A DNA stretch of 64,000 bases from Flavobacteriales bacterium (GTDB lineage: Bacteria; Bacteroidota; Bacteroidia; Flavobacteriales_F; PHOS-HE28), in assembly GCA_016710685.1 (NCBI GenBank), contig JADJVC010000006.1, positions 626,709 to 690,708 on the forward strand. The letters run 5' to 3'. This document shows, in pieces, positions 1 through 64,000 of the stretch; within the stretch, counting starts at the first letter, position 1, and each line of letters starts with the position of its first letter. The notes beneath the pieces were generated by a model that ran no database searches, was not told the DNA's origin, and saw only the letters and a list, made by a program, of their open reading frames with translations. The position numbers and the translations under genes are program-made.

Positions 1-327
1 TTCACTGACGGCGTTCGCAACTACATCGATGACTGCAAAAAGCAGAAGTTCAGTGCGCGCTACATCGGCAGCTTAGTGGCCGATTTTCACCGCAACCTGC
101 TGAAGGGTGGCATCTATTTGTACCCCGCAACAAAGAAGGCACCCAACGGAAAGCTGCGCCTGCTCTATGAAGCCAACACACTGGCCATGATCGTGGAACA
201 AGCCGGTGGCATCGCGACGGACGGTATCACGCGTATCCTCGACCTTAAGCCTACGGAGCTTCACCAACGTTGCCCGCTTTACATCGGAAGCAAGAACATG
301 GTGGAAAAGGCGATGGGGATGAAGTAA
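1..327 (+). CDS. fbp: Fructose-1,6-bisphosphatase class 1, C-terminal part (5' end lies outside the window)
   Basis: Frame 1 is open from base 1. The translation ...[55 protein letters not shown]...[11 protein letters not shown] matches the conserved C-terminal half of class I FBPase. The ORF-track entry 76..327 is only the part after an internal start. Confidence 0.85.
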
Positions 328-342
328 GCACCCCGGGCCCGA

Positions 343-2526
343 TCACTCCGCAATCACTACCCGCCGCACTACCGGTGTTGCGAACCCTTCGCAGCGCAAC
401 AGGTAGACCCCGGCAGGGATGTTGCCAAGATTTAGTTGGGCATTGCCACTGGCATCCACTTGGATCACGGTGCGACCTAACGCATCCACCAAGGTCAATG
501 CATGTCGTTTGCCATCCGCCGGCAACAGCACGTTCAACACCTCCGTTGCAGGGACTGGCCAAACTGCAAATCCGTCCAAGGCTTCCGTTTCGGTACTGCT
601 TACCACGGCATTGTGCCGCGCATTCCATTCCTGGTAGAACTGGTTGGTGATGGAGGCATTGTGGATGATCAACGTATTCTCATCGTTCACGGTTTCCGCG
701 CTGGTGGTCCAGTTGTGGCTGCCCGTGATCACGAGCGGATCGTTCGCGAAGCCCTCGTCGATAATGGCGTATTTGTGATGGAACAGGCCGGGTTCATCCA
801 AATGCGATACGAGGTTCACGCCTTGGCCCACCAAGTAGTTAAATTCGGAACCGATGGTGTAGATGTCCTCCACATCACCCGCCACAAGCATCCCCGGCCG
901 GTTGTTGGCTGCAATAATGGCATCGCCTAAGGTGTTTTCCGTAAGCACATAGAGGGCTAACCGCACATTGTGTTGGGCATCGTCCAACGCCCGTGCGATC
1001 CGCGCCGTTACGCCGTCGGTAGGGCTGAAGAAACTCTCAACGTACGTTCCGCCCACGTTGAAAAGATGCGGTGTGTTGTCCGTTTTATCAGCCCCGAACT
1101 TGCTTTGTGATGGCACCGGCTGTGCACCGCTGCCGCCCCACATCTCCTCGAACTCAGCGCGGTAGCAACGTGCCAATGCCTGATCTTGGATGAACACCAA
1201 GTTGTTGTAGTCATCGAAGAAACCCTGTGTGGTCCAGTTGCAAGAACCGCTCATGATGGTGGCCTTGGAAGCATCTTCGGCATCGATCACGAAGAACTTG
1301 TCGTGGGTACCGCTGCCCAGGCCGTCGGTACGGTAGAGCACGGGAATTGCGGGGTCCAAGCTGTTCAACGCCCAATTGCTCGTGCTGCCTTCCGCGACCC
1401 AGCGTACCGTAACGCCGCGGTCGTACGCGGCGTTGACAGCGGCCACTAAAAAGTCGCTGTTGGTGTTGTACATGGCAATGTCCAAGGTGGTCTCCGCCCG
1501 GTCGATGTAGGCTTTGATGGTGTCATCCACCGCATCAAAAAGCGCAATGGCGTCAGTGCCACTGCTAACCGAATGGTCCACGCTCTTGTTGAAGTATACT
1601 TTGATGCCCCCCGACAGAGGCGAAGCTGTGGAGTATAGACCGACCTGCGAGAACGCGGTATCAGACCCGTCCACGGAGAAGACTTTGGCGTAGTAGAACG
1701 TGGCGGAAGCCAAGCCGGCAAGGACGGCCGAATGCGAAGTGCCCATGGACGCATCTCCGCCGAGCTGCCCCAGTGCAGGCGTTGTGCCGTAGAACACCTG
1801 TGACGTACCGGCCTGGTTGGTCTGCCAATTCAGGGTGAACCCGGTCGGCGTGATCACCGCTTGCGTCATCGGGGGCAATACGGCGATGGACCCGAACGGC
1901 GTAATGTCGCTGGTGGCACGCGGCAGCAACTGGTAGCCGCTGGTGTAAGGTGAAGACGGGTCGAATTGCGATGCGATGCCCGTAATGTCCACGGCCCCCG
2001 CAGGGATCGGCGTGCCGATCATTGGATGGCCAGTGCGCAGGTAGACGTCCGCTTGTTGGCCGCCCGATTGCACGATGTATGTGTTCGATGCGAATGTGCC
2101 GCTTGCATTGAAAGTCACGCCTTCCAAGCGCACGATCTCGCCTTCCACGCTTTCATCCAGTCCATTCGGCGTGATCACTTGGGCAGCGGGCAACGCATTG
2201 CCGGAACTCGTTACCGCAAAGGCCGTTATCGGTGTGATCTCCAACAGGCCGCTGTAGTTCGTCAATGTGCCGGTCAGCGTGATGGCATCCCCCATATTGG
2301 GCGCAAAACCGGGAGCGGAACCGGATCCCGGAAAGGCGGCAATACCGCCCGTGGCATCCTGCACGTAGCGCACGCTGCCCAAGGAAGGATCAGAGGTAAC
2401 TATCCCGCTTACGGTAACGGAGCTGCCTAAACTGGCATTGCGGGCGTCGGACACGGTTTGGGCCGATAGGCCGATGGTCAACGTGCAAACGAATGAGAAA
2501 AGAGTGGAGCGGACAAGATGTATCAT
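343..2526 (-). CDS. Secreted phospholipase D-superfamily (two HKD motifs) phosphodiesterase/nuclease-like protein with a T9SS C-terminal sorting domain
   Basis: Two HxK(x4)D motifs followed by GSxNxT are present (GTHDKFFVID...GSCNWT and FHHKYAIID...GSHNWT). A likely signal peptide begins at internal Met 2526 (MIHLVRSTLFSFVCTLTIGLSAQ). There is an Fn3-like segment. The C-terminal ~75 aa (..VWPVPATEVLNVLL...GVYLLRCEG..VVRRVVIAE) looks like a Por/T9SS CTD. The ORF track extends to 2625. Confidence 0.75.
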   Translation of the reverse strand: MIHLVRSTLFSFVCTLTIGLSAQTVSDARNASLGSSVTVSGIVTSDPSLGSVRYVQDATGGIAAFPGSGSAPGFAPNMGDAITLTGTLTNYSGLLEITPITAFAVTSSGNALPAAQVITPNGLDESVEGEIVRLEGVTFNASGTFASNTYIVQSGGQQADVYLRTGHPMIGTPIPAGAVDITGIASQFDPSSPYTSGYQLLPRATSDITPFGSIAVLPPMTQAVITPTGFTLNWQTNQAGTSQVFYGTTPALGQLGGDASMGTSHSAVLAGLASATFYYAKVFSVDGSDTAFSQVGLYSTASPLSGGIKVYFNKSVDHSVSSGTDAIALFDAVDDTIKAYIDRAETTLDIAMYNTNSDFLVAAVNAAYDRGVTVRWVAEGSTSNWALNSLDPAIPVLYRTDGLGSGTHDKFFVIDAEDASKATIMSGSCNWTTQGFFDDYNNLVFIQDQALARCYRAEFEEMWGGSGAQPVPSQSKFGADKTDNTPHLFNVGGTYVESFFSPTDGVTARIARALDDAQHNVRLALYVLTENTLGDAIIAANNRPGMLVAGDVEDIYTIGSEFNYLVGQGVNLVSHLDEPGLFHHKYAIIDEGFANDPLVITGSHNWTTSAETVNDENTLIIHNASITNQFYQEWNARHNAVVSSTETEALDGFAVWPVPATEVLNVLLPADGKRHALTLVDALGRTVIQVDASGNAQLNLGNIPAGVYLLRCEGFATPVVRRVVIAE

Positions 2527-2616
2527 GGTGCAAAGGTCGGTTATCGCAAAATGGCAACGGTCAATTGGACAGATCGGCACGATGCTGGATAACTTGCCCC
2601 CCAGATCAACCGACAC

Positions 2617-3663
2617 ATGACACACTTCCGGCGCCTGTTTCTGCTGTTACCCACTGCTTTTCTATTACAAGCCGCGTTCGCCCAACAGGGTGATACGCGC
2701 TACGTGCCCCGCTGTATCGGCTTTTGGAACCTGGAAAACCTGTACGACACGCTCGACGGTCCAAACGACGATGCGGAATATCTGCCCGCTGCCGCCAAGC
2801 AATGGAACACCGAACGCTACGAGCGCAAGCTCCAGCATGAGGCCCGCGTGATCAGCGAAATGGGCGTGGACGTCTTCCCTGAAGGCCTCGTGGCCATGGG
2901 CATGTGCGAAGTGGAGGACTTGGCCGTAGTGGAGGACCTTATCCATACATCACCGCTTGACCAGCGTGGTTACCGCATTGTCCACCATGATAGCCCGGAC
3001 CGGCGCGGCGTGGACGTGGCGTTCATCTACAACCCGAAGTACTTCACCCTGCTCCATGAAGCCGTTTACCCGCTGCGCGACCCCAACGACAGCCTCTTCC
3101 GCACCCGCGACCAGCTCGTGGTTACTGGCTTGATGGACGGGGACACGATCAGTGTGGTGGTAAACCACTGGCCCTCCCGTTTTGGTGGCGAAAAACGATC
3201 GCTGCCACGGCGCATCCTGGCTGCAAAGCTCGGCAGGCATATCATAGATTCACTGCAAGCCGTTAACCTCAACGCCCGTGTGCTCTATATGGGTGACCTG
3301 AATGATGATCCGGTGGATCCAAGCGTCCGCAAATTCCTCAACACCACTGGCGACAAGGCCCTTGCCAACGGCGAAAAACTGTTCAACCCCATGTATGATC
3401 TTTACCAGAAAGGCATCGGCACATTGGCTTGGCGCGATTCCTGGAACCTCTTTGATCAGATCATCATGACACCCTCACTGGCCAATGCGACCGACGATGG
3501 ATACCGCTTCTACGGTGCCCGCGTTTACAATCAGCCATACCTGCGGCAGGATGAAGGCAACTACGCGGGCTACCCTTTGCGCACATACGTGGGCGACACC
3601 TACCAAGGCGGATACAGCGACCACTTTCCCGTGTACGTGATCCTGGTGAAACCCGTGAAGTAA
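2617..3663 (+). CDS. Secreted endonuclease/exonuclease/phosphatase (EEP) family protein
   Basis: Signal peptide MTHFRRLFLLLPTAFLLQAAFAQ. EEP-fold landmarks are present: FWNLENL, VVNHWPSR, GDLNDDP, SDHFPV. Divergent from the PLD-like gene. Confidence 0.75.
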   Translation: MTHFRRLFLLLPTAFLLQAAFAQQGDTRYVPRCIGFWNLENLYDTLDGPNDDAEYLPAAAKQWNTERYERKLQHEARVISEMGVDVFPEGLVAMGMCEVEDLAVVEDLIHTSPLDQRGYRIVHHDSPDRRGVDVAFIYNPKYFTLLHEAVYPLRDPNDSLFRTRDQLVVTGLMDGDTISVVVNHWPSRFGGEKRSLPRRILAAKLGRHIIDSLQAVNLNARVLYMGDLNDDPVDPSVRKFLNTTGDKALANGEKLFNPMYDLYQKGIGTLAWRDSWNLFDQIIMTPSLANATDDGYRFYGARVYNQPYLRQDEGNYAGYPLRTYVGDTYQGGYSDHFPVYVILVKPVK

Positions 3664-4622
3664 TGATCGTAGTGACCGGCGCCGCAGGTTTCATCGGCAG
3701 CATGCTCCTCGCGGAATTGCAACGTCGTGGATACGGTGACCTCGTAGCCGTGGACGATTTTTCACACCCGGAAAAGGAATCCAATCTCGAAGGTGTCAAA
3801 CTCGCGCAACGCGTGGAGCGGTCCGTGTTCCCCGCGTGGATCGACGCGAACGAAAACCAAATTCAGTTCATCTTCCACCTCGGTGCCCGCACCGACACCA
3901 CGGAGTTCAACAAGGCGATCTTCGATGAGCTGAACGTGCGTTCCAGCCAGCAAATTTGGGAACGCTGCGCGAAGTATGCCATCCCCCTTGTCTATGCATC
4001 TTCCGGCGCCACGTATGGCGATGGCGACCTGGGCTACGGCGATACCGACGACACGCTGCCGTACAAACTGAAGCCGCTCAATCCCTACGGCGAGAGCAAG
4101 AACGAGTTCGACAAGTGGGCGTTGAAGCAGGATGCAAAGCCGTTCTTTTGGGCCGGCCTGAAGTTCTTCAACGTGTACGGCCCCAACGAAAACCACAAGG
4201 GCCGCATGGCTTCGGTGATCTTTCACGCTTACAAGCAGATTTCCGCCAGCGGGGGTATGAAGCTCTTCCGGAGCCACCGGCCAGACTACACCGACGGCGG
4301 CCAGCTCCGCGATTTCGTCTACGTGAAGGACCTCTGCGACGTTTGCATATTCCTGATGGAGCACCGCAAGAGCAGCGGCATCTATAACCTCGGGACGGGA
4401 AAGGCACGCACATTCCTAGACCTCGCTCGAGCTACGTTCAACGCCATGGACAAGCCGGTAAAAATCGAGTTTATCGACACGCCGATGGACATACGCGACA
4501 AGTACCAGTATTTCACCGAAGCGCCCATGGAAAAGCTGCGCGCCATCGGCTATTTGAAGCCGTTCCATACGTTGGAAGAAGGCGTGGACGACTACGTGCG
4601 CAACTACTTGGCGCGCAGTTGA
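3663..4622 (+). CDS. hldD: ADP-L-glycero-D-manno-heptose 6-epimerase
   Basis: Rossmann start MIVVTGAAGFIGS, YASSGATYG, NPYGESK, FFNVYGPNENHKGRMASV, QLRDFVYVKD, IYNLGTGKARTF. These are collinear with HldD/RfaD. The start overlaps the EEP stop (TAATG). Confidence 0.85.
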   Translation: MIVVTGAAGFIGSMLLAELQRRGYGDLVAVDDFSHPEKESNLEGVKLAQRVERSVFPAWIDANENQIQFIFHLGARTDTTEFNKAIFDELNVRSSQQIWERCAKYAIPLVYASSGATYGDGDLGYGDTDDTLPYKLKPLNPYGESKNEFDKWALKQDAKPFFWAGLKFFNVYGPNENHKGRMASVIFHAYKQISASGGMKLFRSHRPDYTDGGQLRDFVYVKDLCDVCIFLMEHRKSSGIYNLGTGKARTFLDLARATFNAMDKPVKIEFIDTPMDIRDKYQYFTEAPMEKLRAIGYLKPFHTLEEGVDDYVRNYLARS

Positions 4623-4628
4623 GCGGGA

Positions 4629-5003
4629 CTACGATAGATCAGGACCGGTAACGGCATCTTGCCTTAGCTGCAACAGTTGTGCTTTTACCTGCTCCAATTT
4701 CCTGCGGATCGCTTCCACCGGAAGTTCAGCCGCGGGAGGCGCTTCAACCGGCTCATGGCGCTTCAACTGGTCTTTCGCTCCCTGTAACGTGAAGCCGCGG
4801 TCCTTCACCAAGTGTTGGATCTGCCGCAGTTGTTCAATGTCGTCCTTGGTGTAAAGGCGGTCACCCTTGATGGTCCGTTTAGGCCTTAAGGTGCCAAATT
4901 CCTTCTCCCAGTAGCGCAGCAGCGAAGTGTTGACGCCGAGCGTTTCCGCCACCTCCCCGATGGGCCAGTACATCCGCTCTATTGACTTTTCCTTCAGGGG
5001 CAT
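4629..5003 (-). CDS. MerR family transcriptional regulator
   Basis: MerR HTH: YWPIGEVAETLGVNTSLLRYWEKEFG...KGDRLYTKDDIEQLRQIQHLVKDRGFTLQGAK. The ATG at 5003 is preferred over the TTG at 5024 used by the ORF track. Confidence 0.8.
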   Translation of the reverse strand: MPLKEKSIERMYWPIGEVAETLGVNTSLLRYWEKEFGTLRPKRTIKGDRLYTKDDIEQLRQIQHLVKDRGFTLQGAKDQLKRHEPVEAPPAAELPVEAIRRKLEQVKAQLLQLRQDAVTGPDLS

Positions 5004-5020
5004 TACCGCGAATTTAGCGA

Positions 5021-5988
5021 TCAATCCAGTGATTGCCCGGCATTCCGGCTGATCTCCACCATCCGCGCGTACTCCTCCGGCGTCAAGCTGTTGAAGAGGA
5101 AATTCACCGGGTCCACGGGCGCGCCGTCCTTATGCACCTCATAATGCAGGTGTGGCCCTGTACTCAGGCCTGTGCTGCCCACTTCGCCGATGGTGTCGCC
5201 GCGCTTTACCCGCTGCCCTTCGCGCACATTGATCTTGCTCATGTGCCCGTATAGCGTTTCGTAGCCAAAGCCGTGGTCGATCACCACGTGGTCACCGAAA
5301 CCACTGGCGTTATAGCCTGCAAAAGACACGCGCCCGTCGCCCGTAGCATGGATCTTCGTGCCTGTAGGACTGGTGAAATCGAGTCCCATGTGTGGCTTCT
5401 CGATCTTGTAAATAGGGTGCATCCGCTCGCCAAAGCCCGAACTGATCCGCGTTTCATCCGTCGGGATGGGTTCCACCGACGGGATGCTCGCGAGCATTTC
5501 CTGTTTGCGCATAACCAGCGCGCCGACTTCATCAAGCGAGCGGCTTTGTACAACCAGTTGCTTCGCGATGCGGTCCAGTCTTTTCGCGTTCCGATTACCA
5601 AGTCGCTGTTCGCGAAACCTTCCAGGTCCTTGTAGCGGTTCACCCCGCCAATACCCGCCATGCGAATTGTGTTGGGGATGGGGTCAGCTTCAAAGATCAC
5701 CCGGTACACGTTGTCGTCCCGCTGCTCAATGTCCCCCAAAACGTTCTCCATGTCACCGAGCTGCTTGTTGATCAGGTCATACTCGACCAACAGGCGCTGG
5801 TTTTCCTGCCGCAGCTTCGCTTCTTTGGGTGAATCAATGAACTGGAACGCCAGAAAGATACCCAAAATGCCGACCAAAAGCCCCGGTGCGAGCGCTAAGG
5901 ATGTGCGCTTCACCTTCTTCCAGCCGCTGAGCCGGATGCGCTCAAAATTCAGCGTATTGGGGTTGAAACGGTACTTGTGTTCGGCCAT
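5021..5988 (-). pseudogene. M23 family metallopeptidase, interrupted by one frameshift (ORFs 5281..5988 and 5021..5512)
   Basis: The N-terminal ORF carries a TM segment and coiled-coil region up to ..SDLVIGTRK. The C-terminal frame continues RLDRIAKQLVVQSRSLDEV.. into the M23 domain (HMGLDF, HxxxD-like DHVVIDHG, GSTGLSTGPHLHYEV). The break is at T-run 5581-5584, and adding one base restores a single ORF. Confidence 0.8.
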
Positions 5989-6061
5989 CTGGGCGACTGG
6001 GGAAGTTGCGAAGATAGCGGAGGACTAATTTTGCGCACCTTTTGAGTGATGAGCAGTTAAT

Positions 6062-6172
6062 TCACCACAGAAGCACAGAAAACACAGAGAATCCAAAATG
6101 ATGAACCGTGTAAACATCCTCCGACACAGCCTTAATATGAATCCCTCCGTGCCCTCCATGCCGCTGTGGTGA
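6062..6172 (-). repeat. 111-nt inverted-repeat element (possible structured RNA or MITE-like unit) in the divergent M23-peptidase/alaS intergenic region
   Basis: Perfect 9-nt termini: TCACCACAG at 6062-6070 and CTGTGGTGA at 6164-6172. The arms extend to ~33 nt. Nearly all arm differences are transitions that give G-U pairs only in the minus-strand transcript. Confidence 0.5.
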
Positions 6173-6209
6173 TTTTTCAAGATTCAAGACTCCCGCCTCA
6201 AGACTCCCC

Positions 6210-8809
6210 ATGCCCTCCTCCCATCGATCCGCCAGCAGTTCGTCGACCACTTCGCCCAACGTGGCCACGCTATCGTACCCAGTGCGCCCTTGGTGGTAAA
6301 GGACGACCCCACGCTGATGTTCATCAACGCGGGCATGAACCCCTTCAAGGACCTGTTTCTCGGCAATCGGCCCATTACGCAGCCGCGCATCGCCGACTCG
6401 CAGAAATGCCTACGTGTTTCGGGGAAACACAACGACCTGGAAGAAGTCGGCATCGATACCTACCACCACACGTTGTTCGAAATGCTCGGGAACTGGAGCT
6501 TCGGCGACTACTTCAAGGTGGACGCGATCAAATGGGCTTGGGAGCTGCTAGTGGACACCTACAAGGTCGATCCCGCAAAGATCTACGTTACCTACTTCGG
6601 CGGCGATGCTAAGGACAACTTGGAGCCGGATACCGAGACACGCGACCTCTGGCTGCAATACCTGCCTGCCGAGCGCATATTGCCTTTCGGAAAGAAAGAC
6701 AACTTCTGGGAAATGGGGGAGACCGGCCCTTGTGGCCCTTGCACGGAGATCCATGTGGACGTGCGCAGCGAAGAAGAGAAAAAACTGTTGCCCGGTGCGA
6801 AGCTCGTGAACAGTGATAACCCGCATGTGATCGAAGTGTGGAACAACGTGTTCATGCAGTATGAGCGTAAGGCCGATGGCTCCCTGCACCCGCTGCCCGC
6901 AACACATGTGGACACAGGCATGGGCTTCGAGCGCCTTTGCATGGTGCTGCAGGGCAAGCGCAGCAACTACGATACGGACGTATTCCAACCGCTGATCCAA
7001 GCATTGGCAAAGGCCTGCGGAAAGCCGTACGGAAAAGATGAAAAGGCCGACATCGCCATGCGTGTGGTGGCCGACCACCTGCGCGCGATCGCCTTTACCA
7101 TTGCGGACGGCCAACTTCCCGGCAACACCGGTGCGGGCTACGTGATCCGCCGCATCCTTCGCCGCGCCGTGCGTTACGGCTACAGCTTCCTCGGCCTGAA
7201 CGAACCGTTCATCCACGCGTTGGTACCCGTGTTGGCGGAACAGATGGGCGGTCAATTCCCTGAACTGCGCAAGCAGCAGGAACTCATCACCAATGTGGTT
7301 TTGGAAGAAGAGCGTTCCTTCTTGCGAACCTTGGAAACCGGCACAAAACGGTTGGAACAATTGATCGCGGAAAGCAAGGGCACGCTTGGCGGCGCCAAGG
7401 CATTTGAGCTATACGACACCTTCGGTTTCCCCATCGACCTTACGCAGCTCATGGCCCGCGAGCAAGGCGTGGCAGTGGACATGAAAGGCTTCGAGGCGGA
7501 GCTCGAGAAGCAGAAAAAGCGTTCGCGCGCGGCCACCTCCATCACCACCGGCGATTGGACCGAGTTGGCAAGCGGCACAACGGAATTTATCGGCTACGAC
7601 GTGCTGTCCACGGAGGCACGCATCCTTCGTTATCGCCAAGTGAAAGACAAGGCCGGCGACCGCTTCCAGATCGTAATGGACCGCACCCCCTTCTATCCCG
7701 AAGGCGGCGGCCAAGTGGGCGACCAAGGCTGGCTGGTACAGGGCGATGCGAAGATCGCCGTGCTGGATACGCGCCGTGAAAACCAGCTTATCGTACACTT
7801 CACGAAGGAATTACCACCCGAAGTAGCAGCGCCGGTTGTAGCACAAGTGGACGAACATCGCCGGAATTTGATCCGCCGCAACCACACCGCCACGCACCTG
7901 TTACACTACGCACTACGGAAGGTGCTGGGCACGCATGTGGAACAAAAAGGTTCGTTGGTGGCACCGGAAAAGCTGCGGTTCGATATTTCGCACTTCGCCA
8001 AGATCACCCCGGAGGAATTGGAACGGGTGCAGGCCGAAGCTCAAGCATTGGTGCGTGCCGACATTCCGTTGGAAGAACTGCGCGACGTGCCCGTGAAAAA
8101 AGCGATGGACATGGGTGCCATGGCGCTCTTTGGCGAGAAATACGGCGATGCCGTACGTGTGATCAAATTCGGTGAAAGCGTGGAATTGTGCGGGGGTGTG
8201 CATGTGCCGCGCACGGGCGAGATCGGTGCGCTTCGCATCGTGCAGGAAGGCGCACTGGCTGCAGGCATACGGCGCATCGAAGCCATTACCAGCGAAGCTG
8301 CCGAGCAGTTCGTGGAAGCGCGCTTGGAAATGTTGGAAAAATTGCAGCACCTGCTGAGTGACCCCAAGGATGCCTTGGCCGCACTACAAGCCTTGATCGA
8401 TCAAAATACCGCCTTGACCAAAGAGCTGGAAAAAGCCGCAATAGAGAAAGTGAATGCGCTGCAAGCTTCGATTTTGGACCATGTTGAGCAAAAGCCCAAA
8501 GGCCGCTTACTGGCCCGGGAAGTGGACCTCGACGCGAACGGTATGCGCGAACTCGCTTTTCGCCTTAAGGACGCAAACAAGGACCTCCTGTTGGTACTCG
8601 GTGCTAAGCGCGACGGGAAAGCCCTGCTGGCCGTAATGGTGGGAGAAGACCTGCAAACCAAGGGCCTGAAAGCCACCGATGCCATCAAAACCTTGGCAGC
8701 GGAGATCAAAGGAGGTGGAGGCGGACAGCCCTTCTTCGCAACAGCAGGCGGAAAAGACCCCGAAGGCTTGGGCAAAGCATTGACCAAAGCCGCCACACTG
8801 CTGGATTAG
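6210..8809 (+). CDS. alaS: Alanine--tRNA ligase (probable 1-nt frameshift about 15 nt after the ATG; the long ORF is 6290..8809)
   Basis: ..IRQQFVDHFAQRGHAIVPSAPLVVKDDPTLMFINAGMNPFKD.., HHTLFEMLGNWSFGDYF, the editing-domain HTATHLL motif and the C-terminal GGGGQPFFA all match AlaS. The in-frame region upstream of 6290 encodes the canonical N-terminus but has no start codon. ATG 6210 (MPSSH) is one frame off and joins at ~6225-6227. Confidence 0.9.
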
Positions 8810-8944
8810 ATGAGGTATTGCAAAACGGGGAAATGAGACAACACCTGTGGCGCACTTAACCCGTAACTCGTAACACGTCAACCCTTAACCATGGGTTGCC
8901 GAGCAAAGTCGAGGTAAACCCGTAACCGGTCAACCCGTAAGTTT

Positions 8945-9382
8945 TCAAGCCATGCTCGGGCTCGTGTGCCCGTTGTCCGTCGGGATGTGCTTTCCATAGA
9001 CGGGACCGAGGTACGCTGTGTCGTAGCTCATGCCGAGGTTGAAAATGTACAGTCCGTTCAACAGGATCACCAGTACATAGTCCATCATGGTGCGCTTGCC
9101 GAAGCTCTGGCACAGTTCGATCCATACTTTCGGGATCAAATAAAACTGGCCATAAACGGGAATAAGGAACAGGAACATGTGGCTCGCCGGGCGGCCGATG
9201 ATCCGCAGGAAAACAATGACGTTCCAAACAGGAACGATCGCCGCAATACCGGGTTGGCCGGCTTTTTCGTACAGCCGCCACTGCGCCACCACGGAGAGCA
9301 GCACCATGAACCCGAGGATGTAGAACATGCTATCCCCGAATTTTCCGTACAAGTTGGTGTAGATCTGGCTCAGGATGCTCAT
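8945..9382 (-). CDS. Small integral membrane protein (DUF5684-like)
   Basis: 145 aa with 3-4 hydrophobic helices. The motif WRLYEKAGQPGIAAIVPVWNVIVFLRIIGRP is typical of this widespread small membrane-protein family. Confidence 0.6.
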   Translation of the reverse strand: MSILSQIYTNLYGKFGDSMFYILGFMVLLSVVAQWRLYEKAGQPGIAAIVPVWNVIVFLRIIGRPASHMFLFLIPVYGQFYLIPKVWIELCQSFGKRTMMDYVLVILLNGLYIFNLGMSYDTAYLGPVYGKHIPTDNGHTSPSMA

Positions 9383-9520
9383 TTGCGCTAGTTTTTCAAG
9401 TTCCCCCCGCGTGTCCTTGAACCTCTAGGGTCCACTGTTTAGACGGGTTCAAAGCAAAAGGGTTGCCCGTTGGGCTGGGAAACTTTGTAAAAGGCTTTTC
9501 AACCGGGCGGGCGGGAAAAC

Positions 9521-10696
9521 TTATAAACCCGCGCCGGCGTAGCGCTTCACGTCAGCATCGGTCACTTCAGGGCCGCTGAGGATCACGAGGCGCTCAACCA
9601 CATTGCGCAGCTCGCGCACATTGCCCGTCCAAGGCAATTTTTGCAGCTCTTTAACGGCTTTATCGCTCATTTTCTTCGCGGCGATGCCCTGTTCTTCGCA
9701 AACCTTGGCTAAGAAGTGCTCGATCAGTTCAGGAATGTCTCCTGCGCGGTCTTTCAGGTCCGGAACATGGATCGGGATAACGCTCAAGCGGTGGAACAGG
9801 TCCTCCCGGAAACGGCCTTCTGCGATCTCCTTGCGAAGTTCCTTGTTGGTCGCCGCAACAACGCGTGTGTCCACTTTGATCTCCTTGTCGCCACCTACCC
9901 GGGTGATCTTGTTCTCTTGCAAGGCCCGCAGCACCTTGGCCTGCGCCGCAAGGCTCATGTCCCCGATCTCGTCCAGGAACAGTGTGCCCCCAGAGGCCAG
10001 CTCAAATTTGCCTTTGCGTTGTGCGATCGCGCTGGTAAAGGCCCCTTTCTCGTGCCCGAACAGCTCGCTTTCGATCAATTCACCGGGGATCGCGGCACAG
10101 TTCACTTCCACGAACGGACCGCTTTTCCGGGCGCTCTTTTCATGCAGCATCCGCGCCACGCCTTCCTTGCCGGCGCCATTGCCGCCAGTGATCAGCACCC
10201 GGGCATCGCTCGGTGCAACCTTGTCCACCATTTCACGGATCGCGTCCATGGCCTCACTGGAACCCACCATGCGTGCATCGCCGGCTTTCACCTTTTGTAC
10301 TTTTTGCCGCAGGGTTTTGGTCTCCTGGACCAGTTCTCCCCGGTCAAGCGCATTGCGTAGGGTTACCAGGATCCTGTTCAGGTCCGGAGGCTTTGATATG
10401 AAGTCAAAAGCGCCTTTCTTGATCGCATCCACAGCCGTGTCAATGGTGCCGTGACCACTGATCATCACCACCGGGATGCTGTCGTCTTGCGCCATTAGTT
10501 TCTCCAGCACTTCCATACCGTCCATCTTCGGCATTTTGATGTCGCACAGCACCACGTCGAAGCCGCCCTTCTTTGCCTTTTCCAAGCCTGAAGCGCCATC
10601 CTCGGCTTCTTCTACCTTGTGCTTCTCATGCTCCAAGATCTCGCGTAATGCGTTCCGGATCGCCTTCTCGTCGTCTATCACCAAGATCTTCGCCAT
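9521..10696 (-). CDS. Sigma-54-dependent response regulator (REC + AAA+ domains) lacking a C-terminal HTH
   Basis: Receiver start MAKILVIDDEKAIR..DIKMPKMDG. AAA+ Walker A GGNGAGKE, GAFTSA loop, Walker B FLDEIGD, GNVRELRN. The protein ends ~30 aa after GNVREL, so there is no Fis-type DNA-binding domain. Met at 10696 is preferred over ORF-track start 10810. Confidence 0.8.
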   Translation of the reverse strand: MAKILVIDDEKAIRNALREILEHEKHKVEEAEDGASGLEKAKKGGFDVVLCDIKMPKMDGMEVLEKLMAQDDSIPVVMISGHGTIDTAVDAIKKGAFDFISKPPDLNRILVTLRNALDRGELVQETKTLRQKVQKVKAGDARMVGSSEAMDAIREMVDKVAPSDARVLITGGNGAGKEGVARMLHEKSARKSGPFVEVNCAAIPGELIESELFGHEKGAFTSAIAQRKGKFELASGGTLFLDEIGDMSLAAQAKVLRALQENKITRVGGDKEIKVDTRVVAATNKELRKEIAEGRFREDLFHRLSVIPIHVPDLKDRAGDIPELIEHFLAKVCEEQGIAAKKMSDKAVKELQKLPWTGNVRELRNVVERLVILSGPEVTDADVKRYAGAGL

Positions 10697-10851
10697 GGCA
10701 CAAAGATGGGGGCAAGTCGGTTTTTCACCGCAGGGGCAACGAGAGAGAGTCGGAGATGTAAAAGTGTGATCGGTTTCCAGTGATGAATGATAGGTCAGCT
10801 CCCGGCTCAAGACTCCCGGCTCATTTTATGGCAGCAAACGATTACGACCAA

Positions 10852-12057
10852 CTACCCAGCCCGCTCATGTACACGCGGAAGAAAGGTCGCCAACAGCCCT
10901 ATCAATGGCAAAAATGCACACACCTTGAAGATGAATTCAATGCTCGTATGGTCCGCCAATGCACCTAACAGGGCTGATCCGATCCCGGCCATGCCGAATG
11001 CGAAACCGAAGAACAACCCGGATACCATGCCCACCTTGCCCGGTACCAGTTCTTGTGCATATACCAAAATGGCCGAGAACGCAGAGGAAAGCACAAGCCC
11101 GATCACGGCGGAAAGGATCCCGGTCCACATCAAGTTGGCATAGGGAAGCAACAGCGTGAAGGGCGCTGAACCGAGGATCGAGAACCAGATCACGTACTTC
11201 CGTCCGTAACGGTCGCCGAGCGGGCCACCTATCAATGTGCCGATAGCGGCGGAAAAAAGGAAGATGAACAGATGGATCTGCGCCTGCTGGATGCCAAGGC
11301 CGAACTTACCCATGAGGTAAAATGTGTAATAGCTGCTCATGCCTGCGAGGTAGAATTGTTTGGAGAACACCAGCACAAGCAAGATCACGATTGACCGCTG
11401 CACGGTGGCGCGAGGGATGCCGTGCGGCACCATCGGTTTAGGCGGTCTGCGCGCACGTATGGCCGTGGTGCGCTTGTACCACGTTCCCACGCGCTGCACC
11501 AACACTAGTCCGATCAACGGGATCGCAGCAAACCAACCGAGACTGTGTAGGCCGTATGGAACAACGATCAGCGCTGCCAGCAATGGCCCCAACGAAGAGC
11601 CGAACGTACCGCCCAATTGGAACACGCTTTGTGCAAGTCCCCGCTTGCCGCCCGAGGCAGCATTCGCAATGCGGGATGATTCAGGATGGAAGATCGAAGA
11701 ACCTACCCCCACCAGCATCACTGAAAGCAACAACGCAATGAAATTTCCCGCGCCCCATAACGCCAGTACCCCGGCCAGCGTGAAGCACATGCCCACCATC
11801 AGTGAGTAAGGTTTCGGATGTTTGTCCGTATACCGGCCCACGAAAGGTTGTAGGATGGATGCCGTCATCTGGAAACACAGCGTGATAAGACCCACCTGTG
11901 TGAAGTTCAGAGCGAACTTGTCCTTTACGATGGGGTAGATGGCCGGTATCAACGACTGAACGATGTCGTTGAGCATGTGCGAGGCACTGATAGCAATGAG
12001 CACCGGCACAACAGTGCGTCCGGCAATTGAGGAAGAACTTGTTCCCTTAGTGGACAT
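10852..12057 (-). CDS. MFS transporter (Fsr/fosmidomycin-resistance-like)
   Basis: About 12 predicted TM helices. The MFS signature-like loop GRYTDKHPKP lies between TM2 and TM3. Internal Met at 12057 (MSTKGTSS..) is preferred over 12189. Confidence 0.75.
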   Translation of the reverse strand: MSTKGTSSSSIAGRTVVPVLIAISASHMLNDIVQSLIPAIYPIVKDKFALNFTQVGLITLCFQMTASILQPFVGRYTDKHPKPYSLMVGMCFTLAGVLALWGAGNFIALLLSVMLVGVGSSIFHPESSRIANAASGGKRGLAQSVFQLGGTFGSSLGPLLAALIVVPYGLHSLGWFAAIPLIGLVLVQRVGTWYKRTTAIRARRPPKPMVPHGIPRATVQRSIVILLVLVFSKQFYLAGMSSYYTFYLMGKFGLGIQQAQIHLFIFLFSAAIGTLIGGPLGDRYGRKYVIWFSILGSAPFTLLLPYANLMWTGILSAVIGLVLSSAFSAILVYAQELVPGKVGMVSGLFFGFAFGMAGIGSALLGALADHTSIEFIFKVCAFLPLIGLLATFLPRVHERAG

Positions 12058-12199
12058 GGGCCGCGAAATTAACCGGTGGTGCGAAGCGAATGAACCTCTT
12101 GAAAGCAGGCGCTCGCGACACGCAAGCGCCTGCATCAGATCGAATGAAAAAAGCCGGAACCTCCCGGTCCCGGCCTTCCTCCCTTTCACTTGCCCACAC

Positions 12200-12532
12200 T
12201 TATTTATTCACCGGTGCGGTGGTAGGCTTTGGCGCTGTAGGCCGGGTGGCGGTGACCACTTTTGCAGGTGTAGCGGGTTTTGCCGCCGTGGTTTTGGCGG
12301 GTGCGGATTTCATTGCCGACTGCGACTTGGCCGGTTCAGCCTCGTGCTTCTTTGCCACGGTTGCATGCTTGTGGGCGGTCTTGTTCATGGTGGCGTGGTG
12401 TGCGGTTGCATGTGTAGCTGCCGGCTTCGCGGTGGCCGGTTGTTGCGGGTTGCTCGCAGGCGTTTGAGCGCTGACGGCGTTGGCAGTGAACAGGCTTGCT
12501 CCAAGTACGGTGGCCATCAAAAGGGTCTTCAT
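12200..12532 (-). CDS. Small secreted low-complexity Ala/Lys/Pro/Thr-rich protein
   Basis: Signal peptide MKTLLMATVLGASLFTANAVSAQ, followed by ~85 aa made almost only of A, K, P, T and H. No recognizable domain. Confidence 0.5.
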   Translation of the reverse strand: MKTLLMATVLGASLFTANAVSAQTPASNPQQPATAKPAATHATAHHATMNKTAHKHATVAKKHEAEPAKSQSAMKSAPAKTTAAKPATPAKVVTATRPTAPKPTTAPVNK

Positions 12533-12843
12533 TGGTGTTGCGGTTTTTAGACCCCGGAAACGACCGAGGTTGGTTCGCGGCCCAAATGTTCAGCCATCCA
12601 AGATCGAAGTGTATCGCCGTGCCATCAATTTAACCGTATTGGCAAAGGTTTCCGCCGATCGTTAATGTCCGTTGACAAATTGTGATGGCGGGCAGTTTTT
12701 TCCACGCATTTGGAGGAGCTGCTCCCCGGTCCAGATGCTGCGATGCCGGCCGCTTCATGCCCACATGGCCCATGCGGCATGCACAATGTGGGCAGGTAAT
12801 ATTTCGGCATGGTTACGGTTGCTCTCTACAAAAATCACCAGCC

Positions 12844-13065
12844 ATGAAAACACACGCTCCGAAAGGACCAAAGAACAAGGAGACCACCAAACAGGAAGGC
12901 GCCGGCAATAATGATGAACGCGAATTGCCAGAGCGCCTGAACATTGATGATGCCGCAAAAATCAAGGACCGCCCGCCCACCAACAATGCGCCGGACCGGG
13001 AGCGTGACCCGGCAAGCCCCAATTATCTTGAGCCACATGCCAAGGACAAGGGCTTGAACAATTGA
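12844..13065 (+). CDS. Hypothetical small hydrophilic protein
   Basis: ATG-initiated 73-aa ORF (MKTHAPKGPKNKETTKQEG...) in an otherwise unassigned gap. There is no family match I can recognise, so it may be non-coding. Confidence 0.25.
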   Translation: MKTHAPKGPKNKETTKQEGAGNNDERELPERLNIDDAAKIKDRPPTNNAPDRERDPASPNYLEPHAKDKGLNN

Positions 13066-13165
13066 ACCGGCTGTTGCTGTGTTGGAGCAAAGGCAGGCCA
13101 TGGGAATCGGGCGGATCCGGTCCATTTCGCCAATTCGTATAGCTTAGCGGCCCACCCCTAGGCCC

Positions 13166-14583
13166 ATGAGCAGACACGACATACGCAAACCCATGGATGT
13201 TTTGTTGGCAGAAGCCAACGCCGAAGGTTCTGGGACACTGGTGCGACGCCTAGGTGCCGTAAGCCCGATCGCTCTTGGTATCGGTGCTATCATCGGTGCC
13301 GGATTGTTCTCCCTTACCGGCGTTGTGGCTGGGCAACATGCTGGCCCGGCCGTGGTCCTCTCATTCGTCATCAGTGCCATTGGCTGTGCGTTTGCCGGAC
13401 TCTGCTACGCGGAGTTCGCAAGCATAATCCCCATTGCGGGCAGTGCCTATACGTACAGTTTCGCCACCATGGGCCGTGTTTGGGCGTGGATCATCGGCTG
13501 GGACTTGGTGCTTGAATATGCCGTAGGGGCCGCCATGGTCTCCATTTCTTGGAGCCAGTACCTTAACAAGTTGCTGGCCATGCATGGCATGCATATTCCG
13601 GATTACCTCATGGCCGGTCCATTTGAGGGGGATGGTTCAATCTGCCGGCTGTGATCATCGTGGCCCTCATGTCGCTGCTGTTGGCCCGTGGCACACGCGA
13701 AAGCGCCGGTGTTAATTCCATTATCGTAGTGCTCAAGGTGGCCGTGGTACTCGTGTTCATCGTGTTGGGCTGGTCCTATATCAACCCGGCCAATTTGGTG
13801 CCGTTCATTCCGGAGAATACCGGGGTTTTCGGCGAGTTCGGTTGGAGCGGTGTGCTCCGTGGCGCTGGCATAATTTTTTTCGCCTACATCGGCTTCGATG
13901 CCGTTAGCACGGCTGCCCAGGAAACCAAGAACCCTAAACGCAATATGCCCATCGGCATCCTCGCATCGCTCGCGATCTGTGCGGTGCTCTACGTCCTGTT
14001 CGGCCATGTGATGACCGGCCTTGCCAATTATACCGAGTTCGGCAAAGGGAATGATTCACTCGCACCGGTTGCCACTGCCATTGCACACACGCCTTTCGTG
14101 TGGTTGCAACAGGCCGTCATCATCGCGATCCTCGCCGGTTATTCCTCAGTGATCTTGGTAATGCTCATGGGCCAAAGCCGCGTGTTTTACAGCATGAGCC
14201 ACGACGGACTCTTGCCCAAAGTGTTCTCCGATGTTCACCCCAAGTACCGCACCCCGTTCAAGAGCAACATGTTCTTCATGCTCTTCGTAGGTGCGTTCGC
14301 TGCCTTTGTCCCCGGTAGGGTGGTGGGGGAAATGACCAGCATTGGCACCCTGCTTGCCTTTATCCTGGTGAGCGTGGGCGTGCTCATCATACGTAAACGG
14401 ATGCCGGATGCCCCGCGTGGGTTCCGCACACCATTTGTGCCCGTAGTGCCTATTTTGGGAATCCTCGTCTGTGGTGCTATGATGCTAGCACTGCCGTGGG
14501 ACACCTGGTTGCGTTTGGTGTTATGGTTGGCCTTAGGTATGTTGGTGTACTTCCGCTATAGCGTGAAGCACAGCAAATTTTAG
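13166..14583 (+). pseudogene. APC-superfamily amino acid permease, interrupted by one frameshift (ORFs 13166..13654 and 13651..14583)
   Basis: Typical APC N-terminus (LGAVSPIALGIGAIIGAGLFSLTG) and 12-TM layout. The frame breaks at G-run 13627-13631, and adding one G gives ..PFEGGWFNLPAVIIVALMSLLL.., a normal APC helix. Confidence 0.85.
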
Positions 14584-14743
14584 GATTCCCAGCTTTTCGA
14601 CGAATCCCCTTGTAGGAACGCTGGAGATAAACGAGCTTTGTCGGACGGGTTTTGTCATGGGACCGCATGGCAAGCCGATCAACTCGCGAAACCACATACG
14701 TTCAATCCTTTTTTCTGCCATCAACGGCCGAACACCAGCAGAC

Positions 14744-15613
14744 ATGCGCGCTTCACGACCAATTTTCTTGCTGGCCACGGTTGGCCTGGCCTCAGCTTTG
14801 TTTGCCCAGATCCCCAATGGTGATTTCAACCAATGGACATCCGAGGCGACCTATGGTGATCCGGTAAATTGGAAAACCACGAACGCGCTTGCACAGACTT
14901 TTGGCGTAGGCCCTACCTGCGAACGGGGCGAACCCGGTTCCGACGGTATGGGCTTTGCCCGTGTGATCAACAGGGCGGCCGGCGATGGTGTCGTGCTTCA
15001 AGGGAAAATCGTCTCCAGTGATACACTTGGTGCGATCGGTTTCCCGTATGATCTGAAGCCTACCACGATCGGTGGGCGCTGCCAATATGACCTCCACCAG
15101 TACGATGTAGGCCAAGTACAGGTTTCCCTTACCCGCTGGGAACCTTTGGCGAATCACAGCTTTACAGTCGGTTTCGGCTCGGTCAACTTCATAGGCACCT
15201 CCACCGGAACATGGCAGTCTTTCTCTGCTAACATCTCTTACCTCAATAACAACATACCCGACACGGCCATTATCACCATTAATGCCGCAGCCAGCCAATT
15301 ACTGGTCACGGACGGCAGCTACCTGCAAGTGGATGAACTGAAGTTCGGTTTTATCGGTGTCGGTGTTGATGAACTCGCCAATCTATCGTTTTCACTGCAT
15401 CCGTCGTTGGCATCCGACCAGCTCAATGTCACCACCACCAAACCGGCTTCTCTGGCCGTGGCAACGGATGTAACCGGAAGACGCGTTGCGCAATTTGCAG
15501 TGGTGGGCCAGCGCAGCGAACTCAACGTGGGCAACTTGGCTCCGGGACGCTATGTGTTGGAAGTTAAATTCAAGGACGGTACCACGGAGAAACGCTCTTT
15601 CATCAAGGAGTAA
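14744..15613 (+). CDS. Secreted hypothetical protein with T9SS C-terminal sorting domain
   Basis: Signal peptide MRASRPIFLLATVGLASALFAQ. Beta-sandwich-like body starting IPNGDFNQW. The C-terminal ~80 aa (..FSLHPSLASDQLNV...GRYVLEVKFKDGTTEKRSFIKE) is CTD-like. Confidence 0.65.
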   Translation: MRASRPIFLLATVGLASALFAQIPNGDFNQWTSEATYGDPVNWKTTNALAQTFGVGPTCERGEPGSDGMGFARVINRAAGDGVVLQGKIVSSDTLGAIGFPYDLKPTTIGGRCQYDLHQYDVGQVQVSLTRWEPLANHSFTVGFGSVNFIGTSTGTWQSFSANISYLNNNIPDTAIITINAAASQLLVTDGSYLQVDELKFGFIGVGVDELANLSFSLHPSLASDQLNVTTTKPASLAVATDVTGRRVAQFAVVGQRSELNVGNLAPGRYVLEVKFKDGTTEKRSFIKE

Positions 15614-16532
15614 GGTTGTTGAAAGCCCGCCAGGCCGCGCCTTCCTGTAGAGCGTAGCGGCTCCAGCGTATTTCCTCAATGCCTCGGGCCAATACACGCT
15701 CCGTGGCGATCAACGCAGGCAGGATCGTGTCTACGCGGTGTTGAGGGAGACCCTCAACCAGCTCGCGGTCCGCGCGGGGCATGTGCAACAGGCGGTCCTT
15801 TATTTCGTCGAACACATGGGTGCTGAATTCCATGGTGGTTGTTCCGGATTTCCGTGTATCGCCGCGCCCTGCAGCAATTATTGCAGTCAAACTGTCAAAG
15901 GAACCTGCCGAACCCACCAGCGTCCGAGGCCAATGGCGGTCCATCACGGCCCAGAGAGGCTCTAATTGTGCATCGAGGTGCGCGGCCATGCGGAGGTGTT
16001 CTTCCATGGTCAATAGATCTCCTAAAGTGAATCGTTCAAGCATCCGAGTGGTGCCTAGCTCGAAGCTCCTTTTCCACATCAACGCCTTGTCCGTGGCCAA
16101 GATGAACTCGATGCTGCCACCGCCGATGTCCATTAACAGCATGGGCTTCTTTCCGAATGCGACCGCTTGTCGAACTCCGTCCACGATCAATCCAGCTTCT
16201 TCCTCGCCGGGGATGATGGAGATATCAACGCCGCATTTCGCCTTCGCCTGCTGAACAAAATCGGCGCCATTGCCGGCATTGCGAAGCGCTGAGGTGCCGA
16301 AGCCCCGGACCCGTTCCACGCCGAGCTCTTTTGCTTTGATGCCCAGCATGATCAACGCTTCCAAGCCGCGGGCAAAAGCATCAGCCGCGATCACGCCTTT
16401 TTCAATGCCTCCTTTTCCAAGGCCCACGGGCACTTCTTCCTCATGGTGTACCACCAGCTTTTGCGCCGCTGAAAGCGAAGCCACCAACAACTTGAACGTG
16501 TTGGTGCCGAGGTCGATGACGGCGATCTTCAT
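15603..16532 (-). CDS. Ppx/GppA family phosphatase (exopolyphosphatase-like)
   Basis: ASKHA-fold start MKIAVIDLGTNTFKLLV, then DIGGGSIEF and the GTSALRNA motif. Confidence 0.8.
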   Translation of the reverse strand: MKIAVIDLGTNTFKLLVASLSAAQKLVVHHEEEVPVGLGKGGIEKGVIAADAFARGLEALIMLGIKAKELGVERVRGFGTSALRNAGNGADFVQQAKAKCGVDISIIPGEEEAGLIVDGVRQAVAFGKKPMLLMDIGGGSIEFILATDKALMWKRSFELGTTRMLERFTLGDLLTMEEHLRMAAHLDAQLEPLWAVMDRHWPRTLVGSAGSFDSLTAIIAAGRGDTRKSGTTTMEFSTHVFDEIKDRLLHMPRADRELVEGLPQHRVDTILPALIATERVLARGIEEIRWSRYALQEGAAWRAFNNLTP

Positions 16533-16582
16533 GAAGAAAGTCAGGAGTCCGTGAGTCTTGAATCCGGCTCAAGACGCAGTAG

Positions 16583-17920
16583 CTATCCCCGATAGAACAA
16601 CCACTTGCCCATTTCCTTCCACGTCACCTTCTTGCCGTACATCAAGATGCCCGTGCGGTAGATCCGGCCCGCCAGCCAAGTGGTGAAGATGAACGTGGCG
16701 ATCAACAGGCCCATGCTCAACGCCAATTCCCATGGATGCTCGAAGGCATTCCCCATTGCGATCCTGATCATCATCACCACCGGGGAAGTGAAAGGGATGA
16801 TGGAGCACCAGAACACCGCAGGCCCGTCCGGGTTGTAAACCGCCGTTTGGGCGATGAAGATGGACAGCATCATCGGCAAAGTGATCGGTAGCATGAATTG
16901 TTGCGTGTCCGTTTCCGAGTCCACTGCCGCGCCCACTGCCGCGAACATGGAACTGTAAAGCAGGTAGCCGCCCAGGAAGTAGAATAAAAACAGTCCTAAA
17001 ATGGCGGCGATGGGCATATCGTTCCAGATGTCCATCACCATGCTGAGCTGCTCATTTGCATCCCCGTCTTCGCCCGTTTCCAGACCTTGACCAAGTTGGC
17101 CTTGCAGTTGCGTGGAAACCTGTGGACCCGCCTGCTCCAGCGCGGAAGCGCTGATCTGGTCTTTCGCGAAGCTCATACCCACGGTGGTGAGAACTGAGGT
17201 GAGCAGGATCCACAGCAGGAATTGCGTTAGTCCCACCAACGCGATGCCGATGATCTTGCCCATCATCAATTGGAACGGTTTTACCGAACTGATGAGGACC
17301 TCCACCACGCGGTTCTGCTTTTCCTCCATCACGCCGCGCATCACCTGCACACCGTACAGGAAGATGAATATGAAGATCAGGTAGCCGAATGCAAAGCCGA
17401 TGCCCGCCTTCGCTTGGTCGTAACTGCGCTTGCCCGCCTTGTCAATATCGAATAATTGCACCTTCAATGCGGTCTTGATCCGCTGGTAAACCTCCGGGTC
17501 CACCTGGTTTACCCGCAACTTTTCCTTCTCGATCACCTTTTCGATCTCCGAGCTCAGGTAGTTCTGCGTGCTTAGACTGGGCAAGGCCTTATAGAAAAGT
17601 TGGATCGTGTTATTCTCCAATACCAGCGGGTTCACCTCCACCATGGCCGAGTACGGGCTGGCCTTGAAGACGGAGTCGCTCATGTCCGCCGGTTCGTAGT
17701 AGAACTTGATATCGTCCGTTTCCTTCAGCTTGTTGGTGAGCAGCCCCGCCTTGTCGATCACAACGATGTTCTGTGCGCCGCTCTCCTGCATCCCCAGGTA
17801 AACCACTAATGCAATGCCGCCTACGATCAGCAACGGCCCCAGCACGGTCATGATGAGGAAGCTGGGCTTACGCACCCGGGTGATGAACTCGCGCCAAATG
17901 ATCAATCCGATCTTTCCCAT
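16583..17920 (-). CDS. ABC-2 type transporter permease
   Basis: 445 aa. An N-terminal TM helix and a large extracytoplasmic loop are followed by 5 C-terminal TM helices, typical of NatB-like ABC-2 permeases. It sits directly downstream of the ATPase gene. Confidence 0.8.
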   Translation of the reverse strand: MGKIGLIIWREFITRVRKPSFLIMTVLGPLLIVGGIALVVYLGMQESGAQNIVVIDKAGLLTNKLKETDDIKFYYEPADMSDSVFKASPYSAMVEVNPLVLENNTIQLFYKALPSLSTQNYLSSEIEKVIEKEKLRVNQVDPEVYQRIKTALKVQLFDIDKAGKRSYDQAKAGIGFAFGYLIFIFIFLYGVQVMRGVMEEKQNRVVEVLISSVKPFQLMMGKIIGIALVGLTQFLLWILLTSVLTTVGMSFAKDQISASALEQAGPQVSTQLQGQLGQGLETGEDGDANEQLSMVMDIWNDMPIAAILGLFLFYFLGGYLLYSSMFAAVGAAVDSETDTQQFMLPITLPMMLSIFIAQTAVYNPDGPAVFWCSIIPFTSPVVMMIRIAMGNAFEHPWELALSMGLLIATFIFTTWLAGRIYRTGILMYGKKVTWKEMGKWLFYRG

Positions 17921-17950
17921 TGTCTTTACTTCTGAAGATGGAAGATTGCC

Positions 17951-18892
17951 TTACTCGGTCATTTCCGCGGCAGCGGGCCGCGTTTCCTTCGCGCCTACGG
18001 CACGGATGAAGATGTCGTGCATGCGCGGAACTTCCTCGTGGACACCTTGTACCTGCACCGCCGGCAGTATGGCGGAGAGCACCTGGTTCACCGTGGAGTT
18101 GTGCAGCAGTTTTACACGGGCGATGCTCAAGCCTTCCGCCTCATTGTGGTCCAACAATTCGCCATGGAAGGACAAAGCATCGGCGAATGCCACCTTGTTG
18201 CCCTTATAGTCCACTCGGTAAGTGGCTTCGCTGAACCGTTGACGCACTTCGCGCACGGATCCGCTCAGCATCACTTTGCTATGGTCGATCAAAGCGATAT
18301 GGTCACAAAGTTCCTCTACGCTGCCCATGTTGTGGGTGCTCAGCATCACGGTAACGCCTTCATCGCGCAGCCGTAGGATCTCCTGGCGCACCAGCTCGGC
18401 GTTTACCGGGTCGAAACCACTGAACGGTTCGTCCAAGATCAACAATTTCGGGCCGTGCAGCACCGTGGTGATGAACTGCACTTTCTGCGCCATGCCCTTG
18501 CTCAACTCCTCCACTTTTTTGTTCCACCAGCCGTCCATTTCCCAGCGGGCGAACCATTCTTTGAGTTTGCGGGTGGCCTCGGTTTTTTCCATGCCCTTTA
18601 ACCGGGCAAGGTAAAGGGCTTGCTCGCCCACTTTCATCTTCTTGTACAAGCCCCGCTCTTCCGGCAAATAGCCCAGCCTCGACGCGTCCGCATCCGTCAT
18701 CGCGGTGCCGTTGAAGAGCACTTTCCCGCTGTCCGGGCCGGTGATCCTCGTAATGATCCGGATCAGTGTGGTCTTGCCAGCGCCGTTAGGGCCCAATAGA
18801 CCGAACACTTTTCCCTGCGGCACTTCCATGCTTACGCCGTCCAGCGCCAAGTGCGTCCCAAAGCGCTTTACAATATCCTCCAAAACCAACAT
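17951..18892 (-). CDS. ABC transporter ATP-binding protein
   Basis: Walker A GPNGAGKTT, signature LSKGMAQK, Walker B LLILDEP, H-loop STHNM. Met at 18892 (MLVLEDIVKRFG) is preferred over 18976. Confidence 0.85.
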   Translation of the reverse strand: MLVLEDIVKRFGTHLALDGVSMEVPQGKVFGLLGPNGAGKTTLIRIITRITGPDSGKVLFNGTAMTDADASRLGYLPEERGLYKKMKVGEQALYLARLKGMEKTEATRKLKEWFARWEMDGWWNKKVEELSKGMAQKVQFITTVLHGPKLLILDEPFSGFDPVNAELVRQEILRLRDEGVTVMLSTHNMGSVEELCDHIALIDHSKVMLSGSVREVRQRFSEATYRVDYKGNKVAFADALSFHGELLDHNEAEGLSIARVKLLHNSTVNQVLSAILPAVQVQGVHEEVPRMHDIFIRAVGAKETRPAAAEMTE

Positions 18893-18999
18893 GCCGTTCG
18901 CGTTTAATATGTGGTGGCGGGGCGAAGGTAATGGAGCACCGAGGCGGTCGGTGTGCCATTGGCCATGCCGTTGCACCGCCTATACCGGCGGAGGTGGCT

Positions 19000-19980
19000 C
19001 TAACTGTAGATCTCCCGGCGGCCAACCATGCGCTGCTTGGCGGTGTCCCACACTTTCAGGCGGAGGCACTTGATCACATCCCAAGGAAGAAGTGTCGTGG
19101 TTTTGGCCAAGCGCAGCTCGGGTATGGCCTTGTACACTTCCGGCAACCGATAGAAGGGGATGCGCGGGTTGAGGTGATGGATGTGGTGGTAGCCGATGTT
19201 AGCGAGGAACCAGCGCATAACAGGGCTCATCCGCATGTGGCTGCTGCTGGCCAGTGCGGCATCATGGTAGGTCCATCCGTCCTTCTCCGCGAATTTCACG
19301 CCGGGGAAGTTGTGCTGTGCATAAAACAGGTACGAACCCAAGCCCAAGCTGATGATGAACGGGATAAGGAAACCGAACAATAAGCCCGGCCAGCCCGCCA
19401 ACAGGAAGATCCCGGTGCCAATGGCGAAGTGGAAAACCAAAGCCACGATGCTGTCCCAGTGTTTGCCGGTGTTGCTTACCAACGAGCGGATGCTCATGCC
19501 GTAGAGGAACATGAAGATGTAACCCATGCCGATGGTAAGCGGGTGGCGGATGAACATGTAAACAGTGCGCTCACCTTTCGGTGATGCCAAGTACTTTTCC
19601 TTGGTCACGATGGGGAAGGAGCCGATGCTGCTGGTGTACAGCTTGCTGTTGTGCGCGTGGTGGTAGTTGTGGCTGCGTTCCCAAATACTTACCGGGGCCA
19701 ACATGTACCAGCCGAAAACGGTGAACAGACCGCGTGCCGCCTTGGAATGTTGAAGGATGCTCTGGTGCAAAAAATCGTGGTAGATCACGAACATGCGGCT
19801 CAGTGTGAGCGCGACCAGAATGCCGCATAGCAGCTTAGCCCACCACGGGTTCACCATGAACACGCCGGTGTACCCGGCGCCCAGCACCACCAAGGTGATG
19901 ATGACGTGCCACCAGCTACGCCCGCGAAATTCCTTCGCGTAGGCACGGGTGGCTAAAATGAGATCTTTGCCTTGAAGCAT
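19000..19980 (-). CDS. Membrane fatty acid desaturase
   Basis: Three histidine boxes (HDFLHQ, HNYHHAH, HHIHH) are embedded in a 4-TM topology. Confidence 0.8.
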   Translation of the reverse strand: MLQGKDLILATRAYAKEFRGRSWWHVIITLVVLGAGYTGVFMVNPWWAKLLCGILVALTLSRMFVIYHDFLHQSILQHSKAARGLFTVFGWYMLAPVSIWERSHNYHHAHNSKLYTSSIGSFPIVTKEKYLASPKGERTVYMFIRHPLTIGMGYIFMFLYGMSIRSLVSNTGKHWDSIVALVFHFAIGTGIFLLAGWPGLLFGFLIPFIISLGLGSYLFYAQHNFPGVKFAEKDGWTYHDAALASSSHMRMSPVMRWFLANIGYHHIHHLNPRIPFYRLPEVYKAIPELRLAKTTTLLPWDVIKCLRLKVWDTAKQRMVGRREIYS

Positions 19981-19989
19981 GAAACAAAG

Positions 19990-20964
19990 TTACGGCGCAA
20001 TTGCTTCGCTTTGTTCTGAAGGTGAGTTCGCGGGTGGCGGATGCTTCCACCGGCGATGTGACCAAAGCCAGATCTCCGGCCGCTTCCGGATGTCCTGTTC
20101 CAATCTGCGGACGTGCAGTTCGGTGATGGTATCTTCTTCAAGCAAAGCCGGGTCTGGCACCAAATCCTCGAAACGCATGATGTAGTGCCCGCGCCGGGTC
20201 CTGTCGATGCCGAGATATACGATGGGCATGCCAAATCGTTTGGACAGTTTGCCCGGGCCACGGAACACGGGAGTTTGTTGTCCGAGGAATGCGGTCCAAT
20301 ATGCGGTTTCAGGCGAGGGCGTCTGGTCGGCTATGAAGGCGGTGGCAGTTCCCTTGTCCCGGTCGCGCAACATCATCCGCGCGGCTTCGCGCATGGGGTA
20401 AAGCCCGTTGCCGAGCCGGGTGCGCATGCGGATGACCAGCTCATTGAAATGCGGCTCCTGTAACGGATGATAGATCACGTTCAGCTTTTGGTAGGGGAGT
20501 TGGCTGAAGCGCGCACCGCCCAACTCCCAATTGCCCCAATGCCCCATCACCAAAATGATGCTGCGGCCTTGCTCAAAGTAGCGATGCAAAACTTCCTCGC
20601 CCTCCACCTTTACCAAACGCTCCACTTGCTTTGGCGAGATCCGCAAAGTCTTTAACGTTTCCAAAACCAGGTCGCAGAACCAATGCTGGAAGGCCTTTTC
20701 CAAACGCAATAGCTCATTCGCATTTTTTTCCGGGAAGCTGTTCCGCAGGTTCTTGCGCACCACTTTGCGCCTATAACCGGCCACCCGGAACAGGATCACG
20801 TAGAGCAAGTCGCTCAGCAGGTAAAGCGCCCGCATGGGCAAAGCGGCCAGACCATGCAGGAACGGTAGAGAGATATAGTAGGCAAAGGCACTGATGTGGC
20901 GAAGGTCGGCATTGGATCCGCTGTTGGTAAACTTCCGTGGTTTTTCCCATTGGACTTGTTCCAA
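19990..20964 (-). CDS. LpxL/HtrB-family lipid A (lysophospholipid) acyltransferase
   Basis: N-terminal TM segment followed by GYRRKVVRKNLRNSFPEK.., HWGNWE (HX4E-like catalytic motif) and ADQTP. Only a TTG start at 20964 is available in frame, so the start is uncertain. Confidence 0.7.
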   Translation of the reverse strand: MEQVQWEKPRKFTNSGSNADLRHISAFAYYISLPFLHGLAALPMRALYLLSDLLYVILFRVAGYRRKVVRKNLRNSFPEKNANELLRLEKAFQHWFCDLVLETLKTLRISPKQVERLVKVEGEEVLHRYFEQGRSIILVMGHWGNWELGGARFSQLPYQKLNVIYHPLQEPHFNELVIRMRTRLGNGLYPMREAARMMLRDRDKGTATAFIADQTPSPETAYWTAFLGQQTPVFRGPGKLSKRFGMPIVYLGIDRTRRGHYIMRFEDLVPDPALLEEDTITELHVRRLEQDIRKRPEIWLWSHRRWKHPPPANSPSEQSEAIAP

Positions 20965-20998
20965 GAAAACGAAAGACCCCCTCGTTTCCGAGGGGGCC
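20965..20998 (-). terminator. Rho-independent terminator-like hairpin immediately upstream of the acyltransferase start
   Basis: The minus-strand RNA reads GGCCCCCUCG-GAAA-CGAGGGGGUC followed by UUUCGUUUUCUU. This is a 10-bp stem with one G-U pair that forms only in the minus orientation. Confidence 0.55.
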
Positions 20999-21195
20999 TT
21001 CGCAGGTGGCGGCCGTTGCCGGGTCCGCGCCTTGGTGGTTCACCGTACCATGCCCATGGTGCCGCACGAAGCGCTCCTTCAACGGACGGCGGGCATTTAC
21101 TGGCAACGATGGAACCTTGGACAAAGCAACGTGTGTGGGCTAGCTCCCGCAATACCCATTTCCGGGTATTTTTCAAATGGGTTCGTCCTCAACGT

Positions 21196-21225
21196 AAAAG
21201 CCCCGGCGTTTCCGCCGGGGCTTTT
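21196..21225 (-). terminator. Terminator hairpin after adhesin gene 1
   Basis: AAAA-GCCCCGGCG-TTTC-CGCCGGGGC-TTTT lies 60 nt beyond the stop at 21285. The same 9-bp stem recurs at 31008-31029 and 35093-35114. Confidence 0.6.
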
Positions 21226-21284
21226 GCATTCTTGTTATTCCACTCAGGGTCTTCCGAAGAAAGCCTTGAGCAAGTGATCTCTCA

Positions 21285-23060
21285 TTAGCGTACCACGCTC
21301 AACCGCTGGACCGTGGTAACGCCGTTCACCGTGATGTGCACCAAGTACACACCGCTGGTCACTTCGCTTGGCAGTTTCAACACCGTACTGAAGCTGCTTC
21401 CGCTGTTGCCGTAGTCACGGGCCAGCACCTTCCTGCCGTACATGTCGTACAGGTCGAGCTGGATCTTCTGGTCGGTGTCCACCAAGCCGTTCAAGGCCAA
21501 GTTCACACGGCCGTCCGCAACCGGGTTCGGCCACATTTGCACGTCGCCATTGAAGCTGCCGTCCACTTGCGTGAGCTCACCGCCCATGCCCGTGTAGGCG
21601 TTGTCGATCGTGATGGTACAGAAGGGCAGGCAGTAATTGCTCTGCACGCCGTTCACGGTGGTCTTCACGTCCACGTTGTACGTGCTGCCGTTGGTCAAAG
21701 GAGTTCCTGGCCACTTCAATTGCAGCACATAGGTGCCACGGGTGATGGTGGTGTCGAACAAAGTAGGCTCACCGGCGATGTAGATGTGGAAGGTGTAAGC
21801 AGAGGCTCCCAACACCGGTGTGGCATAGATGAAGCTGTAGGACGGGCTGCCGAAGGCGCGCGTCTCATTGCAGCTATGGCCGTAGAGCGTACCGTTGATG
21901 AGCTGTGTGCAATGCACTACCGCTGCGGCGTTCATGCCCATTTCGCAACCCGGACCGTATTTCGCGGAGGCCAATGGGCCGCCGGCGTTGGTACGTATGC
22001 GCACGAAGTAATGCACGCCGGGCACCAAGGGGTTCACGCTGCCGCCCATGTCGATGAAGAGCATGGAAGCGGATGGCTTAATGATGCTGCGCACATAGCC
22101 TGCATCGGGGTCCAGGAACTGGAACTCGTATTGCGTGGCGCCGGGCATCACGTTAGCATAGATCCGGTTGTTGAGCGTGTTGTTGAACAATCCGCATTCC
22201 GTGGGCTTCAACGTGGCCGGGCCCAATGGTAGGCAGAAAGGATGTCCGCTACCGTAGGCTGGTGTCAACGTCGGGTTGGCCGGGGAGGCACTGCCGCCGC
22301 TGAAGCTGTCCATCAGGATGGTCTGGCCGCCCGTGGTGCGCAGTTCCCAACCGCCGCCGATGATGCCGTCGCCGAAGCTGTCCGTCAACTTCAGGGTGTA
22401 ACAGTCGCCATTGGCATTGCTCAGGCAAACCAGTTGGTTCACTTGCTGGTTGTTGCCCACTGGGCTACCGCTGGCCACTGTGGCGTTGGCAGCATCTTTG
22501 ATCTCCCAGCTGATCCGGCTTGCGTTGGCATCGGTGTTGATGCGCATCACGGCCAAGTGACCTGCGGGGTTCACAGTAACGCTCGCTGAAGCACTGCATC
22601 CGCCTGCGGTGGCCAATACCGTGTAGGTCACCGGCACGGTCGTTACCGTTACGTTGGTCGGGTTCTGCACGTTGCTGGTGAAGCCAGCGGGTGCGGAACT
22701 CCAGCTGAAGGCCGGGGGCGCACTCGCAAGGATGCTCACGTTGTCGACGGCCCAGTAGAGGTCAAATTCCGCATCAAACTGGAAGCGGACATAAACCGTT
22801 GGCTGGTTGTCGTAGCCAGTGCCCAAGGCGATTTGCGCATGGTCCCAGTCTGTAGCAGTCCCGATAGATGCGGAATAGCCAGCGCCCACCGGCGCCCAAT
22901 TGGTGCCATCCGTACTGGCCTGCACTGCCCCTATGGCACCGCCGAAGGAGTTGAAATAGTGGTAGAAATCCAATACGGCCCCCGTGTAACCCGTGAGGTT
23001 GATGGCAGGGCTGGTCAGCGAAGTGCTGGAGGGTCCTCCCACCGGGTCGTTGTTGGTCAT
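21285..23060 (-). CDS. Adhesin gene 1, fragment 9 (C-terminal): beta-sandwich and Ig-like domains, shared ~420-aa cassette and T9SS CTD
   Basis: Ends ..VYLVHITVNGVTTVQRLSVVR (T9SS CTD). The frame upstream of its first Met continues ..HSNDASQFIMTNNDP.., matching gene 2 (..FHSNDNSRFYMSNSD..). It joins the previous fragment at ~23087. Confidence 0.8.
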   Translation of the reverse strand: MTNNDPVGGPSSTSLTSPAINLTGYTGAVLDFYHYFNSFGGAIGAVQASTDGTNWAPVGAGYSASIGTATDWDHAQIALGTGYDNQPTVYVRFQFDAEFDLYWAVDNVSILASAPPAFSWSSAPAGFTSNVQNPTNVTVTTVPVTYTVLATAGGCSASASVTVNPAGHLAVMRINTDANASRISWEIKDAANATVASGSPVGNNQQVNQLVCLSNANGDCYTLKLTDSFGDGIIGGGWELRTTGGQTILMDSFSGGSASPANPTLTPAYGSGHPFCLPLGPATLKPTECGLFNNTLNNRIYANVMPGATQYEFQFLDPDAGYVRSIIKPSASMLFIDMGGSVNPLVPGVHYFVRIRTNAGGPLASAKYGPGCEMGMNAAAVVHCTQLINGTLYGHSCNETRAFGSPSYSFIYATPVLGASAYTFHIYIAGEPTLFDTTITRGTYVLQLKWPGTPLTNGSTYNVDVKTTVNGVQSNYCLPFCTITIDNAYTGMGGELTQVDGSFNGDVQMWPNPVADGRVNLALNGLVDTDQKIQLDLYDMYGRKVLARDYGNSGSSFSTVLKLPSEVTSGVYLVHITVNGVTTVQRLSVVR

Positions 23061-23854
23061 GATGAACTGGCTGGCATCGTTGCTGTGGAGCCCGCATCAT
23101 AGGTGTAACCGTCCGGCTGCAAGGTCCATTCGTCCACGGCTGCCATGCCGCCTGCAATTACCCAGCCTGCTGGCGGGTTAACACCATTGAACCCTTCGTT
23201 CAACACGGTTTGTGTGAAGTTGGTGGATCCCGTCGCGGTAAGGTCGATCACCCCGCCTGGGCATTCCAGGAGCGAGCTCGAATTCGCCGTTACCCCAGTA
23301 GGTGAAGGGTTGATGCTGACAACCACCGGTGCACTTGTGCCTGCACAACCGTTCACGGTAGTGCTTACACTGTAGCTGCCCGCTGTCGACACCGTGATGG
23401 CCGAAGTGGTTTCGCTGTTCGGAGCCCAGAGGTAGCTGTTACCCGTTGAGGATGTCAACGTTACGCTGCCACCGGCACAGAAACTGGTAGGGCCGTTCGC
23501 CGTAACCGTAACCGTGGGCTCAGCACTGGAGGTAAGAATTACCGTATTGCTGTAAACCGTTGAGCCGCTGGCGCAGGAGGTGTACAACCGGTAGTAGTAG
23601 CTGCCGATCGCCAAGGGGTCGGTGGTGTAGCTCGAAGTCGTGGCACCCGTGCCTCCCGTTACAGGGACATAGGTTCCGTTCGCTGTCGGGCTTGACCTCC
23701 ATTGGCGGGAAATCCCCAGACCGGTGGTGGTGCCGTCGTTGGTCATCGTAACAGCTGTGCCGTCGCAGACACCGGGGTTGCAGTGGAACTCACGCCAGCA
23801 TCCGGGCTGCCCGTGCAACCGGTGCCGATGTTGAAGTTGTCGAATTCGGCCCAC
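23057..23854 (-). CDS. Adhesin gene 1, fragment 8: Ig-like repeats
   Basis: Cys-bracketed Ig-like units (..SFCAGGSVTLTSS..YLWAPN.., ..VNGCAGTSAPVVV..). Joins the upstream fragment at run 23772-23777 (..TATPGVCDGTAVTM..). Confidence 0.75.
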   Translation of the reverse strand: MGRIRQLQHRHRLHGQPGCWREFHCNPGVCDGTAVTMTNDGTTTGLGISRQWRSSPTANGTYVPVTGGTGATTSSYTTDPLAIGSYYYRLYTSCASGSTVYSNTVILTSSAEPTVTVTANGPTSFCAGGSVTLTSSTGNSYLWAPNSETTSAITVSTAGSYSVSTTVNGCAGTSAPVVVSINPSPTGVTANSSSLLECPGGVIDLTATGSTNFTQTVLNEGFNGVNPPAGWVIAGGMAAVDEWTLQPDGYTYDAGSTATMPASSS

Positions 23855-25188
23855 CAGTCACCAGCTGTCCAAGTACCGACAAATCGGATGATCACGTCCT
23901 GACCATCGTATGCTCCGAGCGAATAGGACTTGTTGGCCCATGCCGTTGAGGAGATGTGGTTTGCCGGTGTGATGCTCTGCAAAGTGGTGTAGGTACCTCC
24001 ACAATCCGTCGATACCTGCACATTGATGTTTCCCCATGCCGGGCTGTTCAGCAATGCCGTATAGGGAGGCGCATTAAAGCTGTAGTTGGACAAACGGTAG
24101 TCAAACGTGAGCAGGGTGCTTGCACTTACCTGGCCGAGTTTAACAACGGTGAATTGCGCAGTGGTGTTGAGGTCGTAGAGGTTGCCGTAGAGGCCATTAT
24201 CCACAACACCATGGTTTGGCCCAATGGTCCAACCCGTGGTGTTCCAACCGGCCGGTGCAGTGGTACCGCCGCTAAAGTCCTGCGAATAGGGGAGTGCAAC
24301 AGGGGCAATTACACTTCGAGAAGTGGCGGTGTTGTTGTTGGCTGCATTCGGATCACCGGTCACTGTTATACTGGCGGTGAAGGCATATGCACCGCTCAAG
24401 GTCATGTCCTGAGTGCCCATAGCAACGGTTTGCGATGCTCCTGATGCCAATGTACCCGAATTTACTACCGTGCTGAAAGTGTTTGTGGCCGGACCACTCA
24501 CATTCACTGCAACGGTTGCAGGGGTTGCGGAAAAGTCGATGGTTGCGGAACCTTGGTTCTGAATTGTAACGCTTACCGGTTGGTTGGCTCCGTAGCACCC
24601 TGTTGTGCCAGGCGCTGCAAAACCTGTAGCCGCCATGTCCAGTGCTGCAGGTACTTCGGTCATGAAGTTGTCGAAGTCCGCAAACCAGTCGCCCGCTGCC
24701 CAAGTGGCTATGAAACGCACCTGAACATTGGCCCCATAACCGGCCAATGAAATGCTCTTGGTCGCGAAAGCTGCGGATTCCACATGGTTGGTGGGTGTAA
24801 TGCTCTGCACCGTTGTGTAGGTTGCGCCGCAATCCGCGGAAACCTGTACATCAATGGTACCCCATGCCGGGCTGTTCAGCAAGGCCGTATACGGGAGAGT
24901 GGTTCCATAATCGACCAAGCGATAGTCGAATTTCAAGTTGACCGCACCACTAATAGGACCCAGCTTTACAACTGTGAATTGGCCTGTTGGGACGAAATCA
25001 TACAAGTTCTTGTAAAGTCCGTTGTTCGTTACTCCGTGGTCTGTACTATAGAGCCAACCCGACGTGCTCCAACCAGCCGGGGTAGTACCAGCGGCGAAAT
25101 CCTGGCTATATGGCAACGCTTGCGCTGCAATAACGGTCCGCGTTACAGCTGTCATGGCATCGTTGGCCGGTATGCCGTCACCGGTCAC
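23743..25188 (-). CDS. Adhesin gene 1, fragment 7: two MAM/choice-of-anchor-J-like beta-sandwich modules plus a CARDB-like domain
   Basis: Two ~250-aa internal repeats, each starting ALPYSQDF..GW and ending ..AGDW(F/W)A(D/E)FDNF. Joins at 25220-25221 (..NMTTGKTYTFNANTAVTGDG..). Confidence 0.75.
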   Translation of the reverse strand: MTGDGIPANDAMTAVTRTVIAAQALPYSQDFAAGTTPAGWSTSGWLYSTDHGVTNNGLYKNLYDFVPTGQFTVVKLGPISGAVNLKFDYRLVDYGTTLPYTALLNSPAWGTIDVQVSADCGATYTTVQSITPTNHVESAAFATKSISLAGYGANVQVRFIATWAAGDWFADFDNFMTEVPAALDMAATGFAAPGTTGCYGANQPVSVTIQNQGSATIDFSATPATVAVNVSGPATNTFSTVVNSGTLASGASQTVAMGTQDMTLSGAYAFTASITVTGDPNAANNNTATSRSVIAPVALPYSQDFSGGTTAPAGWNTTGWTIGPNHGVVDNGLYGNLYDLNTTAQFTVVKLGQVSASTLLTFDYRLSNYSFNAPPYTALLNSPAWGNINVQVSTDCGGTYTTLQSITPANHISSTAWANKSYSLGAYDGQDVIIRFVGTWTAGDWWAEFDNFNIGTGCTGSPDAGVSSTATPVSATAQLLR

Positions 25189-27056
25189 CGCCGTGTTCGC
25201 ATTGAACGTGTAAGTCTTACCGTGGTCATGTTCAATGTCCCTACAGCCACGTTTTGTGTGGCACCAACTGCCAAAGTGCCAGTGGTCAACGTGGCGGAGA
25301 GGACTTGTGGCGCTACGCCGGTCACGTTCACTGTTACCGTGGTGTTGTTAGTGGCGAAGTTCACTGGCTGGGAGCCGTTGTTCTTCACAGTGATGCTAAC
25401 TGGTTCAGCAGCACCATAACAACCTGTTGTTGTGGGCGTCACAAGAGCTGTTGCACTCATGTCCAAGGCTGGAGCCGTTCCTACACATACGTTAAATGTG
25501 GTTGTAACGGCTGTATTGCCGTACGAGTAGACCCGGACATAGTACGTGTTACCAACGATCAGACCAGTGGGGTTGCTTATATCCGCATCGCTGCACACCA
25601 AGTTGGTCAGGGTGCCGCAACTGCCGCTGTAAACAGCATGGTACATATCTGTAAACGGCGTTACTCCGGTCAGACTGATACGATGGATTGGGCTGGCTGC
25701 CACAAAGCTGAACCACACGTCATTGTTTGGATTCCCACCACAAGGAGAAATCGCGTCCACGGAAAGAGTAGCAGCGGCCACTGTGCCTGCTGTAACCGCA
25801 CCACATAAATAGTCCGGGTTCACAGTAAGGGCCACCGCCTGCGCGCAGTTGTCATTCGCTGGAGGAGGCGCACTCGTGGTAAAGCTTACCAAAGCACTGT
25901 TGGTGCTGTAACCATTGCTCGCACCTGAGCAATCTTGGTGTACGTAAACGTTGTACGTCGTGGACGGAGTTAATCCGGTGATCGCTTGTGGCGAAGTGCC
26001 CGTGCTGGTTACCAAGGTACCGGTGGCACCTGCTGTGGCACCAGTGCCTGGCGTGTATCCGGCCGGGCCGTATTCAACGATCTTGTTGCCTGTGCAACCG
26101 GAACAGGTGAAGTTCACGTTCGTAGTAGCTGAGGTTGTTCCGGAAACGGACACTGCTGAAACTGGCGGGCAGGCTGGTGCCAAGATCAAGCTGATGTTAT
26201 CCACCTCCAGATAAAACTCATTAGCGCCGGAGTAAGCATGCCAGCCGATGTAATATACACCGGAGGTAGCCGGGGTGATGGTGTAGGAAACCGTAAACGG
26301 AGCTGTGGAGAATGTGCCATGGTCAACCACCAAATTCGTCATTGAAGCAGCCGAAGCGGCAGTTCCGTAGTACACCTCCAGTGATTCGTCAAAGCCGTTT
26401 GCGCCATAAGTGTAGCTAAGCGTATAGGGCGTGCCACCCACCAAGTTGATGCCCGGCGTGTACATCCAATCGTTCGCAGCAGTGGTGCTGGAGTAGGGGT
26501 AACGTGCAACTTTGCTCGACGCGCCTAAGTATGTCGATGATGCAGTGATCCATGTCGTTTCAGCGTTCAGGTTTTGTGTGGACATGCAATTCGGCATGGC
26601 CGGGATCACTGCACTTTCGAAGTTCTGCGTGTAGGGTACGTTTACCGTGCTGCACAAGGTGGCAAAGTTCGCAACGGCGCTGTTGAAGCTGTAATCCGCT
26701 CCGGAGCAATGCTCACGCACGTAAACACTATAGCTCGAGGAGCCGGACAGGCCTGTTAGAGTCACAGAGCTACCACCAACAGGTGCCCCCGTCCAGATCG
26801 TTCCACCAACTCCGGCTGTGGCACCATTGCCAGGTGTGAAGCCGGGTGCACCGTATTCCACGATGTAGTCGCCCGTGCAGCTCGTGCAGGTCCATGCCAC
26901 AGTGGCATCGGTCTGGGTGATGCCACTTACCGCAACTGCCGTAGGAGCAAAGCAAGTGGGTGGCGTGCGGACTTGGAAGTTGTCAACGAAGAAGTCTTTG
27001 TCCCCGCCTGGAGGTCGCTCCTTCAGACATGAAGAAGGCGAACTGCGTGGTGGCAC
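25185..27056 (-). CDS. Adhesin gene 1, fragment 6: two Fn3 plus beta-sandwich modules and a CARDB-like domain
   Basis: Repeated units: PTAVAVSGITQTDATVAWTCTSCTGDYIVEYG.. (Fn3-like) followed by ..YTQNFES... ..YYIGWHAYSGANEFYLEVDNISL. Confidence 0.75.
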   Translation of the reverse strand: MPPRSSPSSCLKERPPGGDKDFFVDNFQVRTPPTCFAPTAVAVSGITQTDATVAWTCTSCTGDYIVEYGAPGFTPGNGATAGVGGTIWTGAPVGGSSVTLTGLSGSSSYSVYVREHCSGADYSFNSAVANFATLCSTVNVPYTQNFESAVIPAMPNCMSTQNLNAETTWITASSTYLGASSKVARYPYSSTTAANDWMYTPGINLVGGTPYTLSYTYGANGFDESLEVYYGTAASAASMTNLVVDHGTFSTAPFTVSYTITPATSGVYYIGWHAYSGANEFYLEVDNISLILAPACPPVSAVSVSGTTSATTNVNFTCSGCTGNKIVEYGPAGYTPGTGATAGATGTLVTSTGTSPQAITGLTPSTTYNVYVHQDCSGASNGYSTNSALVSFTTSAPPPANDNCAQAVALTVNPDYLCGAVTAGTVAAATLSVDAISPCGGNPNNDVWFSFVAASPIHRISLTGVTPFTDMYHAVYSGSCGTLTNLVCSDADISNPTGLIVGNTYYVRVYSYGNTAVTTTFNVCVGTAPALDMSATALVTPTTTGCYGAAEPVSITVKNNGSQPVNFATNNTTVTVNVTGVAPQVLSATLTTGTLAVGATQNVAVGTLNMTTVRLTRSMRTRR

Positions 27057-27059
27057 TGG

Positions 27060-28619
27060 TCACAGCTGAAACATTGATGGTGACGTTGTTGCCCGTGTTC
27101 GATGGCGAATTGGCGTTGTTCCACGTGTTGATCGTGGTCCAGTGGTCCCACCGTTGGTGGATTGCATGAGGTAAACGGCATCATCTGCTTCGATGACGTC
27201 GGCACCGGTACCGTTCCATGCGGTGAGGGCAACATCAAAGTTCAGTTCATACCCGCCTGCGCTGAGGTTGAAGAGCGGCGTGAGAATCCACTCTTGTCCG
27301 CCGGTGGAGAAAATCTCCACCGTAGCACTTCCTGTAGTACCGATATTGCCGAAACCGTCATTACGCCATCCGGAGGTACCCAAAGTGGTAGGGCCGGTAA
27401 TGGGGCCAGTGCCACGGTTCCAGCAGTTGGGAACGAAGGTGTTGAAATTCTGCGTGTAGTTCGGTACTTCAACTGCGCATAGTGTAGTGAAGCTGAATGG
27501 ACCCGTCCACGTGCTCACATCCACATTGTCCATGCCGCAATCGGAACGAACATAGAAGGAATAAGCCGTAGCTGGGGAACCACCAGTCCAAGTGTAAGGA
27601 TGTGCACCCAGATCATTGAATGTAGGCGTGCCGGTCGGCGTAAAACCGGAAGGGCCGATCTCCAAATCCCAAGCTGTTGCGGTGCCGTTTTCATTCCAAT
27701 TCAGATCGGCTCCACTGGAAGTCAGGGCAGAAGCTGACAAAGAGTTTGGTGCCGGGCAAGATGGTGTCTGCCGAATGAAGAAATCATCAACGAACAAATC
27801 GTTGTAGAAGTAATTTCCGGAGGATGTTCCGAGTGGGTCCGCAACGCCCACGATCCGGAAGTTTGTTACTGACGGGATGCCACTGGGTACAATCCCGGAA
27901 AGTTCAACCCAGCTCGCAGAATTTCCCGCATAGGTGATCATGTTCACCCAGGCCGTACCGTTCCATACATCCATCTTAATGGTGTGGAGGACGGTGTTGG
28001 TCGTGTTGTTGGAGAGGAACCAGAAACCAACAGTTGCAGATGGCAACGCGGAAATATCGATGAACGGCGTTATCAACTGGTTTGGAAGTATGTCAGCCGA
28101 ACCATCGAGCCAAGCCAATGCTCCGGTTCCGCTCGTATGGTCCGCCACAGATGGAGGATAATTGCCCGTTAAAGGTGTCGTCGTAGCAATTCGCCATTGC
28201 TCACCCCCGCTGGCCAATGGGTTGGACCAGCACGTAGGTGGTGTGTTTGGTGCTGCTGCAGTGGTGAATGGCACAGTGTAAGGGAAGGTCGGCACTATGG
28301 TAGCGCAAGGAGTTGTAAAGCTGAACGGACCCGCCCATGCGCTGGTGGCGGTGTTGTCCATGCCGCAATCGGCGCGTACGTAGAATTGGTAGGTGGTCGT
28401 TGCCGCACCCCCGGTCCAAGCGTATGGGTTGCTGGTGACATCATTGAAAGACGGGGTTCCCGTAGGCACAAAGCCTGTAACTCCGATCTCGATGTCCCAT
28501 GCGGTGCCCACTCCGTTCGCGGTCCAGCCAAGGTTTGCACCAGTGGCCGTGATGTTCGTAGCAGTTAGGGCACTTGGAGCTAGGCAAGAAGGTGAAACCA
28601 CCACGCTTACGTCATCCAA
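27060..28619 (-). CDS. Adhesin gene 1, fragment 5: two Fn3 plus beta-sandwich modules
   Basis: Starts (in frame upstream) ..FYLDDVSVVVSPSCLAPSAL.. and repeats the LGWTANG..AWDIEIG Fn3 pattern twice. Two further frame breaks (~27141 and ~27006-27013) link it to fragment 6 through ..TNGGTTWTTINTWNNANSPSNTGNNVTINVSAVTSATTQFAFFMSEGATS... Confidence 0.75.
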   Translation of the reverse strand: MDDVSVVVSPSCLAPSALTATNITATGANLGWTANGVGTAWDIEIGVTGFVPTGTPSFNDVTSNPYAWTGGAATTTYQFYVRADCGMDNTATSAWAGPFSFTTPCATIVPTFPYTVPFTTAAAPNTPPTCWSNPLASGGEQWRIATTTPLTGNYPPSVADHTSGTGALAWLDGSADILPNQLITPFIDISALPSATVGFWFLSNNTTNTVLHTIKMDVWNGTAWVNMITYAGNSASWVELSGIVPSGIPSVTNFRIVGVADPLGTSSGNYFYNDLFVDDFFIRQTPSCPAPNSLSASALTSSGADLNWNENGTATAWDLEIGPSGFTPTGTPTFNDLGAHPYTWTGGSPATAYSFYVRSDCGMDNVDVSTWTGPFSFTTLCAVEVPNYTQNFNTFVPNCWNRGTGPITGPTTLGTSGWRNDGFGNIGTTGSATVEIFSTGGQEWILTPLFNLSAGGYELNFDVALTAWNGTGADVIEADDAVYLMQSTNGGTTGPRSTRGTTPIRHRTRATTSPSMFQL

Positions 28620-29182
28620 GTAAAATCAAACTCATCCGCAGCGGACTTGGAATGCCATCCGATATAATACGTACCGGAGGTTACCGGCGTGAAAGCATAG
28701 GAAAAAGGAGGCACCATCGTGGTAGGAACGGGCGAATGGTCCGCGATCCAGTTGGTCATGGATGCAGAAGTTGCCGCGTTGCCCCAGAACACATCCATGG
28801 CTTCGGGGAAGCTAGTACTTGGATCGAACACACTGTACTTTACGGTATAGGATGTTCCACCCGTCAGTGTAAGGCCGGGAGAGTACAACCAATCATTTCC
28901 GGGAAGGGCGCTATCGAAGCCGTATTTAGCAACACGGGTCGAACCCATGCTTGTGCTGGCGAAAGTGCTCCATGTCGTTCCCCCATTTACATCCTGAATG
29001 GACCAACAGTTCGGTATGGCAGCGCCCGTGGTGCCCTCAAACCCTTCAGCGAAAGGAATGGTGTAAGCGACACAACTTGTAGTGAACGTGGTCTTTACGG
29101 TGTTGACACCGTAAATCGGTCCAGCGCATTCTTGGCGAACGTACACATCGTAGGTCGTGGCTGCTGTAAGAAGTCCGGCCAA
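28607..29182 (-). CDS. Adhesin gene 1, fragment 4
   Basis: ..LAGLLTAATTYDVYVRQEC.. (Fn3 end) followed by a beta-sandwich ending ..YYIGWHSKSAADEFDF. The break is at A-run 28622-28625, and restoring it gives EFDFYLDDVSV. Confidence 0.75.
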   Translation of the reverse strand: MAGLLTAATTYDVYVRQECAGPIYGVNTVKTTFTTSCVAYTIPFAEGFEGTTGAAIPNCWSIQDVNGGTTWSTFASTSMGSTRVAKYGFDSALPGNDWLYSPGLTLTGGTSYTVKYSVFDPSTSFPEAMDVFWGNAATSASMTNWIADHSPVPTTMVPPFSYAFTPVTSGTYYIGWHSKSAADEFDFTWMT

Positions 29183-29310
29183 ACTTGCAGAAGTTGTCCC
29201 GGAAGTGACGATGTTCCCGCCAACACCGCTGCTGCTCCAGCACCGGGCGTGTTGTATGGTGACACGCCATAGTCAACGATGAATGTACCTGTGCAACTGG
29301 TACAGGTCAA
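29095..29310 (-). CDS. Adhesin gene 1, fragment 3 (short)
   Basis: TCTSCTGTFIVDYGVSPYNTPGAGAAA.. is the start of an Fn3-like unit as in fragment 6. It is bounded by breaks at 29308 and 29226-29227. Confidence 0.65.
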   Translation of the reverse strand: MTCTSCTGTFIVDYGVSPYNTPGAGAAAVLAGTSSLPGQLLQVWPDFLQQPRPTMCTFAKNALDRFTVSTP

Positions 29311-29594
29311 TTGACCGTTGCGCCAGTTGTGCTAATGCCCGTAACGTTCGCTGCGGTGGGTGCGGGGCAAGCGACTGCGCAAGAACCGGAATAGGTCACG
29401 TTCAAATTGAACCCCGCGTCAATACCACTTCCATCAGAAGTAAATCGGACAGTTAAGGATTGGCCTGCGGTACCGGTAACGTTTATATTACCGACTCCGC
29501 TGAACGGAGAACCGGAAACTTGAGTTCCTGCGATTCCCGCTCCATTGTAGATGTAAACGAAGTCGTAAGTAGCTTCGGTCGAATAGGGTTCCAC
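29307..29594 (-). CDS. Adhesin gene 1, fragment 2: CUB-like domain
   Basis: ..EPYSTEATYDFVYIYNGAGIAGTQV..SLTVRFTSDGS.. resembles a CUB-type beta-sandwich. It then runs ..CPAPTAANVTGISTTGATVN(W)TCTSCTG into fragment 3. Confidence 0.65.
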   Translation of the reverse strand: MEPYSTEATYDFVYIYNGAGIAGTQVSGSPFSGVGNINVTGTAGQSLTVRFTSDGSGIDAGFNLNVTYSGSCAVACPAPTAANVTGISTTGATVN

Positions 29595-30699
29595 TGATAT
29601 TGATTACGGCGGTCCCTAGGGCGTTCAGCACAGTGTAGCCACTAGCACCACTGCTATAATTTCCGTTGCCTGCATGGTCCAACAAGGCCGTATTTGTGCC
29701 GCATGACACGCTGTTGTTCACTCCACCGGTAGGAACTAAAGTTTGGATAGTGATATCGACTTGTTTCACGGCACTACTACCCGTGCCGCCACCAATACTT
29801 CCGCACGTAACCTCGCAGTAGTACCATGTTTGTACGGTAGGTGCAGGATTATAGGAGGATAACCCGGTCCCGACCATGGTCCATGGGCCGGAGTTCGACA
29901 CTGTGCTGGAGTACCATTGATAGGTAACGCCGCTTCCAGCAGTTACGTTCTGCAAACCGAGTGCTATAGTAGCGCCGCTCACTGAGGAAGTAGGTCCGGT
30001 GGTGTTACCAGGAGTAGGTGTTCCTGCGCAAGGCGATCCAGGCGCTATCGTCAATTGCGCGTTCAGTCGGCGCAAGGATGCAACTGTTGTGAACGACCCA
30101 GTCCCGGTCGGAGCCGTATTGTCCTGTTGCCAGTATTGTGACTGCTGCACGGTGGTGGCTGAATGGCGGAACTGTTTTGCGGATGTTCCTTCATTGCCAC
30201 CACCACCGGCATTCGCGAGAATTATCACCTCCAGGTTATTCGCCCCGCCGGTGTAATTGAAAGGTGTAGTGAGCGTGACCGTTGTCCAGTTGTTCGCCAC
30301 AAGCATCCCACTGGTCACGTTCCCGGACCACACCATCGTGGCTCCGGTCAATTCCGCAGCAACAGTGGAAGTGCTTGCAAATGTGCTGGTGGACCTTTCT
30401 TTCATCCAGATTTCCACTGGAGTGCTGGCAGCAGGAGCACTCACACTGTTCACGTACAGGCCAAAGGCCGTAACGTTTCCTGTGGTTCCAATCTCCGCAG
30501 CGGTGTAAATAGAAGCAGTTCGCTCAAACCCAAAATAGTTTCCGTAACCCTTCCGGTTCGATGTTGAATTTGTATTCGCTGCCGGAATAGTGACTTGCGC
30601 CATAACAGCGATTCCGGAAACGAGCAATGCGCCAAGTAGTGCGACATTTCGCCATAGCGACGTTCGGCGTGGGGATACACTCAGAGTATGGTTTCTCAT
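29488..30699 (-). CDS. Adhesin gene 1, fragment 1 (N-terminal, with signal peptide)
   Basis: Met at 30699 gives MRNHTLSVSPRRTSLWRNVALLGALLVSGIAVMAQ (signal peptide), followed by beta-sandwich and Ig-like domains. The frame is lost at ~29590-29596. Confidence 0.75.
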   Translation of the reverse strand: MRNHTLSVSPRRTSLWRNVALLGALLVSGIAVMAQVTIPAANTNSTSNRKGYGNYFGFERTASIYTAAEIGTTGNVTAFGLYVNSVSAPAASTPVEIWMKERSTSTFASTSTVAAELTGATMVWSGNVTSGMLVANNWTTVTLTTPFNYTGGANNLEVIILANAGGGGNEGTSAKQFRHSATTVQQSQYWQQDNTAPTGTGSFTTVASLRRLNAQLTIAPGSPCAGTPTPGNTTGPTSSVSGATIALGLQNVTAGSGVTYQWYSSTVSNSGPWTMVGTGLSSYNPAPTVQTWYYCEVTCGSIGGGTGSSAVKQVDITIQTLVPTGGVNNSVSCGTNTALLDHAGNGNYSSGASGYTVLNALGTAVINISGTLFDRSYLRLRLHLQWSGNRRNSSFRFSVQRSR

Positions 30700-31004
30700 T
30701 TGGGCAGGGGTTTGGGTTTGCAAGTTGGGGTAGATGGGTGGTAATGCTCGTGCCGCGTTGGCCATCCTTTTCAGGAGTGCTGTTCGCAGATCAAAGTAGG
30801 GAGTCGTGGTTTTCGATGAGGCAACGGATTGGGCCGACAAGAGCATGGCCGGTACAGGTAGACGAAGTTTTTTTGAAAGGGTTGCCTGTTTGTTGAAACT
30901 TTTTTTTGCAAGGTGCGTTTAAGCTTGGTTTACCCTTTTATTGGATGGTTGGCTTGCAACGTTAGCCGAAAATTGGCAGATTGTCAAATCGTGCTTGAAA
31001 CAAG

Positions 31005-31035
31005 AAAGCCCCGGCGGAAACGCCGGGGCTTTTTT
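31005..31035 (-). terminator. Terminator hairpin after adhesin gene 2
   Basis: AAA-GCCCCGGCG-GAAA-CGCCGGGGC-TTTTTT. The stem is the same as at 21200-21221, and the loop is its reverse complement. Confidence 0.6.
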
Positions 31036-31090
31036 GCATTTGTGTTGTTGCTCAGTGTCTACGCCATTCGGCGGAAGACACTGAGGGGAA

Positions 31091-32386
31091 TTACCGCACC
31101 ACGCTCAACCGCTGGACCGTGGTAACGCCGTTCACCGTGATGTGCACCAAGTACACGCCGCTGGTCACTTCGCTTGGCAGTTCCAGCACCGTGCTGAAGC
31201 TATTGCCGCTGTTGCCGTAGTCACGGGCCAGCACCTTCCTGCCGTACATGTCGTACAGGTCAAGCTGGATCTGCTGGTCTACTTCCGCAAGGTCTTTGAG
31301 GGCAAAGTTCACGCGGCCATCCGCCACAGGGTTCGGCCACATCCGCACGTCACCATTGAAGCTGCCGTCCACTTGCGTCAGTTGGCCACCCGTTCCAGTG
31401 AAGGTGTTGTCGATGGTAATGTTGCAGAAAGGCAGGCAGTAATTGCTCTGCATCCCGTTCACCGTGGTCTTCACATCCACGTTGTAAGTGCTGCCATTGG
31501 CCATCGGCGTGCCGGGCCACTTGAGCTGGAGCGTGTATGTACCGCGGGTGATCACCGTGTCTAGAGCGGTCGGTTCTCCGGGGATGTAGATGTGGAAGGT
31601 GTAAGCAGAAGCTCCCAATACCGGTGTTGCATAGATGAAGCTGTAAGACGAGCTACCGAAGGCGCGCGTCTCATTGCAGCTATGGCCGTAAAGTGTTCCG
31701 TTGATGAGCTGCGAACAATGCACTACCGCTGCAGCGCTCATGCCCATTTCGCAGCCCGGACCGTATTGCGCGGAGGCCAATGGCCCGCCTACGTTGGTGC
31801 GTATGCGTACGAAGTAATGCACGCCAGGCACCAAGGGGTTCACACTGCCGCCCATGTCAATAAAGAGCATGGAGGCGGATGGCTTGATGATGCTGCGCAC
31901 ATAGCCTGCATCGGGGTCCAGGAACTGGAACTCGTATTGCGTGGCGCCGGGCATCACGTTAGCATAGATCCGGTTGTTGAGCGTGTTGTTGAACAATCCG
32001 CATTCCGTGGGCTTCAACGTGGCCGGGCCCAATGGCAGGCAGAAGGGATGTCCGCTACCGTAGGCTGGTGTCAACGTCGGGTTGGCCGGGGAAACACTGC
32101 CGCCGCTGAAGCTGTCCCTCAGGATGGTCTGGCCGCCCGTGGTGCGCAGTTCCCAACCGCCGCCGATGATGCCGTCGCCGAAGCTGTCCGTCAACTTCAA
32201 CGTGTAGCAGTCGCCATTGGCATTGCTCAGGCAAACCAGTTGGTTCACTTGCTGGTTGTTGCCCACTGGGCTACCGCTGGCCACTGTGGCGTTGGCAGCA
32301 TCTTTGATCTCCCAGCTGATCTGGCTTGCGTTGGCATCGGTGTTGATGCGCACCACCAATGCATTGCCACTTTCACTTACCGACAC
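31091..32386 (-). CDS. Adhesin gene 2, fragment 3 (C-terminal shared cassette plus T9SS CTD)
   Basis: About 93% amino-acid identity, by eye, to the last ~420 aa of gene 1. Ends with the identical ..VYLVHITVNGVTTVQRLSVVR. Joins at 32445-32446 (..MDPGTYTYTVTAIAPCTGIATANVSVSE..). Confidence 0.8.
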   Translation of the reverse strand: MSVSESGNALVVRINTDANASQISWEIKDAANATVASGSPVGNNQQVNQLVCLSNANGDCYTLKLTDSFGDGIIGGGWELRTTGGQTILRDSFSGGSVSPANPTLTPAYGSGHPFCLPLGPATLKPTECGLFNNTLNNRIYANVMPGATQYEFQFLDPDAGYVRSIIKPSASMLFIDMGGSVNPLVPGVHYFVRIRTNVGGPLASAQYGPGCEMGMSAAAVVHCSQLINGTLYGHSCNETRAFGSSSYSFIYATPVLGASAYTFHIYIPGEPTALDTVITRGTYTLQLKWPGTPMANGSTYNVDVKTTVNGMQSNYCLPFCNITIDNTFTGTGGQLTQVDGSFNGDVRMWPNPVADGRVNFALKDLAEVDQQIQLDLYDMYGRKVLARDYGNSGNSFSTVLELPSEVTSGVYLVHITVNGVTTVQRLSVVR

Positions 32387-32424
32387 ATTAGCTGTTGCAA
32401 TGCCCGTGCATGGCGCAATGGCTG

Positions 32425-33216
32425 TTACCGTGTATGTGTACGTGCCGGATCCATGGTGGAAGGGGCGTAAGTGTCACCCGATACCGTGCTGGGGCCGCTC
32501 CATGCACCACCGGTCTGGGGACTGCCCCCGAGCAGGGTGAACATGCTGAAGGGCGCAGCTCCGTCGCAGACAATAATGGAACCATTCGTGCCAGCATGCG
32601 GGGGCGCCTGTTCACTGACCACTACTTGCGCTGTCGCATTCACCGCGCAGGGTGCAACGGCAGTAACAGTGTAGGTATAGGTTCCAGCGCCGGCCAATGC
32701 AGGGCTCCAACTTCCGCCACCGCTCGGCGTGCCCACCAGGGCGGCAAACAGTTGCGGGGCGGTGACCGTGCTTCCTGCGCAAACGGTAAGCGTACCGTTG
32801 TTCCCTGCGTTAGGCTGTGCTTGTTCGCTGACCACCACTTGCGCAGAGGATCCGCCACCATTCGGCGTGCCGACAAGGGCAGCAAACAGATCCGGGGCGG
32901 TAACCGTGCTTCCTTCGCAAATGGTAAGCGTGCCATTGTTTCCCGCGTTCGGCGGTGCAACTGTATTCACCGCTACTTGGGCCGTGGAGGTGCAGCCACC
33001 CGCGGTCACGGTCACCTTATAGGTCGTGTTCACGCCCACGGCCACATTGGTCGGATTTTGTACGCTGCTGGTGAATCCGGGAGGAACGGAGGTCCAGCTG
33101 AAACCCGGTTGCGGGGTGCCGCTCACGTCAAAGTTATCCAACGCCCAGTAGTAATCATACGTGGCCAGGTATAGAAAGCGGACCTGCACGGTGGCTTGTC
33201 CGAGATAGGCGTTCAT
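32425..33216 (-). CDS. Adhesin gene 2, fragment 2: beta-sandwich end plus repeated Cys-containing Ig-like units
   Basis: ..QVRFLYLATYDYYWALDNFDVSG.. is followed by three ~45-aa units (..NAGNNGTLT(I/V)C(E/A)GSTVTAP(D/Q)LFAALVGTP..). The frame is open upstream to the break at A-run 33354-33357. Confidence 0.75.
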   Translation of the reverse strand: MNAYLGQATVQVRFLYLATYDYYWALDNFDVSGTPQPGFSWTSVPPGFTSSVQNPTNVAVGVNTTYKVTVTAGGCTSTAQVAVNTVAPPNAGNNGTLTICEGSTVTAPDLFAALVGTPNGGGSSAQVVVSEQAQPNAGNNGTLTVCAGSTVTAPQLFAALVGTPSGGGSWSPALAGAGTYTYTVTAVAPCAVNATAQVVVSEQAPPHAGTNGSIIVCDGAAPFSMFTLLGGSPQTGGAWSGPSTVSGDTYAPSTMDPARTHTR

Positions 33217-34778
33217 GGAGATGGTCGCCGGTGCAAAAGCGATAGCTGTGCCCGTTGCGCCCGTGTAACTCTGTACCGTGGTCCATGTACTTCCGTTGGT
33301 GGATACTTGAACGTTCCCGCTTTCCGCTCCATCGTAGTTTCTGTAATAGTGGTAAAAGTCAATGACGCCGCAGTCATGCCGACCAAGCTGAACACAGGGC
33401 TGGTCAATGAAGCGTTTGTAGTGCCTCTCGAACCTTGTGCATCGCTATTGGACATGTAGAAGCGGCTGTTGTCGTTGCTGTGAAAGGTGGTGGTACTATA
33501 GGTGTAGCCGTCTGAACGAAGTGTCCAATCGGCGTTGGCCGTCGTCCCTCCCGTGCTGCTGTTTACCTTATTCCATCCGGCGGGAGTGGATGTCCCGTTG
33601 AAGTTCTGGCTGATGACTGATTCAGTGAACGTGCTGTTGCCACTGCTGAAGAGGTTCACTGTGCTTCCGGCGCACACGGTGGCCACGCTCGACGTGGCCG
33701 TCACTCCGGTCGGTGCTGCCGAGGTCCGGCTGTCCGAAGCATTGTCGTTGCCCGGGTCGGTATCTCCCGACATGTTCGTGGAGAGAGCGAAGTTGTAAAC
33801 GCCACCGGCGCTCATGTCCAGGTTGGCGCTCATGGGCACGTTCACAGTGTTCCCGGCGGCCAAGGTCCCGGTGTTGATCGTCCCGCTAAGCAACGCTGTT
33901 GCTGCGCCCGTAACGTTGGCGGAAACGGTAACCGGTGAAGTGGTGAAGTTCAACGAGGTGTTGCCGAAATTCTTGATGGTGACAGATACCGGTTCGGCAT
34001 TGGTAAAGCAGGCAGCAGCAGTCGGTAAAACAAGAGCCGTCGGACCAATGTCCTTGGGCGGCAACCACGTGTAGGTGAGGCCCGAAGCGGGCATGATCGT
34101 GTTCTTTGAAGTTACCGTGGATGAATTGGAGCTACCAGCCGTAGTCGCGCTCCAGTTTGTAGTGGAGGCGCGGTTGTTGAAGTCCGAGTTGCTGGAACCG
34201 CGCAACCCGACTTGTGAGGTATAACTAGTGCTGTTCGTGGCCGTGCATGAGCCGTAAATGATGTTGATCGATCCCGTGGTCTGGTTCAGGCGGATCTGCC
34301 AATTCAAGGCATCACCATTCCTCCGTCGGGCATTGATCCATTGGATGATGACCTCGCCCCCGCTTTGTGTGGCCACGAGAGAGGATGAAGTTCCATCATC
34401 CAGATCTATGCCGAATGCGGAGATCGCGCCCGCGTAACCCGTGGTGGAACTGATCGGGGTATATGAAGTGGTCGACGAAGTGGTCGTCCCAAAAGTGACG
34501 TAACCGTTGGAGTTCACCTTCACATAGTTGTAGGCCGTCCCGTTGAAGGTGAAGGTGCCACTGGGGATGTTGTAGGTGGCCACGTTGTCATCCCATCCAC
34601 TGCTAAAGACCGTGGCCCCTGTAATGGCGGCGTATGTGCCATTGGATTGGGAGAAAGCGTAGTCGGCCACCTGTGCGCTTGCCCATGCGGACATGCACAG
34701 GAACGCAACGACCAGCAAGCTCGCCTTCACGGGGTTGCCCTTTGGTGAGGGCTGGAAATGGAGTCTTTCTCTTTTCAT
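33213..34778 (-). CDS. Adhesin gene 2, fragment 1 (N-terminal, with signal peptide)
   Basis: MKRERLHF..ASLLVVAFLCMSAWASAQ signal peptide, beta-sandwich domains and a CARDB-like domain. Restoring one T at 33354-33357 gives ..SLTFYHYYRNYDGAESGNVQVSTNGSTWTTVQSY.., parallel to gene 1. Confidence 0.8.
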   Translation of the reverse strand: MKRERLHFQPSPKGNPVKASLLVVAFLCMSAWASAQVADYAFSQSNGTYAAITGATVFSSGWDDNVATYNIPSGTFTFNGTAYNYVKVNSNGYVTFGTTTSSTTSYTPISSTTGYAGAISAFGIDLDDGTSSSLVATQSGGEVIIQWINARRRNGDALNWQIRLNQTTGSINIIYGSCTATNSTSYTSQVGLRGSSNSDFNNRASTTNWSATTAGSSNSSTVTSKNTIMPASGLTYTWLPPKDIGPTALVLPTAAACFTNAEPVSVTIKNFGNTSLNFTTSPVTVSANVTGAATALLSGTINTGTLAAGNTVNVPMSANLDMSAGGVYNFALSTNMSGDTDPGNDNASDSRTSAAPTGVTATSSVATVCAGSTVNLFSSGNSTFTESVISQNFNGTSTPAGWNKVNSSTGGTTANADWTLRSDGYTYSTTTFHSNDNSRFYMSNSDAQGSRGTTNASLTSPVFSLVGMTAASLTFTTITETTMERKAGTFKYPPTEVHGPRYRVTRAQRAQLSLLHRRPSP

Positions 34779-35089
34779 GTTACAGGTTGAGTTTTAGCTT
34801 GACCATTGGAAAGTTGGAGTGCCGTCGTACCGTTTGGTGGAGCGTTTGGAGAGGTTCGTTGTGGAAAAAGCAAATTTGGTCGGACCTTCTTCCTTTTCAG
34901 ATTTCGCTGAGTTCGCCATTTTCCTCGACAAAAACACGTTTTCGTTCGACGAATACAAGATAGGGAAAACGATAGGTCGTTTGTCAATACCTGAATGCAG
35001 ATATTTTTATATGTGAATTAGGTCAAATACGCACCAGTAGTTAGTCATATCACTGTTTCTATTATTGTTCTTCGAGTTATCGAAGACAC

Positions 35090-35124
35090 AAAGCCCCGGC
35101 GCTTCCGCCGGGGCTTTGTCTTTC
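35090..35124 (-). terminator. Terminator hairpin after adhesin gene 3
   Basis: AAA-GCCCCGGCG-CTTC-CGCCGGGGC-TTTGTCTTTC. The uncorrected ORF runs through this hairpin to 35123. The frame-corrected stop is at 35175. Confidence 0.6.
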
Positions 35125-35174
35125 AATTCCTCCCACGTTCCTCTCTAAATCGAGGGACCCGGGTCAGAAGGTCA

Positions 35175-38100
35175 TTATTCGTTCGCCACCAGCACGCGGC
35201 TTTCGAAGGTCTTGTTCCCGGCGGTGATGCGCAGCATGTACACCCCGTAGCGATGCTGCCCAGGTCGAGTACCGTGCCCAAACTGCCGTTCGCCATGGCC
35301 AAGGTTGCCGCATAGGCCTGTCGGCCAGTGGCATCGTAAAGCACCACTTCCGCATTTTTCGCATCCTCGTCTGCACCGGTAAGGCTGATGCTGAGGCGGT
35401 CACCGTTGTTCGGGTTGGGCCATACCTGGAATGCACCTTGTGAAGCAACGTTGCTTCCTGCGCCTTGCTGTTGTTGCTGTGGCTGGGCTGCTGTGGAGAG
35501 ACGGCATGCGGGGCCGAAGGGCTGGTAATGGCCGTTCACCTTGGCGCGCACGCGCACGTTGACGTTGATGCCATGGGGGATGTTCGCCAACGGCGCTGGC
35601 CCGAGCATGGGGTTGGTGCGGACGAAGGCCCATTCGTTGTTGCCGTGCGGATCGAATACCCAGAACTGGTACTGACTGGCACCGGCGACGGTGTTGCCTT
35701 GGATGAAGTTGTACCCGGTGGCCATCTCCAGGTCACACGAGGAGGGCAGGAGTTCAGCGGTACCCGTGGGCAGGCAGAACTTGCGGCCCAGATAGCTCTC
35801 GTCGGTAAATTCACCATTGGCGTCAATGATGCGGTTGCTGCTTCCATCGCGCAGTACGTAACCGCCATTGGCGATACCGTCGCCGTTTGCGTCGAACACG
35901 CGCAACTTATAGCAACCGTTGCCCACGCACATTGTTTCGGTTACCGTAGTGCCTGCGAGTCCATCGGCATACGGCCCACCGGATCCTATTACCGTGGCCT
36001 CATTGGCGGTGCGGATCTCCCAAGTTGTCTGCGAGCCGAAGTTGTCCAGCGCGATTGTGAGCACCAATTTTTCTTCGTTGCACGGATTTACCGGGATGCC
36101 GGTGCAGGTGCAATTGGCATCGATCACATCGTTCTCGGTGTTCGCATTGCCATCATCACAGGTAGTTCCAGGTTCGGGTCCGTTGGCGCAAAGGTCTTCT
36201 GCGTCGCAGGTACCGTCCCCATCCGCATCGGCGAAGGTGCCGGCGCATTGGCAGTTGGCATCGTACACATCACCAGTTGTGCAGGCGTCGTTGTCGTTGC
36301 AAGCGGTGCCGGGGACGGCAGGTCCGCCGGGCACGCCTTCACAGTCGGTTCCAAGCAAGGTGCCATTGCATTGGCAATTGCTGCCGATCACGTCGTTGAT
36401 GGTGGAGCTGTTGCCGTCATCGCAGCTCGTTCCAGGCTCAGGGCCGTTGGCGCAGAGGTCGTCGGCATCGCAAGTGCCATCGCCATCCGCATCCGCGAAC
36501 GTGCCAGCGCATTGACAATTGGCATCGTAGACGTCACCGGTTGTGCAAGCGTCGTTGTCGTTGCAAGTGGTGCCGGGCACGGCAGGTCCGCCGGGCACGC
36601 CTTCGCAGTCGGTTCCAAGCAAGGTGCCTGTGCATTGGCAGTTGGCACCGATGATATCATTGATGGTGGCGCTGTTACCGTCATCACAGCTGGTTCCCGG
36701 CTCAGGTCCGTTGGAGCAGAGGTCATCGGCGTCGCAGGTGCCATCACCATCCGCATCCAGAAAGATGTGTGTTACACCGTTCTGCGCGTCGCAAGCATCC
36801 AACGTGCAGGGGTCGCTGTCATCCACCAGCACCGGTGTACCGGTGCAGTTGCAGTTGGCATCGATCACATCGCCAATGGTGCAGGCGGTGCCGTCGTCAC
36901 AAGCGGTTCCGGGCTCTGGGCCGTTGGGGCACAGGTCGAAGAAGTTGCAGGTGCCGTCGTTGTCGTCGTCATTGCACTGGATCTGGTAGCTGGTGCCGCA
37001 GGGGGCGCCGGTAAACAAAATGTAGTACGTGCCTGCAGGCCTTACAGCGCTGGTGAACGTGGTGCTTGCCGGTGAGCTACCGCCGCCAACGGCTACGGTG
37101 GAGCTTTCCAAGAAACTTCCATTTACGTTGTACATATTGAGCGGCATACTCCCCGCATCACCGGGCCTTTCTGCCAAGATGTCCATGGCGATAGCACCCT
37201 GAGCAGGTAAAACGATCTTGAAATAGTCTCCGTTGTCGTCGTAGTAGAAATTGATACGACCGTCTACGGCATGTTGGTCCAGGTCGATCACTTGTGCGCT
37301 GGCTGTCCCATTATTGGGTTCCATGTCATCCCCGAATTCCGGAGACGACACATCGTAGCTGAATTGGTAGGAAGCCCCGCAAGCATCGCTTTGTATGTGC
37401 AGGTAGTACAACTGCTCGTTGCCTTTGCATGGCGTTGTAGCGAGGCCATTGGCTGGAGCACTGTTCGCGCCTACAGGTACACGCCATGTTTGCAGGTAAC
37501 TGCCATTTATGTTGTACAGGTTCATCGTGAGGCTGTCCGTGATGCTTGCTGAAGGATGTTCGGCCTTGGTATGGATGTTCAATACCCCATCATCGTTCAG
37601 CAGGAGCCGGTAGTAGTCGGCGTTGTCGTCGTAGTAGAAATTGATGCGGCCTTCATGGGGCACGTTCACAGCGACCGTATCCGCCGGACCAAAGGAATCG
37701 TTGCCATCACCGCCTTCAGCATCATCGGCATAGAGCGGTGGTGACACATCGTAGCTGAAGCGGTAGGATACCCCGCAGGCGTCGCTTTGGATCAGCAGGT
37801 AGTACAACTGCTCATTGCCCCGGCATTCAATGGTGGCCAAGCCGTTGGCGGCAACGCTGCTTGCACCCACGGGCACACGCCATGTCTTGAGGTAGCTGCC
37901 ATTGATGTTGTACAGGTTCAACGTCAGGCTGTCGGTGGTGCTCGCTGAAGGATGTTCGGCCTTGGTATGGATGTTCAACACGCCGTCATCATTCAGCACC
38001 AGCCGGTAGTAGTCCGCGTTGTCGTCGTAGTAGAAATTGATGCGGCCTTCGTGGGGCAAATTCACTGCGACTGTATCAGAAACACCTTGGCTGTCGTTGC

Positions 38101-38962
38101 CGTTCCCGGTTTCGTCGTCATCCGCATAGAGCGGCGATTCCACGTTGTAGGTGAAGCGGTAGGATGTGCCACACGCATTGCTGCTTATGAGCAAATAGTA
38201 AAGCTGTTCATTGCCGCGGCATTCAATTTCCACCGTTTGACTTTCGGCGGTTCCGTTCGCTCCCACTGGAACATTCCAGCTCTGCAAAAAGGAGCCGTTT
38301 ATATTGTACAGGTTCAAATCTGCGGTGGATGCAGTAGGTCCTGCGTTTTCCGCCGACCAGTTGATCAGTAGTTTTCCATCATCAGCCAGCACGAGGCGGT
38401 AGTAGTCTGAATTATCGCCGTATGCGAAGTTGATGGTGCCGTCGTTGTTGCCGGCGCTTGCGGTATCCGAAGTGCTAAGGGTGCTGTTGGGTTCCGCATC
38501 ATCCGCATACACGGGTGCCAGCATTTGGTAACTCAAACTGTACTGCGTGCAGTCGTTGCTGGAAGGGTTTACTAAGGAAATGTAGTAGATGCCTTCCCCG
38601 GCACAAAGCAGTGTATTGCTGCTCGCTACAGGTATTCCGCTGGCACCAGCGGCAAACGTGAATGCGGAAACGAAAGATCCGTTCACATTGTAGATGTTGG
38701 CCGTTACGGGAAGGCCCGTTGCACCGGAAGTGGAAATGGACATGTTCAACTGCATCCTTCCGCGGAAAGGTGTAGTGACCTTGAAGTAATCGCCCGAATT
38801 GTCAGGCACCGTGCAGGGACCCATGGAACCGCTTATCGCGGTGTTGTGGGCCAGTGTGTTGGCTTGACCGGTTGAATTGTTCGGCTCGGTTTCCGTTTGC
38901 GCCGTGCCAGCAAAAGGAAGCGCCAAGAGGAAGGCCAGCATCAGGGGTTTACATCTGCGCAT
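35175..38962 (-). CDS. Adhesin gene 3: five PPC-like domains, Cys/Asp-rich TSP3-like repeats, a paralog of the shared C-terminal module and a T9SS CTD (1-nt frameshift in the CTD)
   Basis: Met 38962 gives MRRCKPLMLAFLLALPFAGTAQ. PPC-type units (EPNN..GDYFK/DYYRL...) are followed by DADGDGTCDADDLC..NGPEPGTSCDDGN repeats. The segment ..TTWEIRTANE...RVFDANGDGI.. plus ..ASQYQFWVFDP.. parallels gene 1/2 cassette motifs ISWEIKDAAN...LTDSFGDGI and ATQYEFQFLDP. Adding one base to C-run 35243-35246 gives the CTD end ..LDLGSIATGVYMLRITAGNKTFESRVLVANE*. The ORF track shows 35123..39082. Confidence 0.8.
35957..36760 (-). repeat. 264-nt (88-aa) tandem coding repeats inside adhesin gene 3 (about 3 copies, the last partial)
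   Basis: The landmark ATCCGCATC(G/C)GCGAA(G/C)GTGCC recurs at 36221 and 36485, and a shorter ATCCGCATCC version occurs at 36749, giving a 264-nt period. The protein unit is FADADGDGTCDADDLCANGPEPGTSCDDGNS..CQCAGT. Confidence 0.8.
37160..38740 (-). repeat. About 396-nt (132-aa) tandem coding repeats (PPC-like units) inside adhesin gene 3; the two central copies are nearly identical at DNA level
   Basis: GGATGTTCGGCCTTGGTATGGATGTTCAA occurs at 37553 and 37949 with long near-identical flanks. The outer boundaries given are approximate. Confidence 0.75.
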
Positions 38963-39161
38963 TGTGTTGGGGGTTTTTGGGTGTGAAAACAAAAGGACTG
39001 TTTCTACTTGCCAAGCGCAATCCCACATTCGGGGGATGAATGCCGATATGGAATTGATGAACATGTGGTTTGTGAGGCTCAATGGCAGTTGGAAAAACCT
39101 TCGGTGATATGCTCATAGAGAAATGATATGGCTTCTTTTTCATGCGGAAATTGCAAGTGGC

Positions 39162-39599
39162 TCAGGCCGCCACTAAACCTTCATTGATCGCCTTCGCCAC
39201 GGCGGCAGTGCTGTTGTGTACCTGCATCTTTTGATAGATCACCTTCATGTGGCTGCGCACGGTCTCGAAGCTTATCTGCAGCTCCGCAGCGATCATCTTG
39301 TAGCTCAGGCCGTCCACCAAGGCGCGCAGCACGTCCAGCTCGCGCGGACTGAGCCGATGATCTTTGGCTTTTGCGCATTCCGGGCGCAACTGCACAGTGA
39401 CGCGGCGGGCATGAATTGATGGTCGGCGTCCGTTCCGCAGATCCTCCACGGTGCGCATCAACTCGGTTTCATTTTCGCCATGAAGAATGTATCCGACGGT
39501 GCCGGCGTTCAACCGGTCGTCCGTGAGTTCTTCATCTCCTAGAACGGCAACGACCACAAGCATGCGTTGTGCGTTACCTGGATTTGTGGAATGGTCCAT
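39162..39599 (-). CDS. LuxR/GerE-type HTH regulator with only the C-terminal half of a receiver domain (truncated NarL/FixJ-like response regulator)
   Basis: C-terminal LSPRELDVLRALVDGLSYKMIAAELQISFETVRSHMKVIYQKMQV is a GerE HTH. The N-terminus starts at the equivalent of REC beta-4/alpha-4 (..MLVVVAVLGDEE...AGTVGYILHG..), so the phospho-acceptor Asp region is absent. Confidence 0.75.
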   Translation of the reverse strand: MDHSTNPGNAQRMLVVVAVLGDEELTDDRLNAGTVGYILHGENETELMRTVEDLRNGRRPSIHARRVTVQLRPECAKAKDHRLSPRELDVLRALVDGLSYKMIAAELQISFETVRSHMKVIYQKMQVHNSTAAVAKAINEGLVAA

Positions 39600-39618
39600 A
39601 ACAGTGGGCTTTCCTTTT

Positions 39619-39645
39619 CATCGGAGAGCACTGCCGGATGTGAAC
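39619..39645 (-). promoter_or_regulatory. Bipartite motif copy L: GTTCACAT-N14-CGATG upstream of the LuxR-type gene
   Basis: Minus strand: GATCGTTCACATCCGGCAGTGCTCTCCGATG, 19 nt before the ATG at 39599. A near-identical 31-mer lies upstream of beta-helix A. Confidence 0.35.
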
Positions 39646-39681
39646 GATCCCGACCGATCTTTTTAGGGACCGGTCGGGATC
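39646..39681 (-). terminator. Hairpin between beta-helix B and the LuxR-type gene
   Basis: GATCCCGACCG (39646-39656) and CGGTCGGGATC (39671-39681) form an 11-bp perfect stem with a 14-nt loop containing TTTTT. It lies 23 nt downstream of the beta-helix B stop. Confidence 0.45.
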
Positions 39682-39703
39682 GAACGTACAGCTCTAACAC
39701 GCG

Positions 39704-40524
39704 TCAATTCGGCTGCTGCGCCACCCGCACTGTCGCCGGTAGGTTGCCGTCCGCATCCGTGCCGCGTGCAATGTCCACGCGCCGGTAGTGCGGCACATGC
39801 GGCACCCCACCGGGCTTGTAGGAAGGCGATCCTCCGTATAGTCCGATACCGTTCCCGTCTCCCCCGGCCAAGTGTACATCATCGGTGAACTGGTAAGAGC
39901 CGTCCATCTCGTTCACGAAAATTCCCGAAGGGCTTTGGTTCAGGATATTGCCGATGGATGTGGTGTCCTGTGAATTGCTGAAAACTTGGGAGGAGGAGAA
40001 GATGCAGTTGCTCACCGTGGTATTGTTGCTTTGCCAAATCGAACCCCCGCCCTGCTTGGTGAACACACAGTTGGAGATGGTCGCATAATGGCATGCATCG
40101 GTATTTCCGCCCAACACGATGCTGTTCAACAAGCTCAATCCGGAGGGCCGGAACGTGACGATCATTCCACCGGTTCCTGGCGAGTAGTCGAAAATGCATC
40201 GGTTCACCACGCTGGTGCCGCCGTTGCCCCGTAACACACCATGGAAGATGCATTCCGTAAACGAGCTGGAAGAGTTGGGTCCGGGTGCATACCCGCGCCC
40301 ACAAAGTGCAGGGGCTTGTCCAACGCGAAGCCGCCCGGCACTAGGAACGAGCCACCACTAAGGGTGATGTTGCTGTTGGCAGGCGCGGCTGTGATCGCGG
40401 CGTTCAGGTCGGTGAACACCTGCGGCGCCGTGATGCCGTCCACCACGATGCGGGGCAGTTGCGCCGAGACGGAAGTGGACAAAGCAAAACTCGCGGCGAT
40501 CGAAAGGAGTGTGAAGGTTCTCAT
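39704..40524 (-). pseudogene. Right-handed beta-helix repeat protein B (secreted), one frameshift (ORFs 40204..40524 and 39704..40237)
   Basis: Signal peptide MRTFTLLSIAASFALSTSVSAQ, followed by LPRIVVDG..QVFTDLNAAITAA..LSGGSF..DKPLHFVGAG. This parallels beta-helix A. The break is at G-run 40277-40279, and restoring it gives ..HPDPNSSSSFTECIFHGVLRGNGG... Its ATG overlaps the stop of the upstream gene (ATGA). Confidence 0.75.
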
Positions 40525-41492
40525 TGCTTGATGAATGGAATGTTGACGGCGTGACCCGTGGATGAAATGCGGATGGTGTAAGGCCCGGTGGCCAGCGGTG
40601 AGGTGTCCCAGCTTTTATCGTCAAGACCTTGAACACTCCAATTGATGGGCGCCGCAACTACGCGGCCTGTGGCGTCCAAAATGCTTACCTCGAAAGCGGA
40701 GGCTGTGCGTGCATCCAAGCGCAAGGTCAATTGGTCCTGCGCCGGATTCGGGAAGACCAACAAGCTGTTCACACCCGGAAGTTCTTCTATTCCGACATAC
40801 ACGGAAACGGTCGTCGTTATGGGAACGCTCCAACCTTCAGCTTCGTCATGGAATCGGATGGTGAACGTGTGCTCGCCAGCAGGTGTGTTCAGCGGCAGGT
40901 CGCTGATCAGATCAACTGTTGCTGCAGGTCCGATCGAATTCATAATGCGATCCGCTACTTGGTCGTCGATCCAATACTCGTAGCCGGTGATCTGGCCACC
41001 ACCGCGCGTGATCACAGTAGTGTAGGGCGTACTCCATTCGCCGCGTTCGTCTTTGCCGCGCATGGTCACATGGTGCAGGCCCAAGGGCAATGTGCCGGCA
41101 TTCAGAGTAGCGCTCAGGTCCAAGTTTGCATTCGGTGTTACAGGTAGTTGCAACGGGCTTGCCGCTGCATCATCGAACCAGTATTGCAACGCGGTCAACT
41201 TGCCGCCTTTCTGGCTAAAAACGCTGGTATACGGCGAGGACCAATGGGCATCGGCGTCCTTGAACTGAACGGTCACCATATGATAGCCGACAGGAAGTGC
41301 AGCGCTGTTGAAGCTGATCACGGTGTTCACTTCCGGCGTGGCTGTAACGGGGACGTTCACGCGGTTCGCGATATCGTCATCGAACCAATAGCGGTACGCG
41401 GTGATGTTCTGCCCGTCCACACTTGTGGTCAACAGCGCGACGATCGCCGGAAGCAATGCTGACCGAAGGGAAAGATGTAGGAGGTTCCGCAT
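40521..41492 (-). CDS. Tandem-repeat protein TR1 (three ~75-aa repeats) with T9SS C-terminal sorting domain
   Basis: Signal peptide MRNLLHLSLRSALLPAIVALLTTSVDGQ. The repeats begin YRYWFDDD, LQYWFDDA and YEYWIDDQ, and each ends ..G.H.(V/F)T..(F/G/H).D..(A/G).WS.P(Y/I)T(S/T)V. The CTD is ..LLVFPNPAQDQLTLRL...GPYTIRISSTGHAVNIPFIKQ. Confidence 0.75.
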   Translation of the reverse strand: MRNLLHLSLRSALLPAIVALLTTSVDGQNITAYRYWFDDDIANRVNVPVTATPEVNTVISFNSAALPVGYHMVTVQFKDADAHWSSPYTSVFSQKGGKLTALQYWFDDAAASPLQLPVTPNANLDLSATLNAGTLPLGLHHVTMRGKDERGEWSTPYTTVITRGGGQITGYEYWIDDQVADRIMNSIGPAATVDLISDLPLNTPAGEHTFTIRFHDEAEGWSVPITTTVSVYVGIEELPGVNSLLVFPNPAQDQLTLRLDARTASAFEVSILDATGRVVAAPINWSVQGLDDKSWDTSPLATGPYTIRISSTGHAVNIPFIKQ

Positions 41493-41495
41493 TGC

Positions 41496-42544
41496 TTATT
41501 GGGGTTGGGCCGCCATGCGGATGTTCACAGGAAGTTCGCCGCTGGCGTTCGTGGCGCTATTGATCGTGGCCGCTTGGTAGTGCGGGTTGTAGGAACCGCA
41601 CCGCTCTTCAGTGGTGATCCAGTGCCGTATACTCCGATGTCCGTGCCGTCATTCCCGGCACCCACTCCAGGGCTGGTAGGGGCCAAGTGCAGGTCATCGT
41701 CGAAGCTGTAGTTGCCGTCGGTTTCGTTCACGAAAATGGAACCTGCTGCCTGGCCGTATATGTTGTTCGATTCCTGGTTCGTAGTGCCGGAGTTGCTGAA
41801 CATATCGGCTCCTGTGATCAGGCAATTGCTGATCTGCACACCGCTCACTTGCCAAAGCGGAGCACCGTTAAACGTGAACACACAGTTCTGCACGATAGCA
41901 TTTGCGGAGTTCTGGAGCCGTGCGCCAAGACTGGTGCTGTTCCGAATGATCAAGCCCGATGGGCGGAAAAGGCTCAAGATCGCCCCGTCCAATATGCTGT
42001 TCGTAATAACGGCAGTGCCCGCCATGCCGGTGATCGTACCTCGGAAGATGCATTCATTGAATGAGCTGCTCGAAGAAGCACCCTCCACAAAACCCAAATA
42101 GAGTGGATCGTCAAATGCACAACGCTGGAAGATCAGATCCTTAGGGTCATCATCGGTCGCACCGGTTCCATACTGAACGTCACCATCAGGGTTGAAGTTG
42201 ATTCCCGTGAACGTACTGCCACTGGCGGCAGTGGTGATGGTGATCTCCGTGCTGCTGCTGGTGCTCCATGTCGTTGTGCCTGTTACGCTTGCACTGTCCG
42301 GGTGGATGCCCGCACCAATGATGTGAAGTGGTTTATCCACGGTTATGCCTAGTGGTGCAGAGAAGGTGCCGCCACTGAAGTAGAGCTTATCGTTGGGCTG
42401 GGCAGCGGTAAGTGCCTCCGTAATGTCGGTAAACACCTGCGGCCCACCACTGCCCTGCAAAACGATGCGCGGCAATTGGGCGTGCAGGCTGCCCGCGACC
42501 AAAATGGCCGAGAAGAAAAGGACGAGTGTTCGTGTACGCATCAT
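41496..42544 (-). pseudogene. Right-handed beta-helix repeat protein A (secreted), one frameshift near the 3' end
   Basis: MMRTRTLVLFFSAILVAGSLHAQLPRIVLQG.. is followed by repeated hydrophobic-x-N/G beta-helix rungs (..IFQRCAFDD.., ..FNECIFRG.., ..VQNCVFTF.., ..ISNCLITG..). Adding one base at 41592-41593 gives ..GAVPYNPHYQAATINSATNASGELPVNIRMAAQPQ*, with a stop at 41496, 3 nt before the TR1 ATG. This C-terminus parallels that of beta-helix B (..VRVAQQPN*). The ORF track shows 41525..42793. Confidence 0.75.
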
Positions 42545-42572
42545 CACAAGGATTTTGTTGGTTTTGACGGTA

Positions 42573-42599
42573 CATCGGGGAGCCTTTCCGGATGTGAAC
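42573..42599 (-). promoter_or_regulatory. Bipartite motif copy A: GTTCACAT-N14-CGATG upstream of beta-helix A
   Basis: Minus strand: GATCGTTCACATCCGGAAAGGCTCCCCGATG, 28 nt before the ATGATG at 42544. Confidence 0.35.
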
Positions 42600-42643
42600 G
42601 ATCGCCATGGGAATTCCCACTTCAACCTTTTCGCATATCGGCT

Positions 42644-42669
42644 GTTCACATTTGCCGCGATCTTCGATA
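42644..42669 (+). promoter_or_regulatory. Bipartite motif copy S: GTTCACAT-N13-CGATA on the plus strand upstream of the ECF sigma gene
   Basis: GTTCACATTTGCCGCGATCTTCGATAG lies ~80 nt upstream of the GTG start at 42747. It is in inverted orientation relative to copy A in the same divergent intergenic region. Confidence 0.3.
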
Positions 42670-42746
42670 GTGGGGTGAAAACGGTCGCCATCCGGCCGTT
42701 CACTGAACATCTGTTATGGACATAGAACCCTATTCTCCGTATTATC

Positions 42747-43355
42747 GTGGCCAAGACCTCCATTCCCGTGGAAAGGCCAGCGATATCCCACACCCATTCA
42801 CCGCCAAATTGGGTGAACGGTTTGTTGCGGAACGATGCGGCCGTGGTACGGTCACTGTATGCGACCCACTATCCCGCAGTACGGCAGTACGTCCTGAAGA
42901 ACAGCGGTACGGCAAACGATGCGCAGGACGTGTTTCAGGAAGCGGTCACGGTGTTGTGGTTGCAGGTGAAGGACGGCCGCTTCAATGCGAACGCGGAACC
43001 CGACCCCGGTGGCTTCCTCTTTCGGGTCGCGAAATTCAAATGGCTGGACGTTGTACGTTCGGCCGCACATCGCAACATGAGGGTGCTGCATGATGCCGGA
43101 GCCCATGTCCCCGAGGAAGAGCGGGACCACGAGTTGGAGGATCGCATCCTTCGCCTACGCGAGGTATATGCCAAGCTCGATGATAAGTGCCGGCAAGTGC
43201 TGGACCAGTTTTACTTCGAGCGGAAAGACCTCGCCAGCATCGCCGCCAGAATGGGTGTTGAAGAAGAAAGTATCCGCACCATCAAGTACCGTTGCATGAT
43301 GAAGTTGAGAGCATTCCGCCAGGCCATAAGCGGTGAAGACAGGAAAGAGAAATGA
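42747..43355 (+). CDS. ECF-type RNA polymerase sigma-70 family factor
   Basis: Region 2 (..ANDAQDVFQEAVTVLWLQV..) and region 4 HTH (..CRQVLDQFYFERKDLASIAARMGVEEESIRTIKYRCMMKLR..). GTG start. Confidence 0.85.
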   Translation: MAKTSIPVERPAISHTHSPPNWVNGLLRNDAAVVRSLYATHYPAVRQYVLKNSGTANDAQDVFQEAVTVLWLQVKDGRFNANAEPDPGGFLFRVAKFKWLDVVRSAAHRNMRVLHDAGAHVPEEERDHELEDRILRLREVYAKLDDKCRQVLDQFYFERKDLASIAARMGVEEESIRTIKYRCMMKLRAFRQAISGEDRKEK

Positions 43356-44086
43356 GCGAAGCTGCATTGCATAAGGACCGGTTCGAGGCGATTGAGGCAT
43401 TCCTCTTGGGCACCATGGGGCCCAAAGAGCGCCAACGCTTCGAGCAGGAGATGGCTGCCGATGCCGCGTTGTTGGAAGAAGTGGTGTTGCAGCGCGAGAA
43501 CACGCTGGCGGTGGAGATGGCCGGCATCTCGCGCACCCTGATGGCCGTGCGTGACGAACACCACGAAGCGGACAATTCTTCCAGCGACGGAAATTGGACC
43601 ACCTACCTGAAATATGCCGCCATGGTGGCGGTGCTGATCCTTGGCGCGGCCTGGTGGTTCGCAAGACCCGCCGAGAACGAGCGTCTTTTCGCCGAATACT
43701 ACGTGGAAGATCCCGGCTTGCCCGTGCCCATGAGCGCGGTGAATGACCCCGTGTTCCAGGACGCCATGGTGGCCTACAAACTGGGCGACTACGCCGAAGC
43801 GCGCACCAAATGGGGCAACTTGCTGCAAGCGGAACCGGCCAACGACACGCTGCGCTTTTATATCGCCAATGCGTACCTCGCGGAAGGCGACGCAAAAGCC
43901 GCGATCCCGCTGTACGAAGCCGTTGCTGATGAGCCTGCATCGGCATTTCATGTCAAAGCCCGTTGGTACATCTTTCTTGCATATTTGCACGAAGGCCGCT
44001 TGAACGAACTTCCCGATTCCACGCTAACGAACGATCCCGTTTACGGTGAACGTGTGCGCGTGATCCGGTCCAAGCTCCATCCGTGA
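43352..44086 (+). CDS. Anti-sigma-like membrane protein with extracytoplasmic TPR region
   Basis: The start overlaps the sigma stop (ATGA). The N-terminal ~50 aa (..FEAIEAFLLGTMGPKERQRFEQEMAADAALLEEV..) is followed by one TM helix (YLKYAAMVAVLILGAAWWFA) and then TPR-like helices. Confidence 0.7.
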   Translation: MSEAALHKDRFEAIEAFLLGTMGPKERQRFEQEMAADAALLEEVVLQRENTLAVEMAGISRTLMAVRDEHHEADNSSSDGNWTTYLKYAAMVAVLILGAAWWFARPAENERLFAEYYVEDPGLPVPMSAVNDPVFQDAMVAYKLGDYAEARTKWGNLLQAEPANDTLRFYIANAYLAEGDAKAAIPLYEAVADEPASAFHVKARWYIFLAYLHEGRLNELPDSTLTNDPVYGERVRVIRSKLHP

Positions 44087-47000
44087 TGCGCGCATTCCTG
44101 CCCCTGCTTGCGTTTTGCGCTTCAATGGGAGTGGGTGCACAGGATCTTGCCCTTCGCCATGCGCGTATCGATACGGCTTACAAGGCGGAGCAATACGCTG
44201 AAGTGACACGCTTGATCGACCTGCAACTGAAGGAAGCGCCGGGAACGCCATGGGAGGATTCGCTCCACTTGTACGTCTACAAATATGGCAGGGCGGTCCG
44301 CAAGCTGAAGGACGCGGATGCCGGCGTGGCGGCCGCAGAACGGGTTGTCGCATTGGTGAAGCAACGCGGAGATCCCCAACATGAACTCGACGCGCTTTTC
44401 GATCTGAGCTGGAACTACTACGAAGTAGGCCGGATGAAGGAAAGCCTGCGCGTGGATTCCACTGCGGTGCAAGTGGCGGAAGGCTCGCCGCAAATTCCGC
44501 TTTCGGAACGCGGGCGTGCATGTCAGTACGTGGCGTTTGATCATTCCGTGCTCGGCGATCATGCCAGCTCCGCGAAGTACGCGTTGAAAGCGTTGGCGGC
44601 TTACGAAAAGGCGGACTCGATCGCGCCCACGCAATGGTCCGAATCGTATAACGCAGTGGGCACCTCGTACTTGCACATGGGCAAGGTTTCCGAAGCGGGA
44701 CGTTACCTCGAAAAAGCATTGGAAGCCTTGGGCGACGGCACCTCTGAAGCTGTGCGTACGCGCAAAGCAGCTACCTGCGGAAACCTCGGCGTGCTGTGGC
44801 AAAATGCCGGGGATTATGCACGTGGAAAGCGCTATTACTACGAAGGACTCGCCATTCTGGACAAGCTCATTGCGGACACGCAAGACCCCGCCATGAAGGA
44901 CGAGGCCATTGTGAACCGCTCGCGCAGTTATGTAAATCTCGCAACCGTTTACCACCAGTACGGCGACGAAGGCCGCGCGCGGGAATTGCTCCAATTGGCC
45001 TGGAACGATCGAAGCCAAGTGCTGGAAGCCGACGACCCGCAACTGTTGGCGGTACGAGAGCGCATGGCCGACGTGGAGATCGCCGCCGGCAATTTCAGCG
45101 AAGCGGAAAAGCTCACCCATGCCTACTTGGATGCGTGCGAGCGGAAATTCGGGAAAGAGAGCGAGGAATTCATCCGCACCTGTTCCAAGCTGGGCGACAT
45201 CGCACTGCGCATGGGGAATTCCGCCAAAGCCGATTCACTTTTCAGCGCAAGCATCGCCGCGAGCCGCTTGAACGCGGACGCGAACAGCAACAATATCCTC
45301 GCCACCACTCTGCAGACGCGCGCCCGCATGAATCAGGATGCGGGCCGGCAGGAACAAGCGATGAACGATCTGGCACAGGCCCGGAAGATCCTGGTGGACG
45401 TGAACGGACCAACGAATTACCGCGTGGCAGGTTGTGATGTGTTGCGGGCGGAAGCGGCTTTTCAGCAGGCTCCTGACTCTGCCTTGGCCTATGCCCACCA
45501 AGCGCTGGCCATGATACAGGACCGCGTAGCATCGCTTAACGCCACCAATGCTCCACAAACGTTCAACGATCCGCACATCCTGCCCAGCGCCATCTATTGG
45601 AAAGTGCGCGCTGAAAGGAAGATCGCCGGACCCGGAAAGGTGAAGAAGGAGTGGGATGACGAATTGGAAGTGGCCATCCGAGCGCTGGAACGCAATAAGG
45701 CAGCCGTGCGCGATGAAGCCTCGAAACTGTTGCTTATCGCCGCCCAGAAAAACTTGTTCGACCTCGCCTTGGACGTGGCTTATGACAGCTATGCCGCTTC
45801 TGGATCGGCAGTGGACATGGAGCACTTCATCAATGTATCCGAAGCCAATCGTTCCATCCTGTTGAAGGACAGGCTCAACGGATTCGCGGGCTTGCACTTC
45901 ACAGGCGTGCCCGATTCCATTTTAACGCGTGAACAGGCATTGTACAATGCCTTGGACTTGGACCCCGAAGACCGTGCCGCCGCCACGGACATGGACAAGC
46001 GCGAAAAAGCCTACGCCGATTTTCTCGTCGAGCTGGAACGGAAATATCCGGCATATTTCAACCTGCGGTACGGAGAGCCGCACCTTGCCTTGGCGGCGAT
46101 CCACAAAAAGCTGCTGACGCCCCAACGGCAACTTTTGGGCTATGCACAGTCAGGAGATCACATGTATGCATGGGTTTCCCGACTTGAAGGAGATACCGTG
46201 ATCCGCTTCAGCGATACCGGAATAGGCGAAGCGGTGAAAGCGATGAACACCGCGATCATGGCGCGAAGCACCGAAGGGTATGCAAGTGCCGCTTACAGCG
46301 TGTACCAAAAGGCCTTTGCACCGCTGGAACACCTGCTCACAAAGCCGGAACTGCTCATCATACCCGACGGTCCCGTTGCATACGGTGAACTTTGAGACGC
46401 TGCTCACAAAGCCCGGTGCCAAGGACTTCCGGGACCACTTGTTGCTCCAGCGCTTCGCTGTCGCCTATTTGCTCAGTGCCACCACTGCGGTGCAATTCGC
46501 TGCCATGGCACGGAAAAATTCCAAGGGCGTGCTGGCCATCGCACCCGGCTTTACTGACCAGCTGAAACAGGAATACCTCGCTGGGGTGAAGGACTCCGCG
46601 GTGGTGGATCAAGATTATCTCCGCTTCGTACGCCAACCTTTCGCGGAGCGCACCGCGCAAACCTTGGGGAGCATGCTTTCCGCACAAGTGCTCACAGGCA
46701 AGGCCGCCAGCGAAAAAGGCTTCCGCGAAAAAGCTTCGGAATACGGCATCCTTCATCTCGGCACACATGCGGAAATGAACGCCAGCTCGCCGATGTATTC
46801 AAGGCTCGTGCTCACCAAGGACAGCAGCGCCACCGCGCCCGATGATGACGGGTACTTGCATGCTTACGAGCTCTACGAGCTGGACCTGCGCGCACAACTC
46901 GCCGTGCTCACCGCCTGTTCAACTGGCAGTGGCAAGGAGGATGCCGGTGAAGGCGTCCGCTCCTTGGGTTACGCATTCGCTTATGCCGGATGCCCGAGCT

Positions 47001-47305
47001 TAGTGGTATCACTGTGGAACATCGATGAAAAAGTGAGTGCGGATATCATCGCAAACTTCTATGAAAACCTCGCGGACGGCATGCCAAAACACGAGGCCTT
47101 GCGGAAAGCCAAACTGGACTATTTGGCCAACGCGCCCGAAGAACTCGCGTTGCCTTATTTCTGGGCGGGCTTGGTGCTTGTTGGGGATGTGGAGCCTGTA
47201 TTGTTGTCGAGGAAGTTCCCCGTTTGGGGCTGGGCGGCCTTGGGATGCGCGATACTGCTTACCCTGTGGGGTTGGAGAAAGTGGCGTACGAAAGAGCAGG
47301 CTTGA
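44083..47305 (+). pseudogene. TPR plus CHAT (caspase-like protease) domain protein, exported, with a C-terminal TM anchor; one frameshift (ORFs 44083..46395 and 46280..47305)
   Basis: Signal peptide MMRAFLPLLAFCASMGVGAQ and many TPR-like repeats. The CHAT core carries ..LLIIPDGP|LHTVNFETLL.., GILHLGTHAE (His) and VLTACSTGSG (Cys). C-terminal TM: WGWAALGCAILLTLWGW. The break is at C-run 46372-46374, and removing one C gives the consensus-like IIPDGPLH. Confidence 0.8.
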
Positions 47306-47565
47306 TCCCACTTGCCCAACACCGTCTCTTTAATACCGTCTCGCAATAGAAAGTCATCCAAAGATGCGCACTTGACTGCCGCAGGCATGTGCTATTTTTT
47401 CGCGAGGCGATACAAAATAGTTGTTGCATAGCCTGTGCGCTGAGCGTAGCCGAAGTGAGCTACGGAACCACTATTTTGGAGAAGCATCGAGGAAAAAGAG
47501 TGAGCAGACTGGGTGAGGTTCTATTGCGAAACGATATAAGTAGTCGCTGAAGGGGGACGGAACGC

Positions 47566-47598
47566 AAAAAGCCCCCGACCTTTCGGCCAAGGGCTTTT
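47566..47598 (-). terminator. groEL terminator
   Basis: The minus-strand RNA AAAAGCCCUUGGCC-GAAA-GGUCGGGGGCUUUUU lies 45 nt after the groEL stop. The inner stem needs G-U pairs that exist only in this orientation. Confidence 0.6.
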
Positions 47599-47641
47599 CT
47601 GTTTCTGTCCCAGCAGTGGTCACTGCCGAAGAGCGGTCGGT

Positions 47642-49663
<2,022 letters not shown>

Positions 49664-49799
49664 GTTTGTGTTTTGATGTTGGGGTATGGATTGTTCGTCC
49701 GGCGGCGGCTCCTCGATTACCGTGCCAACGGCAAGGCACTGACGATCATGCGCCAAGCCGCAAAACAATGGCAGCCCGTACTGACAGGCTGGCGGATTT

Positions 49800-50138
49800 T
49801 TACTCGTTGGGAGCCGCGGGAATGGTCACGGCAGCGCTGTCGTTCATCAGCGACGCGGCGTTGGCGTTTGGGTTCTCATCCACTTGGATGGGAGCGTCCA
49901 GGCCGTCACTGGCCACGGTGGTATTTTGCAGGGAAGCCGACACCAAGCACAGCACCATCAAGGCACCGGCAAGGCTCCAAGTGGCTTTTTCCATGAAATC
50001 GGCCGTGCGCTGCACGCCACCGATCTGCGATGCCCCGGTGAAGCCTGCGGCAAGTCCGCCGCCCTTGGGGTTTTGAGCGAGTACGACCAGGGCCAACAAG
50101 ACGGCCAGAATAATGATGATGATGGAGATCGCGACCAT
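49800..50138 (-). CDS. secG: Preprotein translocase subunit SecG
   Basis: TM1 [26 protein letters not shown], then ..[25 protein letters not shown] (TM2). This is a typical SecG, with a low-complexity tail. Confidence 0.85.
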
Positions 50139-50139
50139 G

Positions 50140-51504
50140 CTATGGGTTCATTCGCCCCTGAAGGGCTTTCGAAAGGGCTGCGAAGTAAACGCTTTTCCGT
50201 GGATCGAGCTGCGCCAATTGTTCATACACCTCTTTCGCCTTGGCAAAATTGCCTTGTTTTTCATAGATCCGGCCGAGCGTTTCACTCACCAAACCTGCGT
50301 CCAGCAGGCTGTTCTTCGCAGCTTGCTGCGGGCTGAAAAATTCCGCTTTGGCCTTGATGGGTGCGGGCGATTCATGCTGAATGAACCGGTCCATGATCTC
50401 TTCCGGGCTGGGTAAAGCTTCCGATGCGTGCCCGGTTTCCGCCAAATGAAGGATGTCCCTTACCGTTGGCATCCGCGCTTCCTCGTCAAACATTTCCGCT
50501 ATTGGCGCGCCATCAGCTTGCGCCAACCAGTCCGTAAAACGCAGTTTTGTGCCAGCCACAAGGGGGGCGTGCTGGGCTGGAGGAGGCGGTTCTTTATGCA
50601 ACTCGACTTCAGGCTCCGGCGTACGATCCAGTATCCGCACTTTAGCAATAGGCTCAGCCACTGGCGGCTCAACGGCCTCTACCGGCGGTAGTATTTCCAG
50701 ATCCGCGACGTTGAACGGTGCATTGGCAGCGGCTTCCCGGTACAACAGTTCCAAGGGGTCCGCTGCTTTAGTTTCCGGCGGGATCGCCGCATTTTCCACC
50801 GGCGTAACGGGTGTTTCGTCAAGCGCCACGGGATGTGCAGCTGCTTGGGCTGGTGGAACCGGCTTCGGAACGGGTTCCGTTTGTACTGCTGTTCCCTGTG
50901 TAACTGGCAAAGTAGGTGGGGCAGCGCGGGGGGCTTCAACTTCGGAAGCCTTCGCGACCGGTTCCACGGGTAGTGCCGGTGTTTGGGCCACTTCAACCGA
51001 CGGATTTTCAATTGTAGGCCGGGAGTGCTCGATCGGCTTGATGAATTCGGCTGCCAATGGAACGCGTTCAACCGGTTTTCTTGAAATTTCAACTTCCTCT
51101 GAAGAGATCGCGACTTTGGTCGGCGTTGTAGCTGCAGTTTCCACCTTTGGAAGTTCGGCAGGCTTTGGTATTTCCATCGCCACCGCCGGTTTTTCTGCTT
51201 CACTCATCACCCGCACCACGTCCAGCTCGGCGGTGTTGCGCACCACCTGCATCGGCGCCAATGGCCTTGGCGCGCTTCCGCGTGTAAGGTCGAAAAGCAC
51301 CGCACGCGATGGCAGTTGTGCAGCGGGAGAAGTACTGCGGTCGTTCGCCAGCACATCACCTGCCTTGTCTTCGCCAACGGCCAACAACAAGCGCGCACCA
51401 CTGAACCACGGAAAACGTTCTGCCAGATCGCGCAGGTCCGCCAAGTCGCTCCGGGATACATCCCCGGGCGTTCCCAGCAGTTCGGTCAAGCGTTCGCGGT
51501 CCAT
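50140..51504 (-). CDS. Hypothetical Pro/Ala/Glu-rich protein with a C-terminal TPR motif
   Basis: Met 51504 (MDRERLTELLG..). The long low-complexity middle is P/A/E/V-rich. The C-terminus reads ..GRIYEKQGNFAKAKEVYEQLAQLDPRKSVYFAALSKAL (TPR). It occupies the conserved position between lptE-like and secG. Confidence 0.6.
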   Translation of the reverse strand: MDRERLTELLGTPGDVSRSDLADLRDLAERFPWFSGARLLLAVGEDKAGDVLANDRSTSPAAQLPSRAVLFDLTRGSAPRPLAPMQVVRNTAELDVVRVMSEAEKPAVAMEIPKPAELPKVETAATTPTKVAISSEEVEISRKPVERVPLAAEFIKPIEHSRPTIENPSVEVAQTPALPVEPVAKASEVEAPRAAPPTLPVTQGTAVQTEPVPKPVPPAQAAAHPVALDETPVTPVENAAIPPETKAADPLELLYREAAANAPFNVADLEILPPVEAVEPPVAEPIAKVRILDRTPEPEVELHKEPPPPAQHAPLVAGTKLRFTDWLAQADGAPIAEMFDEEARMPTVRDILHLAETGHASEALPSPEEIMDRFIQHESPAPIKAKAEFFSPQQAAKNSLLDAGLVSETLGRIYEKQGNFAKAKEVYEQLAQLDPRKSVYFAALSKALQGRMNP

Positions 51505-51546
51505 TTCAATTCGACGATCAGAAAATTTGAAAATCAGAAAATGGAA

Positions 51547-51562
51547 TGCCGACCACGCGCCA
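51547..51562 (-). promoter_or_regulatory. Possible sigma-54 (-24/-12) promoter
   Basis: The minus strand reads TGGCGC-GTGGT-CGGCA against the consensus TGGCAC-N5-TTGCA. The GG and GC are at the correct 12-nt spacing. It lies ~44 nt upstream of ATG 51504, inside the 12-nt inverted repeat 51515-51526 / 51575-51586. Confidence 0.3.
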
Positions 51563-51589
51563 GCTGATCTTCTCATTTTCTGATCGACA

Positions 51590-52087
51590 CTACCAATTCC
51601 CCAAAGTGCGGTCGAATATATCCTGCGCGAGCTGTTTACCAATCTCGCGCACCAATCCGTCTTCCACGGAACTGAGGTCCTGGTCGCTCGGATAATCGGC
51701 GAAACGCGATACGCTCAGGTCCGCATCTGCCTTGGGTTCCAGCTTGTTGGCGTAGTGCAGGCTCACGGTAATGGTGAGCCGGTTCAACGCTGCGGTCTCG
51801 TTCGCTTGAATGGCAACCGGCTGCACGTCGTAGCCGGTAATAGCGCCGGTGTAGGCGATGTCGCCATCCGTGCGGATCATGGTGAGCGGCGTTTGGCTCT
51901 GCAGCAGGTCGCGCATTTCCTCGGTAATGGATTGCGCGGTCTGCGGGGTGCAAAGTGGTGCGCGGGCATCCAATAGGTCCACGCTAATTGTTTTCGCGCC
52001 GGCGGGAACGGAGCCGCCGCTGGTGGAATAATGCACGGCGCAGGAGGCGAGAACCACGCAGGAGATCAATGCGGCGAGCAGTTTCAT
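51590..52087 (-). CDS. LptE-like LPS-assembly lipoprotein
   Basis: Lipobox MKLLAALISCVVLASC, ~165 aa, in the conserved position downstream of the sigma-54 activator in the Bacteroidota miaB block. The assignment rests on synteny and size rather than strong motifs. Confidence 0.65.
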   Translation of the reverse strand: MKLLAALISCVVLASCAVHYSTSGGSVPAGAKTISVDLLDARAPLCTPQTAQSITEEMRDLLQSQTPLTMIRTDGDIAYTGAITGYDVQPVAIQANETAALNRLTITVSLHYANKLEPKADADLSVSRFADYPSDQDLSSVEDGLVREIGKQLAQDIFDRTLGNW

Positions 52088-53286
52088 TCAATGCCCCACT
52101 CTTTGATCTTGCGGTAGAGCGTGCGTTCGCTGATACCCAATTCGTCCGCGGCTTTTTTGCGCTTGCCTCGGTGCTTGTCCAACGCTTTGCGCACGAGCTC
52201 CTTTTCCTTGTCTTCGATGCTCAGCGATTCTTCCACTTCCGTGTGCTCCACCTCTTCGTCCTCGGTGTCGTGCATGCCAATGCTCATGCCGCTCTCTGGG
52301 CGGTGCGCGTAAAGCAGTTTCTCCGGATATGCCGCGCTGGTGGTAGGCATCCGCTGTTGACCGTTCCCAAGCACGCGCACCTGTTCCTTCAACGCGTTCA
52401 AGTCGTTCTTCATATCGAAGAGGAACTTGAAGATCAGCTCACGCTCGTTGATGGCTTCGCTATTTCCACCACCGCCGGTGCTGCTTGTGGGCACAAGCGC
52501 GGTGTTTTCCTTCGGCAGATAGCCGGCCAGTGTTTCCGCATCGATCTCGCGGTCTTTCTCGATCACACTGATCTGCTCCACCAAGTTGCGCAATTGGCGC
52601 ACGTTGCCCGGCCAACGGTAGGCAGTGAGCAGTTGGCGCGCATCGTCCGTCAAGGTGATCGGTGGAGCTTTGTAGCGCGAAGCCGCTTCTTGGGCGAACC
52701 AGCGGAAAAGCAAGTGGATGTCCTCTTTCCGTTCACGCAACGCGGGCACTTGGATCGGCACGGTGTTCAACCGGTAGTACAGATCCTCACGGAATTTACC
52801 GCGCTGCACGGCCTGCAGCATGTTCACATTGGTGGCGGCGGTAACGCGCACGTTGGTTTTTTGTGCTTTGCTGCTACCTACGCGGATGAATTCGCCGGTT
52901 TCCAACACGCGCAACAAGCGCACCTGCGTGGTGAGCGGAAGTTCGCCCACTTCGTCCAAAAAGATGGTGCCGCCATTGGCCACTTCAAAGTAGCCCTTGC
53001 GCGCCTCATGCGCACCGGTGAAGGAGCCTTTTTCGTGCCCGAAAAGCTCGCTATCGATTGTCCCTTCCGGAATGGCACCGCAGTTTACCGCGATGTACGG
53101 CCCATGCTTCCGTGCGCTGAAAGCATGCACGATCTGTGGCATCACTTCCTTGCCACTTCCACTTTCTCCGCTGATCAATACGCTGAGGTCGGTGGGTGCC
53201 ACTTGCGCCGCGATCTCAATGGCGCGGTCCAGCAAAGGCGAGGAGCCTATGATCCCAAAACGCTGTTTAATGGGTTGCACCTTCAT
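52084..53286 (-). CDS. Sigma-54-dependent transcriptional activator (AAA+ plus Fis-type HTH, no receiver or sensor domain)
   Basis: The AAA+ domain starts ~15 aa from the N-terminus (GSSPLL.., Walker A GESGSGKE, GSFTGA, FLDEVGE, GNVRQLRN). The C-terminal HTH is ..AADELGISERTLYRKIKEWGI. The start overlaps the miaB stop and the stop overlaps the lptE-like start. Confidence 0.85.
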   Translation of the reverse strand: MKVQPIKQRFGIIGSSPLLDRAIEIAAQVAPTDLSVLISGESGSGKEVMPQIVHAFSARKHGPYIAVNCGAIPEGTIDSELFGHEKGSFTGAHEARKGYFEVANGGTIFLDEVGELPLTTQVRLLRVLETGEFIRVGSSKAQKTNVRVTAATNVNMLQAVQRGKFREDLYYRLNTVPIQVPALRERKEDIHLLFRWFAQEAASRYKAPPITLTDDARQLLTAYRWPGNVRQLRNLVEQISVIEKDREIDAETLAGYLPKENTALVPTSSTGGGGNSEAINERELIFKFLFDMKNDLNALKEQVRVLGNGQQRMPTTSAAYPEKLLYAHRPESGMSIGMHDTEDEEVEHTEVEESLSIEDKEKELVRKALDKHRGKRKKAADELGISERTLYRKIKEWGIE

Positions 53287-54803
53287 GCGTTCAGGATTAT
53301 TTCGTCTGCCATTTCAATGGGCTCTCCTTTTAGGGAACCGGCTGTGGCGCTTACTATGCGGACTCGTACTTTATCTCCTGGTTTTAATTCTTTAGTTGTC
53401 AGTTGTCCCGACGCATGTCGGGACAACTGACAACTCGCGAAGCGCGGAACAATAACAACAGAATTCTGCGTATTCCGCCCATACATGTTTTGATCACTGC
53501 GCTTGCTTACTCCCTCGATAAGCACGTCGTGAATTTGGCCCACATAAGCCGCCATCCGCTTCGCCGAATTCAACTTCTGCGCTTCGATGATCTCCGCCAA
53601 GCGGCGCCCTTTCACATCTTCCGGCACATCGTCTTCATGCTTGCGGGCCGCCAGTGTTTTCGGTCGTTCGCTGTACTTGAACATGTAGGCCATGTCGTAG
53701 CCCACATCTTCCATCAGCGATAGCGTGGCTTGATGATCTTCTTCTGTTTCGCCGCAAAAACCAGAAATGATATCCGTGCTGATGGCGCAGTCCGGCATGT
53801 GCTTGCGGATGCTGGCCACGCGGCCCTCGTACCATGCCCGGTCGTAGCCGCGGTTCATGCGTTTCAACACGTCACTGCTTCCGCTTTGTACCGGCAGGTG
53901 GATGTATTTGCAGATGTTTTCGTAGCGCGCCATTACCTCCAGCACCTTGTCGGTCATGTCCTTAGGGTGGCTGGTGCTGTAACGAATGCGCAGGGTAGGG
54001 CAGGCGGTGGCCACCATTTCCAGCAGATCGGCGAAATCAACGTGATCATTACCCGAAACATTCTCTTCTCGGCGCCCCTGACTGCCGATAGGCATGCTCC
54101 GCGCCTCCGCGTCCAACTCTCTTAAATCTTCTCCGCGACTCTGCGCCTCAGCGTCCAATTCTCCCTTTCTCTCCTTCCACTTGAACGAATCCACATTCTG
54201 CCCCAGCAGCGTCACTTCTTTGAAACCGTTCACCACCAATTGCTTGCATTCGTCCACAATGGTCTGCGGGTCGCGGCTGCGCTCCCGGCCCCTCGTGAAT
54301 GGCACTACACAGAACGCGCACATGTTGTCGCAGCCCCGCATAATGGTGACGAACGCCGTAACGCCGTTGCTGCCCAAGCGCACCGGCTCAATTTCACCGT
54401 AGGTTTCCTCGCGGCTCAGCAGCACGTTCACCGCTTTTTGGCCGCTGCCCACTTCTTCCAGCAACTGCGGCAGGCTGCGGTAGGCATCGGGCCCTACCAC
54501 CAGATCCACCACGCGTTTTTCTACGAGCAGGTTTTCCTTCATCCGCTCCGCCATGCACCCCAGCACGCCCACCTTCAGCCCCTTGTTCTTGGCTTTCAGG
54601 TTGTTCATTTCATTGATGCGCTGCATCACCGTGTACTCGGCTTTTTCGCGGATGCTGCACGTGTTCAGCAGCACCAGATCAGCCTCTTCGGGAGTAGCCG
54701 CAAGTTCATAGCCGTCCTTCGCCAAAATGCTCGCAACGATCTCACTGTCGCTGTGGTTCATCTGGCAACCGTAGCTTTCGATATGGACTTTTTTGCTCAA
54801 CAC
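53283..54803 (-). CDS. miaB: tRNA-i6A37 methylthiotransferase MiaB
   Basis: ..KKVHIESYGCQMNHSDSE.. (UPF0004 Cys), radical-SAM CDNMCAFCVVP and a C-terminal TRAM domain. The ORF is open to ATG 54905, but that start lies inside the OMP terminator hairpin. The GTG/TTG at 54803/54800 gives the canonical N-terminus. Two atypical 42-nt insertions are described in the findings. Confidence 0.9.
   Translation of the reverse strand: MLSKKVHIESYGCQMNHSDSEIVASILAKDGYELAATPEEADLVLLNTCSIREKAEYTVMQRINEMNNLKAKNKGLKVGVLGCMAERMKENLLVEKRVVDLVVGPDAYRSLPQLLEEVGSGQKAVNVLLSREETYGEIEPVRLGSNGVTAFVTIMRGCDNMCAFCVVPFTRGRERSRDPQTIVDECKQLVVNGFKEVTLLGQNVDSFKWKERKGELDAEAQSRGEDLRELDAEARSMPIGSQGRREENVSGNDHVDFADLLEMVATACPTLRIRYSTSHPKDMTDKVLEVMARYENICKYIHLPVQSGSSDVLKRMNRGYDRAWYEGRVASIRKHMPDCAISTDIISGFCGETEEDHQATLSLMEDVGYDMAYMFKYSERPKTLAARKHEDDVPEDVKGRRLAEIIEAQKLNSAKRMAAYVGQIHDVLIEGVSKRSDQNMYGRNTQNSVVIVPRFASCQLSRHASGQLTTKELKPGDKVRVRIVSATAGSLKGEPIEMADEIILNA
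53394..53435. repeat. Perfect 42-nt palindrome (19-bp stem, 4-nt loop) inside the miaB coding sequence
   Basis: AGTTGTCAGTTGTCCCGAC-GCAT-GTCGGGACAACTGACAACT. The stem contains a tandem AGTTGTC heptamer. It encodes an in-frame 14 codons (..CQLSRHASGQLTTK..) between conserved TRAM-domain residues. Confidence 0.85.
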
Positions 54804-54889
54804 GGCGTTGTTTTTCAGGGGCGCAAAGGTACCGTTCCATAAGCGTAGTGACAATGTGGCAGAAGTTGGATTGGAACGCGGATAGTTGC

Positions 54890-54936
54890 AGGCAAAAGCA
54901 AGCACCCCGACCGCCGCTTACGCGTGGCCGGGGTGC
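54890..54936 (-). terminator. Terminator-like hairpin after the OMP gene
   Basis: GCACCCCG (54902-54909) pairs with CGGGGTGC (54929-54936), with partial inner pairing. On the minus strand it is followed by UUGCUUUUGCC. Confidence 0.45.
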
Positions 54937-54981
54937 GCCCTGGGCCGCCCTTGCTCAAGGGAGCGGCACCTCTTATCCAGA

Positions 54982-55614
54982 TTAAAACTTTGCCGTGAGC
55001 CCCAAGTTCAAGTAGCTGGCACCATAGCCCAGTTCCAAGTAGGCACCGATCTTGTCGGTGAAGAAGTAGCGACCACCCACGAAGGTGCTCCACGTAACGA
55101 AATTGAGTTTATAGTTGTAATTATCGAGGTAGTCCGTGGTGATGCCTCCAGTTGTGTATGTGCTCTTGTCCTTGTAGCTGCCGATGTTGTAGCCCAGCAT
55201 CAACCCGCCGTACACATCGAACTTGTCGCTTTCGATGATCTCATTCAGGTGAAGCGTGCCTCGCAAACCCACCACGGTGTTGCTCCAACGGCGATCGTAG
55301 TTGTAGACGCTCTGGTAGCCTTGTGAAGTGTATTTGTAGCTAACCGTCTTATTGGCAAATAAGCCCCCGACGCCAATGGCTCCGACTCCGTCCACGCCGC
55401 CTACGCCGTGCTCAATGCTCAGCACAATGGTGGGCGAGGTCTTGTAATTGTCGTTGTAGGAACTGATGTAACTGTATCGTGCACCGCCCAACCCGATGCC
55501 GGCGTTGATGGCGGTGACGCCACGGTCGAAGGCTTGTGCATGTGCGCTGTTCGGGGCGGCGAGTGCGACTAAAGCAAGGGCCGCGAGCAGTGAGGAAATG
55601 TTCTTGGTCTTCAT
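54982..55614 (-). CDS. Outer membrane beta-barrel (porin-family/OmpW-like) protein
   Basis: Signal peptide MKTKNISSLLAALALVALAAPNSAHAQ, alternating amphipathic beta-strands rich in G and Y, and a C-terminal ..LGLTAKF with terminal Phe. Confidence 0.7.
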   Translation of the reverse strand: MKTKNISSLLAALALVALAAPNSAHAQAFDRGVTAINAGIGLGGARYSYISSYNDNYKTSPTIVLSIEHGVGGVDGVGAIGVGGLFANKTVSYKYTSQGYQSVYNYDRRWSNTVVGLRGTLHLNEIIESDKFDVYGGLMLGYNIGSYKDKSTYTTGGITTDYLDNYNYKLNFVTWSTFVGGRYFFTDKIGAYLELGYGASYLNLGLTAKF

Positions 55615-55645
55615 TTTTCCAGGGTGTTGGTTTGGTTGCTCAGGT

Positions 55646-56599
55646 TCATTTGCGTTTCAGTGCGATGCTGCCTTCACGCAGGTCCGCCACTGTGTATTTG
55701 GCCTGCAACTTGGCGTACAGCGCGTCCAACAGTTGCTGTGTGCTGCCTGTGTGTTGTACGGTTACCGTGCCAATGCCTTCGCTGAAGGAGCGTTCAACGT
55801 TCTTCACTTTCGTGTCGCCTTTTACGATATCCTCAAAGCCTGCCATCGCGCCGTACTCCATGTTGGCGATGGAGAACACGGTCCAGTTGCTGTTAGGGTC
55901 TGCGCTGGCGGGCAACGGTATGGTTTGCCATTCGTCGCTCAACAGGTCGCAACTCTGGAATACGCCCTTTTCCAAGGCATTGGCCAATGCGGGGTTGTTC
56001 TTCACGCTGCTCACTACGTTGAACATGCCTACGCCCAAGCCCACACCGCCGGCCTTTTTGCCATCTACATCAACTGTCTTACTCCACAGAATATCACGCG
56101 TTTGAGGGTCCAATACTTTTAGGACGAAGCCTAGATGCACTGTTTCCGAACCCACACGCACAATGGCTATGCCCACCTTGCTGCTGCCTTCGTTGTACTC
56201 CGTGATCTCGCCCGTTACCACGAGTTGCGCACCCAACATTTTCCCTGCACGTGCAGTGCTGGCCGCATTCATCAGGCCGTTGTCGGCACCTTCCATCTCT
56301 TGTGTCATATCGCCCAAGTTGTCCTTGGATTCCAGCACGCGGAAACATTGCAATTGCTGCAATGCGTTTTCCAGCATGGTGGCCATGTTCGCGCCTAATT
56401 CCGGCGGATTATTCGTGGTAGTGACATTGAAGCGTGCCACTGCCAGCCGTACCCGCTGTGCCAAGGGAACACTGTCGCAACGTGCTTTGAGTTCATCAAA
56501 AGTGACCTCGACTTTCTTCTTGTTCTGCGCATGGCTTAGCGCCGGCAGGGACATCAGTGTGGCCAAGGTTATGAGCTTGAGGGTGTCCAGGGTTTTCAT
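55646..56599 (-). CDS. CsgG/HfaB-family secretion-channel lipoprotein-like protein with an extra C-terminal domain
   Basis: Signal peptide, then ..RLAVARFNV...GANMATMLENALQQLQCFRVLESKD...AGKMLGAQLVVTGEITEY.., which matches the CsgG-family core pattern. An additional ~120 aa follows. Confidence 0.65.
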   Translation of the reverse strand: MKTLDTLKLITLATLMSLPALSHAQNKKKVEVTFDELKARCDSVPLAQRVRLAVARFNVTTTNNPPELGANMATMLENALQQLQCFRVLESKDNLGDMTQEMEGADNGLMNAASTARAGKMLGAQLVVTGEITEYNEGSSKVGIAIVRVGSETVHLGFVLKVLDPQTRDILWSKTVDVDGKKAGGVGLGVGMFNVVSSVKNNPALANALEKGVFQSCDLLSDEWQTIPLPASADPNSNWTVFSIANMEYGAMAGFEDIVKGDTKVKNVERSFSEGIGTVTVQHTGSTQQLLDALYAKLQAKYTVADLREGSIALKRK

Positions 56600-56858
56600 T
56601 GTTTTGGTTTTTGGTTGGTTGTCGGTTTTAGTTTTTGGTTATCGGCGTGTCCCATGGCGTGAGAAATGCGGGAGAGATCGCTAGGGCTGCTGCAAGAAGG
56701 ATGATGGTGAGCATGGTGTTTTCCGTTTGGTGAAGCGAAGCAACCGCAACATCAGACCTCGCCAAAGCGCCATTGAGCAAGCGGCGGCATGCACTGAGAA
56801 TTTGGCGGAAATGCGAAGGGCGCCGTGAGGCGCCCTTTCGTATCAAGCCGTTCTCCGC

Positions 56859-57437
56859 TTACTGCGGCAATGGCAAACTGAAACTCCCGTTGGTGATGGA
56901 ATGGCCTGTGCTCACCGTCGTCCCATCATTATCGATCACCGAGACGCCGGCATAGCTGAAGGTGCCTTCCAACAGGCCTCCGGGCAGGGTGTCCAACCGT
57001 GTGAACGTGTTGCTGCCGCTGGTACCGGTGGAGAGCAGATAGGTTTGGTCATCCGTGGTGACTTGCGGGTCCGGGGAGTGGATTGCCAACATGGTGAAGA
57101 TGGGATCTGTTTGACCCGTATTAATGGTAATGGGCGCACTCAAACTGTCCGGGATGATCGTGCTCCAAGAAGATGCCCATACACCCCCAATTGTCACGGC
57201 AACGCCCAAAAAGAGCCGCGATCCGGGAATGCCTGTATTGGTTGCTGCCGTTGCCACTTGATCGCAATTGATCGTGGTGCCGTCCAGGTCGAATTTAATG
57301 TAGCCTTCTGAAGGTGTGCCACCGGTGCCACCTCCGCCGGAAGGTGCCGCAGGGGCATCGTCATCCTTGGAGCAACTTGCTATCAGTAAGCAAACGGTCG
57401 CCAATGCGGCGATCCAGTTGGTTGTCCGGAGTTTCAT
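56859..57437 (-). CDS. Hypothetical lipoprotein
   Basis: Lipobox MKLRTTNWIAALATVCLLIASCSKDDD, followed by a Gly-rich linker and a beta-rich body. No recognizable family. Confidence 0.6.
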   Translation of the reverse strand: MKLRTTNWIAALATVCLLIASCSKDDDAPAAPSGGGGTGGTPSEGYIKFDLDGTTINCDQVATAATNTGIPGSRLFLGVAVTIGGVWASSWSTIIPDSLSAPITINTGQTDPIFTMLAIHSPDPQVTTDDQTYLLSTGTSGSNTFTRLDTLPGGLLEGTFSYAGVSVIDNDGTTVSTGHSITNGSFSLPLPQ

Positions 57438-57442
57438 CGTGT

Positions 57443-57754
57443 TCAGTTTTTGCGTTTCAAAAGTTGTAGCCCGTTCACCGCCAGCGTATCGCCGTTCAAA
57501 GTACCCAAACTCGCCATGCCGTTGTTGGGCCGAAGCAGCAGGTTCTTTCCATCACGCAACTAGGTGCCCTTCACTGTTTGCCCCAAAAGTTCCATGGTGA
57601 AATAATACTGCCCATCTGGCCGAAGTTCCAACGTGGCGGATTGCATGCCATCCATGTCCAAGCCATTGATCGTGCCATAAACTTCGGATTGTTCCATGGT
57701 TCTGCCGCATGCTAATTGGCACAACAGAATCAAGGGGAGGAGCCGGCGTTTCAT
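57443..57754 (-). pseudogene. Small NlpE-N/META-like lipoprotein interrupted by an in-frame TAG (57560-57562)
   Basis: MKRRLLPLILLCQLAC (lipobox)...GQYYFTMELLGQTVKGT-TAG-LRDGKNLLLRPNNGMASLGTLNGDTLAVNGLQLLKRKN*. The 38 codons after the TAG continue the family-like G(T)W..DG..L.L....GD.L pattern, so TGG to TAG is the simplest explanation. Confidence 0.55.
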
Positions 57755-57801
57755 TGCGCATGGGTGGCATCGCTCATCGGGGTCCACAGTGGGATCACGT
57801 T

Positions 57802-59037
57802 TTACTGTTTCACAAGCGTCACCCGGTGGATTACTTTCAGGTCTTTCCAAAAGAAAGCCGTGTACATCCCAGAGGCTCGGCCAGTCAGGTTCAGAACGGT
57901 TTCCGAGCGGATTATGCGGTCTACAACCAGCTTGCCTTGTGGGTCGTAGAGGATTACGCGCACAGGTTGGTCATCCGTAGGCTGTACGGTGATCTGCTCG
58001 GCGAAAGGGTTTGGGTAGACGGAGATGTTGGCGGCCGAGTGTAGCTGGTCAACATCGGATGTGATGTCCACCCAGATCGAGTCTATTCCGGAACGGTAGT
58101 TCGTTTGACTCCATCTTCCTCTGGAATCCAAGGCCCGCATGAAGAGGCGGTGGTAGGAATTATTGTCGAAACTCGCGGGCACCGCCACTTGGTCGACTTC
58201 ACCCACGAGATCGGCGCTGCTGGTGGAAGCATCGTATGGCATGCCCAATCCGACCCCAGGGTCCTCATCCCAGAAGTATTCCATGCGGACGATCAAGCCT
58301 GATGTGCTGTCCTCGATCAATACGGGAATATTGTTCGTGTGGCTCCATTTCCCATTGGCGTCAACGGACCGGATGAAAAGACTGTTTATGCCAATTGTCG
58401 CACCTGGCGCATCAGCAAGAAGATCGGCATTCATGACATCACCAGCGCCTCCGACCCCGGCGTCCATTGCAGCCCCGAACCCCGGATCGGTGTTCAAGAA
58501 GTACTCCGTCCGAGCAATCTCTGGGAGCGCTGGGAGGGCGAACACGTTGAATGGCCGGGCATTCGTGTGGCTCCATCGCCCTTGTGCGTCTCGGCTTCGG
58601 GAGAAAAGGATATTGACGCCCGGCACCAAGCTGGCAAGACTTGCCGTGTACATTGCGTCCTGGACATTCGGTGTTCCGTCCGCGTTTGCATCGGTCCCGG
58701 CACCATAACCGGGGTCGTTGTTGAGGAAATATTCGGTCAGCTCGATTGGTTCTGTGCTTGGTTGAGCGACGATATTAATTGGTGAGCAGTTCGTATGGCT
58801 CCATATGCCGTTCGAAGTGCGTGTGCGAAAGCCCACCACATGGACACCGACCGAAAGGCCGCTCAGAGGCAAGTTGAATGCGGTATTGGGAACTTCGGCT
58901 TGGTTCAGAAAGTCGAATGAGGTCGCCTCCCCTAACCCGGGATCGGTGTCCAACCAGTACTCGCCACTGGCCATTGGTTGACCGAGGCCGATGTTGACCC
59001 ATGCCAGCATAGCCAAAAATGGTGCGAAGCGTAGCAT
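57802..59037 (-). CDS. Tandem-repeat protein TR2 (four ~80-aa repeats) with T9SS C-terminal sorting domain
   Basis: The repeats begin GEYWLDTDPGLG, TEYFLNNDPGYG, TEYFLNTDPGFG and MEYFWDEDPGVG, and each ends ..R..D..G.WS(H/Q)TN. The CTD is ..ISVYPNPFAEQITVQ...GMYTAFFWKDLKVIHRVTLVKQ. The ATG at 59037 lies 5 nt after the beta-helix 3 stop. The ORF-track TTG is at 59046. Confidence 0.75.
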   Translation of the reverse strand: MLRFAPFLAMLAWVNIGLGQPMASGEYWLDTDPGLGEATSFDFLNQAEVPNTAFNLPLSGLSVGVHVVGFRTRTSNGIWSHTNCSPINIVAQPSTEPIELTEYFLNNDPGYGAGTDANADGTPNVQDAMYTASLASLVPGVNILFSRSRDAQGRWSHTNARPFNVFALPALPEIARTEYFLNTDPGFGAAMDAGVGGAGDVMNADLLADAPGATIGINSLFIRSVDANGKWSHTNNIPVLIEDSTSGLIVRMEYFWDEDPGVGLGMPYDASTSSADLVGEVDQVAVPASFDNNSYHRLFMRALDSRGRWSQTNYRSGIDSIWVDITSDVDQLHSAANISVYPNPFAEQITVQPTDDQPVRVILYDPQGKLVVDRIIRSETVLNLTGRASGMYTAFFWKDLKVIHRVTLVKQ

Positions 59038-59042
59038 GGGAC

Positions 59043-60088
59043 TCAATTGTTGCTTCGTGTGCTCAATGTGACCTCGATCGTTCCACCTTGAATGGCGGCG
59101 GCTGGAACGGTTAGTTCGTAGATGGTCGGGATCGCTGGAATGCCGCTCGGGATGTATGGTGAGATCCCTCCGTAAATGCCCAATTGAAGACCGTCATCCC
59201 CGGCAGTCAGATAGGGAGAGTTGGAGGGCAGTTTCCACTTGGTGTCGTCCGAGGTGAACGCCGGATTGAACACGTTGGTCATAGGTATGCTGTTCACGTT
59301 GTTGTTTCCAGCGGGCAGGCTGGTGGCCCCGGCAGCGATGTTGTGATGAATGTCATTGTCATTGATGTTCACCGAACCAAGGCGGAGGATGTTGTTCTTG
59401 AAGATGGATCCCCAGAGATCCTGGACCGTGTTGTAATCGAAGAGGTTGTTCGCGACAGTCACATTGCTGAAGGAATTTTCCAGATCGATCGCCCCATTGA
59501 AGTAATTATTGGAGATTACCACATTGCTTACGTATTGGCTGTAGCCGCCCGTGGCAATGCCGGATAAGTTGAAGTAGTTACCGGTAACGATGTATCCACT
59601 GAACGGCAAATTAGGGGTTTGGTCGAAAATCAAGCCGTCGCTGTCGAAAAAATTGCGGATGGCCGTAATGTTCTCCACATCGTTGATGTACAGGCCTGCA
59701 TACGGGCCATTAAATCGAATTCCAGTAAAGACACTACCGTCTGACCCCTGCCGCCAACGTGATCGGTCGCCGTCGCCATCTGGTTGTTCGCCTGTAAATC
59801 AGGGTTGTTGGCCGTCCCCATCCCAAGCTTGAAACCCGGTCCTATCAAGACGATCGGTTTGGCCATGGTCACACTGCCGTAGTTCATCGGCGAAGCTTCC
59901 AGATGGATGGTGTCGCGTGCTCCGTTCGCACTCACGAAAGGATTTGCTACTGCCTCGGCCAGGTCAGTGAAACAATGGTCACAATTGCTTGCCAGCACAG
60001 GGTTGTTATTCACCCGCCAAATGGTGGCGTTGCTCAAAATCGGTGACAGGATAAATGCGACGGCAACGATTAATGCTGAGGCTTTCAT
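59043..60088 (-). pseudogene. Right-handed beta-helix repeat protein 3 (secreted), one frameshift (ORFs 59630..60088 and 59043..59678)
   Basis: MKASALIVAVAFILSPILSNATIWRVNNN...DTIHLEASPMNYGSVTMAKPIVLIGPG. Adding one base to C-run 59745-59748 gives ..HVGGRGSDGSVFTGIRFNGPYAGLYINDVENITAIRNFF.. (beta-helix rungs). The C-terminal ..LGIYGGISPYIPSGIPAIP.. is shared with beta-helices A and B. Confidence 0.75.
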
Positions 60089-60265
60089 GGGTGCGTGTTT
60101 TTGGGTTTTATTCCCGTTTCAGGAACCCAAAAATCCCCACCGCTTCACTCTTCGAATAGCCCCCCTGAGCATCCGGCGGCAACGATCGAGAATACGGCAG
60201 GATGGCATTCGTCCCATCAAGGACTAAGCAGTAGACCTTGTATGCAATAACTGGAGCAAGAGCAA

Positions 60266-61009
60266 CTACAACCGCCCCAACGCCTCCATCAGCTCCGCCT
60301 TCTGCCTGCGGCTTACCGGCAGGTTGCTGCCGTCGCACATCACCACTTCGCCGCCCTCGCCCTTGATGTAGCGCTTGATGTGCTTGCGGTGAACGAGGTG
60401 GCTTTGGTGGACGCGCACAAAACCTTGCGGCACCAAGAACGCATCAAATTCACTTAATGGGCGGCTCACCACCTGTGGCTTTTTCTCATCACGCAGGTAC
60501 ACCTCCGTGTAGTTGTTGTCGCTGGTGCAGTAGAGAATGTCGTCGATCTGCACCATGTACAATCCCTCGCCGGTGGGCAGGGCGATCTGGCGGTCGTTTT
60601 CCAGTTGGTGCAACAATCCGCTTACGCCGGGGTGCCCGTTGCCTTTCGCCAATGCCGCAACAGCCTTGTGTATGGCATCATCCAGCTCTTCCGGCACCAC
60701 GGGCTTCAGCAAAAAATCCAGCGCGTTGAATCGGATGGCGCGCACTGCATAGCCTTCGTGCGCTGTGGTGAAGATCACATGCGGACGGACCGGTGCAATG
60801 GCTTTCAGCAGGTCGAAGCCGGTCATGCGCCCCATTTCCACATCCAAGAAGAGCAGGTCCGGCTGCTCTTTGCGTACCAATGCAATTCCACTGGGCACGT
60901 CGGTGGCCATGCCGATTACCTGAATGTCCGGATGCCGTTCCTTCAGCAACGCCGAAAGCGTGTCGCGGCATTGGGCTTCATCATCGACGAGCACTGCGGT
61001 GGCGGCCAT
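60266..61009 (-). CDS. LytR/AlgR-family response regulator (REC plus LytTR DNA-binding domain)
   Basis: ..AVLVDDEAQCRDTL..DLLFLDVEMGRMTGFDLL.. (REC) and the C-terminal ..YCTSDNNYTEVYL....FVRVHQSHLVHRKHI.. (LytTR). Confidence 0.85.
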   Translation of the reverse strand: MAATAVLVDDEAQCRDTLSALLKERHPDIQVIGMATDVPSGIALVRKEQPDLLFLDVEMGRMTGFDLLKAIAPVRPHVIFTTAHEGYAVRAIRFNALDFLLKPVVPEELDDAIHKAVAALAKGNGHPGVSGLLHQLENDRQIALPTGEGLYMVQIDDILYCTSDNNYTEVYLRDEKKPQVVSRPLSEFDAFLVPQGFVRVHQSHLVHRKHIKRYIKGEGGEVVMCDGSNLPVSRRQKAELMEALGRL

Positions 61010-61216
61010 GGAGCACGGATTATTGGCGATGAAATTAGGTGGTTCCGGGAAAAAAACAAATCGATGAACTCAGACTGTTGCGCGGCTAAGGTCATGTGGC
61101 GTTACAAATCATTGAATAAGGCCGATAAACGCAGATAAATAACGGCTTTGAACTCCCTGATCTGCTGATTCAACCTCCTGCCATTGATCCAAGTGCTTGT
61201 GGCACCTGCTCTGTTC

Positions 61217-63562
61217 TCACACCGGGATCACGACCTCAACACACGTCCCCTTCGGACATTCCAAATACCGGAAGCCCGCAGGCCGTCCTTTCTGCTCGGC
61301 CAATTGGTCTAAGCGCTCTTTGGTGATCACCGTGCCCAAGGACTTCCTTCCCGTGCCTGCGGGCTTGTCCTTCGGCATGCCGAGCCCGTCATCGCTGATG
61401 GTGACGACCAAGGCGCCGTTGCGCATCTTTATGTTGATCTCTACTTTCCCATGACCGACTTTGCCGGCCATGCCATGCCATACGGCATTCTCCACAAAGG
61501 GCTGCAAAACCAAGGGCGGCACCATGGTTTCTGCCTGATCGATCGCGGGGTCCACGGTGATGCTGGTATCAAACGCATTTCCTGACCGGGCCTGTTCCAA
61601 TTCCATGTATATGCCGAGCGCTTCGATGTCGCTCGACAAAGGCACTTCATTTCTCCGGCTGTTTTCCAACACGATCCTCATCAGCTTGCTGAAACGGGCA
61701 ATGAAGCCGTGTGCTTTTTCCGGTTCCTGCTGGCGGATGAACGCGCTGATGCTGTTGAGCGCATTGAAGATGAAGTGCGGGTTCATTTGCGCGCGCAGGG
61801 CCTTGATCTCCAACTGCGCGGCTTGTTTAGCGTAGCGTTCCCGCCTGCGTTTGCGGTCCAGTGCGAAGGCCGCATAACCGCCCACGGAGAGCAGTAGGCC
61901 GCCACCTGCCAGGCCGATACTTCGTCGGCGCACGCGACCTACGCTTTCCTCCGAAGACTTTCGTTCCATGTTCAAGGCTTGGGCGTGGGCCAGGCTGTCC
62001 GCATACTGCCGTTTTGCGAAGCCGTGCCGCAGTTCAGTTTGCGCTAGCCGCGCCGTTACTTCCACGCCCTCCAACGAGTCCTTTAAGGTGGTCCAACTGT
62101 CTTTGTACTCCAAGGCTTTTTCATATTGGCCCAAGTTCCGATAGGCGAAGGATAGCCGGTTCAAGGCCAGTAGCCGCAAACTGGCGTAGTGGCCATTTTC
62201 AGCTAAGGGTAATGCCTCCTTTAATATGTTGATCGCAGCGTTCCAGTGCTCACGCGCGATCTCGTTCGAGGCCATGTCGATCAAACTGCTCGTGGCCCAT
62301 TTTTGATCTCCCAATTCGGTAAAATACTGATGGACCTGCGCAACTGCTGTGTAGGATTCGTCGAAGCGGCCTTCCCAATTCAGGATGGCGGCCCTCGACT
62401 TCGCGCCGTATGCCACCAGTTCCATATCTTGCAAGACTTGAACGGTGTGTTCCGCGTCCTTCACCATACGCATGGCCGTGTCGAAACGCGTTGTATGGTC
62501 GTAGCCCAAAGTGCGGCTTTCCGAACTGTCCAAGCTTACCCGGAATTTGGCAGCATACATACTGAGCATGGCTTTTTCGCGAGGCATGTCCAAACTGTCC
62601 GCAATGAGCATGGCCAAGTTCCAGCGTTTCACTACCTCTTCCGGGCCAAGAATGTCCCAATAGCAATAGCCGATCAACTTCAGGACGTCAACACGGTCAC
62701 GTTGGTCGCCGGCACGCACGAGCGCTTCATCCGCCAGATTGGCCGTCTTAGCGCATTGGTCACTAAGGCCTTGATCCATCTGGGCGAGGGCCGATCCATG
62801 CAAAGTGATGCCCTCGGCATAGGCGCCCCCGGCTTGTTGGGCACTAACCAATGCTTCCCCGTACAGCAGTTCCGCACCCTGCGGGTCCGCACCGTTGAGG
62901 TGTGCAAGGGCATGTGCGGCTTTGAAACGCCAAAGCAGTTCCAGATCGCCGCGCACTTCCAAGGCGGGGCGAATTAAATTCGCAAGCGAGTCGGCTTGGG
63001 CTTGTTCTTTCCGTGAGGCAAGCACCTTCAGTTGCGCAATCCGGCAACGCAGGTAGAGTTCCGGGTCAGGTGGACCTTTTTCTCCGTGAAAGAGACTGTT
63101 CAATAGGCTGTCCGAAGCGTCCCATTTACGGTCGCCAAGCTGCCACAAGGCCCGATAATATGTTGCCCAAGGGGCATAAGCCAGTGGCGCACCCGCCACA
63201 TCAAATCCTTCCAGCTCTTCCATGTACGCGGCAAACCCCGGAGCACGGTTGTGCAACAAGACTTCCGCTTTCATGGCGCGTGCCTTTAGCACTAAGCGGG
63301 CATCGTGTTCTGCTGCGGCAAAAGTCTCCAACCGGCCCACGTTCGCCAATGCGCTGTCCTCATTTCCATAGAGCCGCTCTTGCGCGATCCGAAAAACGGA
63401 AGTACTATCAACACCGCTTACTTCTTTAGTGCCTGAGGTTGGTGAACATCCAACGGCCAGCAGTGCTATGCACAAACTAACGACGGGCAATAACTGCCGA
63501 CAATGCGCAATATGTCCTGATGAATAAGCCATGGCCACCACAGCCCCACCAGTGCCGGGCAT
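61217..63562 (-). CDS. LytS/YehU-type sensor histidine kinase with a large TPR-like N-terminal region
   Basis: The C-terminus carries ..LRAQMNPHFIFNALNSI.. (His_kinase PF06580-type) plus a HATPase (..VENAVWHG...ISDDGLGMP..). One TM helix (GGGLLLSVGGYAAFAL) follows ~500 aa of TPR-like helices. An alternative start is at 63532. Confidence 0.85.
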   Translation of the reverse strand: MPGTGGAVVAMAYSSGHIAHCRQLLPVVSLCIALLAVGCSPTSGTKEVSGVDSTSVFRIAQERLYGNEDSALANVGRLETFAAAEHDARLVLKARAMKAEVLLHNRAPGFAAYMEELEGFDVAGAPLAYAPWATYYRALWQLGDRKWDASDSLLNSLFHGEKGPPDPELYLRCRIAQLKVLASRKEQAQADSLANLIRPALEVRGDLELLWRFKAAHALAHLNGADPQGAELLYGEALVSAQQAGGAYAEGITLHGSALAQMDQGLSDQCAKTANLADEALVRAGDQRDRVDVLKLIGYCYWDILGPEEVVKRWNLAMLIADSLDMPREKAMLSMYAAKFRVSLDSSESRTLGYDHTTRFDTAMRMVKDAEHTVQVLQDMELVAYGAKSRAAILNWEGRFDESYTAVAQVHQYFTELGDQKWATSSLIDMASNEIAREHWNAAINILKEALPLAENGHYASLRLLALNRLSFAYRNLGQYEKALEYKDSWTTLKDSLEGVEVTARLAQTELRHGFAKRQYADSLAHAQALNMERKSSEESVGRVRRRSIGLAGGGLLLSVGGYAAFALDRKRRRERYAKQAAQLEIKALRAQMNPHFIFNALNSISAFIRQQEPEKAHGFIARFSKLMRIVLENSRRNEVPLSSDIEALGIYMELEQARSGNAFDTSITVDPAIDQAETMVPPLVLQPFVENAVWHGMAGKVGHGKVEINIKMRNGALVVTISDDGLGMPKDKPAGTGRKSLGTVITKERLDQLAEQKGRPAGFRYLECPKGTCVEVVIPV

Positions 63563-63667
63563 GCGGGGAAAGATATGGCTTTGACTAATACCTCAAAAAG
63601 AACCAGAGGTCTGCCGTGCGAGATCCGATATGTATCGGACCTGCAGGAGCGCCTGATGGATCAATCA

Positions 63668-64000
63668 CTACTTCTCCAGCACCAAGCTCACCGAATTCAT
63701 ACAATACCGCAGCCCGGTCGGCTTCGGCCCATCATCGAACACATGGCCGAGGTGCGCGTCACAGCGTGGACATACGACCTCCGTGCGTTCCATGCCCAAG
63801 CTGCCATCACCCCGATGGTCCACGCTGGTGGGCGTTAAGGGCTGGTAAAAGCTGGGCCATCCTGTGCCACTGTGGAATTCGGTACCAGCATCGTATAGCG
63901 GATGGCCGCACACCGCACATACGAAGGTGCCGTCGCCTTTGTAATCCGTGTATTTGCCTGTGAATGGCCGTTCCGTGCCGCCGTTGAAGGCAATGTTGAA
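63668..64000 (-). CDS. msrB: Peptide-methionine (R)-S-oxide reductase MsrB, 5' end outside the window
   Basis: ..GTERPFTGKYTDYKGDGTFVCAVCGHPLYDAGTEFHSGTGWPSFYQP...VVCPRCDAHLGHVFDDGP.PTGLRYCMNS. This shows both CxxC pairs and the catalytic RYC motif. The frame is open to base 64000. Confidence 0.85.
   Translation of the reverse strand, partial: FNIAFNGGTERPFTGKYTDYKGDGTFVCAVCGHPLYDAGTEFHSGTGWPSFYQPLTPTSVDHRGDGSLGMERTEVVCPRCDAHLGHVFDDGPKPTGLRYCMNSVSLVLEK

What the first reader, a model, noticed from the sequence alone, without database searches (positions are those of the whole stretch)
39704..42544. Paralogous two-gene cassettes (secreted beta-helix protein plus tandem-repeat T9SS protein) occur at two loci, each next to dedicated regulators: a candidate uncharacterised cell-surface system
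Locus 1 reads beta-helix A (41496..42544), a 3-nt gap, TR1 (40521..41492), an ATGA overlap, then beta-helix B (39704..40524). Locus 2 reads beta-helix 3 (59043..60088), a 5-nt gap, then TR2 (57802..59037). The three beta-helix proteins share an N-terminal pattern (signal peptide, LPRIV..G..QVFTD(I/L)..A(I/L)TAA...(L/F)SGG(S/T)F...DKPLH(F/I)(V/I)GAG in A and B) and a C-terminal (I/V/L)YGG.SP...G.P..P segment, but none has a T9SS CTD. TR1 and TR2 consist only of 3-4 copies of a ~75-80-aa unit with the signature (Y/F)(W/F)xDxD ... G.H......R..D..G.WS, plus a T9SS CTD. The tight spacing implies translational coupling and a fixed stoichiometric partnership. A plausible model is a T9SS-anchored repeat scaffold that holds a Sec-exported beta-helix enzyme or adhesin. 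I cannot assign either partner to a characterised family. Locus 1 sits beside an ECF sigma/anti-sigma/CHAT operon and a truncated LuxR regulator. Locus 2 sits directly downstream of a LytS-like kinase/LytTR regulator pair.
Basis: partly seen in the sequence, partly recalled or inferred. Interest (0 to 1): 0.72.

Follow-up and report, generated by a model that had tools for sequence, protein, structure and literature searches.

The report
Paired beta-helix and T9SS repeat-protein module
A small secreted beta-helix protein is almost always encoded directly in front of a surface protein built of short Ig-like repeats across the phylum Bacteroidota; the pair has not been described and probably forms a two-part cell-surface structure, and this window carries two copies of it with sequence defects.

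Summary
The two cassettes are real, but none of the three beta-helix (BH) genes is an intact ORF in this window. A has a 1-nt deletion, beta-helix 3 has net -1 nt of homopolymer indels, and B has lost 223 nt. All three are intact in 98-100% identical contigs. Locus 1 is really a three-gene unit, A-TR1-B.

The pairing is the main result. In 77 of 78 genome loci anchored on the repeat protein (TR), a BH gene lies directly upstream. In 64 of 65 testable metagenome loci anchored on BH, a TR gene follows directly. The gap is usually 2-3 nt. Hosts span several Bacteroidota orders, including cultured species.

No Pfam, NCBIfam or PDB family covers either partner. BH is a roughly 345-aa Sec-exported right-handed beta-helix without a T9SS CTD. 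Its best-conserved part is a 40-aa C-terminal tail ending Q-x-x-COOH. TR carries 2-7 Ig-like units and usually a type A CTD. BH and TR subtypes co-diverge, and one natural BH-TR fusion exists. An ECF-type promoter motif precedes A, the sigma gene and the LuxR gene.

Best reading (about 0.45): TR is a T9SS-anchored stalk and BH docks on it. Physical binding and BH export are untested.

The parts
41496..42544 (-). Beta-helix gene A (BH type 1, about 349 aa when the frame is repaired). Signal peptide ending ...LHA|Q, right-handed beta-helix, conserved C-terminal tail ...NPHY...LPVNIRMAAQPQ. Broken in the window by a 1-nt deletion at about 41591.
   Evidence: frames. (indel against L003). (P0001 is 99% identical and intact). 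(PF13229, 26.3 bits against a cutoff of 25.9). (AF2 beta-helix core, pLDDT above 90).
40521..41492 (-). TR1: signal peptide, 3 Ig-like 'YxYWFDxD' units (residues 31-103, 100-168, 169-242) and a T9SS type A CTD (246-314).
39704..40524 (-). Beta-helix gene B, a paralog of A. In this window it is a remnant with a 223-nt internal deletion and frameshift at 40278/40279. It is an intact 347-350-aa gene in relatives. Its start overlaps the TR1 stop (ATGA).
42574..42599 (-). ECF-type promoter motif GTTCACATCCGGAAAGGCTCCCCGAT, about 30 nt upstream of the start of A.
   Evidence: Three matches in the window against 0.25 expected. The motif lies before BH at 28 sites in related loci.
42644..42668 (+). 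Divergent copy of the same motif upstream of the ECF sigma gene (inferred autoregulation).
   Evidence: The motif lies before the sigma gene at 24 sites in related loci.
39620..39645 (-). Third copy of the motif, 21 nt upstream of the GerE/LuxR gene.
   Evidence: The motif lies before GerE at 16 sites in related loci.
39162..39599 (-). GerE/LuxR-type regulator, 145 aa. This short length is conserved in relatives.
42747..43355 (+). ECF sigma factor (Sigma70_r2 plus r4), divergent from A.
43352..44086 (+). Anti-sigma-like protein. On reading the sequence it has a single transmembrane segment; Pfam finds TPR repeats in the part after it, which would be periplasmic (inferred).
44083..47305 (+). 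TPR-CHAT protein with an N-terminal signal peptide on reading the sequence, so probably periplasmic. About 1072 aa in relatives. Split in the window by a 1-nt insertion at about 46378.
59043..60088 (-). Beta-helix 3 (BH type 2, 348 aa when intact). Broken in the window by -2 nt at 59764 and +1 nt at 59745.
57802..59037 (-). TR2: signal peptide, 4 'EYFxDxDPGxG' Ig-like units and a T9SS type A CTD (343-396).
60266..63562 (-). LytTR response regulator (60266..61009) and a TPR plus His_kinase (PF06580) sensor (61217..63562), directly upstream of beta-helix 3.

Best explanation
BH and TR are the two parts of one conserved Bacteroidota cell-surface module.

Proposed mechanism:
- TR is exported by Sec. 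Its type A CTD takes it through the T9SS, and it ends up anchored to the cell by its C-terminus. Its 2-7 Ig-like units form a stalk or scaffold.
- BH is exported by Sec into the periplasm and has no CTD. It docks on the TR unit array through its conserved C-terminal tail of about 40 aa, which ends Q-x-x-COOH. It is then carried to, or displayed at, the cell surface together with TR.
- The variable central coils of the beta-helix are the working face (ligand binding, possibly glycan).
- The two genes are co-transcribed and probably translationally coupled.
- In this lineage, locus 1 (A-TR1-B plus a GerE regulator) is switched on by the neighbouring ECF sigma factor. That sigma factor is held in check by a membrane anti-sigma/TPR protein and a periplasmic TPR-CHAT protein. 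Locus 2 is controlled by the adjacent His_kinase/LytTR pair.

Shown here: obligate adjacency, tight spacing, the folds, the CTD, the conserved tail, co-divergence of subtypes, one natural fusion, and the shared promoter motif.

Inferred: physical docking, export of BH with TR, the function of the beta-helix face, and sigma-dependent transcription.
For: - Adjacency from the TR side: 77 of 78 genome loci have BH directly upstream on the same strand. The exception starts 130 nt from a contig end.
- Adjacency from the BH side: 64 of 65 testable metagenome loci have TR directly after the BH array. The 65th has TR 688 nt later.
- Spacing from the BH stop to the TR ATG: 3 nt in 49 and 2 nt in 10 of 88 pairs.
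- Host range includes Flavobacteriales, Bacteroidales, Saprospiraceae, Sphingobacteriales, Prevotella and Ferruginibacter MAGs, and the cultured Anaerophaga thermohalophila, Marinifilum breve and Phnomibacter sp. MR.
- BH conservation is concentrated in the N-terminal cap and the C-terminal tail, while the central coils vary.
- 202 of 238 BH ORFs end AQxx, and most of the other complete ones end xQxx. A tail HMM gave 237 hits, all but one (E 1e-4) in BH ORFs, and 234 of them within one residue of the C-terminus.
- The tail is modelled with low confidence in the BH monomer, while the core has pLDDT above 90.
- The TR model is a chain of beta-sandwich domains. Its Foldseek matches are tandem Ig/FN3 arrays such as GbpA, RbmA and the T9SS cargo GhpA.
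- Natural fusion P0452: the BH tail runs straight into TR unit 1, with no stop codon and no TR signal peptide, followed by PKD/MBG domains and a CTD.
- Subtype matching: A-type BH always pairs with 'YxYWFDxD' units, and bh3-type BH with 'EYFxDxDPGxG' units, in five independent pairs.
- There are 1-4 BH paralogs per TR, with a weak positive correlation with unit number (Spearman 0.24, p 0.0075, not corrected for phylogeny).
- The promoter motif GTTCACA-N14-20-CGAT occurs before A, the sigma gene and GerE in the window (3 hits against 0.25 expected). In related loci it lies at 28 sites before BH, 24 before sigma and 16 before GerE.
Against: - There is no direct evidence that BH binds TR or leaves the periplasm.
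- Two Chitinophagales-type TR proteins (L080, L082) have no Pfam CTD hit, so a T9SS route is not universal for the module.
- Only one fusion was seen among the 150 listed representatives. It comes from a MAG whose 5' end of that gene also looks frameshifted.
- Beta-helix folds are often enzymes. PL6 lyases and phage depolymerases are among the weak structural matches.
- The correlation between BH number and unit number is weak and not corrected for phylogeny.
- As far as I know, T9SS co-transport of a CTD-less partner has no established precedent, and my searches found none.
Confidence: 0.45

Rival explanations
1. BH is a secreted or periplasmic glycan-active enzyme (lyase, hydrolase, esterase or epimerase of the pectate-lyase-like superfamily). 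TR is a carbohydrate-binding or anchoring partner that positions it. The pair is a small polysaccharide-processing unit rather than a structural adhesin.
For: The fold is a right-handed beta-helix. Structural matches include a PL6 alginate lyase (7dmk), Klebsiella and Acinetobacter phage depolymerases, pectin methylesterases and AlgG, and phage pectate-lyase-like proteins. There are weak Pfam hits to Beta_helix and Pect-lyase_RHGA_epim. The motif before the tail, 'F.Y..D.HL...P...G.DG.D.GIYGG', resembles endings that I recall from pectate-lyase-like proteins (from memory, not tested).
Against: All structural matches are weak (E 2e-3 or worse against PDB, TM 0.43 or lower). No CAZy-type family reaches its threshold in 27 diverse members. 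Across the family, no acidic or basic cluster is conserved in the central coils. The conserved residues sit in the cap, the Asn ladder and the tail. This explanation also overlaps the best one, because an enzyme could be the docked head.
Confidence: 0.2
2. BH is a periplasmic chaperone or maturation factor dedicated to the TR unit array. It would keep the array soluble, fold it or modify it before T9SS export, and would itself never leave the periplasm.
For: BH has a Sec signal and no CTD. BH lies upstream of its partner with a 2-3-nt gap, as I recall for some dedicated chaperone-substrate pairs. There are weak N-terminal hits to NosD, a periplasmic beta-helix maturation protein. BH follows the TR unit array even in proteins without a recognisable CTD.
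Against: Up to four BH paralogs with divergent cores sit in front of one TR. In the natural fusion, BH is the N-terminal domain of the exported protein. NosD scores are far below the family cutoff (17.7 bits for A against a cutoff of 300). Rapidly varying central coils are not what I would expect of a chaperone surface (inference).
Confidence: 0.15
3. BH itself carries a new, short C-terminal export or attachment signal, the roughly 40-aa Q-x-x-COOH tail. The T9SS or another outer-membrane machinery would recognise it independently of TR. TR and BH would then be co-expressed cargoes that act together outside the cell without piggy-backing.
For: The tail is the best-conserved segment, always sits at the extreme C-terminus, and ends at a fixed distance from an invariant Q. 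It is modelled with low confidence in the monomer, as I would expect of a signal that folds on a receptor.
Against: In about 170 loci the tail was found only on BH proteins (one weak exception), not on other passenger types, unlike a general sorting signal. It has no similarity to type A or type B CTD models. In the fusion the tail is internal and still retained. Tail type co-varies with TR unit type, which fits partner recognition better.
Confidence: 0.1
4. The broken BH genes mean that the module is decaying in this organism, so the loci in this window are pseudogene remnants without function.
For: All three BH genes are out of frame in the window, and B has lost 223 nt.
Against: The single-base differences lie in short homopolymer runs. 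The near-identical contig L003 carries its own, different indels, for example a split GroEL and a different frameshift in A. The CHAT gene is broken in the same way, and the C-terminal end of the 1319-aa T9SS protein also reads out of frame. A and bh3 are intact in 99-100% identical sequences from other samples. Only the deletion in B looks like a possible real lesion.
Confidence: 0.1

Closest known systems
Classical T9SS type A cargo with a functional domain, Ig-like domains and a CTD in one chain (for example gingipain RgpB, SprB, RemA, and GhpA of Aureispira)
   Same: TR has a Sec signal, Ig-like beta-sandwich domains and a Por_Secre_tail CTD above threshold. GhpA is among its structural matches. 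The fused relative P0452 has exactly this one-chain layout.
   Different: Apart from one fusion (P0452), the 'head' domain (BH) is a separate polypeptide with its own signal peptide and no CTD. Neither the TR unit nor BH belongs to a curated family.
Cellulosome cohesin-dockerin display (scaffoldin with repeated docking modules, subunits with a C-terminal docking module)
   Same: This is a 'works like' analogy only. A cell-anchored protein carries 2-7 repeated beta-sandwich units. One to four partner proteins have variable bodies and a conserved module at the extreme C-terminus. Partner and unit subtypes are matched.
   Different: No Cohesin or Dockerin hit appeared in any Pfam scan. The units are about 75 aa, whereas cohesins are roughly 140 aa (from memory). 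The tail is about 40 aa without the duplicated calcium-binding loops I recall in dockerins. The cell envelope is diderm, so the partner must also cross the outer membrane. Binding is untested.
Hitchhiker (piggy-back) export, as in Tat co-translocation of signal-less subunits (for example PaoABC; abstract of PMC4273604 as listed)
   Same: The proposed step in which a protein without its own export signal crosses a membrane bound to a signal-bearing partner.
   Different: The machinery (T9SS) and the membrane (outer) are different. My searches found no report of this for T9SS. It is entirely inferred here.
Right-handed parallel beta-helix proteins (pectate-lyase-like superfamily, NosD, phage tailspikes, Rhombotarget A)
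   Same: The fold: AF2 core pLDDT above 90, and Foldseek probability 1.0 to 9cdu, 7dmk and 6tku.
   Different: Scores are weak (E 2e-3 or worse against PDB). Only 3 of 27 members hit Pfam Beta_helix, and all three are below its cutoff. NosD is far below its cutoff. No conserved catalytic set is visible. The family has its own Q-x-x-COOH tail and an obligate TR partner.
DdvS/DdvA of Myxococcus xanthus: an ECF sigma factor with a transmembrane anti-sigma factor carrying a periplasmic TPR-CHAT domain (PMC11506125)
   Same: An ECF sigma factor, a membrane anti-sigma factor and a TPR-CHAT caspase-like module are encoded together and control a neighbouring locus.
   Different: Here the anti-sigma/TPR protein and the TPR-CHAT protein are separate genes. 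The controlled genes are surface proteins, not CBASS/CRISPR. The phylum is different. The paper states that DdvA is the only characterised anti-sigma factor with TPR-CHAT and found DdvA-like proteins only in Myxococcota and one Comamonas species.

Membership tests
T9SS type A CTD cargo (TR1, TR2) | C-terminal Por_Secre_tail / TIGR04183 domain above the curated cutoff | tested here: met
   PF18962: 40.3 bits (TR1) and 28.5 bits (TR2) against a cutoff of 27. TIGR04183: 31.5 and 28.3 bits against 23.
T9SS type A CTD cargo (TR1, TR2) | N-terminal Sec signal peptide | tested here: met
   Read directly from the sequence: a basic N-terminus, a hydrophobic core and a cleavage site before Q. The AF2 model has an N-terminal helix at residues 3-21. 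No dedicated signal-peptide predictor was available.
T9SS type A CTD cargo (TR1, TR2) | Secretion depends on the T9SS, with CTD removal and surface attachment | not testable with these tools
   This needs T9SS mutants and proteomics in a cultured carrier.
T9SS type A CTD cargo (TR1, TR2) | The host encodes a T9SS | tested here: inconclusive
   A PorP_SprF gene and several other CTD proteins lie on the same contigs. The core genes (sprA, porKLMN) were not looked for.
T9SS cargo (BH proteins A, B, bh3) | Type A or type B C-terminal sorting domain | tested here: not met
   No Por_Secre_tail, TIGR04183 or type B CTD hit in A, B, bh3 or 27 diverse members.
Right-handed parallel beta-helix superfamily (BH) | Right-handed beta-helix fold | tested here: met
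   In the AF2 model, residues about 75-320 of P0001 have pLDDT above 90, and pTM is 0.71. Foldseek probability is 1.0 to beta-helix structures.
Right-handed parallel beta-helix superfamily (BH) | Pfam Beta_helix (PF13229) above the gathering score | tested here: inconclusive
   A scores 26.3 against 25.9. B scores 17.3 and bh3 has no hit. Only 3 of 27 diverse members hit at E 0.01 or better, and all three are below the cutoff.
Polysaccharide lyase or glycoside hydrolase beta-helix enzymes | Conserved catalytic acidic or basic residues in the central groove, or membership of a CAZy-linked family model | tested here: not met
   No such model reaches its threshold. Residues conserved across the family lie in the cap, the Asn ladder and the C-terminal tail. 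This is a conservation argument only; activity was not tested.
NosD family | TIGR04247 at or above its 300-bit cutoff | tested here: not met
   A scores 17.7 bits, and the match covers only the first 37 of 377 model positions. Six of 27 members give similarly weak hits.
Cohesin-dockerin systems | Cohesin and Dockerin_1 domains | tested here: not met
   Neither appears in any Pfam scan of BH or TR proteins. The resemblance is in architecture only.
Y_Y_Y Ig-like domain (PF07495), considered for the TR unit | PF07495 above its gathering score of 26.6 | tested here: not met
   Best scores are 17.8 (TR1), 23.9 (L070) and 26.1 bits (L075), all below the cutoff. A distant relationship remains possible.
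DdvS/DdvA-type ECF regulation | A single transmembrane anti-sigma factor carrying the periplasmic TPR-CHAT domain | tested here: not met
   The anti-sigma/TPR protein (244 aa) and the TPR-CHAT protein (about 1072 aa in relatives) are separate genes.
DdvS/DdvA-type ECF regulation | An ECF sigma factor (regions 2 and 4) encoded next to its anti-sigma factor, with sigma-dependent promoters at the targets | tested here: inconclusive
   Regions r2 and r4 are present. A shared motif lies before the sigma gene, A and GerE. Transcription was not measured.

The most novel reading that the evidence does not exclude
The module is a phylum-wide, cohesin-dockerin-like display system that uses T9SS piggy-backing. 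CTD-less beta-helix subunits would dock through a dedicated 40-aa Q-x-x-COOH tail onto the repeated Ig-like units of a CTD-bearing scaffold in the periplasm. They would then cross the outer membrane through the T9SS as a folded complex. This would give interchangeable heads on one anchored stalk.
Probability: 0.25. Interest if true: 0.8.

Novelty: new variant of a known kind. Interest (0 to 1): 0.62.

Why it matters
T9SS cargo is normally identified by its C-terminal domain. If this module works as proposed, there is a large class of surface or secreted proteins that CTD-based cargo prediction misses. The BH family alone has 583 clusters (50% identity) at E 1e-30 or better and 1783 at E 1e-10 or better. 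The T9SS would then be able to carry non-covalent partners.

Even without that, the work defines two undescribed protein families: the BH family with its Q-x-x-COOH tail, and the 'YxYWFDxD' / 'EYFxDxDPGxG' Ig-like unit. The pairing rule between them is almost without exception. The work also gives a candidate ECF promoter motif that links a split anti-sigma/TPR-CHAT sensor to a defined target operon. Finally, it names cultured hosts in which all of this can be tested.

Tried and rejected
- Exact look-up of TR1 in the contig index found nothing. Look-ups of TR2 and of homologs worked.
- PDB sequence searches with the BH and TR profiles gave nothing for BH and only CTD matches for TR.
- Foldseek of the BH model against PDB and BFVD gave only generic, weak beta-helix matches. 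Foldseek of TR gave generic Ig/FN3 arrays with TM below 0.27, because the relative positions of the domains are uncertain.
A narrower alignment, A4, worked.
- Literature searches found no description of the module. The searches covered T9SS with beta-helix/ECF/CHAT, T9SS piggy-backing, T9SS with cohesin/dockerin, and the two NCBI product names. The T. forsythia vesicle proteome hit is a different, 121-kDa beta-helix protein.
- A tail-only database search was considered and dropped. The candidate cap and the 120-row listing would have been filled by BH proteins themselves. The tail HMM was run on the roughly 170 fetched loci instead.
- Programmed frameshifting was considered for the three broken BH genes and rejected. 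The indels sit at different, non-homologous places. They lie in short homopolymer runs. Near-identical sequences from other samples lack them.
- A fixed BH:TR stoichiometry was rejected, because arrays contain 1-4 BH genes.

Full report
**1. Observation**

On the minus strand, TR1 (40521..41492, 323 aa) and TR2 (57802..59037, 411 aa) are intact ORFs. Both carry a T9SS type A CTD above the curated thresholds.

None is divisible by three, and a three-frame translation shows that each changes frame.

Comparison with near-identical public contigs pinpoints the lesions.
- Beta-helix 3: compared with L001/L002 (99% identical DNA), it has -2 nt at 59764 and +1 nt at 59745, all in short C or G runs. 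There it is an intact 348-aa gene. The identical protein P0233 is on 20 contigs, the longest 1.8 Mb.
- Gene A: compared with L003 (98% identical), it lacks one C at about 41591, which puts its last 30 codons out of frame. P0001, 99% identical and from another source, is intact.
- Gene B: compared with L003, it lacks 223 nt at 40278/40279. In L003 and in a 78%-identity relative (L004), B is a full 347-350-aa gene.

L003 carries its own, different single-base indels, including a split GroEL. The CHAT gene of the window is also split, at about 46378. The single-base lesions are therefore most simply assembly errors. The deletion in B may be real.

With frames repaired, A and B are 44% identical (E 1e-92). 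A and beta-helix 3 align end to end at 24% identity (E 5e-10). TR1 and TR2 align at 24% identity (E 2e-8).

**2. Is the pairing real?**

I tested adjacency in both directions.

*Anchored on TR.* A scan of one genome per species returned 78 loci. With HMMs built from the homolog alignments, 77 of 78 loci have a BH ORF immediately upstream on the same strand. The exception begins 130 nt from a contig end.

*Anchored on BH.* A metagenome scan returned 79 loci. Of the 65 with at least 500 nt after the BH array, 64 have a TR gene directly after it. The last has one 688 nt downstream.

Other features of the pairing:
- BH arrays hold 1 gene (48 loci), 2 (13), 3 (2) or 4 (1) before TR.
- The BH stop and the TR start are 3 nt apart in 49 of 88 pairs (typically TGAGCCATG) and 2 nt apart in 10 (TAATTATG).
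- Hosts include Flavobacteriales, Cryomorphaceae, Crocinitomicaceae, Bacteroidales, Prevotella, Saprospiraceae, Ferruginibacter and Sphingobacteriales MAGs. Cultured hosts are Anaerophaga thermohalophila DSM 12881, Marinifilum breve JC075 and Phnomibacter sp. MR.
- A full HMMER pass over 1.84 billion representatives finds 583 clusters at E 1e-30 or better and 1783 at E 1e-10 or better. Almost all are 330-365 aa and match over their full length.

**3. Anatomy of BH**

On reading the sequences, BH proteins have a signal peptide that usually ends ...A|Q. There is no lipobox and no CTD.

AF2 gives a right-handed beta-helix with pLDDT above 90 for the core. Foldseek returns only weak, generic beta-helix matches: Rhombotarget A, a PL6 lyase, phage depolymerases and pectin methylesterases, all with E 2e-3 or worse. 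A PDB sequence search gives nothing. Of 27 diverse members, only 3 touch Pfam Beta_helix and 6 touch the N-terminus of NosD, all below the cutoffs.

Conservation is concentrated at the two ends.
- N-terminus: GDTIYL.GG.F...K.L...GAGHHPDS..AT.
- C-terminus: D.HL...G.DG...GIYGG..PYK.G.VP.NPHI..K.I...TD..G.L.V.V.V.AQxx-COOH.
- The central coils vary and show no conserved catalytic cluster.

Of 238 BH ORFs, 202 end exactly two residues after AQ. Most of the other complete ones end xQxx. An HMM of the tail gave 237 hits, all but one (E 1e-4) in BH ORFs, and 234 of them within one residue of the C-terminus. In the monomer model the tail has pLDDT below 50 although it is the best-conserved segment.

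**4. Anatomy of TR**

AF2 (pLDDT 82.6) gives a string of beta-sandwich domains plus the CTD. The structural matches are tandem Ig/FN3 arrays: GbpA, RbmA, contactins and the T9SS cargo GhpA. No Pfam or PDB family covers the unit. Y_Y_Y and MalQ_N score below threshold.

Arrays have 2-7 units, most often 3-4. In short proteins the array starts right after the signal peptide. In long proteins it is internal and sits beside PKD, alpha/beta-hydrolase or DUF7948-plus-propeller domains. Most TR proteins have a type A CTD. Two Chitinophagales-type ones (L080, L082) have none that Pfam recognises. So the invariant link is between BH and the unit array, not between BH and the CTD.

**5. Evidence bearing on mechanism**

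- One representative, P0452 (1896 aa, MAG GCA_974324535.1), is a natural fusion. The BH tail runs straight into TR unit 1 (...LPVNINVTNAANIVAYQYWLDE...) with no stop codon and no TR signal peptide. More units, PKD/MBG domains and a CTD follow. This places BH at the end of the array that lies far from the CTD, in an exported protein.
- BH and TR subtypes are matched. A-type BH (tail ...PYK.G.VP.NPH...AQxx) always sits with 'YxYWFDxD' units. bh3-type BH (N-terminus ATIWRVNNNP, tail ...SG.P..P.IYE...) sits with 'EYFxDxDPGxG' units in five independent pairs.
- BH gene number rises weakly with unit number (Spearman 0.24, p 0.0075, not corrected for phylogeny).

Together these favour a physical partnership in which the BH tail recognises TR units. 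Docking, and export of BH with TR, are inferences. Co-folding could not be run.

**6. Regulation**

Locus 1 is flanked by a divergent operon: an ECF sigma factor (r2 plus r4), an anti-sigma-like protein with a transmembrane segment (read from the sequence) and TPR repeats, and a TPR-CHAT protein with a signal peptide on reading the sequence. A 145-aa GerE protein lies downstream.

The sigma, anti-sigma and CHAT genes all lie upstream in 26 of the 78 TR-anchored loci, all of the Flavobacteriales type. A GerE gene is present in 27.

Upstream regions of BH share the motif GATCGTTCACAT-N-CCGATG. The pattern GTTCACA-N14-20-CGAT occurs three times in the 64-kb window against 0.25 expected:
- 42574-42599 (-), before A;
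- 42644-42668 (+), before the sigma gene;
- 39620-39645 (-), 21 nt before the GerE gene.

Across the TR-anchored loci the motif lies at 28 sites before BH, 24 before sigma and 16 before GerE. Some of these loci have no sigma gene nearby. This looks like an autoregulated ECF regulon whose targets include the module. Transcription was not measured.

The closest characterised system is DdvS/DdvA of Myxococcus, where a single anti-sigma factor carries the periplasmic TPR-CHAT domain (PMC11506125). Here the two functions are on separate genes.

Locus 2 follows a TPR/His_kinase sensor and a LytTR regulator. The same arrangement, with a CsgG-like gene downstream, is kept around a 41%-identical ortholog (L171).

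**7. Comparison and novelty**

TR passes the sequence tests for T9SS type A cargo. BH has the beta-helix fold but fails or only marginally meets every curated family test. It fails the CTD tests.

The architecture resembles a classical T9SS adhesin or enzyme (head, Ig-like stalk, CTD) that has been split into two polypeptides. By analogy only, it also resembles cohesin-dockerin display. I found no description of the module in the searchable literature.

I class it as a new variant of a known kind. If docking and piggy-back export are confirmed, it would be a new mode of T9SS cargo delivery.

**8. Verdict**

The copy in this window is damaged, mostly by likely assembly errors plus one 223-nt deletion. 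Interest: 0.62.

Noticed in passing
window 35242, 41506, 41591, 42290, 46378, 48405, 48624, 49468, 50485-50488, 59745, 59764: There are many single-base differences from 98-99% identical contigs, mostly in short homopolymer runs. The relatives carry their own indels as well. This looks like an error-prone (probably long-read) assembly, so ORF lengths in this window should not be trusted without a comparison.
   Followed up: partly
window 44083..47305 (+): The TPR-CHAT gene is split into ORFs of 770 and 341 aa by a 1-nt insertion at about 46378. It is one gene of about 1072 aa in relatives. Together with the separate anti-sigma/TPR protein it forms a 'split' version of the DdvA-type TPR-CHAT anti-sigma factor. 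The paper reports DdvA-like proteins only from Myxococcota and one Comamonas species.
   Followed up: partly
window 42574-42599, 42644-42668, 39620-39645; related loci L012-L069: A candidate ECF promoter motif, GTTCACA-N14-20-CGAT. In several relatives it also sits just downstream of TR (for example L047 8955, L052 8900, L062 8829, L064 8600). In L007 and L009 the genes after TR are DUF4139/DUF4140 genes, but no exact motif match was found after TR in L053, the same region as L007. The regulon may extend beyond the module.
   Followed up: partly
L172 97-5787 (MAG GCA_974324535.1), protein P0452: A natural in-frame fusion of a BH protein to a long TR protein (1896 aa). The 5' end of that gene also looks frameshifted within the signal peptide.
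   Followed up: partly
L080 3204-4601; L082 8001-9401 (Phnomibacter sp. MR): These TR proteins have five units but no Pfam CTD hit. They end in a shared segment of about 70 aa (…IYRFTGNGNWSNAANW…) of unknown nature, and 3-4 BH paralogs flank them.
   Followed up: no
window 54982..57850 (-): Directly downstream of TR2 lie a small protein and a 192-aa protein that both look like lipoproteins on reading the sequence, a CsgG/LpoB-like protein (317 aa) and a 210-aa protein that may be an outer-membrane barrel. A CsgG-like gene and an OMP_b-brl_2 gene also follow the orthologous module in L171, so they may belong to locus 2.
   Followed up: partly
window 35123..39082 (-): A 1319-aa T9SS protein with four repeats of about 130 aa and Cys-rich Dicty_CTDC-like repeats. 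Its C-terminal CTD is out of frame in the window (1-nt deletion at about 35242) and intact in L003.
   Followed up: no
L015, L016, L028, L061, L170: Some genomes carry two or three BH-TR modules in tandem within 17 kb (for example BH-TR, BH-TR-BH, BH-TR in L015). This points to repeated local duplication of the whole module.
   Followed up: no
L074 6027-11081; L069 5010-10691; L026 11363-16555; L089 4794-11891: These are very long TR proteins (1685-2366 aa). A four-unit array is embedded among enzyme-like domains: a PGAP1-like alpha/beta-hydrolase in L074, and DUF7948 plus a beta-propeller in L069. L026 and L089 were not scanned against Pfam. Each is still preceded by BH.
   Followed up: no
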